IMG/VR virus record: IMGVR_UViG_3300015370_000030
Coordinates: 1-37,982 of that record
From: a virus
Taxonomy: Duplodnaviria; Caudoviricetes
Direction: 5' to 3' (one strand)
DNA: 37,982 nt
Positions within the stretch are counted from its first letter, which is position 1; the number at the start of each line of letters is the position of its first letter. Below the pieces are notes generated by a model that saw only the letters and a list, made by a program, of their open reading frames with translations, was not told where the DNA came from and did not search any database. Shown here one piece after another: positions 1 through 37,982 of this stretch. Made by a program: the position numbers and the translations under genes.

Positions 1-22
1 TATAAATAGTTTATATTTTTTG

Positions 23-133
23 TGTGCACTGTCTGCTCACTTATTTCACCGATTCACTAATGCTTGATTCTGTGCGTACTTTTTGTGCACTTTCTGCTCA
101 TTTTTTGTGCACTCCTGGCTCGCTTTTTGAGCA
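23..133. repeat. Degenerate direct repeats T-tract-TGTGCACT-(N)-CTGCTC upstream of terS
   Basis: TGTGCACT (contains palindrome GTGCAC) at 23-30, 84-91 and 106-113, each after a T-run; two are followed by TCTGCTCA; variant TTTTGAGCAC at 124-133. Confidence 0.75.
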
Positions 134-152
134 CACATTTCCGACGCATTGA

Positions 153-186
153 AGTTATCCACAATTGCACAGAGTTATCCACAATT
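153..186 (+). promoter_or_regulatory. Two perfect DnaA boxes (TTATCCACA) inside a 14-bp direct repeat
   Basis: AGTTATCCACAATT at 153-166 and 173-186 (20-bp period); TTATCCACA at 155-163 and 175-183 is the consensus DnaA R-box. Confidence 0.7.
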
Positions 187-219
187 TAATCTATTTTCCC
201 GTTTTCATATATATACCCC

Positions 220-248
220 TTGACATTCGCGTTTTCATGTGATAAGCA
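220..248 (+). promoter_or_regulatory. Possible sigma70-type promoter (weak -10)
   Basis: TTGACA at 220-225; at 17-nt spacing only TG-A-TAAGCA, a poor -10. Confidence 0.3.
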
Positions 249-324
249 CTATATGGGAGTACTTCACGCGAACACACAACAGACTAATTCATCTCTTTTA
301 TTTCCAATACCCACATATCTTGAC

Positions 325-353
325 TTGACATTATCTTCTTTCAATGCAATACT
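325..353 (+). promoter_or_regulatory. Sigma70-type promoter for the packaging/structural operon
   Basis: TTGACA 325-330, 17-nt spacer, extended TG-C-AATACT at 345-353, upstream of the terS RBS AGGAG (377-381). Confidence 0.55.
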
Positions 354-388
354 CTCTATGTATATAGTAACCGCCCAGGAGTATAAAT

Positions 389-985
389 GTGAACTCTGAC
401 GTGAAAGAAAAGCCTCGACGCCTGCCAGCCATACAAGATCCGATTATCTGTATGTCGTGTCAAGTACTGCATGAACAAGGAATCAGTTACTCGACTATTA
501 GTAAGCGAATCGGAGTGTCGCACATGACTGTCCGCAGGATCATCGAGAAGAATGCGGAGGATTTTACCTGGTCAGACCCGGATGTCTACGCGCTCGTACA
601 AAAAAAGCTGGAATTGCGCGAACGGCGTATGATTATCGAGCTCCAGGATCTTGCCCAGCGCGGCATAGCTCAACTGTCTGACGAGAAGCTCAGCGCAGCG
701 TCTTTGCGCGACATAATGGGGATGATAAAGCTCAGTATCGATAACTATCGCAGGCTCCAGGGCAAAGACAGCATGTCGGATGCACTCAGACTTGACATCG
801 TGATACATCAAGCGAACGAGAGCCGGAAGAAGAAGCATAAAGCTCCGCGATACGTCGAGAGCACAGTCAGCACAGTGCATATCGAGGACGCGGACGTGAT
901 TGAGGGCGTTGTTGAGTGTCCGGACACATCAGGCATAATTGATATGAAAACGGGTAAACGCAGTGATATCAAGCATAGTGAATGA
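389..985 (+). CDS. terS: Putative terminase small subunit (N-terminal HTH)
   Basis: GTG start with AGGAG RBS; HTH-like LHEQGISYSTISKRIGVSHMTVRRII followed by helical/coiled region; directly upstream of terL. Confidence 0.65.
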   Translation: MNSDVKEKPRRLPAIQDPIICMSCQVLHEQGISYSTISKRIGVSHMTVRRIIEKNAEDFTWSDPDVYALVQKKLELRERRMIIELQDLAQRGIAQLSDEKLSAASLRDIMGMIKLSIDNYRRLQGKDSMSDALRLDIVIHQANESRKKKHKAPRYVESTVSTVHIEDADVIEGVVECPDTSGIIDMKTGKRSDIKHSE

Positions 986-1190
986 TACAGAATACCTATT
1001 GTGTATCTTTCGAGGACTGCATATATAATATTCCGAATGGGTATGGGGGCATCCGGGGGCGTATATCGGATTGGGGATGAAAGTATGTTATATGGCCAAC
1101 CTCCAGCTATTAGCGTGGATTCCCCAAGCATTAGTTATTAAGTAATATAGAGAGGGTATAAGAATAGACATGGACTGGAAATAATAAATA

Positions 1191-2861
1191 ATGGCTAATT
1201 ACAGTGGAGGACAGTATACCAGAACGCAGAAGAGACCAGAACACATGACGGTGATAGACAAGAAGGTGGTGGATGCGTGGGAACTGTATTCGCAGAGTTT
1301 TGCGGATTTCATAGAGGATATGATAGGGATACCGGTGGACGATCCTGGAGGGGAGTGTGATTTATATTTAGATCCGCAGCAGAAGGAATTTGTAATAGAG
1401 GTATCGAACTTGATAAATGCGAAGTTATTCGCGTATGAGCATTGTTACAACATCAGGACGAAGGAATATTATGAGCGGAAGATGCCGAACTGGGTGAAGT
1501 ATTATTACAAGAAGAAGGGGATAAGTATAAGGAGTGGCAAGGGGAACGGGAAAGATATGATAGTATCATTATTCATATTATATGCGTTAACGGTATTTCC
1601 GGATGTGTTGATACCGATAACGGGGCCGAAGTATGACCAGGTGGTGGATATTGTAACGAGAGAAGTGAGTACCTGGAAGGACAGGATGGATAGTGATGGT
1701 AACTACATATTCAAACTGAGGTCGAAGATAACGATACATGCGGACAAGATATTCAGGAATGACACAAAAGACCCGAGTAAGAGTAATTATGCGATAATAA
1801 GGACAAGTGCGAAGAATGCGTCGGTAGAGCAGCAGAAGCAGTGTATGGCGGGGTTGCATGCGTTTTATATGTTCCCGATATATGAGGAGGCGGATGGTGT
1901 TCCTCCGGCTGCGGCAGAGCCTTTGGATGAGACAATGACCGGGCCTGTGAATTTCTGCATATTGATATTCAATCCGAATACAACGAAGGGATTTGCGTAT
2001 GAAAGCCATTATCATAAGAAGGAGAGGGAGAAGTATATCTTACTGCATTGGAATTCGGAAGATTCACATTGTGTAATGCAGGGGAAGATAGAGGAGATGA
2101 GGGATAAGTACTGGCCGACATATCCGGAAGGGAGGCCGAGAAATCATTATCGTGTCAATGTGTGGGGAGAGCCGCCGACGGAAGAGGAAGATTCGCTTAT
2201 ATCATATGAAAAGATATTTGAGGCGAATGATAGAAGTACGGATGTACCGGATGATTATCCGATAGTTCTGGGAATAGATGCGGCGGGGCAGGGGAAAGAC
2301 AGATTTTCGGTAGCTGCAATGCAGAGTTACAGGGTTATCGCGGTACATGAGATAGATGGAATAGAGCCGGATGTGATATTTGCTGGACTGTGCAGTTTAA
2401 TCCTTCAATATGGTCCTGCGGCGATAGCGATTGAATTTGATGGGCCGGGCTGGGAGATATATTATAAGATCAAGAAGAGATTTCCGTATGTCAAGTTAGT
2501 CAAATTACAGATGGGCGGGAATGCGAGAGATATAAAAAAGTTCAAGAACAAGCGGGCTGAATGCTGGTGGCATTTCAGAACAGAATTCAATAGAGATGTT
2601 TTTGATTTACCGGAAATCTATGATTTGACAGAAGAGATGCAGGCGATAAAATGGGACAAGGATGGTTCCGGGAAGATATATATAATCTCTAAACTTCTTT
2701 TGAAGAAAGCGTTAGGCAGGTCGCCGGATTATGCGGATGCGGTGATGATAGCGTCCCAGGTGAATCATGAGGTATTACCAAGGGGAGTGAAGTGTATCGG
2801 CAGGGGTTGGGAGAATAGAAGAAGCGGGATGAGAAAGAGAAAGAGTTGCTGGGCAGCTTGA
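1191..2861 (+). CDS. terL: Terminase large subunit
   Basis: Walker A-like SIRSGKGNGKD, Walker B-like FPIYEEADGVP, coupling motif LIFNP, RNase H nuclease motifs VLGIDAAGQGKD and RSPDYADAV. Confidence 0.92.
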   Translation: MANYSGGQYTRTQKRPEHMTVIDKKVVDAWELYSQSFADFIEDMIGIPVDDPGGECDLYLDPQQKEFVIEVSNLINAKLFAYEHCYNIRTKEYYERKMPNWVKYYYKKKGISIRSGKGNGKDMIVSLFILYALTVFPDVLIPITGPKYDQVVDIVTREVSTWKDRMDSDGNYIFKLRSKITIHADKIFRNDTKDPSKSNYAIIRTSAKNASVEQQKQCMAGLHAFYMFPIYEEADGVPPAAAEPLDETMTGPVNFCILIFNPNTTKGFAYESHYHKKEREKYILLHWNSEDSHCVMQGKIEEMRDKYWPTYPEGRPRNHYRVNVWGEPPTEEEDSLISYEKIFEANDRSTDVPDDYPIVLGIDAAGQGKDRFSVAAMQSYRVIAVHEIDGIEPDVIFAGLCSLILQYGPAAIAIEFDGPGWEIYYKIKKRFPYVKLVKLQMGGNARDIKKFKNKRAECWWHFRTEFNRDVFDLPEIYDLTEEMQAIKWDKDGSGKIYIISKLLLKKALGRSPDYADAVMIASQVNHEVLPRGVKCIGRGWENRRSGMRKRKSCWAA

Positions 2862-2883
2862 CCACGAAAAAGGGGCAAACCTA

Positions 2884-5085
2884 ATGGAAGTATATGTCAC
2901 GTTTGAATCCGCGGATGGACATCAGCATATAATAGTAGTCAATTCCGAGGGAGATAGTTACTGCACACCGGGGCCGGACGGGCATGAACACGGCGTTGAA
3001 TTTGTTCCTCCGAAAGAAGTGATGATAGACAGGGCGACTGGTGAGAAGATACAGAGCGCGGCGGACGGATATTATATTCTGGGCGACACGGAGCATCATC
3101 CCGCAGAAATCATGTCCGGAGAAGAATTAACGCAGGATATCAAAGATCCGTATAAGAGGATGGACGACAAACAGAAAGCGGAGTTGGTGGAAAGTTATCT
3201 GGCCAATGCGGCAGAGAGGGAGTCCGAATCCAGAACGAGAGGGAATGAGGCTATCAGAATGATTGACAGGAATATTCAATGGGAGGAAGATGATAAGCCG
3301 GAAGAGGGCAGAGCGGCTATTACCACCAATAGAATGGCTCCTGTTATTGAAATGATAGAGGGGGAATTACAGAATAATATAACAGATATCAGGTGCAATC
3401 CGAACCAGAAAGGATCACAGATAGGGGCGGATAGCAGTACATATTTATTAAAGCACATAAGTGAACTTTCCAAGTTTCCGTCAGAAGAGATGGATATTTT
3501 TCATGACGAAGCGGTTCCTGGGCGAGGTATATTCGAGGGACATCCGGATTGGAATAGTAATCCGGAGGGCGAGGTCATTATAGGCAGATTTCCGTGGGAT
3601 CATATTTATTTTGGAGAGCATTTGAAGAAAGATGGAAGGGATAGACTATACGAAGTTCATTCGGGAATGTACAGCTTTGACCAGATGGTGGCAATGTATC
3701 CGAATAAAGAGCAGGAATTCTATAAAACAATGCAGGGCGGCATGACGGCTCCATCGGGCACAGCGGTAACGACGGATGATGGAATCATGATAACGGCAAC
3801 CACTGCAAAGGGACAGTCTGTCAGCAAGGATGAGGTTGCTAAGACATCTCTTACAATACCCGTATATGAATTATGGATAAAGGTTCCAATGCCGTCATAT
3901 GTGCTTGTGGATACAAATACTCAGGAAGCAATCAATATTGATAACTGGAAACAGAAATATATGACAATGGTCAAGAAACTGAATGAGATCATGATAATGC
4001 CGAGATCAACATTCAGAATGAAGATTTTGAGAGTTGCGGGATCTGCCGTATTGGAGGATTACTGGTTGAGGGATAGATTTCCAAGGTTGAAGGAAGATAT
4101 ATTTTTCACAACTCCAGCGTATTGTTTGAGAATAGTCGATAGTGATGGTGAATTATTCCTGGGAAAGGGAGAATTGATTAAAGATGAGCAGAAGTTAATA
4201 AATAAACTTGATTCCTTGATGCTGGATTATGCAAATTATTCTTTAGGGCAGTGCAAATTCTATGATGATGATACTTTCCCAACAGACGAGGATAAAGATG
4301 ATTATCTTGAAAATGGTCAGATTCCCTGGCATGTACAGAGAATAACAGATGTAACCAGAAAGCCTGGTCAGGATGAAAATAGAACGCAACCAGTTATTCA
4401 TATACTGGCCGAAATCATTCAAAACCGCGAAATCACAATGGAGAAGATACTGAATCTTAACCCGGAATTCAGGGGGCAGACTTCGAGTTCCAATCAGTCC
4501 GGCATTGCGATTTTAAGGCAGCAGGCAAGGGCATTACTCGGATTAGTCCGGATGATGAAGAATTATTCATACAGCAAGTTATCCTTTTTCAAGAATATGT
4601 TGAAATTGGCGCAGCAGGTTTATTCCCCGGAACAGATACTTGAAATGATCGTATATCAGGGAAGCAAATCGAAAGGCAAGGTGCCCACACTCGACGGCAT
4701 GGAAGTAGTTGGAAAGAGAGAACAGAGAGATATAGGGCAGAAACCGACTATTACTCATGATGAAATAATAGATTTTCTCTACGATGAAGATTACACGGAA
4801 GTTGATATGGTGATGTCCGAAGAGGCATACAGCCCGACGGTAAGGCTTGCATACTTCACAATTATACTCGAAGTAATGAAGGTGAGACCGGACGTGCCGG
4901 CAGAAATGTTTATCATGTATAGCCCCTTCCCGCAGGAGATAAAAGATGAAATGCTGGGGCTTATAAGACAGCAGAGGGAATTTGAACAAAACCAGGAACA
5001 GGCAAAAATGAATGTCGAATTGCAAAAAACACAAATAGCAAACCAGCCGAGTTCTAAAGATTACGGCAAACAAAAAACAGGATAA
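2884..5085 (+). CDS. Portal protein (P22-like)
   Basis: 733 aa after terL; QW...GRAAITTNRMAPVIEMIEG and GQTSSSNQSGIAILRQQ motifs typical of P22-like portals; Q-rich C-terminal barrel. Confidence 0.85.
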   Translation: MEVYVTFESADGHQHIIVVNSEGDSYCTPGPDGHEHGVEFVPPKEVMIDRATGEKIQSAADGYYILGDTEHHPAEIMSGEELTQDIKDPYKRMDDKQKAELVESYLANAAERESESRTRGNEAIRMIDRNIQWEEDDKPEEGRAAITTNRMAPVIEMIEGELQNNITDIRCNPNQKGSQIGADSSTYLLKHISELSKFPSEEMDIFHDEAVPGRGIFEGHPDWNSNPEGEVIIGRFPWDHIYFGEHLKKDGRDRLYEVHSGMYSFDQMVAMYPNKEQEFYKTMQGGMTAPSGTAVTTDDGIMITATTAKGQSVSKDEVAKTSLTIPVYELWIKVPMPSYVLVDTNTQEAINIDNWKQKYMTMVKKLNEIMIMPRSTFRMKILRVAGSAVLEDYWLRDRFPRLKEDIFFTTPAYCLRIVDSDGELFLGKGELIKDEQKLINKLDSLMLDYANYSLGQCKFYDDDTFPTDEDKDDYLENGQIPWHVQRITDVTRKPGQDENRTQPVIHILAEIIQNREITMEKILNLNPEFRGQTSSSNQSGIAILRQQARALLGLVRMMKNYSYSKLSFFKNMLKLAQQVYSPEQILEMIVYQGSKSKGKVPTLDGMEVVGKREQRDIGQKPTITHDEIIDFLYDEDYTEVDMVMSEEAYSPTVRLAYFTIILEVMKVRPDVPAEMFIMYSPFPQEIKDEMLGLIRQQREFEQNQEQAKMNVELQKTQIANQPSSKDYGKQKTG

Positions 5086-5099
5086 GGAGGAGTTTTACA

Positions 5100-5387
5100 A
5101 TGTCGGGAGTGAAGAAAGAAACAAGTAATTTTATCGAGGAACTTGTAAAGAAAAGTTTCAATGGAGTTTGTGGTTATGATATGGAAAGGGACGGTCCTGT
5201 TTTGAAATTCAAGGCCACAAAAAAGTACAAGGATAAGAATGGTAAGAATGCTGTGAATTGTGTCAATTTTTCCTTTCCGGATAGTCTGGTGAATTGTGAT
5301 AGTATTGCAGAAAAAATAAATTCCAGTCTTGAGGTTATTAAAGGAAGGGTGAATAAAGAAGTATCTGAGTCTGAGAAGAGAAAATAA
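5100..5387 (+). CDS. Hypothetical protein
   Basis: Strong RBS AGGAGG; 95 aa; in operon between portal and scaffold. Confidence 0.7.
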   Translation: MSGVKKETSNFIEELVKKSFNGVCGYDMERDGPVLKFKATKKYKDKNGKNAVNCVNFSFPDSLVNCDSIAEKINSSLEVIKGRVNKEVSESEKRK

Positions 5388-5433
5388 AAAAAATATAACG
5401 GGGTAGCTGATATAGTCCCGGGAGGAATTTAAA

Positions 5434-6405
5434 ATGCAGATAAAAAATCAAGATAATCCGGAAAATTCAGAAGTTGCGATAAATCCATCTGAAATGACTC
5501 GTGCGGAGATAGCCGCTCGTCTTAACAAGGAACCGGCTAGTTCCGAAGTTGGCGAGACCCTGGACGATGATAATGATGATGAGATCCGCGATGATGAAAA
5601 AGAGGACCTTGAAGATAACGGAACTGGAACTGATGTAAAAGCTGAGGGAGAAGAGGAGCCGAATTCTGGTGAAATTTCAGATGAAGGCGGAGAAGAGGAA
5701 GCAAAGGAAGATCCCGGGAAGGGACAGTCTGACGATAAAGTTCCTCTTACCGCAGCCGAAAAGAAAGAGTTGGAAAATCTTCGCAAAAAGATTGGGTATA
5801 TGGGCAAGGAATTAGGTGATTTGCGAAAAATGGTTCGTGAAACGACGGATGTTGAATTTACGGAAGAACAGGCAGAAGACCTTGATTATATCTTTGACAC
5901 TGAGGGCAAGACCGCTTATGATAAGGCAAAGAAGGAATTGAAAGCGAAAATTCACGCTGCAACCATTGAGGTGGAAAGGGCAAATATTGAAAAAAATATT
6001 GTCGTCCTCAAAGAAGTTGCTCCCGACCTTCGGGACTATCAGGCGGAAATACGAAGTGTTTTAACGGATGAACTTGGATATGAGGACTCTACTGCTGAAT
6101 CTATCATTCAAAATCCTGCTTTACATGACACAACTGATGTCCGGCATATTTACACTATTGCGAAGAAGAATCGAGAAATTCTGGCTCTGAAGGCAAAATT
6201 ACAGGAAATAGACCAGAAAAAAACAAGATCAGGAAAGCGTCTGGCGGAAAACATAAAAGCCGCAACCATAGGCGGCCCTGTTCTTAAAAGCTCCTCTGGT
6301 TCCCCGGCTGGGAAGAATAAAGGCACTAAGAATGCCAAGCCAAAAGGCGTACATGAGCTTACTCGCGCAGAAATAAAGGAACGCCTGGCGGCGATGAAGT
6401 CTTAG
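5434..6405 (+). CDS. Putative capsid scaffolding protein
   Basis: GGAGG RBS; highly acidic disordered N-terminus, coiled coils, basic C-terminus; between portal and capsid. Confidence 0.75.
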   Translation: MQIKNQDNPENSEVAINPSEMTRAEIAARLNKEPASSEVGETLDDDNDDEIRDDEKEDLEDNGTGTDVKAEGEEEPNSGEISDEGGEEEAKEDPGKGQSDDKVPLTAAEKKELENLRKKIGYMGKELGDLRKMVRETTDVEFTEEQAEDLDYIFDTEGKTAYDKAKKELKAKIHAATIEVERANIEKNIVVLKEVAPDLRDYQAEIRSVLTDELGYEDSTAESIIQNPALHDTTDVRHIYTIAKKNREILALKAKLQEIDQKKTRSGKRLAENIKAATIGGPVLKSSSGSPAGKNKGTKNAKPKGVHELTRAEIKERLAAMKS

Positions 6406-6418
6406 CTAGGAGGAAAAA

Positions 6419-7555
6419 TTGGCTACAAACGCATATGCTATAAATTCGGGCGATGCCGCTGATATGACTATATGGGAAGAAGATTTATATCGTGAAACGC
6501 TGGACGATTCATGGTTTACGAATCTCGAAGAGAGAAACGGCATTGCAAAAGACGGGAAAATTCTGAGCGAAAAGGATTATTACAACCCGAGTTCGGGCGA
6601 CATCAATGGTAATAATCTTATCACTATCGTTCGGAACGTAGGGAAAAAGCACAATGGAGCAAAGGTTCAAATTCCGTTGATGTATAAACTGAATCCGAAG
6701 ATTACAAGGAACGAGCAACAGGATATTCTTGGACATGAACAGGAAATGGAATACGACATGGAGGAACTTGAACTCGAATGGAAGTCCATTTCATGCAGAC
6801 ATAAAGATAGAATGGAAGAGATTCGAGCGGCATTCAGTGTGAGTGTTCAGGCCGCAAAGGCTATGAGAACAGTGGCGAAGGAAAGACGGGAACTTGATTA
6901 TGTCGAAGCATTGACAGCGGCACCAACGTTATATGTTTATCCATCGGCTGCAAACGGAATAGGAAGAACGCCCACAGCGGCAACAGCCTTGCTTGCTCTT
7001 GACTCCACCAATACAATGCTTACACCGACATTTCTGAGATATCTTTCTGTCGTTGCTTCAACTGGGTTCAACTATGTTAACGACAAGACCAATGGGATTA
7101 TACCGCCAAGAAAACTAACGGTAAACGGAGAGGAAATCTTTATACTTTTCGTTCCTCCGGATGTTGCGACAGGACTGGAAGAGGATTCCACCTGGAAGAG
7201 CATGATTGCTGAAGCGAGAGCAAGAGGGAAAGACAATCCTATCTTCAAACGCGGTGTCGCTCTCCACGCAGGAATACTTGTTATTCCTCATAATTCAATA
7301 CCGATTGCGCTTACTGGCGGAGTCGGTTCAAATGAAGCATGGGGACATTGTGTATTATGTGGGCAGCAGACACTTCTCAGGGGAGAAGGCCCAGCTCCGC
7401 AGGTTTCTACCGAAATAATGGATCATAAGACCAAAGTCAGTTATGCTTACAAGTATATTCAGAAAACACAACTGGCAAAGTTCGGCACAAAGAATTTCGG
7501 TAGTTTTTCGGTTTATGTTTCACGGCACCGCATCTCTGATGTGGCAGCATCATAA
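6419..7555 (+). CDS. Major capsid protein (N4-gp56/DUF4043-like)
   Basis: TTG start with AGGAGG RBS; GAKVQIPLMYKL...GHEQEM...RMEEIR and W...AEARARGKDNPIFKRG motifs resemble this HK97-fold family; 378 aa. Confidence 0.82.
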   Translation: MATNAYAINSGDAADMTIWEEDLYRETLDDSWFTNLEERNGIAKDGKILSEKDYYNPSSGDINGNNLITIVRNVGKKHNGAKVQIPLMYKLNPKITRNEQQDILGHEQEMEYDMEELELEWKSISCRHKDRMEEIRAAFSVSVQAAKAMRTVAKERRELDYVEALTAAPTLYVYPSAANGIGRTPTAATALLALDSTNTMLTPTFLRYLSVVASTGFNYVNDKTNGIIPPRKLTVNGEEIFILFVPPDVATGLEEDSTWKSMIAEARARGKDNPIFKRGVALHAGILVIPHNSIPIALTGGVGSNEAWGHCVLCGQQTLLRGEGPAPQVSTEIMDHKTKVSYAYKYIQKTQLAKFGTKNFGSFSVYVSRHRISDVAAS

Positions 7556-7567
7556 GGGGGTGATAAA

Positions 7568-7984
7568 ATGGCCACAGATACTTATTTTACTGATTTACAA
7601 ACCACTCCCAGAAGGTTGAATTCTGATGTTCTTCGCCATATGGAACCTATCAGTTTTGCCATTCACAACGGAACCAGCGGGGATACTGTAAACCTTGCCA
7701 AAATACCGGCAGATTTCTTCGTGGAACAGGCGGGATTGAGAGTTATAACGGGCGAAGCGGGCACTCACACACTTGGCGATGCGGATGCAGCCAATTCGTG
7801 GGATGCTTCAATCAACACTGTGTCGGCTGGAAATTTCAACAGCACGCCATCAGACACCAACGGAGCATTAGGGGGGTTGCTCTATACTGCCCTGAACTAT
7901 CTGACGCTGACACTCGGAGCGGATATGAACTCCGGGGTGTTCATGGCATGGTACAAGGGGCACTACTTAGCTGATGAATCCTGA
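7568..7984 (+). CDS. Putative capsid decoration/cement protein
   Basis: Small beta-rich protein immediately after the capsid gene (GDTVNLAKIPADFFVEQAGLRV...TLGD); no signal peptide. Confidence 0.55.
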   Translation: MATDTYFTDLQTTPRRLNSDVLRHMEPISFAIHNGTSGDTVNLAKIPADFFVEQAGLRVITGEAGTHTLGDADAANSWDASINTVSAGNFNSTPSDTNGALGGLLYTALNYLTLTLGADMNSGVFMAWYKGHYLADES

Positions 7985-8000
7985 ATAGTGATTTAATAAC

Positions 8001-8027
8001 GGTCGGGGGATTAAAATTCTCCCGGCC
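8001..8027 (+). terminator. GC-rich stem-loop after the capsid genes (attenuator or mRNA stabiliser)
   Basis: GGTCGGGGGA / TCTCCCGGCC 10-bp stem with G-U pairs; no clear U-tract. Confidence 0.45.
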
Positions 8028-8057
8028 ACACTCTTAAAATAAAGACGGAGGAAAGAA

Positions 8058-8693
8058 ATGAAAACGAAAAGTATTTTTGGTAGATTGGCATTGGTGATTT
8101 GTGTATTTGTTTTTATATTAAATCTAATGGGAGCCGACTGGAACAGGTTTAATCTGAATGAGATTTTAGAGGAAATTGAGACTCTTGTAAATGAGTTAAA
8201 GACAGATGCGAATGCAAATATAGTATTACAGAAAGTAAGATGTCTCGATTATGCGGATCTTGCAGGAGAAACGACGGTCGGTTCGGCAGCAAAGCTCGAC
8301 ATACAGAACGAAACGCATTTTGTAATTGGTGATTATATCTATGAAAAGGCGGTCACTGGAAGCATAACCATGACCACGGCGGCGGGATCATACACGACTA
8401 TCACAGAAGGAAACAGATGCAGGTTTCTTGTATCTCTCACTTCAGCAGGGGTTGTTTGGACCACACAAGGAACTGTTGTGGCCAGCACCGAAACGGCTTC
8501 ATTCCCGGATTTGCCTTCAGGTCAGTGTCCTATCGGTGGTTTTCAGATTTCCTGTGGTTCTGGAATAGAATTCACGCCGGCGACTACGGTGTTTACGGCC
8601 GCAAGTATAAGCCCTGTTTTCTATAATCTTTATACTGCACCAGGTACACAGGCATTAATTACGTCCACATCTTCTAACACGGATAATAAATAA
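8058..8693 (+). CDS. Virion-module protein with N-terminal signal-peptide-like segment
   Basis: GGAGG RBS; MKTKSIFGRLALVICVFVFILNLMGA, short coiled coil, Thr-rich beta region with FPDLPSGQCPIG. Confidence 0.7.
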   Translation: MKTKSIFGRLALVICVFVFILNLMGADWNRFNLNEILEEIETLVNELKTDANANIVLQKVRCLDYADLAGETTVGSAAKLDIQNETHFVIGDYIYEKAVTGSITMTTAAGSYTTITEGNRCRFLVSLTSAGVVWTTQGTVVASTETASFPDLPSGQCPIGGFQISCGSGIEFTPATTVFTAASISPVFYNLYTAPGTQALITSTSSNTDNK

Positions 8694-8708
8694 CGGGAGG
8701 AAAAGAAC

Positions 8709-9197
8709 ATGCAGAAAATATTGATATTTGCACTGTTACTGGTCATGTTTTTTGCATGGTCAGTGTGTTATGCCGAGAATCCACCGGCATTTTCTTCTAT
8801 TTCGGGCAGAATTCTTGAAGTAACCAGAGATAGAGAAAACAAACAGTGGACGGCAGGGTTTCAATCTGGAACAAGCCTTACAGCCGAGGTTGCGGACGCT
8901 TACGCAGTATTTAAAACAATCGATTTCAGAGATAAGGATTATATTAATATCCTGGTCAAGAATACTGATGATACAAACGGAATAACCGTTAAGATAACAG
9001 CTTATGCCTATCCTTCCGGTTCATTATCTGATATTCTTGAAGATACTGCCGGGAATACGGAAATAGCACTTGCGGCAGGGGAAACATTGGCAATGAGTAC
9101 AAGTCAGTCGTGGTCAACTCTGACGATATCGGCAAAAAATACGGTTCCGGCTTCGGCGGGCGAGATTCAGTATGAATACATCGCAAAGGAGAAATAA
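8709..9197 (+). CDS. Virion-module protein with Sec signal peptide
   Basis: GGAGG RBS; MQKILIFALLLVMFFAWSVCYA|ENP; small beta-sandwich-like mature region. Confidence 0.7.
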   Translation: MQKILIFALLLVMFFAWSVCYAENPPAFSSISGRILEVTRDRENKQWTAGFQSGTSLTAEVADAYAVFKTIDFRDKDYINILVKNTDDTNGITVKITAYAYPSGSLSDILEDTAGNTEIALAAGETLAMSTSQSWSTLTISAKNTVPASAGEIQYEYIAKEK

Positions 9198-9198
9198 T

Positions 9199-11214
9199 AT
9201 GAAAAGACAAATATTTATGCTTATTGCTGTGTTCTTACTGATATCTCCGATATTTGCGGCAGATTATACAATTCTGGACAGGATCATAGCCCTTCAGGGA
9301 GGTTCATGGACAGTCAGTTCTGTGCTGACAGGAGAAGTTGAAGTAACGCAGCCGACACATGATGATCTGAATTGCAATGCGAACAGTCAGTGGAATAATG
9401 CTGATGTTTCTGCAACAAATGGTCTTCCGGTCATGCTGTATTCAAAAAACAATATTCAACTTTCCTGTGAGGCATTATCTTATCCGAATCTTCGTACTGG
9501 AATATGGGGCGGAGCAAATATGTCAGTTGTGTCACAACCAGGGGATGGGGTTGCTAATACTGTCTACGGTCTTGTTGTGAATAGTAGACTGATCGGATAT
9601 AACGGCACAACTTGGGATAGATTGAAATCAGATACAACTTATGGACTCGATGTTGATATTACGAGACTATCTTCACTGGTGGCCGGGTCTGCTCATGCTG
9701 GCAGTTTTACAGCAGAACAGGATACGGCAGATACCTGGAAAGTAAGCCTTGCGTCAGTTCCTTCGCATGCGGTAACTAATGCTGGAACATTTGCAGTACA
9801 AGCTGCTTGTACGGGTACTTTCTGGCAGGCTACGCAGCCGGTAAGTGCGGCAGCATTACCATTACCGGCGGGCGCGGCTACATCTGCATTACAGCTTCCA
9901 GATAGTCATAACGTTACTGTAGACAATGCAGATGTTAATCCTGTCAATGTGGGAGGAATTACTTTAGAAGCAATTAAGACATCAGTTGAACTAATTGATA
10001 ATGCTATAAGCGGAAATGAAATGCAGGTTGATGTTATTACATTGCCAACCCTCGCAAACGTAACAACAGTTGCAACAGTAATGAATCTTGCTCAACAGGG
10101 AGGGGTAGCGATTTCTCTGAATACAGGAGTGAGGGATACAGGAACACAGAGGGTTACGATAGCGACTAATGATATTGTACCTACCTCTCAATCGGGAACA
10201 TGGACAGTGCAACCAGGAAATACCCCCAATACAACCGCATGGAAGGTAGACGGAAGCGCAGTTACTCAACCTGTTAGCGGAACCGTAACGGCAAATGCCG
10301 GAACAAATTTAAATACATCTGCTCTTGCGACTTCAGCACTTCAATTAGCTGATGGGCATAATGTTACCATTGATAACCTTGACGCCAATCCTGTTAATGT
10401 GGGGGGCGTAACCACTGAGGCGATAGCAACTTCTGTAGCGAGTGTAGACGGAAAGATAACTGCTTGCAACACTGGAGCAGTAGTGGTTAGTACATTACCC
10501 ACAACTCCAGCAGGAACAAATCTTATTGGGAAAGTTGGAATAGATCAGACAACTCCAGGCACGACCAACGGAGTACAGGTAAACGCAGCACTTCCGGCAG
10601 GAACGGCAAATATCGGTGATGTCGATATAGCGACTATAGCCGCTGGAGATAATAATATTGGTAATGTGGATATAGTAACTTTACCGGCACTGGTGGCAGG
10701 GACAGCGAACATAGGCGATGTTGATATAGCGAGTGCCATACCGGCAGGAACAAATCTCATAGGTAAAGTTGGTATCGATCAGACTACTCCCGGAACAACC
10801 AACGGTGTTCAAGTTAATGCGGCATTGCCAGCAGGAACAAATAACATTGGGGATGTTGATGTAATAACTTTACCCGCACTAGTAGCAGGAACAGCCAATA
10901 TAGGTGATGTTGATGTTCTGACCATGCCGAATGTAGGAATAGCAGTTCCTACAGTATATAATCTTGCACTTACAACAGCAAATACACAATACAGTCAGGC
11001 TTTTTCAAATGCTGAATCCATTACTTTTCAGAATCGTTCTGAAAGCGATATAAGATATGCGTGGGTAACAGGAAAGGTAGCGACTCCAAATGTTCCATAT
11101 ATGACGTTGAAATCTGGATATGTATTCAGTAAAGATAATATTAATATAGCGTCAGGAACCATGTATTTTGCGCATGGTGTGGGCGGTATAACCGTTGAAA
11201 TCGAGGTGTGGTAA
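9199..11214 (+). CDS. Repeat-rich fibre/appendage protein with Sec signal peptide
   Basis: Likely start ATG 9199 (AAGGAG RBS) rather than 9172; [20 protein letters not shown]|AD; many LPAGTxNIGDVD repeats; Thr/Ala/Val-rich. Confidence 0.7.
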
Positions 11215-12755
11215 TGAATAACAGAATCAAAACAATACTTGTATTATATGTATGTCTGGTTTCATTTTTTCTTGTTGGGGCAATAAGCACACGTCCCGGG
11301 CAATGGATACGTTCCGGTGCGAATATCATCTACACCGATGGTTCTGTTGGTACTTCTGCAAGTAAAATCCCAAAAGTCTGGGCAACTGATATGGAGGTTA
11401 CTAATCCTATAGTTGGTTCGGCAACAACTAATGCAAATTTAACGGGGCCAATTACTTCGGTTGGTAACGCTACATCTGTTGCTGCACAAACTGGTACTGG
11501 TAGTACATTTGTAATGGATACTTCTCCTACTTTGGTTACTCCTTTGCTTGGTACACCGACATCCGGGACAGCTACAAATCTTACAGGACTTCCTCTGAGT
11601 ACGGGGGTGACGGGTAATCTTCCAGTTACGAATCTTAATTCTGGAACTGGAGCCTCTGCAACAACGTTCTGGAGAGGGGATGGGACGTGGACTGTTCCTG
11701 CTGGTTCTGGGGATGTATCAAAAGTTGGTACTCCTGTTAATAATCAGATAGGTGTTTGGACAGGTGATGGAACGATTGAAGGGGATGCTGATTTCACCTG
11801 GAATGGTCTTGGTCTTACTGTTTCACGAGCAACCATAGGTACGACTCAACTTGTCGGGGTGAGCGTGGAAAATCCCACAGCGGCAGCAGCAGCAGCACAG
11901 CAATACAGCCCTGTTTTTGAACTGGAGGGGCAGGGATGGAAAACAGATGCCACTGCTGGAAGTCAGGAAGTGAAATGGGGATTACAAACCAGACCAGTTC
12001 AAGGTGCAGCCAATCCCACGGGAGCATTGGATTTCTTATCCAGTATCAATGCAGGTGCATATACCGCAAAGGCAACATTAACAAGTGCAGGTGTATTATC
12101 AGCCACTACATTTTCTGGAGCTTTAGCTGGAAATGCAACAACCGCAACGGATACAGCAGCGAAAACCGGTACCGGTTCTACTTATGCTACAAATACTTCT
12201 CCGACTTTTGTAACTCCTGCTCTTGGTACACCTTCTGCTTTGGTAGGAACTAATATTTCAGGAACCGCTGCCGGATTAACGGCGGGATCGGTTTCAACCA
12301 TTGCTGGACATGCTCCTAACACACAAAACACTTATGCGAGAACGCAGTACCTGATTCCTTATGCAGACACAACTACCTCATTTGGTCAAATAGCGATCGG
12401 CACATCAGGACAGGTTCTTACTTCAAATGGAGCTGGGGCTGCACCGACTATGCAATCTGCGGCTGCTGGTGAAACCATTGATGGTTGGGTTATTTTTCAA
12501 GGTTCGGATACTTTTACTCTTTTTGATAGTTTTAATGTGTTTTCAATAGCTGATAATGGAGTGGGTACTTACCAAATAAATTGGGATGTCGATTTTGCCA
12601 CTAATTATTATAGCATAGCACTTTCAAGCGACGGTGCTACTTATACTAATAGTTCTGATACTATTACAGGTACTTATTGTATTGTCAAATTTTGGAACGT
12701 TAATAATGTCTTAGCTGATACCACCAGAATAGGTGTTATGGCTATAGGAGACTAA
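11214..12755 (+). CDS. Tail fibre protein with N-terminal hydrophobic/signal segment
   Basis: Likely ATG 11214 (TAATG overlap, GAGGTG RBS); GTG...[13 protein letters not shown] repeats, [14 protein letters not shown]-terminal GWVIFQG...[19 protein letters not shown] tip domain. Confidence 0.75.
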
Positions 12756-12759
12756 TAAA

Positions 12760-13170
12760 ATGAAGAAATTATTTTTAATTTTACTATTATTATTTTTTGT
12801 TAATGTTTGTTTTTCTTATACTGTTAGAATACTAAAAAATTTAGATGGAACAATATCTGTAATCTATCCTGCACCAAAGTCAAAAAAAGCAACAGAGACA
12901 ATGGAGCAATGGCTTAATAGAGTATTTACAAAAGCGAATCCTAAAAGTTTGCCATATGAGGATATTGACAGCTCTGAATTACCTGCAACAAGAATTGACA
13001 GAAAATACTGGAAGAAAGAATTAACAAAACCAATTACCATTGACACTGTTAAAAAGAATGTTGATGTTCAGAAAAAAGCAGACAAAAAAGCAGAAAAGGA
13101 AACACTCAGATTGAAACTAAATCTTTCTGTAGAGGAATGGAATTTACTACAAGACAAAATAACCGAATAA
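12760..13170 (+). CDS. Putative tail-fibre chaperone/accessory protein with signal peptide
   Basis: MKKLFLILLLLFFVNVCFS|Y; DGTISVIYPAP...LPYEDIDSSELPATRIDRKYW resembles small proteins that follow fibre genes. Confidence 0.6.
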   Translation: MKKLFLILLLLFFVNVCFSYTVRILKNLDGTISVIYPAPKSKKATETMEQWLNRVFTKANPKSLPYEDIDSSELPATRIDRKYWKKELTKPITIDTVKKNVDVQKKADKKAEKETLRLKLNLSVEEWNLLQDKITE

Positions 13171-13219
13171 AAACAAAGGCGGGCAAAGACCCGTGATAAA
13201 ATAAAAGGAATACCCATAA

Positions 13220-13270
13220 GCAGAAATAGACGCAATCAAAGCAAGACTGGAGGTGCTGGAAGGGAAATAA
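13220..13270 (+). pseudogene. Orphan 3-prime fragment of a fibre-type gene (AEIDAIKARLEVLEGK*)
   Basis: 16 codons plus TAA, with an in-frame TAA just upstream and no start; heptad pattern typical of fibre/S74 chaperone C-termini; its stop abuts the next gene's RBS. Confidence 0.4.
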
Positions 13271-13282
13271 GGAGGAGAAATC

Positions 13283-13444
13283 ATGCCCGCAAAGTCAAAA
13301 CAACAATTTAAATTGATGAAGGGAATAGCGGAAGGGAATATAAAGCCGAAGAAAGGATTGACGAAGAAAGTTGCTACTGAATTTGTAAAGGGGCAAAGTC
13401 CTGAGGGATTGCCAAAGAAGAAGAAGAAAAAGAAATCGAAGTAA
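13283..13444 (+). CDS. Small basic protein, 53 aa (not in ORF track)
   Basis: GGAGG RBS at 13271-13275; MPAKSKQQFKLMKGIAEGNIKPKKGLTKKVATEFVKGQSPEGLPKKKKKKKSK. Confidence 0.75.
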   Translation: MPAKSKQQFKLMKGIAEGNIKPKKGLTKKVATEFVKGQSPEGLPKKKKKKKSK

Positions 13445-13456
13445 AAAGGTGACAAT

Positions 13457-14320
13457 ATGTCAAGATTAACAACCCAGCGAGATGATTTGATAATAAGAGC
13501 CTATAAACTGTTGGGATTAAAACAGTGGGGCAATGATTTATATCCCGAAGACCTCGAAGATGGAATTGAATGCTTGAATGATTTAATCAATCTATTGCAG
13601 GAATATGGAGTATATTTATGGCGTGGTGCCACTGTGAGTTATCCAATGACAGCGAGTTCTCAAAGATTGGGTGTTACAGATGGTTTAAACTATACTTGTA
13701 GAAAATCACATCTGGCGGCAGCGGCAACGGCAGATACCGAACCCGGAGCAGGAGCAAACTGGCAGGAATTCTGGATACAGGACGGCGAGGATGCAACAAT
13801 AGACTGGACGATAACAACCATTTACACTTCCATAGGTGATTTTTCTTCCAGCGATATAACCGATGGCGACTCCATAATTCTCGTAGACAGGGCATGGCTC
13901 AGAGTGGATGGCAAGGATAGATCAATCAGACTTATCTCCAAAAAGGAATTTCAGGATATTGAAACCAAATATTCAGAAGGGGATATAACTCATTTATACG
14001 TTGATTACGGACAATCTCAGACAACTTATCTTAACTTTCATACTTATCCTTATCTTGATGATACAGATAAATTACTTTTTCTGGAAGTTCAGAAGGCGGC
14101 AGACAAATTGACGGCAGCCAGTGATTATCCGGAAATCCCTTCAAGCTGGATAATTCCAATGGCTTATCTACTGGCTTCCCTATTGGGAGATATCAAGCAG
14201 GTCAATCCCACAAGACTTGACGGAATCAAGCGCGATGCAACAGGTTTTCTAAAATTCATAACCGGAAAGACAAAAACAAAAATAAAGGGAAGGAGAAAGA
14301 AAGGAGCAATGAGATTATAA
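13457..14320 (+). CDS. Head-to-tail adaptor-like virion protein
   Basis: LIIRAYKLLG...EDGIECLNDLINLLQ...LW at N-terminus and EIPSSW...YLLASLLG at C-terminus, typical of podovirus adaptors. Confidence 0.65.
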   Translation: MSRLTTQRDDLIIRAYKLLGLKQWGNDLYPEDLEDGIECLNDLINLLQEYGVYLWRGATVSYPMTASSQRLGVTDGLNYTCRKSHLAAAATADTEPGAGANWQEFWIQDGEDATIDWTITTIYTSIGDFSSSDITDGDSIILVDRAWLRVDGKDRSIRLISKKEFQDIETKYSEGDITHLYVDYGQSQTTYLNFHTYPYLDDTDKLLFLEVQKAADKLTAASDYPEIPSSWIIPMAYLLASLLGDIKQVNPTRLDGIKRDATGFLKFITGKTKTKIKGRRKKGAMRL

Positions 14321-15528
14321 TGAAAAGACTTTTACTATTATTTTTATTAATATTCATTTTTCAGATGTTCCTTTTTGGATCAGCAGTACAAGTAGAATCT
14401 GGAATGTCAGGTTTTCAAACATCTACAGGATTGCCATCTTCAGGATATAAATTATACACGTATGAAATAGGAACTACGACACAAAAAACAACATGGTCAG
14501 ATCGGGCAAAAGTTGTAGCTAATACCAATCCAATCATACTAGACAGCAAAGGCAGAGCAGTTATATTCGCAGACGGAATGTATGACTTTGTTTTGAAAAC
14601 GTCAGAAGATGTAACAGACCAGACATGGGAATCGGTAAATTACAGATCATTAGGAGAAAGTCTTGAACTAATAGATGGTTCAGGTGTTTCGCAGGTATAC
14701 TTTACAGCAGACGGCGGAGTAAGTTACGTTAAAGGTGGGGATTTTGGAGTAGGAACGGCAACACCGACAACAATTCTTCATATTTCAGATACTTCACCAG
14801 CAATAAGAATAAAAGACACTTCAGAGGGCATAGATATTGACATAAAACTTGCAAGTGGATATTTTGAGATAAAAACAGTTTCAGGGGTAACGGTAGAGAG
14901 TCTTTTAAAGGTTCCTGCTGCATTAGACGAAGCACCTAGCGGATTCTTGGCTACTCCTGTCGGCACTATTCAAATGTATGCTGGGGCAACTGCGCCTACT
15001 GCTTGGTTACTGTGTCAGGGGCAGGCATTAAACGCTACTGCCAATCCTAAGTATGCTCCGTTATATGCAGTTATAGGAATTACTTATGGAGGAACTGGAA
15101 TTGCTGCTTTTAATGTTCCTGACTTTCAGAATAGATACGCAAGGGGCGTAGGTACTTCAGAAAGGGGAGATACTGTTAACCAATTAACAAAACTTCCTAC
15201 AAATGCTTTTACTGATGCGGCTACTGGAATACAGTCGGCATCTCATACTCATTCTGGAACTACTTCTGGACAATCGGTAACGCATACGCATTCTATTGAT
15301 TGTGGGTCTTCCGGAACAATACCAGGATCAAATGTTGCCACGAATGCCGGAAGTGGTCAACCGATATCCACTGGCAACGCCTCGGCAGACCATACCCATA
15401 CTGTTACAACAGGAAATCAATCTGCTTCTCATACTCACACTGTAACTATAGATGGTGGCGGAGATGCAGAAACCCGCCCGAACTCAGTAGTAGTAAATTA
15501 TATTATATATACAGGAACTAAATACTAA
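14320..15528 (+). CDS. Tail fibre with virion-attachment domain, tail-collar domain and HxH repeats; N-terminal signal peptide
   Basis: GYKLYTYEIGTTT...NTNPIILDSKGRA attachment-like domain; PVGTIQMYAGATAPTAWLLCQG...LYAVIGITYGG...FNVPD collar; four HTH tripeptides; ETRPNSVVVNYII end. Confidence 0.85.
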   Translation: MKRLLLLFLLIFIFQMFLFGSAVQVESGMSGFQTSTGLPSSGYKLYTYEIGTTTQKTTWSDRAKVVANTNPIILDSKGRAVIFADGMYDFVLKTSEDVTDQTWESVNYRSLGESLELIDGSGVSQVYFTADGGVSYVKGGDFGVGTATPTTILHISDTSPAIRIKDTSEGIDIDIKLASGYFEIKTVSGVTVESLLKVPAALDEAPSGFLATPVGTIQMYAGATAPTAWLLCQGQALNATANPKYAPLYAVIGITYGGTGIAAFNVPDFQNRYARGVGTSERGDTVNQLTKLPTNAFTDAATGIQSASHTHSGTTSGQSVTHTHSIDCGSSGTIPGSNVATNAGSGQPISTGNASADHTHTVTTGNQSASHTHTVTIDGGGDAETRPNSVVVNYIIYTGTKY

Positions 15529-16943
15529 TGACATACCGAGCAATACCTCTTTTTTCAAAAACACAACAAGGAGTACCGGACATAGTAGTAACTTCAGGTA
15601 TTGCAAAAATAATAAATGCTTTCAAAAACGAATACAACTATATCGTAAAAAGAAGGGGACTGGATGTATATATTGATATTACAGGAGTTGATGAACCCGT
15701 CAGGGGAGTGTATCATTGGAAAAAACAGGATATAACAATAGCGTCTTGTAACGGAAGATTATATTTGCTCGACATAACTTTGAAAACAGCCACACTGATA
15801 GCGGGCGATTCTCTGGCGGATGGTGTTCCTGTGTTTTCCGAGAACGGAGATGGGTCTATTTTATTTATTGCAGACGGCGGAAGGCTTATAAGATGGGATG
15901 GTTCCGGCAATGCGAATTATGAACCTTCCATAACTTTCAATGTTTCCCACGTTGCCAGAATGAACAGAATCACCATAGTCAATAGAGTGGGGGATGGCAG
16001 GTGGTATTTTTCCGACACCAACGCTACAGCATTCACTCCTGGAACAGATTATTTCAACGCAGAGGCGGCCAGTGATGACATAAAAGGTCTGGTAGTGGTA
16101 AGAGAAGAAGCCTTCTTTCTCGGCACCGATACCGGGGAATACTGGTATCATGATGGAATTACATTCAAACCTAAAAAGCTCATAATACCAAGAGGAACCG
16201 AGGCGGCCAATTCTCTGTGTGTTTCAGATGATATAATCTATTTTCTGGATAGTAAGCGGCAGTTTATACAGGCTCCCGGTGCCGGACAGGAGGTTATAGT
16301 ATCGAGCAATTATCGTGATGAATTCGAGGGACTTGAAACAACAAATGATTGTATGGCGACGCCAATAAGAGTGGATGGACATTCTGCCATAAGACTGGAT
16401 TTCCCTTCCGATTCAAGAACATTCGTTTACGATATAGTATATAAGGACTGGTTCGAGTGGTCATACTGGGATACTGGCTATGGAATACACAAACAATATC
16501 TGGGCAACGGATTCTGTTATATTGATTCCGCAGGACTTACCTTGATGGGTGACAGGAGATTCAACGGGCAGATATTAGTAGAGGACAAGGACACATATCA
16601 GGATGATTCGGACGCCATTCTGGTGGCCGTTACCACCGGGCATATTGATTGGGGCGTGGCTGCAATGTATAAATATTGTTCGAGAATGTACGGATATTTC
16701 AAAAGAGGAATCGCAAACGCGGCGGTTTTGATTCCGAAAGTGATGTTTCGATGGCGGGATAACAGAAGGGGATGGAACAACAAACTTACCTTTTCACTTG
16801 GACAGACCGGCGAATATGAAATTGATGTTAATTTCGGATCTTGTGGAAGATATAAATCAAGACAGATTGAAGTATCGCACTCAGACGCCACAGAATTTGT
16901 AATGATGGGATTAGCGGAAGATAATGATCCGGAAGAAGCTTAA
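15528..16943 (+). CDS. Tail hub / packaged DNA stabilisation protein (P22 gp10-like)
   Basis: 471 aa beta-propeller-like; FLGTDTGEYW, RTFVYD...W, FGSCGRYKSRQIEV pattern; position before ejection genes. Confidence 0.75.
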   Translation: MTYRAIPLFSKTQQGVPDIVVTSGIAKIINAFKNEYNYIVKRRGLDVYIDITGVDEPVRGVYHWKKQDITIASCNGRLYLLDITLKTATLIAGDSLADGVPVFSENGDGSILFIADGGRLIRWDGSGNANYEPSITFNVSHVARMNRITIVNRVGDGRWYFSDTNATAFTPGTDYFNAEAASDDIKGLVVVREEAFFLGTDTGEYWYHDGITFKPKKLIIPRGTEAANSLCVSDDIIYFLDSKRQFIQAPGAGQEVIVSSNYRDEFEGLETTNDCMATPIRVDGHSAIRLDFPSDSRTFVYDIVYKDWFEWSYWDTGYGIHKQYLGNGFCYIDSAGLTLMGDRRFNGQILVEDKDTYQDDSDAILVAVTTGHIDWGVAAMYKYCSRMYGYFKRGIANAAVLIPKVMFRWRDNRRGWNNKLTFSLGQTGEYEIDVNFGSCGRYKSRQIEVSHSDATEFVMMGLAEDNDPEEA

Positions 16944-16945
16944 TT

Positions 16946-17374
16946 ATGGGAGGGAAATATCCAATACCGAAAGAGACGGATTCCTTCTATGTATGGCAAA
17001 AATGGAGGGAACATCTGGCTTATCCCTTTGTAGACAGAGGGAACATTGCGGCGTGGGATTTCTCCATAGGAGCAGGATTGACAGCAGACGGAGCCGAACA
17101 TACACTGGATTTATCGACTATAATTCCGGATTTATCAATATCCAGAGTGAAATTGAGTATTGCCATTCAGGATAATGCAGTAGGGACTGGTATAATTATA
17201 AAAGAAAATGGCAATGCTGATGATATAAATGCCCTCGTGAGATATACACAGGTTGCCAATCAGATAAAATATGATAATGACAGTTTTATGCTTGATGCAA
17301 ATAACTATGTTGCATATAAGATAACGGCAGGTATGGACGCTGCATACATAGCAGTACAGGGATGGTGGCCGTAA
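16946..17374 (+). CDS. Hypothetical virion protein
   Basis: 142 aa, tightly packed between the hub and GNAT-like genes. Confidence 0.6.
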   Translation: MGGKYPIPKETDSFYVWQKWREHLAYPFVDRGNIAAWDFSIGAGLTADGAEHTLDLSTIIPDLSISRVKLSIAIQDNAVGTGIIIKENGNADDINALVRYTQVANQIKYDNDSFMLDANNYVAYKITAGMDAAYIAVQGWWP

Positions 17375-17874
17375 TGATACAACGGGCAGTTTCCGCGGAT
17401 CATGCAGATAAGATAAACAGGATATTGATACATCCCGGAATATGGAACAGTATAGCAGATGATTTTTCCGGAGAACCACAGGATTATGATTGTTACGAAA
17501 TAATCCAAAAGGGTGAGGATGTCGCAATAATCCTGAGCGATTTTGAAACAATTGCATTTATAGTACACAGGGTAAATGGGATCACATGGGAGGGGCATTT
17601 CGCAATCACTCCCGAAAAAAGAAAGGTGAAATTTCTTCTCCAGGAAGCCGAAGAAGCGTTGAATTATATCTTTGAAAAAACATCCTGTAGAAAACTTATC
17701 GGTTTCATACCGGAAGATAATAAAGCGGGACTGTTGTTTCTGAGAGAATGCGGATTTAAAGTAGAAGGAAACTGTACAAAAAGCATTCTTCAAGACAGGA
17801 TTCTAAAAGATAGAGTATTAGTAGGTTTAAATAAAAAAGATTGGAGAAAGGAGGCGACAACCAATGGGAGTTAG
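17374..17874 (+). CDS. GNAT-fold protein (P22 gp14/DUF2824-like)
   Basis: Likely ATG 17374 (TAATG); WEGHFAI...CRKLIGFIPEDNKAGLLFLRECGFKVEG acetyltransferase-fold motif; usual position before ejection genes. Confidence 0.7.
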   Translation: MIQRAVSADHADKINRILIHPGIWNSIADDFSGEPQDYDCYEIIQKGEDVAIILSDFETIAFIVHRVNGITWEGHFAITPEKRKVKFLLQEAEEALNYIFEKTSCRKLIGFIPEDNKAGLLFLRECGFKVEGNCTKSILQDRILKDRVLVGLNKKDWRKEATTNGS

Positions 17875-18763
17875 TGCTTTAGTGGGGGCAACCATAGGAT
17901 CGGCAATCATAGGCGGAGTAGCGGCGCAAAGATCCAAACGGGCTCAGATTGAGGGCGCGAGAATAGGCGCACAGGCTCAGACGGCGGCATTGGGACAAGC
18001 GGGTGAAGTTATTACTGCCGCCACCGAAAAAAGGATCAGTGGGATTAGAGAAACTACAGCCGCGCAGATAGCAGTAGAAAAGCAGACCGCGGCAGAAGTT
18101 ATAAAAATGCAGAAAGAAATGTACGGCGAAATTATGAAAGAGTTCATGCCGTATAACGAAGTTGCGATGAAGGCGGTGCAGTTCATGGAAGCCGACGCTT
18201 ACGGCGGGGAAACGTCGCCCTTATATCTATGGCAGTCAGAAAAGGTTCACAAGGCTCTTGATGTAGCAATGGGGGCAGGAAGAACATATGATTCAGGGCA
18301 GGCCATATATCAACACGGAGAAGCAGAAGCGGAACTGGCGGCACGGGAAGCCGAACGCAAACGCGGAGTGGTGAGAAGCCTGGCAGAGATAGGAACAACC
18401 GGTCAGCGAGTCGGGGCACAATTGGGAACAGGCATGACGGAACAGATAACTGGGCAGGTGGCCCGAACAGGAGAGAGGATATCCGGATTGATGGGGTTGG
18501 AACAAGGTACCATAGACCGGGCGTATGCCGACCTTGCCGAATTTCAGAGCCGAAGCGCAATAGAAGGGGGACGGATAACAGCCCAGGGAGCAACAGAAGG
18601 GGGACGGATAACAGCCCAGGGAGCCAGTACGGTAGCGGGGGCCAGGTCGGGCTTTGCGGAAGATATGTATGAAACCGTCCGAACAATTCCAACAATGCTG
18701 TCTTATCAGGAGGGCTTGAAATATTCCGGTTCCAGAAGAAAGAATAGAATCTTGGGGGGTTGA
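17864..18763 (+). CDS. DNA ejection protein (P22 gp7-like)
   Basis: AAGGAGG RBS; Gly/Ala-rich hydrophobic N-terminus MGVSALVGATIGSAIIGGVAA; Q/A-rich helices; FMPY...ETSPLYLWQ. Confidence 0.65.
   Translation: MGVSALVGATIGSAIIGGVAAQRSKRAQIEGARIGAQAQTAALGQAGEVITAATEKRISGIRETTAAQIAVEKQTAAEVIKMQKEMYGEIMKEFMPYNEVAMKAVQFMEADAYGGETSPLYLWQSEKVHKALDVAMGAGRTYDSGQAIYQHGEAEAELAAREAERKRGVVRSLAEIGTTGQRVGAQLGTGMTEQITGQVARTGERISGLMGLEQGTIDRAYADLAEFQSRSAIEGGRITAQGATEGGRITAQGASTVAGARSGFAEDMYETVRTIPTMLSYQEGLKYSGSRRKNRILGG
18562..18624 (+). repeat. Exact in-frame tandem duplication (30-bp unit, 33-bp period)
   Basis: AGAAGGGGGACGGATAACAGCCCAGGGAGC at 18562-18591 and 18595-18624, encoding EGGRITAQGA twice. Confidence 0.95.
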
Positions 18764-18767
18764 GATA

Positions 18768-19778
18768 ATGGCAAACAGAATGAGTAGAATAGGACAAATA
18801 TCGACAGCGGGCACGCAGAATATGATAGGTGCATTCGGGGCCGGAATTGAAACTCAGCAACGTATGCAAACCATAGAAAGCAATCAAATACTTCTGAACG
18901 AGAAGAAAAGGGTTGAGAATTCCTCTTTTATTCTCAGGCAGAAATTGGAAGCAGCAAAACAGCAGGGATTGAGAGACGAGGACATGATGAGCCTTGCCCA
19001 CGATCATTACATGGAGAATGGTGATATAAAAATGGCCTCCGATTTGGTAGACAGCAAAATAGGGCAATTGACAAGCCTTGTGAAGGATAAGGATGAACTT
19101 ATGATTGCATATAGAGGTAGTTGGCTTCAGGAAAAATATCCGATTAAACCAACCGAAGATCCAAATAAAATCGAGGTTCAGCTTCCAGACGGCAGAAAGA
19201 TAAGGGTTGACTCTCAAAAAGTGTGGGAGAAGCTTAGACCAGACCTGGCAGAAAAGGAAGAGATAGAGTTGATAAAGCAACGAACAGAGACAGAAAAACT
19301 GAGGGGCGAAAAGCTGAAAGCCGAAACTGAATGGTGGAAAACCGGAAAACTCCAAGTAAGCCCGGAAAAGGAAGCGTTGGCAAAAAAAAGGATAAAAGAA
19401 ACAGAATTGTTAGGAACCGCAAGACCCCAAACAGAGGAACAAAAAAAATTAACCGAGGCAAGAACGAGGGAAATAGAACAGAAAATAGAGAAATACAAGA
19501 GAAGTGTTCGGGGCGGCACAGCGTTAAAACCAAATGAAATCCTTAATATAAACAAAAGAATCACCGAGATCAGGAATCTTATGGAAATGGAATCAAGGAC
19601 TTCTAATCTTATCCCTTACTATCGAAAAGAACTGGAATCATTAAGAGAAATAATTGATGATAGTGAGAAGAATAAATTCGCGAAGGAAATTCCGACAATT
19701 ACAAGTCAGGAACAATGGGAAAAATTGCCATCCGGTTCAGTATTTATGAGCGATGGCAGAAAATTCAGGAAACCATAA
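18768..19778 (+). CDS. Putative DNA ejection protein (second)
   Basis: Charged helical protein between the gp7-like and giant genes; C-terminal IPTITSQEQWEKLPSGSVFMSDGRKFRKP mini-domain. Confidence 0.55.
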   Translation: MANRMSRIGQISTAGTQNMIGAFGAGIETQQRMQTIESNQILLNEKKRVENSSFILRQKLEAAKQQGLRDEDMMSLAHDHYMENGDIKMASDLVDSKIGQLTSLVKDKDELMIAYRGSWLQEKYPIKPTEDPNKIEVQLPDGRKIRVDSQKVWEKLRPDLAEKEEIELIKQRTETEKLRGEKLKAETEWWKTGKLQVSPEKEALAKKRIKETELLGTARPQTEEQKKLTEARTREIEQKIEKYKRSVRGGTALKPNEILNINKRITEIRNLMEMESRTSNLIPYYRKELESLREIIDDSEKNKFAKEIPTITSQEQWEKLPSGSVFMSDGRKFRKP

Positions 19779-22700
19779 TGCCTAATCCTTGGGAAGAAAA
19801 ATCTATCTTAGTTGATGAAGCCCCGTGGGAATCTTCTTCTGAATTGATCGAAGATGTTTCTAATCCATGGGAAGCCAGATCAGAATTGATTGAAGATAAA
19901 CCGGAAGTCCAGACAATGACGGCAATCCCTGACATCCAGCCAACCCAGCCAACAAGACTCACAGAACCAGTTGTGGCAGCGGCAGAAATAGGGCTGATGG
20001 AACCAGATATGCCGAGCATTCCTCCTGCTTATGCTCCTGTTATGGCACCCGTGATTTTAGAAGCTGAAAGTTTTCAAAAAAAATACAAGGGAACATTGTT
20101 TGGATTTCCCGAAGAACCACCAGAAAGGCCGCCGATAGAAAGGATACCAAGTGCTATAAATGCTATGTGGGAAGGTGCAAGATTGTCCGGGTATCAAACG
20201 CTTGGGGGTGTTGGAGGAATAACAAGGGCAACCGGGGAATACGTTAAAAAGGTAATTCCCGGATTGGGACGAGAGATCCAGGGGTGGGGGAATTCCATAA
20301 ATAATTATGTGACCGAACAATATCAAAAAAATGCTCCCCAATATGAAGTCGGAGGATTAGAGGACACTCTTTTTCACGGTATTATGAGTGCCGTTAATAG
20401 CATGACATTGTTTGCGTTAAGCGGAAAAATACCAATGCCCTATCGGGTAGATATGGCACTTGAAAAAGCAATAGGCTTTCTTCCTAAATATATTTCAAAA
20501 GTCATGAGTCCCGCAACAGCAAAGTTCATCGGCGGCATTGCTACTCAACAAGCCGGAGAAAGTTATAATAGATATAGAGATGAGGGCGCAGATGAATACG
20601 AAGCTACTATAAGGGCTGTGTGGGATGGATTTGGCGAAGCGATGCCAGAAGTACTTATACCAGGAGAAATAGGATTGTTATCCGGTAGCGCTCGCGGAAT
20701 AAAAGGAATACTTAAAACAGTTGTGGCAGAAATTCCACAAGAATCAATAACTTTTTTTATGCAGAAATTAAATCAATGGCAAAGAGATTATTCCAAAGAA
20801 AAGAAACCGGCTGCAGGATTCTACGATTACGTTAAGGACCGAGTGGTTAAATACGATAAGAAAACAAAGAAACATCCATTTCTGGAAGAGTATCTGAATT
20901 TAGTTAAACAGGTTGTTATAAGCACCGGAGCGATGGGCGGAGTTAGCCATATAGCAGAAAAAATAGAAGGTATTCCTGCGGAAGAAATGAAAAGAATTCC
21001 AACAGAAGAAGAATTAAGACAAGCTGCTGAAGAATATTTTAAAACATTAGAAGAAGAGTTTTTGCCACCGCCAAGAGAAGAAGAAGTCCCTGTAGCGGGC
21101 AAGCCAGAGGGCGAGGTTGAAGCAGAAACCTCAGAATCGCTTCAAAAACAAATAGACGATAGATTTGATTATTACATGGACGAGAAGGGAATGAGTTTCA
21201 GCGAAACAAATAAACAGAAAGATGTGATAGAATTATATAAAAAAAGAGATGAAATAGATTCAAAAGATTTATCAGAAGCTAGATCAGATATAAAAAGCAG
21301 GATAGATAAAATAGATAAAGACATTGATTCAGATTATATTTTAAATGAAATTTACAACTTAAATGATGCGGGTGAACTTGGCGCATATATGGCTGTTCAA
21401 TATACTCAAAAAGCAGTAAAGAATAGAGAAGAAACGGGCAAGAAAATAGCAAAACACCTTACAAAAAAATACGGCAAAGAAAACAATCTCGACATGGACG
21501 CTGTCTTAAACCCAGCTATTTCTGGCTGGTCAAAAATTAAACAGAGAGAGTTCATAAAAGATATTGCAGATAAATCTAATAAAATACTGGACGCGGTGGA
21601 ATCTTATTTTGAGGGAAAACCGCCTGAAAAGATTCCTGCCGTTCCTGTTGAGAAGCCACAAGTAATCCCCGAACCAAAACCAACAGAACCCGCCGTTGTC
21701 CCAGAAAAAAATAAACTTGTGGAAATATTACAGTCAAAAACTAAGTATAAAGTGATGGTGGACGATTCCCTTGGAATGACATTATCGGAATACGAACAGA
21801 AGGTAGGAACAAAACAGGACAAGGTTTTTAACGCTGTGGCAAATTCTAATTCACTCACCAGAGAAATTTTTATAAGTCCCGAAATGGCAAATGCCTGTAC
21901 AGAACTTATACTCGATAAATACCCAGGCATAAATCGAAACAATTTACTGGACGAGATTTATGACGAGGCAATAAAACATGAGAATGAACATTTGAATGAT
22001 TGGGAAACTCGTTTTGAAAAAGGAGCTACTAAAGAACAACTGAGAAGCAGGGAAAGAACATTAACAAATAGATCAAATAAAAGAATAGAAAAATACGCAA
22101 AAGCAGAGTACGATAAGTTGCAACTCAAAAAAACCGTCGTTGTTCCTGAAACAGAACCAATAAAAAAAGATTATCGCAAAAGGGTAGCTGAAAAACTATT
22201 TAAAATGGCTGAATCAAAAGGATTTGATATTTCTTTTAAGGATGAATACTCTATTCCCCCAAGACTTTCAAAAAAAGATATTGTTAAAGCACTGAAGGGA
22301 ACAGGAATAACGATAGAACAATTATTATCTGATCCTCATGAAGGATATATCAGTCTGGTAAAAGGTAGTGGAAATTTCAGCGGTCAATATACTTTGTTAA
22401 AAAAGCCCCCAACAAGTGAATTAATAAAAGAAGTTTCGAAAGTTAAACCGGTTGAGGGAGTCAAAGAACCGGAGAAGGAAATCACAGTTACTTCTAAATA
22501 TCTAAGAGAATTAAAGAAATCCAGATTGAAACCCGTTACCGGACTACCCGGGAAAGCGGCAGGCGAAAGAATATTGGAAAAATCATTGAAACGATCAGAA
22601 CAAACCGGAATAGCCACAAATTTGATATTTTTCGATGTCGATAACATGAAGGCGTTAAATACCAAATATGGACATGAAGGAACAGATAAGATACTGAAAG

Positions 22701-25700
22701 AAATCGGAAAATCATTTAAAAAGAATGCCGGCCTAAGGGCGATTGCATATAATCCCTATGGAGATGAATTCCTTTGGATCAATTCTGGTTCAGAAGAACA
22801 AGCGGCAAAATTCAAAGATACGATTTTAGCTAATATCAGGAAAGATTTGATTGAGGCAGGCTATGAAGACGTAACATTATCCGGTGGTTTTGCCAGCAGA
22901 TATGAAGATAGCGGGCAGTTGGAGTCCATTATACAGGAAGCCGATGAACAGATGGCAATAGAAAAAATTGAAAAAAAGAAGATACCGTCAAGAACTCTCG
23001 AACAAGTTAGATCAGAAATAGAAGCATATAAGGCAGAACATGAAGGGAAGATACTGGATACTCATCCGCTGATAGAGGAATTAAAGACATTGCAGAAAAG
23101 AGGTGAAGGCATTACCGAACCAGGCAAAGGAATGACCAGACGAGCAGGCGAACAGAGACCAAGAGCAGAAGTCCTTTCGGGGGAAAAGAGAAGGAAACTC
23201 ACACCCAAACAAGCACTTAAAAAGGAGGTTGAGAGAATTGATGAAGAAATCACTAAAAAAGAAGCTGTGGGAGAAATCACTCCAGAAACGCGTAGACAAA
23301 TTGATATCGAAAATCAAAAAGTCAGGAAGCCTGTCCTTCCAGGCGAAGAAGAAGTAAGAGTAAATCCGCAGGAATTGTTCTTTGACCCTGATGCCCTTCA
23401 GTTTAAATTAGATACCACAGAAAAGGGAATAAGGGATAGAATAACATCGGAAATACATAAAAAAGCATCCGCAGGTGTAGTTATTGTATATGAAAGATTA
23501 GATGGAAAAACATATGTTGTTTCCGGTCATCATCGAATTGAATATGAACAAAGAATGGGAATAATTGATAGACCTGCAATCAGGTTCAAAGAATCAGACG
23601 GATTTACAGAAGAAGATATGTTAGCAGAAGGAGCATTGGATAATATCTATCAGGGAGACGGAAACGCCTATGATTGGGCAAACTTTGCCAGATATAATAA
23701 AACTGTCAAAATAGATACTGAGGGTTTGCCGCAGAAGGGGAAAGAAGCCATAGTCACAGGCAGAAATGCAACAGATAATCTTTATGAGAAGTTCACAAAA
23801 AGAGAAATTTCTTCCGCTATGGCTTATGCGATTTCAGAAGAAGTTCCAAACAATATCGAAGCGCAGAACACGGCTTTGAGATACATTGAATCAAGCAAAA
23901 CAAAAGTCACAGCGGAACAGATGCAACAAAGATTAAGAACAATAAAAATGTTCCAGGAAATGGACATAAAAGCACCTGCCGGAAAACAGATGGGACTGTT
24001 CGGTGATGAAGAAGCCCACGCAGAAATGATCGATAAGGTTGCAAAACAAGCATTAAAACATATTAAAGAATTAACAGAGAAAATAAATTCAGTCAGAGGC
24101 GCATTGAAGGACAAAAACAGAGCTAAAATTGCAGAAGAATTCGGGTTTAAAGTAGAAAACTTTGAAGAAGCAAAAAGAATGTATGATAAATTAAAAATAG
24201 ACGTAGAGAAATGGAAGAACTGGGATAAATATGAAGAATTGAGAAATCAGTTATTAAGAGAAGTTGGGATAAATAGCAATAAACTGGAAGAATCTGTAAT
24301 TGGAGTTGTGGATAAAAAAATCGTCGAAGTAGGAAAATCCGTTGATGAGTATATAGAAGAATATACACTGCCATTAGGATTATCTATCAAAGAAGTGAAA
24401 GGGAAAGAAATATCTGATGATATAAATTATCCCATTAAAGAAAAACTTGGAAGTGAATCAAAAGAAGTAGAAGAACAATGGCAGAAATCAAAGGGCATAC
24501 AATCACCCGGAATAGCCAGAAAGGCTGCGGCATGGGTCAGAAAATTATTATCGGAATTGAAACATTATCCATTGCTTGATAAAAAAACAGATGGAGCAGT
24601 AATGGAAGAGTTAAGACAGTTTGAAGCCATACCGCAATATTCAAGAGTAGCATCTTATAATGTCGTAAGAGGCATAGTAATTAAATTGGGGGCTAAAAAA
24701 TATGATGTCTTTAGCAGAAATATTATATTGCCAGATTTGCTTGCAGATATCAAGGCTGGGAAATATGAAAACAAAGAACTTCCATTTAACTATACCATCG
24801 AACAATTAGAAGCAGATTTAAATAAATACAGAAAATTTCTTGCGAATAATCCGGATATTGAGAAAGCCGTTGAGGAAAGAAATTCTTTCATGAATGATTT
24901 AAAAAAGGAACTTGTTAAAAACAAATTATTATCCAGAGAAACATTAGATAAGAAAGATTATTTTCATCATCAAGTACTAAAATATATGGACTATAAAAAT
25001 CAGAATATTAAGTTATCATCAAAGGATGTTCGATTAAAAAGCAAAGGATTCCAAAAAGCCAGAATAGGTTCCATAGAAAATTATAATACAGAATATATCG
25101 AAGCGGAAGCAGAGGTTATCGCTCAGGCCATAGGACAATTGGAAACAGTGAAACGATTGAAGAATTTAGAGAAATTGACCAATATTTATCAGGATTTAAA
25201 GGGGGAAGCCGATCTTCAAAACAAATATACAGTTCATGGCGGAAAAGATCAATATTACAAAATGCTTGAATTAAAAGCAGAGATAAAAGAACTTCAGGCC
25301 AGTCCTGACGCAAAAGAAAAAGATGTTAAGGAACATATGGCGGGATTGAAAGATCAATTAGCGGTATTAGATGTTCTTGCTCCCTTCAGGAAAAGAGTGA
25401 TAGCATCAAAGGCTGTTCTTGCCAATAAATTTGCAGCCAAAGGCGATATGCCGGACAATATGCCAGGGGAATTTGAACCGGCATTGAGAAAACTCATTAA
25501 AGATTTTGCAAGAAAACCAAAAACAATTGAAGAAGCGGAAGAAATATATGACGAAGGGGCATTGTTGGATGAAGAATTTCTTCCAGATGAAATAGAAGAA
25601 GAAGGTGCAAGATTTTTTGATTTGATAAACTGGCTGGCAAAGCAGGATCATCCGTCATCGATTCCAGCCAGGGGAGTATTCAAGGCCATCCAGGATAGAA

Positions 25701-27586
25701 AAGTATTCATAAAAGAAACATGCGGGAAAGAATTTAAAACAGTTCAAAATTATATTCCAGAAGACCATATATCCTGGAAGCCCAAACTTAGAAATTTCTA
25801 TAATGCTTTTGCAATAGATGAAAAGATAGCAATTGAAGTCTTGAATAATCTTGATATGGAGGTGGTTTTAAATCCATCTCAGATTAGGAATATAATCGCA
25901 TTGGGGAAAGCTGTTGAATGGATAATACCTAGAAGAATTGCCGAAACATTTGATCATATAAGAGACTTTTCGGAAGACTATGCTTTGGGGGCATTATCTA
26001 AGAACATAACAAATTCCTGGAAACAGTGGATACTTATGAATCCATATAGAGCATTTAAATATAACCTGAATAATATGTCTGGAGATGTTGATATTACTCT
26101 TGCTTTTGATCCCGTTATATTAACATATTCCTGGCAATCCGCAAAAGACTTATGGGATTATAATATATCTAAAAAGGGGATAACTGGGGAACTATTGAAA
26201 CTGGTAAATAAAGGAGTTCTGGATTCTGGATTAACTTCAGTCGAAATTCCGGATATATCGAAAGAAGGGTTTTTCAGGTCGTTGACGGGTAAAGGTGAGG
26301 AAAATTTCATTGAAAAATATTGGCATGGCGTAAAAAATTTTTCTGTGTGGAGAGAAAATATATTGCGATTGGCAGCCTATAGATATTTTTTAGATAAATG
26401 GAATTCTGGAGTAAAAACATATGGGGCATCTGACAAAACTGTTATTGATAACATACCTGACATCGAAGATAAGGCAGCAAGATTGGCAAGAGAATTGATC
26501 GGGGATTACGGAAATATATCCAAAGCTGGACAATATTTAAGAGAACATCATATTCCTTTTTTTTCCTGGATGGAGATCAACGCCCCAAGATATTATATGC
26601 TGATGAAAAACCTGCCCAACGAAGAAGCCGGAACGGGAAAAGCTGGAAGATATGCGAAATTAGGATTCTGGAAACTGGGAAAAGGCTACGGCAAATTAGC
26701 AATCAAAGCAACCATGTTATATGCTCTTGCTACTTTATGGAACCTCTCTGCATTTCCAGAAGAAGAAGAGAAATTAAGAAGAGGGCGACGAGAATTACAT
26801 TTGATTCTACCTAATTTAAAAACATTATTTCAAAAAGGAAAATGGTCGGCACTGGCAGACGATGGTACCATTAAATCTGTACGATTTCAAGGTGCGCTTT
26901 CTGATGCATTGAACTGGTTTGCTTTAGAAGACCTGCCGTATGATATAGCCGATGTCGTAAGAGGAAAAACAACAATAAAAAAGAAATTATACGAAGCCGC
27001 TATGGCGCCAGTAAATAAAATTGTAACATCTGTAAATCCTATCCACAAAACACTTTTATATGAAATGTGGGCTAAAAAATCTTTATATCCTGACATAACT
27101 CGTCCTCGTCCTATCAGGGATGTACCCGAATATCTTATGAAAATAGTATCGTTGGATAAAATATATAATTATTTTGCAGGAAAACCTACTCGTGGGTGGG
27201 AAAATGATGTAGCTAATATTTTTACATACACAACTGACCCGGGTGAGACATCCTATTTCACAATAAGGCAGATCGGAGCTGAATTTTTAGAAAAAAAGGG
27301 ATTTGAATATCCTTCGATAACACCAGCGAAACGATCAAATGCACTATATTATTATAGACAAGCAATAAGATTTAAAGATGATAAAGCTGCCGACAGATTC
27401 AAAAAGGAATACTATAAATTAGGAGGCACAGACAAGGGTATGGAAAGCAGCATATCAAAAGCGGCGCCATTGAATTTCATTCCAACAAGATATAAAGAAG
27501 AATTTAATAAATCACTCGATGGAACAGAATTAGATATTCTGAAAGAAGCGGAACATTGGTATAAAACATTTTATAAAGGAAAGTAA
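19778..27586 (+). CDS. Giant multidomain (polyvalent) ejection-type protein with HExxH, GGDEF-like and ParB-like domains
   Basis: Likely ATG 19778 (TAATG overlap), about 2600 aa; HENEH at 21977-21991; FDVDNMKALNTKYGHEGTD...YGDEF (YGDEF at 22757-22771); TYVVSGHHR (SGHHR at 23522-23536); C-terminal ARELIGDY...IPFFSW region typical of large internal virion proteins. Confidence 0.85.
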   Translation: MPNPWEEKSILVDEAPWESSSELIEDVSNPWEARSELIEDKPEVQTMTAIPDIQPTQPTRLTEPVVAAAEIGLMEPDMPSIPPAYAPVMAPVILEAESFQKKYKGTLFGFPEEPPERPPIERIPSAINAMWEGARLSGYQTLGGVGGITRATGEYVKKVIPGLGREIQGWGNSINNYVTEQYQKNAPQYEVGGLEDTLFHGIMSAVNSMTLFALSGKIPMPYRVDMALEKAIGFLPKYISKVMSPATAKFIGGIATQQAGESYNRYRDEGADEYEATIRAVWDGFGEAMPEVLIPGEIGLLSGSARGIKGILKTVVAEIPQESITFFMQKLNQWQRDYSKEKKPAAGFYDYVKDRVVKYDKKTKKHPFLEEYLNLVKQVVISTGAMGGVSHIAEKIEGIPAEEMKRIPTEEELRQAAEEYFKTLEEEFLPPPREEEVPVAGKPEGEVEAETSESLQKQIDDRFDYYMDEKGMSFSETNKQKDVIELYKKRDEIDSKDLSEARSDIKSRIDKIDKDIDSDYILNEIYNLNDAGELGAYMAVQYTQKAVKNREETGKKIAKHLTKKYGKENNLDMDAVLNPAISGWSKIKQREFIKDIADKSNKILDAVESYFEGKPPEKIPAVPVEKPQVIPEPKPTEPAVVPEKNKLVEILQSKTKYKVMVDDSLGMTLSEYEQKVGTKQDKVFNAVANSNSLTREIFISPEMANACTELILDKYPGINRNNLLDEIYDEAIKHENEHLNDWETRFEKGATKEQLRSRERTLTNRSNKRIEKYAKAEYDKLQLKKTVVVPETEPIKKDYRKRVAEKLFKMAESKGFDISFKDEYSIPPRLSKKDIVKALKGTGITIEQLLSDPHEGYISLVKGSGNFSGQYTLLKKPPTSELIKEVSKVKPVEGVKEPEKEITVTSKYLRELKKSRLKPVTGLPGKAAGERILEKSLKRSEQTGIATNLIFFDVDNMKALNTKYGHEGTDKILKEIGKSFKKNAGLRAIAYNPYGDEFLWINSGSEEQAAKFKDTILANIRKDLIEAGYEDVTLSGGFASRYEDSGQLESIIQEADEQMAIEKIEKKKIPSRTLEQVRSEIEAYKAEHEGKILDTHPLIEELKTLQKRGEGITEPGKGMTRRAGEQRPRAEVLSGEKRRKLTPKQALKKEVERIDEEITKKEAVGEITPETRRQIDIENQKVRKPVLPGEEEVRVNPQELFFDPDALQFKLDTTEKGIRDRITSEIHKKASAGVVIVYERLDGKTYVVSGHHRIEYEQRMGIIDRPAIRFKESDGFTEEDMLAEGALDNIYQGDGNAYDWANFARYNKTVKIDTEGLPQKGKEAIVTGRNATDNLYEKFTKREISSAMAYAISEEVPNNIEAQNTALRYIESSKTKVTAEQMQQRLRTIKMFQEMDIKAPAGKQMGLFGDEEAHAEMIDKVAKQALKHIKELTEKINSVRGALKDKNRAKIAEEFGFKVENFEEAKRMYDKLKIDVEKWKNWDKYEELRNQLLREVGINSNKLEESVIGVVDKKIVEVGKSVDEYIEEYTLPLGLSIKEVKGKEISDDINYPIKEKLGSESKEVEEQWQKSKGIQSPGIARKAAAWVRKLLSELKHYPLLDKKTDGAVMEELRQFEAIPQYSRVASYNVVRGIVIKLGAKKYDVFSRNIILPDLLADIKAGKYENKELPFNYTIEQLEADLNKYRKFLANNPDIEKAVEERNSFMNDLKKELVKNKLLSRETLDKKDYFHHQVLKYMDYKNQNIKLSSKDVRLKSKGFQKARIGSIENYNTEYIEAEAEVIAQAIGQLETVKRLKNLEKLTNIYQDLKGEADLQNKYTVHGGKDQYYKMLELKAEIKELQASPDAKEKDVKEHMAGLKDQLAVLDVLAPFRKRVIASKAVLANKFAAKGDMPDNMPGEFEPALRKLIKDFARKPKTIEEAEEIYDEGALLDEEFLPDEIEEEGARFFDLINWLAKQDHPSSIPARGVFKAIQDRKVFIKETCGKEFKTVQNYIPEDHISWKPKLRNFYNAFAIDEKIAIEVLNNLDMEVVLNPSQIRNIIALGKAVEWIIPRRIAETFDHIRDFSEDYALGALSKNITNSWKQWILMNPYRAFKYNLNNMSGDVDITLAFDPVILTYSWQSAKDLWDYNISKKGITGELLKLVNKGVLDSGLTSVEIPDISKEGFFRSLTGKGEENFIEKYWHGVKNFSVWRENILRLAAYRYFLDKWNSGVKTYGASDKTVIDNIPDIEDKAARLARELIGDYGNISKAGQYLREHHIPFFSWMEINAPRYYMLMKNLPNEEAGTGKAGRYAKLGFWKLGKGYGKLAIKATMLYALATLWNLSAFPEEEEKLRRGRRELHLILPNLKTLFQKGKWSALADDGTIKSVRFQGALSDALNWFALEDLPYDIADVVRGKTTIKKKLYEAAMAPVNKIVTSVNPIHKTLLYEMWAKKSLYPDITRPRPIRDVPEYLMKIVSLDKIYNYFAGKPTRGWENDVANIFTYTTDPGETSYFTIRQIGAEFLEKKGFEYPSITPAKRSNALYYYRQAIRFKDDKAADRFKKEYYKLGGTDKGMESSISKAAPLNFIPTRYKEEFNKSLDGTELDILKEAEHWYKTFYKGK

Positions 27587-27587
27587 C

Positions 27588-27848
27588 ATGAACCAGGGAA
27601 TAACAATATCAGCACCGGTGCTGGCAATTATTATATGCGTCGTTGGTTTATCAATTCCAGTTATTGTGGCTATCATTCAGAAGAAGTCGAAGTATGTTTC
27701 AAAAGATATATTTGATTTGAGTCTTGGCTATATTAAGGAATCTCTTACAGACATCAAGAAATCAATGGAATCAATGAACAAGAAAATGGACAGGCATATT
27801 CAGACCAGTCATGTCAGTTTGTGTGAATTTGAAGAGGACGAGAAATGA
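27588..27848 (+). CDS. Putative holin/membrane protein
   Basis: One N-terminal TM segment followed by a coiled coil; directly upstream of and overlapping the endolysin. Confidence 0.55.
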   Translation: MNQGITISAPVLAIIICVVGLSIPVIVAIIQKKSKYVSKDIFDLSLGYIKESLTDIKKSMESMNKKMDRHIQTSHVSLCEFEEDEK

Positions 27849-28441
27849 TTAATACTCCGGAAAGGCTTACCACAATGATAAACTATCCGAAAATTATATT
27901 ATTTCCCGGTCATTCTCCTGAATTGCAGGGGGCGGCTGGGAGTAATCTGCGGGAACACGGGCTTGCCGTTGGTTTGTGCTATCTTATCGAAGAATTATTG
28001 AAACAATCAAATATTCCTGTAGAGTTCAATATCGTGCATGGCAAAACGGTTATTGAATATATCGAAAACAGAATCAATATTATAAAAGAAATATATGCGC
28101 ATGATCAGAACCTGCTTGGAATAGAAGTACATTTCGATTGCAGTACAAATATCGAAGCAAAAGGCGGGCATATAATATATTTTCCTGGAGACGAGAAAGC
28201 AAAACGTCTTGCTGTCCTGATTCAAAAAAGGCTTGTTAAAATTTTCCCGGGGAGAAGTGAACAAGTTGTTGAACGGCGAGACCTGGGCTGGCTTGCCCGA
28301 TCACCATGTCCTTCTATTCTGATTGAAGTTTGTTTTATCTCCCATTCTCCTGATATCCACAATTTTTTAAGAAAAAGAACAGTAGTTGCAGATAAAATAG
28401 TTGCGGGGATCATAGAGTATATTAAGGAAAAAAATGAATGA
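27845..28441 (+). CDS. Endolysin, N-acetylmuramoyl-L-alanine amidase (Amidase_3)
   Basis: IILFPGH...LREH, IEVHFD, PSILIEVCFISH zinc/catalytic motifs. Confidence 0.9.
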   Translation: MINTPERLTTMINYPKIILFPGHSPELQGAAGSNLREHGLAVGLCYLIEELLKQSNIPVEFNIVHGKTVIEYIENRINIIKEIYAHDQNLLGIEVHFDCSTNIEAKGGHIIYFPGDEKAKRLAVLIQKRLVKIFPGRSEQVVERRDLGWLARSPCPSILIEVCFISHSPDIHNFLRKRTVVADKIVAGIIEYIKEKNE

Positions 28442-28553
28442 ACTTATATTCTATTTTTTTATAGTCCCGATGTCATATCTTTATAATTACTGGATGTACT
28501 GGGTTCCGGTATTGGTGCTGATATTGGTAATCTGGATGGGTAGGAGGAAATGA
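28434..28553 (+). CDS. Small hydrophobic membrane protein, 39 aa (not in ORF track)
   Basis: MNELIFYFFIVPMSYLYNYWMYWVPVLVLILVIWMGRRK; AAGGA RBS; overlaps the endolysin stop and joins the next gene by ATGA. Confidence 0.6.
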   Translation: MNELIFYFFIVPMSYLYNYWMYWVPVLVLILVIWMGRRK

Positions 28554-29170
28554 AATGTGGCTTGCCATGTGAAATATTTTCTCGTATAACAGGATTCTAT
28601 ACTGCCACACATCAATGGAATCCCTCGAAACAGGAAGAGTTCAAGGAAAGGAAAACTTATGACATGACACATTTCAGCACAACGATCCCGAAACATGAAT
28701 TGAAAACAGCAGAAGAACTGGAAGCTGAAAGGATCAGTACGGGAAAGGAATACTGGGCAAGGATGGGAGATAATGTTAATTGCGAGGATATCGGCGCACA
28801 AACGAGATTGCAGAATGAAGAAAGAATAAAAATAACAGATATAAAGATATCTGATAAAAAAGGAGTGAGAATTGATATGGGTTTCATGGATAATTTTATT
28901 ATGAAAATGATTATGGGGAAATTGAAAGATCCAAAATTCCTGGCTACAAATGCTTATCATATTGTGGCTCTGCTGGATAATTTCATTGATACTGAAGAAG
29001 AATGGGAAGCAATTGCAAAATATATCAGGGATGGTATTGAGGCAATTATAGGAGGTGATATCCCGTTATTTGACGATGCCGATGAAATTAAAGCATTAGC
29101 AAAAATAATCAGATGGCTTCACCTGAAACTTGAAATAATTGAACAGAAGTTACTGGAAAAAAGTAAATGA
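28550..29170 (+). CDS. Protein starting with an NrdD C-terminal glycyl-radical-like peptide, plus unrelated helical C-terminal part
   Basis: AGGAGG RBS; CEIFSRITGFYTATHQWNPSKQEEFKERKTYD matches the class III RNR C-terminal pattern; possible internal start at 28877. Confidence 0.7.
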   Translation: MKCGLPCEIFSRITGFYTATHQWNPSKQEEFKERKTYDMTHFSTTIPKHELKTAEELEAERISTGKEYWARMGDNVNCEDIGAQTRLQNEERIKITDIKISDKKGVRIDMGFMDNFIMKMIMGKLKDPKFLATNAYHIVALLDNFIDTEEEWEAIAKYIRDGIEAIIGGDIPLFDDADEIKALAKIIRWLHLKLEIIEQKLLEKSK

Positions 29171-29364
29171 TTGATAAGATTTCATTACTGATTGAGGCTT
29201 TGAAACGGGACAAGCCTGGCGTTATCATGCTTGCCCTGTTTTTCATGGTGTTCCAGACTGAAATTTACTGGCAACGCATGGCTTGTATCGGGGTTATGCT
29301 GATAGTTTTCCTGATCCGTAATATCGGGAAACTCAAAGACGATAAGGAAGATAAAGATATGTAA
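29167..29364 (+). CDS. Putative holin (two TM segments)
   Basis: 65 aa with two hydrophobic stretches and a highly charged C-terminus; last gene of lysis cassette. Confidence 0.5.
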   Translation: MIDKISLLIEALKRDKPGVIMLALFFMVFQTEIYWQRMACIGVMLIVFLIRNIGKLKDDKEDKDM

Positions 29365-29402
29365 ATGTATGCAAATATATTCAAAGCAAATAGTCTCTCA
29401 TT

Positions 29403-29429
29403 GGGCTGTCAGAAATGGCAGTCTTTTTT
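29403..29429 (+). terminator. Rho-independent terminator ending the late operon
   Basis: GGCTGTCA-GAAA-TGGCAGTC hairpin followed by TTTTTT. Confidence 0.8.
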
Positions 29430-29469
29430 ATTCCCCAAAAAACAAACAAAAAATATATCATAAAATATC

Positions 29470-29497
29470 TTGACATCTGTCTAAAACATGATACACT
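29470..29497 (+). promoter_or_regulatory. Early promoter (sigma70-type)
   Basis: TTGACA 29470-29475, 16-nt spacer, extended TG-A-TACACT; AT-rich upstream tract. Confidence 0.7.
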
Positions 29498-29531
29498 TTC
29501 TATATGAAAAGAAAATCACAGGAGGTTAATC

Positions 29532-29726
29532 ATGGTTGATAATCAAAGGGCTTCAACAAAAAGTATCCCGATGACAGATGAACTCTGGGATATCATTGAA
29601 GAAATTCAAAAGAGTTCAAAAAATGCGTTAATCAAAAACGCAACGGATGCGATCATTTTCTGTCTGCAAAGGACACGAGATGACTTGCGGAAAGAACAGG
29701 GGAGGGGGGATAAAAAATCATGTTAA
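29532..29726 (+). CDS. Ribbon-helix-helix-like transcriptional regulator
   Basis: AGGAGG RBS; STKSIPMTDELWDIIEEI...NATDAIIFCL strand-helix-helix pattern; first gene after early promoter. Confidence 0.55.
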   Translation: MVDNQRASTKSIPMTDELWDIIEEIQKSSKNALIKNATDAIIFCLQRTRDDLRKEQGRGDKKSC

Positions 29727-30625
29727 CGGCAACCCAGTTAGAAGAACGCAGAGGCGGTATAGGCGGGTCAGATATTGCCGCCATAATGTGTCTTTCGCCA
29801 TGGAAGACGCCCTTTCAGGTATATCAGGAGAAGCGTAAAGAAGTGGACGACTGGCAGGGGAATGAATCAACAGACTGGGGAAGTAGACTTGAACCAACAA
29901 TCCGGCAGTGGTACAGCGACATAACAGGACGTGTCGTCAGGATTCCAGAAAATATATTGTCACACAAAAAATATCCTTTTATCAGGGCATCTCTTGATGG
30001 TTTCACGGACGACGAAAGGGTTGTGGAGATCAAGACAGCCCGTTCGGGCAAGGGATGGGGCGACCCCGGGACAGATGAAATTCCAGAATACTACGCTTTG
30101 CAGGTTCAGCATTATATGCTCGTAACCGGATTTGAAGTATCTGACATTCCGGTCTCAATTGCCGGGAAATATCCTGAAATATACGAAGTTCCTGCGGATA
30201 AGGAATTGCAGGAAATGATAATTGAGGCTTGTATCAATTTCTGGAAGCGTGTAGTTGACGGTGATCCGCCAGAACCGGTGACTTATTCTGATGCTGTGGC
30301 CAGGTTTGGAAGATCAACAAGCCGGGGCACAATAACAGCAACAGAGATTGACATTGCAAATGTAAATGATTTGCGCCAAATCAGGGCTGAGATAAAGACC
30401 TTGCAGGGGAAGGAAGAGGAATACAAAGGCGAGATCATAAAAATCCTTGGGGATAATGGTGATATTCTGGCCGATCTGGATGGATGTCCGCTTGTGACTT
30501 ACAAACTCTCGAAAGGCCGTAAGTCTTTTGATTCAAAACAATTCCAGATAGACGAACCTAAAATATATGAAAAGTATGTTAAATGCGGTGAAGGATCGAG
30601 AAGATTCTTAATAAAAGGAGAATGA
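29720..30625 (+). CDS. YqaJ-like (lambda-exonuclease family) viral recombination nuclease
   Basis: RRGGIGGSDIAAI...SPWKTP, WGSRLEP, ASLDG, VVEIKT, YALQVQHY motifs. Confidence 0.92.
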   Translation: MLTATQLEERRGGIGGSDIAAIMCLSPWKTPFQVYQEKRKEVDDWQGNESTDWGSRLEPTIRQWYSDITGRVVRIPENILSHKKYPFIRASLDGFTDDERVVEIKTARSGKGWGDPGTDEIPEYYALQVQHYMLVTGFEVSDIPVSIAGKYPEIYEVPADKELQEMIIEACINFWKRVVDGDPPEPVTYSDAVARFGRSTSRGTITATEIDIANVNDLRQIRAEIKTLQGKEEEYKGEIIKILGDNGDILADLDGCPLVTYKLSKGRKSFDSKQFQIDEPKIYEKYVKCGEGSRRFLIKGE

Positions 30626-31650
30626 AAAAAATGAACAATCAAACAATCGAAAACAATTCACTTATGACAGCACCAAATCAGGGTAGCGCATTAGTAGACG
30701 TAGAACAGCAGAGGGCAATTTCAGAGGTTCAGGGTGCCATAATCCTTGCTAAGAAGTTCCCAAGAGATCAGATAAAAGCACTTGATAGAATTATTACAGC
30801 CTGTCAGCGTCCGGGACTTGCAGAACAGGCTCTATATTCCTACAGTCGTGGTGGAACGGAAATAACTGGTCCTTCAATTCGGATAGCCGAAACAGTTGCT
30901 CAGAATTGGGGTAACATTCAATTCGGTATCAGGGAATTGGAACAAAGGGGCGGCGAATCAACAATTGAAACCTTTGCATGGGATATGGAAACAAATGTCA
31001 GGGTAACAAAGACATTCCAGGTAAAGCATGAAAGACACACAAGAAAAGGAAGTTATAAACTTGAAGATCCGCGTGATATATATGAAATTACAGCAAATCA
31101 AGGCGCAAGACGTTTGCGTGCTGCAATTCTTGCTATCATTCCAGGAGATATTATTGAAGCCGCCGTTGCTCAATGCGAACAAACATTAAGAGCCAAAGCT
31201 GATACGTCAGCAGAAGCATTGAAGAAATTAGTCACAGCCTTCGAGACATTTAAAGTCAGTAAGACTCAGATAGAGAAACGTATCCAGAGACGGCTTGACA
31301 CCATAACGCCAGCTCAATTGGTCAATCTCAGGAAAATCTATAACAGTCTGAAAGATGGAATGTCGAGTTCCGCAGATTGGTTTGAACCGGATGAAAAGGC
31401 CGCCACAGAGGAACCGAAAAAAGGAACTGATGGGCTGAAAGAAAAGATCAAGAACAAAAAAAATCCCGAAAAGCCCAAAGACGAGACAGATTACCAATCC
31501 TTATCAATAGATATCCTGAAAAAGATATCAAAAGATGCAAGGGATTTCACATCTGATGCCGGACTTACGCACGAAGTGATAGTAAATCTTTGGAAGGAGG
31601 TTAACGAAGATCCGAAAACTTTTGAAGCCAGGGTCTTTGAACTGATATGA
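30622..31650 (+). CDS. Putative single-strand annealing/recombination protein
   Basis: Paired with YqaJ; EVQGAIILAKKFPRD...YSRGGTEITGPSIRIAE...WGN motif; start may be ATG 30631 (better RBS spacing). Confidence 0.6.
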   Translation: MKKMNNQTIENNSLMTAPNQGSALVDVEQQRAISEVQGAIILAKKFPRDQIKALDRIITACQRPGLAEQALYSYSRGGTEITGPSIRIAETVAQNWGNIQFGIRELEQRGGESTIETFAWDMETNVRVTKTFQVKHERHTRKGSYKLEDPRDIYEITANQGARRLRAAILAIIPGDIIEAAVAQCEQTLRAKADTSAEALKKLVTAFETFKVSKTQIEKRIQRRLDTITPAQLVNLRKIYNSLKDGMSSSADWFEPDEKAATEEPKKGTDGLKEKIKNKKNPEKPKDETDYQSLSIDILKKISKDARDFTSDAGLTHEVIVNLWKEVNEDPKTFEARVFELI

Positions 31651-32429
31651 TAGACAAGGAAATAAATGAATTGGTTTCGAGGAAAATGTTGGCCATCCTG
31701 AGGCAGGTTGACAGGAAAATTGCTTTACTCAGGATTGAGATGATGGGAACGGCCAAAGAAGAAATCATTGAATATCCCTGCATGGCCAAATCCGTTATAA
31801 ATATTAGCAGTCAGCAGTGCGAGGCAGAATTAGCAAAACCCGCTTTGGATGCAGAGAATATTCGTGATAGATGTAGCAATGAAGTCTACGAACAAGTGCT
31901 GAAAATGCGGCATGAAAAAGAAAAAATCCTTGATTCCCACGAGGTCAATAGCGAGACCAGAAAAGCAGATTTGATAAATTCCATTGTTGCACTTCTGCAA
32001 GCTAGAAACATGACCTGGGATGATTACTTGAGACAGGAAGGCATAACCGATGCTCCGCTTGGAGGAATGAAAGTAGCCAAGTTATATGAGGAATTCAAGA
32101 AAATTGCTTCTAAAAAGCCATACCAGACAGAGGATTTTAATTCCATTGATGATATCAGGATCCCGGCATTCGAAGAGAAACTCCCATTTACGGATACAAC
32201 AGAATTGATTGAAGCAAAACCGGAACCAGAGCCAAAAATAGAAAACATCAGACCAGGGATAATAAAAGCCCTGGCAATTAAGAAAGGAGTTATCGAGGAT
32301 ACCAGAGAAGATTGGAATAAATACATGAAAGAGATCAAAAAAATGTATAATGTTAAGTCTATTCTGAATCTGACCGAGGATCAGAAGCAGGAGATAGTTG
32401 ATATTTTGAATGAAATCAGGGAGGAATAA
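31647..32429 (+). CDS. Hypothetical protein
   Basis: 260 aa, ATGA overlap with the previous gene. Confidence 0.65.
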   Translation: MIDKEINELVSRKMLAILRQVDRKIALLRIEMMGTAKEEIIEYPCMAKSVINISSQQCEAELAKPALDAENIRDRCSNEVYEQVLKMRHEKEKILDSHEVNSETRKADLINSIVALLQARNMTWDDYLRQEGITDAPLGGMKVAKLYEEFKKIASKKPYQTEDFNSIDDIRIPAFEEKLPFTDTTELIEAKPEPEPKIENIRPGIIKALAIKKGVIEDTREDWNKYMKEIKKMYNVKSILNLTEDQKQEIVDILNEIREE

Positions 32430-32430
32430 C

Positions 32431-33315
32431 ATGGGAAATACAGAAAGTAAATTTGAATTGATGGTACGGGAAAGCGGGCTGGATAAAACAAAGGCTCAAT
32501 ATCTACTGGATAACTTCACGGAATATTTTGCTATCGCTTCGGACTGGGAAAATAAGGCAAAGACCCTGGCGGTTACCGACGAAAATCAGACAGCGGTAAT
32601 GAAAATGGCACGAGAAGGCAGGTTATTCCTGCAATCTAAGAGGGTTGATATTGAGAAAGCCAGGAAGGATCTGAAAGACCAATCCCTGCGAGAGGGCAAG
32701 GCGATTGATGGCATCGCAAACGTATTGAAAGCCCTGATAATTCCCATAGAAAATTATCTTAGGGATCAGGAAAACTTCGTAGTCAATAAGCAGAAAGCAG
32801 AAGTGGCAGAAAGGCAAAGGCTTGCACTAGAGTTATTGCGAAAGCAAGAGGAAGAAAAAGCAGAGATTGACAGGAAGGCAAGGGAAGCAGAACAGAATAG
32901 ATTAAGGCTGGAGAATGAACGATTGAAGAAAGAACGCCAAGCGACAGAAACAAAAGCCATGATGGAAAAAATGAAACAGGATAAAATCAGGGAAAAGGAA
33001 AGAAAACTAGCCGAAGAGAAGCTGGCCACAGAAAGGGAAAGATCAAGAATTGAAGCCGAAAAGATCAGGGTTGAAAATGAAAAGAAGCTGGCCGAGGAAC
33101 GCAAAAAAGCAAAAGAAGAAGCCGAGAAACTTAGAATAGAGAACGAAAAGAAAATGCTTGCAGAAAAATCCAGACTCGACAAACTCAAAAAGAAAGAAGA
33201 AGCAAAATTGAAAGCCGAAAGAGAAGAATTGAAAAGGAAACATGAAGAAGAACTCAGGCAGGCAAGGCTTGTGAAATGTCCGAAATGTGGACATGAATTT
33301 GAGAACATTAAATAA
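32431..33315 (+). CDS. Coiled-coil phage protein with C-terminal CxxC
   Basis: Likely ATG 32431 after GGAGG; long E/K/R-rich helix; ends VKCPKCGHEF. Confidence 0.7.
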   Translation: MGNTESKFELMVRESGLDKTKAQYLLDNFTEYFAIASDWENKAKTLAVTDENQTAVMKMAREGRLFLQSKRVDIEKARKDLKDQSLREGKAIDGIANVLKALIIPIENYLRDQENFVVNKQKAEVAERQRLALELLRKQEEEKAEIDRKAREAEQNRLRLENERLKKERQATETKAMMEKMKQDKIREKERKLAEEKLATERERSRIEAEKIRVENEKKLAEERKKAKEEAEKLRIENEKKMLAEKSRLDKLKKKEEAKLKAEREELKRKHEEELRQARLVKCPKCGHEFENIK

Positions 33316-33322
33316 ATAACGA

Positions 33323-33394
33323 TGGGGCATAGCTGAGATGATCTAGCGTGCGGCTGTTAACTGCAAGACGAAGGTTCGAGTCCTTCTGCCCCAG
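33323..33394 (+). tRNA. tRNA-Asn (GTT)
   Basis: Acceptor TGGGGCA/TGCCCCA, anticodon arm TGCGG-CT GTT AA-CTGCA, T-arm GAAGG-TTCGAGT-CCTTC, discriminator G; CCA not encoded. Confidence 0.88.
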
Positions 33395-33420
33395 CGATAC
33401 AATAAGCAAAGGGGGAAATT

Positions 33421-33858
33421 ATGGGAATGGGAATGTTATTCAACAATGAACTACTTGATTATAGAGATTTTTATTGTGGGTCAGGATCGGAAAAATGTAT
33501 CGGTCCCAAATGTGCCAAATGGAGAACTGCAACGATCAAAGGGAAACGGGATGAGATAAGGGAAGTCAGGAAATACTTTAATCCGAAAGATTATCACGCC
33601 CCGAAATCGGTAGATGTTTGGAATCCGGAATATCCAGATAAAACAAATGATTGGACGGAAACAGGAAGAACGGAATGCGAACTTCCAAATCAACTCATTG
33701 AATACAAATGCGTCTGGGAAGCAAAGGGAGTTGAATATACCAGAGAAGGCGGGTATTGCGGCGAGGCTGGATATCCGAAGAAGAAGATTGTTGATTTGGG
33801 TTATGAAAAGTCTCAAGAGATTATCACAGAAGGGATGGTTAAGGCACATGGGGAATAA
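33421..33858 (+). CDS. Cys-containing hypothetical protein
   Basis: GGGGG RBS-like; YCGSGSEKCIGPKCAKW...GGYCGEAG. Confidence 0.65.
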   Translation: MGMGMLFNNELLDYRDFYCGSGSEKCIGPKCAKWRTATIKGKRDEIREVRKYFNPKDYHAPKSVDVWNPEYPDKTNDWTETGRTECELPNQLIEYKCVWEAKGVEYTREGGYCGEAGYPKKKIVDLGYEKSQEIITEGMVKAHGE

Positions 33859-34207
33859 ATCAAAACAGGAGAAAGGGTTAACAATCGAAATATATGGAGA
33901 AAGATTAACAGTAACAAAATCCGCTTTCAGAACCATTAAAAAACTCAACGAAACCAACGAACGTTTAATACAAAGGCAGAAAATAATTCAAGACGAATAT
34001 GACAAACTCAGTAAAAATGTTTTCGCCATCTTCGAGAAAGTCAAAAAACTGGAAGAATCGGTAAAAAAATACTATCCGGGATTATGGGCGGACAGCGTTA
34101 AACAAGGTGCCAACATGATCGATGTGATAACAAAGATCATAGAGAAAAACCAGATTCAGGTCCTACGGGGAATTCCCGAAGAAGTGAAGAAGTTGATAAA
34201 GAAATAA
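33848..34207 (+). CDS. Hypothetical coiled-coil protein
   Basis: Likely start ATG 33848 within track ORF 33614-34207, whose 5-prime part overlaps the previous gene. Confidence 0.6.
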   Translation: MGNKSKQEKGLTIEIYGERLTVTKSAFRTIKKLNETNERLIQRQKIIQDEYDKLSKNVFAIFEKVKKLEESVKKYYPGLWADSVKQGANMIDVITKIIEKNQIQVLRGIPEEVKKLIKK

Positions 34208-34229
34208 AAAAATGTATGGAGGACGAACA

Positions 34230-34454
34230 ATGAATTTTGAAAAGGAATTTGAGACGTTCAAAAAGCGAGTGCCAGACGGATATGAATTATGGGACATCAC
34301 TTATAGATTCTGGGGAAAGGGTCATTCTAACACGAGGTATACTGCAACAATCGGCATGAAGGACTGGAGAGTGGATGGTGAGATTTTCCAAGCAGAGAGA
34401 AAGACCGCAAAAGACGCCTTTGAAAAGGCGCTGGGACAGGTGGAACAACGGTAG
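34230..34454 (+). CDS. Hypothetical protein
   Basis: GGAGG RBS before ATG 34230 (in frame with track ORF 34212). Confidence 0.6.
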   Translation: MNFEKEFETFKKRVPDGYELWDITYRFWGKGHSNTRYTATIGMKDWRVDGEIFQAERKTAKDAFEKALGQVEQR

Positions 34455-34470
34455 GGAAAGGGGGACTGAT

Positions 34471-34674
34471 ATGGAACATTTGAAGAAAATTGAGGAATTG
34501 AGTGATTATAAAAAATTATATGAGATGGTAATCGACAACGTAAAAATGAGCCGTATATTCTGTCATATTATTGAAAAAGAAAATGAAGTATGCTGCCAGA
34601 AAAGTATTCCATGTTCGGAGTGCCTGGACAAATATTTCCGTGGACAGTTGAGAAAGGAGAAGGAGGATTTATGA
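34471..34674 (+). CDS. Small Cys-rich hypothetical protein
   Basis: GGGGG RBS-like before ATG 34471; FCHII...VCCQKSIPCSECL. Confidence 0.55.
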   Translation: MEHLKKIEELSDYKKLYEMVIDNVKMSRIFCHIIEKENEVCCQKSIPCSECLDKYFRGQLRKEKEDL

Positions 34675-34784
34675 ACATAACCCAAATGACCTACCAGGAG
34701 ATGGCCGAAGCAGCTCCGGTTATGATACCTGAGCAGATCAGGGCGGCTGTCAGGGAGATTACAAGGAGGTGCGAAAAGGGATGA
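34671..34784 (+). CDS. Small hypothetical protein
   Basis: AGGAGG RBS; ATGA overlaps at both ends; MNITQMTYQEMAEAAP... Confidence 0.5.
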   Translation: MNITQMTYQEMAEAAPVMIPEQIRAAVREITRRCEKG

Positions 34785-34993
34785 AAATAAAAGTAAAACG
34801 TGATGGGAAATTCATCAAAGTCAATGTCAGTTATCCGTGTTGTTTAAAGTATCAATGTTTCAGTCCGCATAAATATGAGCATAAAGGCACTACGATTGAT
34901 GGGAAACAGAATAACTGGATAGATAAGAATTACTCTTGCAGTTACAGGAATTTTAACGGCTGTCCAGAGAGGCCGAAAAGGAGGGAAGGGTGA
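34781..34993 (+). CDS. Small Cys-rich hypothetical protein
   Basis: ATGA overlap; YPCCLKYQCFSPH...YSCSYRNFNGCP. Confidence 0.55.
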   Translation: MKIKVKRDGKFIKVNVSYPCCLKYQCFSPHKYEHKGTTIDGKQNNWIDKNYSCSYRNFNGCPERPKRREG

Positions 34994-35292
34994 ATAAAAA
35001 TTATATCGGACACAGATGTGAATATGCGCCTTTTGGCGAAGAATGGAAAACTACTATGATGAGGCACAAAAAAGTAGAATTGGTAGAATTGTATAAGAGA
35101 TCCTGCATTGATAATATGAAATCCAAAACAATATATATTTGTACATTCTGCGATTCCGAGTATGACAGCCCTGAAGAATGTAAACGCTGCGAAAAATCCT
35201 GCTGGGGCGACCACCAGGTTGATGCATTAAGAGATCAGCGAAGGGATGACGAATTGTGCGATAGGTTGAATGGGGAAACAGGAGTTGATTGA
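34990..35292 (+). CDS. Hypothetical protein with CxxC...CxxC
   Basis: GTGA overlap; YICTFCDSEYDSPEECKRCEKSC zinc-finger-like. Confidence 0.6.
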   Translation: MNKNYIGHRCEYAPFGEEWKTTMMRHKKVELVELYKRSCIDNMKSKTIYICTFCDSEYDSPEECKRCEKSCWGDHQVDALRDQRRDDELCDRLNGETGVD

Positions 35293-35293
35293 A

Positions 35294-35425
35294 GTGGGTA
35301 AATATTACGGATGTAAATCGTGGTCATGTAAGCAATGTAAACATTATGTTAAATTTCTGTGTGTTGCCAGCATGCAGGATATTTGCTGGAACAAAGGTTG
35401 TTTTTTTGAAGAGAAGGAGGCGTGA
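35294..35425 (+). CDS. Small Cys-rich protein, 43 aa (not in ORF track)
   Basis: AGGAG RBS, GTG start; MGKYYGCKSWSCKQCKHYVKFLCVASMQDICWNKGCFFEEKEA fills the gap between neighbours. Confidence 0.5.
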   Translation: MGKYYGCKSWSCKQCKHYVKFLCVASMQDICWNKGCFFEEKEA

Positions 35426-35431
35426 GAAGGG

Positions 35432-36037
35432 ATGAATGTATTGATAGGATTTGAACAATCAGGAATAATTCGAGAAGCTTTTAAGAAAAGAGGCCATAAC
35501 GCTTGGTCATGCGACTTGCTTCCATCTCTCATTCCAGGACAGCATTTGCGATGCGATATATTTGATGCCTTTGATCATTTTCCGAAAAAGTGGGATCTGA
35601 TTATCTTGCATCCGCCTTGCACTTGCCTGTCAGTATCAGGGAATCATGTATACGCAAAGGGAAAAAAGAAGTATCAAGAAAGAATTGATGCTGTTGCATA
35701 TACTATTGAATTATGGATTATCGCAAAATATTACGGGAAAAGAGTATGTCTTGAAAATCCGGTTGGCGTTCTAACGACCATGACAAACATGGGAGTAAAA
35801 CCACAGTATATTCAGCCCTTCCAGTTTGGACACTCGGAAAGTAAAAAAACAGGACTGTGGCTGTATAATCTTCCAGAGTTGAAACCCACAGGGATACTTG
35901 AAAAACCTGCTTGCGGATATTGGGAGAATCAAACTCCATCTGGACAGAACAAATTAGGTTCATCAAAAGGCAGATGGAAGATCAGAAGCAAAACTTATCA
36001 AGGAATTGCAGATTGCATGGCCGCCACTTGGGGCTAA
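35432..36037 (+). CDS. Compact C5-cytosine DNA methyltransferase-like protein
   Basis: MNVLIGFEQSG...AWSCDL, WDLIILHPPCT (catalytic PC), CLENPVG, KKTGLWL motifs. Confidence 0.75.
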   Translation: MNVLIGFEQSGIIREAFKKRGHNAWSCDLLPSLIPGQHLRCDIFDAFDHFPKKWDLIILHPPCTCLSVSGNHVYAKGKKKYQERIDAVAYTIELWIIAKYYGKRVCLENPVGVLTTMTNMGVKPQYIQPFQFGHSESKKTGLWLYNLPELKPTGILEKPACGYWENQTPSGQNKLGSSKGRWKIRSKTYQGIADCMAATWG

Positions 36038-36057
36038 CAATATATAAGGAGAAATTT

Positions 36058-36120
36058 ATGAAAGAATTAGCAAAAAAGATGCTGGAGAATTGTATTGAGA
36101 TAGGAAAGGAAGGTGATTAA
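36058..36120 (+). CDS. Possible 20-aa peptide
   Basis: AAGGAG RBS; MKELAKKMLENCIEIGKEGD; fills the gap to the next gene. Confidence 0.35.
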   Translation: MKELAKKMLENCIEIGKEGD

Positions 36121-36123
36121 AGG

Positions 36124-36375
36124 ATGAAAGAAACAGAATATTTAAAATGTGAATGTGAGGATTGGGCAAGGGATGATGGCTGGTTTTCAAAGCATCACCC
36201 GAACTGCGAAAAGTATGATCCTGCTGGTGATGCAAAGATAATGATCACGAAACTATTACGGGGAATAGAAGCCTGGGCGGGTGATGAGGATGGCGTTCAT
36301 CCTGCTGTTTTTAGATCATATAGAGAAGCAAAAATCATGATGGGGGAATTTGATGTTTTGAGAAAGTTGACTTGA
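36124..36375 (+). CDS. Hypothetical protein
   Basis: 83 aa; CECEDW...HHPNC, GIEAWAGDEDGVH. Confidence 0.6.
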   Translation: MKETEYLKCECEDWARDDGWFSKHHPNCEKYDPAGDAKIMITKLLRGIEAWAGDEDGVHPAVFRSYREAKIMMGEFDVLRKLT

Positions 36376-36399
36376 CATTCTGTGAGAAAGTGGTAAAAT
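36372..36399 (+). promoter_or_regulatory. Promoter for the replication genes
   Basis: TTGACA 36372-36377, 16-nt spacer, extended TG-G-TAAAAT. Confidence 0.75.
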
Positions 36400-36470
36400 T
36401 GAAAATGAAAGGGTCACACAACCCAAATGAAGATCAAAAATTTAATGGAGATTAGTCGAGCAATCGGCAA

Positions 36471-36521
36471 GGGGCTGTCCTCTTCCTTGTGTGACCTGGA
36501 GGATAGCCCCGTTTTTATTTT
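36471..36521 (+). terminator. Terminator/attenuator hairpin in the leader of the replication initiator gene
   Basis: GGGGCTGTCCTC (36471-36482) pairs with GAGGATAGCCCC (36499-36510); followed by GTTTTTATTTT. Confidence 0.75.
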
Positions 36522-36531
36522 GAGGTGAAAA

Positions 36532-37350
36532 ATGAGCGGATGGATCAAACTGCATAGGAAAATGATTAAATGGGAATGGTATAAGAAACCGGAAATGGTT
36601 CATTTATTTCTATATCTCTTATTTAGAGCCAATCATGAGGATCAAAAATGGCAGGGAATTGATATCAAAAGAGGACAAATCCTTACAGGACGCCGAAAGT
36701 TGAGTTTTGAAACAGGAATTTCAGAAAGATCGATCCGAACTTGCATAAAAAGGCTAAAATCGACCAGCGAACTGACCATCGAAACGACCAGCAGATATTC
36801 TCTCATAACCATTACCAATTACGAGTTTTATCAGAGTTGTGAAATAAAACGACCAGAAGAACGACCAACAAACAGTCCAACAACCGACCAGCGACCGACC
36901 AGCGACCGACCAGCGACCGACCAGCGACCGACCACAAACAAGAATATTAAGAATATTAATAAAGAAGAGAAACCTGAAGAATCCAAGAAGAAAAGAATTA
37001 ATACATCCGAAATAGACACCGACTTTGAAACTTTCTGGAATGAATATCCAGGGAAAGAAGGGAAAGCCGGAGCAAAGAAACACTTTACCAAACTGGTTAA
37101 AAACAAGAAAGAGACTGTGGAAGATTTGATTTTATCTGCTAAGAATTATGGCTCTTATTGCAATATCAAGAATACAGAAAGAAAATATATAAAAAAAGGA
37201 TACAATTTTTTCAATGATGATTTTTATAAAGACTTTATGCAGGAATATGTTCCGCCTGCACTGCCCCATGATCCCTGGGACTGGGACGCAAATGACCCAT
37301 TCGGCGATAAAGCCAATAAAGCCAAAATTGTAGAAAGCGAGGTATTGTAA
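36532..37350 (+). CDS. Phage replication initiator (lambda O-analogous)
   Basis: GAGGTG RBS; MSGWIKLHRK...LFLYLLFRANH wHTH N-terminus, repeat-encoded linker, FETFWNEYP...K C-terminal domain. Confidence 0.85.
   Translation: MSGWIKLHRKMIKWEWYKKPEMVHLFLYLLFRANHEDQKWQGIDIKRGQILTGRRKLSFETGISERSIRTCIKRLKSTSELTIETTSRYSLITITNYEFYQSCEIKRPEERPTNSPTTDQRPTSDRPATDQRPTTNKNIKNINKEEKPEESKKKRINTSEIDTDFETFWNEYPGKEGKAGAKKHFTKLVKNKKETVEDLILSAKNYGSYCNIKNTERKYIKKGYNFFNDDFYKDFMQEYVPPALPHDPWDWDANDPFGDKANKAKIVESEVL
36883..36934 (+). repeat. 11-bp tandem iterons (ACCGACCAGCG x4 plus partial), probable replication origin
   Basis: Four exact copies from 36883 plus ACCGACCA; additional CGACCA motifs at about 36761-36867; AT-rich tract directly downstream. 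Confidence 0.9.
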
Positions 37351-37982
37351 TGGATATAATGAATGAACTTAAAAGTTATTATTTGGCAACAACAAAGGAA
37401 CCGCAGAAATTAAAGATACTGCTTCAAGCATTTGATAGAATCATTCTTCCAAAACTTCAAGATGAAATGAGTGATGAAGAAATTTATGATTTTATACTGG
37501 TTAATTTTATTTATTTCCCGACGGTGGCAGAAATGATAAAAGTTATGAAAGTCCCCGAAGTCGACCACAAAGCAATAGCAGAAGTATGGTGGGATCGAAT
37601 AATGAAAGAAATGGCAAGAACCGGATATATGAAATCAATCGCATTTGAGGATAAACTTGTAAATGATTTTATCAAGAACCAGGGCGGCTGGGTAGAGTTC
37701 TGCAAAAAAGACTACGAAGAATTGAAATGGGTAAAAAAAGAGTTTATAACAGTTTATTCCGGTTTGAAAAGAACGGGTTGCATAGGAGAAACAAAAAAAT
37801 TATCTGGATTCGAGGAATTGACCAATCAAACGATAACCGAGGAACCCGCTTTGATTAGTTTGAATGACCGCCGGGAAGCGAAACAATTATCCGAGCCGAT
37901 CAGATTAAAAACAGAAGAAAAAAGACAAGGATTGATAGAGGATTTAAGCAAAAAACTAACACCATTTCAGGAGGGAAAATGA
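37350..37982 (+). CDS. DUF6475-like protein (putative replication accessory)
   Basis: TAATG overlap with initiator; FPTVAE, SIAFEDKLV...QGGWVEFC...KKEF motif; stop codon at the window end. Confidence 0.6.
   Translation: MDIMNELKSYYLATTKEPQKLKILLQAFDRIILPKLQDEMSDEEIYDFILVNFIYFPTVAEMIKVMKVPEVDHKAIAEVWWDRIMKEMARTGYMKSIAFEDKLVNDFIKNQGGWVEFCKKDYEELKWVKKEFITVYSGLKRTGCIGETKKLSGFEELTNQTITEEPALISLNDRREAKQLSEPIRLKTEEKRQGLIEDLSKKLTPFQEGK

What the first reader, a model, noticed from the sequence alone, without database searches (positions are those of the whole stretch)
22520..22980. GGDEF (diguanylate cyclase-like) domain embedded in the giant ejection-type virion protein
Seen: PVTGLPGK...LIFFDVDNMKALNTKYGHEGTDKILKEIG...AYNPYGDEFLWI...VTLSGGFA...IIQEADEQMAIEK, which matches the GGDEF fold along its whole length. 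Known: canonical cyclases use DxDxFKxxNDxxGHxxGD and RxGG[DE]EF. Here the metal-binding Asp, the Lys, the guanine-reading Asn and Asp (PleD N335/D344 equivalents) and the GDEF residues are retained. The first Gly is Tyr, the preceding Arg is Asn, and there is no RxxD inhibitory site. Inference: the gene occupies the ejection-protein slot, so the phage may inject a ready-made, feedback-insensitive c-di-GMP synthase (or a GTP-binding decoy that poisons host cyclases). That could rewire motility, receptor display, superinfection or nucleotide-signal immunity from the first minute of infection. Oligomerisation of the ejection protein could supply the dimer a cyclase needs.
Basis: partly seen in the sequence, partly recalled or inferred. 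Interest (0 to 1): 0.9.

Follow-up and report, generated by a model that had tools for sequence, protein, structure and literature searches.

The report
Phage injected-protein cyclase with rebuilt interface
A giant protein of an uncultured short-tailed phage, likely injected into the host with the DNA, carries the bacterial enzyme domain that makes the signal c-di-GMP with its GTP- and metal-binding residues intact but its usual pairing surface replaced, so it is predicted either to make the signal in an unusual way or only to bind GTP; such phage fusions were catalogued by computer in 2017.

Summary
Residues 940-1086 of a 2623-aa ORF (19715-27586, +) are a full GGDEF domain (Pfam 65 bits, cut-off 23.8; the top Foldseek hits are GGDEF domains). 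The protein is a phage polyvalent protein (Iyer 2017): HExxH metallopeptidase-like segment, GGDEF, ParB-fold domain and LPD38/39-like C-terminal chassis, ending a P22-like virion module. Iyer 2017 already reported GGDEF domains in such proteins and proposed interference with host nucleotide signalling; this scan has met the theme on at least 8 other findings. New here: the domain and three relatives (38-53% identical, on unrelated chassis) form a small N-x-[YH]-G-D-E-[FY] subfamily. It keeps 6-7 of 7 GTP/metal residues but only 0-2 of 7 hinge and cross-dimer residues (4 of 347 background domains do so), and conserves its own alpha0 surface. Best reading: a likely injected cyclase with a rebuilt dimer contact (about 0.45); rival: a GTP-binding or GTP-hydrolysing module that makes no c-di-GMP (about 0.3). 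No activity or virion presence is shown. A new variant of a known kind.

The parts
19715..27586 (+). Giant polyvalent, ejection-type protein, 2623 aa (the database call starts at Met22, nt 19778, 2602 aa)
22490..22984 (+). GGDEF module (aa 926-1090) with its short conserved leader helix; Pfam match 22532-22975; N-P-Y-G-D-E-F hairpin at 22751-22771
21782..22084 (+). Zincin-like metallopeptidase (MPTase) candidate, aa about 690-790: HENEH at 21977-21991 with Asp three residues later; a lead, not confirmed by Pfam
   Evidence: motif; Atlas hits at 0.89-0.90 incl. SprT-like and Peptidase_M78 (24% of members); motif description in PMC5512222 section 8; no Pfam match
23330..24304 (+). ParB/Srx-fold domain (GHHR at 23525-23536) and following helices, aa 1206-1530; shared with LPD38 polyvalent proteins and with a portal fusion (phrog_21)
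   Evidence: Noc/ParB structures, E 3.5e-6
24305..27583 (+). Conserved C-terminal chassis, aa 1531-2623, LPD38/LPD39-like by language-model features; shared by 18 database proteins and 72 viral loci
15528..16943 (+). Head-closure / tail-hub gene (phrog_578)
17362..17874 (+). GNAT-like 'head morphogenesis' gene (phrog_651), in the slot of P22 gp14 (slot recalled)
17864..18763 (+). Gly/Ala/Gln-rich 299-aa protein, probable first ejection protein (inferred from slot and composition; no PHROG or Pfam match)
18768..19778 (+). 336-aa protein, probable second ejection protein (inferred from slot; no match)
27588..28441 (+). Small protein with a hydrophobic N-terminus (holin-like, inferred) and Amidase_3 endolysin closing the module

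Best explanation
The stretch is a complete GGDEF domain inside a phage polyvalent protein that is likely packed in the head and likely injected with the DNA, and it is predicted to work as a non-canonical dinucleotide cyclase that binds GTP and Mg with an intact half-site but would pair through a rebuilt, subfamily-specific surface to make c-di-GMP early in infection. Shown: fold, residues, domain architecture, gene order, mobility of the module between chassis. Inferred: packaging and injection (slot; Iyer 2017), possible release by the neighbouring HExxH peptidase, dimer formation through the conserved leader helix and alpha0 or through oligomers of the chassis, product identity, and any effect on host signalling or rival phages.
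For: All 7 single-protomer residues named for DgcR (D174, K179, N182, D191, E217, E218, K289; PMC8041772 sections 6 and 10) are kept in the query and P0035, and 6 of 7 in P0036 and P0184, at 38-53% identity between lineages; these include the Lys placed over the incoming substrate's alpha-phosphate, which points to chemistry, not only binding. Changes are shared by all four members, so they are selected, not decay: 50 of 165 positions invariant, alpha0 11 of 22 with 6 subfamily-specific residues; alpha0 and the DxLT turn form the close contact in an activated cyclase dimer (PMC6005682 passage). His, found in two members, gave an active enzyme in VCA0965. One cross-dimer pair (H987, D1077) survives in the query. 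Context: portal, capsid, adaptor, collar fibre, hub, GNAT-like gene, two unknowns, giant, lysis; relatives L133 and L182 have phrog_598 'DNA ejection' two and three genes upstream of the giant. The chassis took up GGDEF domains of other lineages too: 3 of 72 viral loci (39 cut at the 5' end) and 2 of 18 database proteins.
Against: Only 2 of 7 hinge and cross-dimer residues are canonical in the query and 0-1 in its relatives; 4 of 347 ungapped background domains with 6 or more catalytic residues are that low. In VCA0965 only Ala, Gly, Met and His at the first motif position were active out of 20 residues, so Tyr was not; the authors expect large residues there to clash with product, while warning that each enzyme has its own rules. 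No extended coiled coil precedes the domain: the sequence is Pro/Glu/Lys-rich up to a 12-residue helix. The guanine-reading Asp is Asn in two members. No ejection-protein profile matches the window's own genes, and only 1 of 47 upstream genes of 19 other loci matched 'DNA ejection'. No virion, host or assay exists.
Confidence: 0.45

Rival explanations
1. The domain is a single-protomer GTP-Mg module that makes no cyclic dinucleotide: a GTP sensor gating a neighbour (ParB-fold or peptidase domain), a slow NTP hydrolase, or a decoy that docks on host cyclases through alpha0 and forms dead heterodimers.
For: Selective loss of cross-dimer residues with the GTP pocket kept; bulky Tyr/His on the hairpin; GGDEF domains that only bind GTP or c-di-GMP are known (PMC13725321 passage) and YybT's has ATPase activity (title in reference lists).
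Against: The transition-state Lys and both hairpin acids are invariant in 4 of 4; neighbours differ between members (ParB-fold here, RadC in P0035, no Pfam neighbour in P0036), so there is no fixed partner to gate.
Confidence: 0.3
2. It is an active cyclase with relaxed base choice or an incomplete reaction, making cGAMP, c-di-AMP or linear dinucleotides that jam or mimic nucleotide-based immunity.
For: The cross-dimer Arg that favours guanine is Lys or Ala in all four; enzymes with Tyr, Ser, Ala or Gln there made mostly cGAMP among Hypr enzymes (PMC6456294 passage); two members have Asn for the guanine-reading Asp; all have Asp in the motif centre, as Hypr enzymes do. GGDEF-related OptS makes 2',3'-c-di-AMP without the motif (PMC12657218 passages).
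Against: The query keeps Asp991; in GacA an Asp at this site drives GTP specificity. The Hypr signature Ser/Thr is absent in 4 of 4. No mCpol match in Pfam.
Confidence: 0.15
3. The domain is a decaying passenger, or the protein is not injected and the domain acts late or in a lysogen.
For: GGDEF is present in few chassis relatives (3 of 72 loci); virion location is inferred only.
Against: Catalytic residues are invariant across 38-53% identity; the gene lies in the middle of the virion-lysis operon.
Confidence: 0.1

Closest known systems
GGDEF domains in phage and prophage polyvalent proteins (Iyer, Burroughs, Anand, de Souza, Aravind 2017, PMC5512222; example Acetonema longum WP_004096050.1)
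   Same: Giant late-gene protein joining unrelated enzymes (MPTase-like, GGDEF, ParB-fold, LPD38-like); same proposed role of interfering with host nucleotide signalling or rival elements; GGDEF 'not very widespread'.
   Different: The text I read gives no residue-level analysis; the N-x-[YH]-GDE subfamily with lost hinge and cross-dimer residues is not mentioned in the passages and sections read. The FTP supplement was not seen.
Canonical diguanylate cyclases (DgcR, PleD, DosC, T. maritima GGDEF)
   Same: Fold and all seven GTP/metal residues.
   Different: No sensor or long coiled coil; DxLT Asp, capping Asn, cross-dimer Arg, Asp-Tyr pair, hairpin Arg and first Gly are replaced; no RxxD.
Non-canonical active cyclases: VCA0965 (AGDEF, PMC3974145), Hypr GacA (PMC6456294)
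   Same: Altered first motif residue or altered cross-dimer Arg.
   Different: Tyr is outside the set active in VCA0965; no Hypr Ser/Thr.
YIP peptides of PB1-like phages (PMC8085984)
   Same: A phage raises host c-di-GMP, showing that phages target this pathway.
   Different: YIP activates a host cyclase; it is not an enzyme and not described as injected in what I read.

Membership tests
GGDEF domain (PF00990) | Profile match over the curated cut-off along the whole domain | tested here: met
   65 bits vs 23.8, profile 5-157 of 161; TIGR00254 60 vs 37.4
GGDEF domain (PF00990) | GGDEF palm fold | tested here: met
   AF2 model and Foldseek, E 3e-7, TM about 0.6
Canonical (class I) diguanylate cyclase | Metal, guanine, transition-state and gamma-phosphate residues | tested here: met
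   7 of 7
Canonical (class I) diguanylate cyclase | RxGG[DE]EF hairpin | tested here: not met
   N-P-Y-G-D-E-F; Arg in 381 and Gly in 344 of 386 background rows
Canonical (class I) diguanylate cyclase | DxLT wide turn and conserved cross-dimer residues | tested here: not met
   2 of 7
Canonical (class I) diguanylate cyclase | Makes c-di-GMP from GTP as a dimer | not testable with these tools
   needs an assay
Hypr GGDEF (cGAMP synthase) | Ser/Thr in place of the guanine-reading Asp | tested here: not met
   D991; Asp, Asn, Asn in relatives
Phage polyvalent protein (Iyer 2017) | Several unrelated enzymatic domains in one large chain | tested here: met
   GGDEF and ParB fold confirmed; relatives swap helicase, methylase, RadC and other Pfam domains on the same chassis
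Phage polyvalent protein (Iyer 2017) | Encoded among late virion genes | tested here: met
Phage polyvalent protein (Iyer 2017) | Zincin-like MPTase hub domain | tested here: inconclusive
   HExxH plus Asp at +3; Atlas 0.89-0.90; no Pfam match
Phage polyvalent protein (Iyer 2017) | LPD-type C-terminal domain | tested here: inconclusive
   Atlas 0.95-0.98 to viral clusters, 15 of 30 hits with LPD38; no Pfam LPD38 match
DdrB-like ParB family | Match to the DdrB-ParB family rather than ParB/Srx in general | tested here: inconclusive
   ParB/Srx fold shown; no Pfam ParB-family match at E 0.5
Ejection (internal virion) protein | Present in virions and transferred to the host | not testable with these tools
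   slot and relatives only

The most novel reading that the evidence does not exclude
A phage-restricted GGDEF subfamily has rebuilt its dimer face and is delivered from the virion either as a cyclase with a new pairing mode or altered product, or as a GTP-loaded decoy that docks on host diguanylate cyclases and silences them: a virion-borne enzyme that resets host second-messenger levels before any phage gene is expressed.
Probability: 0.3. Interest if true: 0.7.

Novelty: new variant of a known kind. Interest (0 to 1): 0.4.

Why it matters
Injected GGDEF domains were predicted in 2017 and I found no bench test in the held library. A working example would show that phages bring their own second-messenger enzyme into the cell at the moment of infection. 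This subfamily also offers a natural test of which dimer-face residues a GGDEF cyclase needs, because it keeps the active half-site and changes nearly all the rest. The limits: four sequences, no cultured phage, no known host, and a theme that recurs often.

Tried and rejected
Homodimer prediction with GTP and Mg (alignment A2, 2 copies): no answer, score 0.01 against a mark of 0.42; no evidence either way. Searches for more subfamily members: whole-length homolog search by the GGDEF region found only the query (1 of 416 candidates); viral scan with the single domain found none of 29 stretches; profile scans of viral contigs (51 loci) and metagenomes (best 80 of 499; 30 of 64 parts scanned) gave only matches of 25-38% identity, which I took as ordinary GGDEF domains without reading each; a degenerate DNA pattern gave 0 viral and 8 genome matches, 0 of 8 GGDEF; annotated phages gave 31 records, none above 40%. 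Frameshift or error: rejected (open frame, motif shared). Composition as a sign of recent capture: GC 0.378 vs 0.33-0.42 in other parts, no signal. Tree: quick tree only; the four group at SH-aLRT 92, L134's N-I-H-G-D-E-H domain is on a very long branch and unplaced. Literature searches for motif variants were uninformative: one search was swamped by a fish peptide (20 of 48 listed), searches found nothing relevant; the one 'phage-encoded diguanylate' hit refers to YIP. mCpol or Cas10 identity: no Pfam match. Earlier scan notes by sequence, motif words and place: none.
Full report
Observation. The finding lies in a 2623-aa ORF at 19715-27586 on the + strand; the database gene call starts at Met22. 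Residues 940-1086 match Pfam GGDEF at 65 bits against a cut-off of 23.8, over profile positions 5-157 of 161, TIGR00254 at 60 bits and 42 PDB sequences. A model without alignment (pLDDT 66.6) retrieves GGDEF structures in all rows shown. It is the only GGDEF match in this 37,982-base virus record, estimated 56% complete.

Context. Gene order is terminase-like gene, P22-like portal, capsid, adaptor-like gene, collar fibre, head-closure gene (phrog_578), GNAT-like gene (phrog_651), two genes of 299 and 336 aa without a match, the giant, a holin-like gene and an amidase. That this is the P22-type ejection block is recalled knowledge. Relatives help a little: of 20 viral loci with a complete giant and upstream DNA, L133 and L182 carry phrog_598 'DNA ejection' among the three upstream genes; most of the 47 genes scanned had no match. 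Packaging and injection stay inferred.

Architecture. Besides GGDEF the giant has an HExxH motif at aa 755-759 with Asp three residues on, as Iyer describe for a phage MPTase clade (Atlas lead only; no Pfam match); a ParB/Srx-fold domain from aa 1206 (GHHR motif; Foldseek to Noc and ParB, E 3.5e-6); and a C-terminal chassis that resembles LPD38/39 clusters by features. The chassis is shared by 18 database proteins that carry varying helicase, methylase, RadC and other Pfam domains and by 72 viral loci. GGDEF occurs in 2 of the 18 (P0004; P0005 below the cut-off; I rescanned 6 of the 18 and relied on precomputed domains for the rest) and in 3 of the 72 (39 are cut at the 5' end, so a lower bound), with other motifs (KGDEL, GGDEM, GGDEF, HGDEH). 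So GGDEF is an optional cargo on this chassis.

The subfamily. Among 1.84 billion representatives the two clear relatives are P0035 (2765 aa, 53%) and P0036 (1845 aa, 45%); a profile search added P0184 (1748 aa). They share essentially only the GGDEF module with the query, so the module moves between giant proteins. Their contigs could not be fetched; that they are phage proteins is inferred from architecture. The four group in a quick tree at SH-aLRT 92.

Residues. I mapped DgcR's named residues (PMC8041772, sections 6 and 10) by alignment column and motif spacing; DgcR's sequence itself was not fetched, but D139 to E218 fit a constant offset of 800. The seven single-protomer residues (D974, K979, N982, D991, D1017, E1018, K1084) are all kept in the query and P0035, six in P0036 and P0184 (Asp991 is Asn). 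Of seven hinge and cross-dimer residues (DgcR D139, N146, R147, D183, H187, D282, Y286) the query keeps 2, the others 1, 0 and 0. In a background of 386 GGDEF domains drawn from my own hits (biased towards the query), 365 were ungapped at these sites, 347 kept 6 or more catalytic residues, and 4 of those kept 2 or fewer dimer residues. The Gly before D991, the hairpin Arg and the first motif Gly are changed in 4 of 4. Yet 50 of 165 positions are invariant, with alpha0 the richest in subfamily-specific residues (11 of 22 invariant, 6 specific). RxxD is missing in 4 of 4, as in 188 of 386 background rows.

Mechanism. Two facts pull apart. The intact half-site, including the Lys placed over the incoming substrate, argues for chemistry; a conserved alpha0, which forms the close contact in an activated cyclase dimer (PMC6005682 passage), argues for a rebuilt contact. 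Against this, in VCA0965 only Ala, Gly, Met and His were active at the first motif position (PMC3974145 abstract and passages; figure not seen), so Tyr failed there while His, found in two members, worked; and no long coiled coil precedes the domain. I give 0.45 to an injected non-canonical cyclase making c-di-GMP, 0.3 to a GTP binder, hydrolase or decoy, 0.15 to another nucleotide product (the guanine-favouring cross-dimer Arg is Lys or Ala; PMC6456294 passages), 0.1 to a passenger or a non-injected role.

Prior work. Iyer et al. 2017 (PMC5512222; abstract, passages, sections 8 and 22 read) list GGDEF among polyvalent-protein domains and propose interference with host nucleotide signalling or action against rival elements. 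Their FTP supplement was not seen and may hold members of this subfamily. YIP peptides (PMC8085984; abstract and discussion) show a phage raising c-di-GMP through a host enzyme. Also seen as passages: PMC7824862, PMC13725321 (plus section 14), PMC12657218, PMC11461919, PMC10396304. Searches found no experimental test of a virion-borne GGDEF; the library lacks most subscription papers. Earlier notes of this scan list eight similar findings in other genomes; none matched this domain by sequence.

Verdict. Real domain, known design, unusual subfamily. New variant of a known kind; interest 0.4.

Noticed in passing
window 23339-24154 (aa 1209-1480 of the giant): The ParB-fold region matches the C-terminal extension of a portal-protein PHROG (phrog_21, profile 1013-1285 of 1362), so the same domain rides on portal fusions.
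   Followed up: partly
window 28550-29170: A 206-aa ORF after the endolysin starts with a 36-residue match to the C-terminal zinc-ribbon-like end of anaerobic ribonucleotide reductase NrdD (Pfam 29.7 bits) fused to an unknown domain.
   Followed up: no
window 1191-2861: Divergent terminase-like protein with no Pfam or NCBIfam match and only a weak PHROG terminase match (E 0.008).
   Followed up: no
L134:3701-11851: Chassis relative with a very divergent GGDEF domain (N-I-H-G-D-E-H hairpin), resembling the subfamily's N-x-H pattern but unplaced in the tree.
   Followed up: partly
P0004 aa 410-545; P0005 aa 671-770; L200, L151 giants: The same chassis carries GGDEF domains of other lineages (KGDEL, GGDEM, GGDEF motifs); P0005 lacks the catalytic Lys. 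Suggests repeated capture.
   Followed up: partly
window 25220-25744 (aa 1836-2010): A 175-aa insert inside the chassis, absent from P0003-P0007 but covered by P0002, P0008, P0009; no Pfam match.
   Followed up: no
window 9172-11214: 680-aa repeat-rich structural protein with an apparent N-terminal signal or membrane segment and internal repeats.
   Followed up: no
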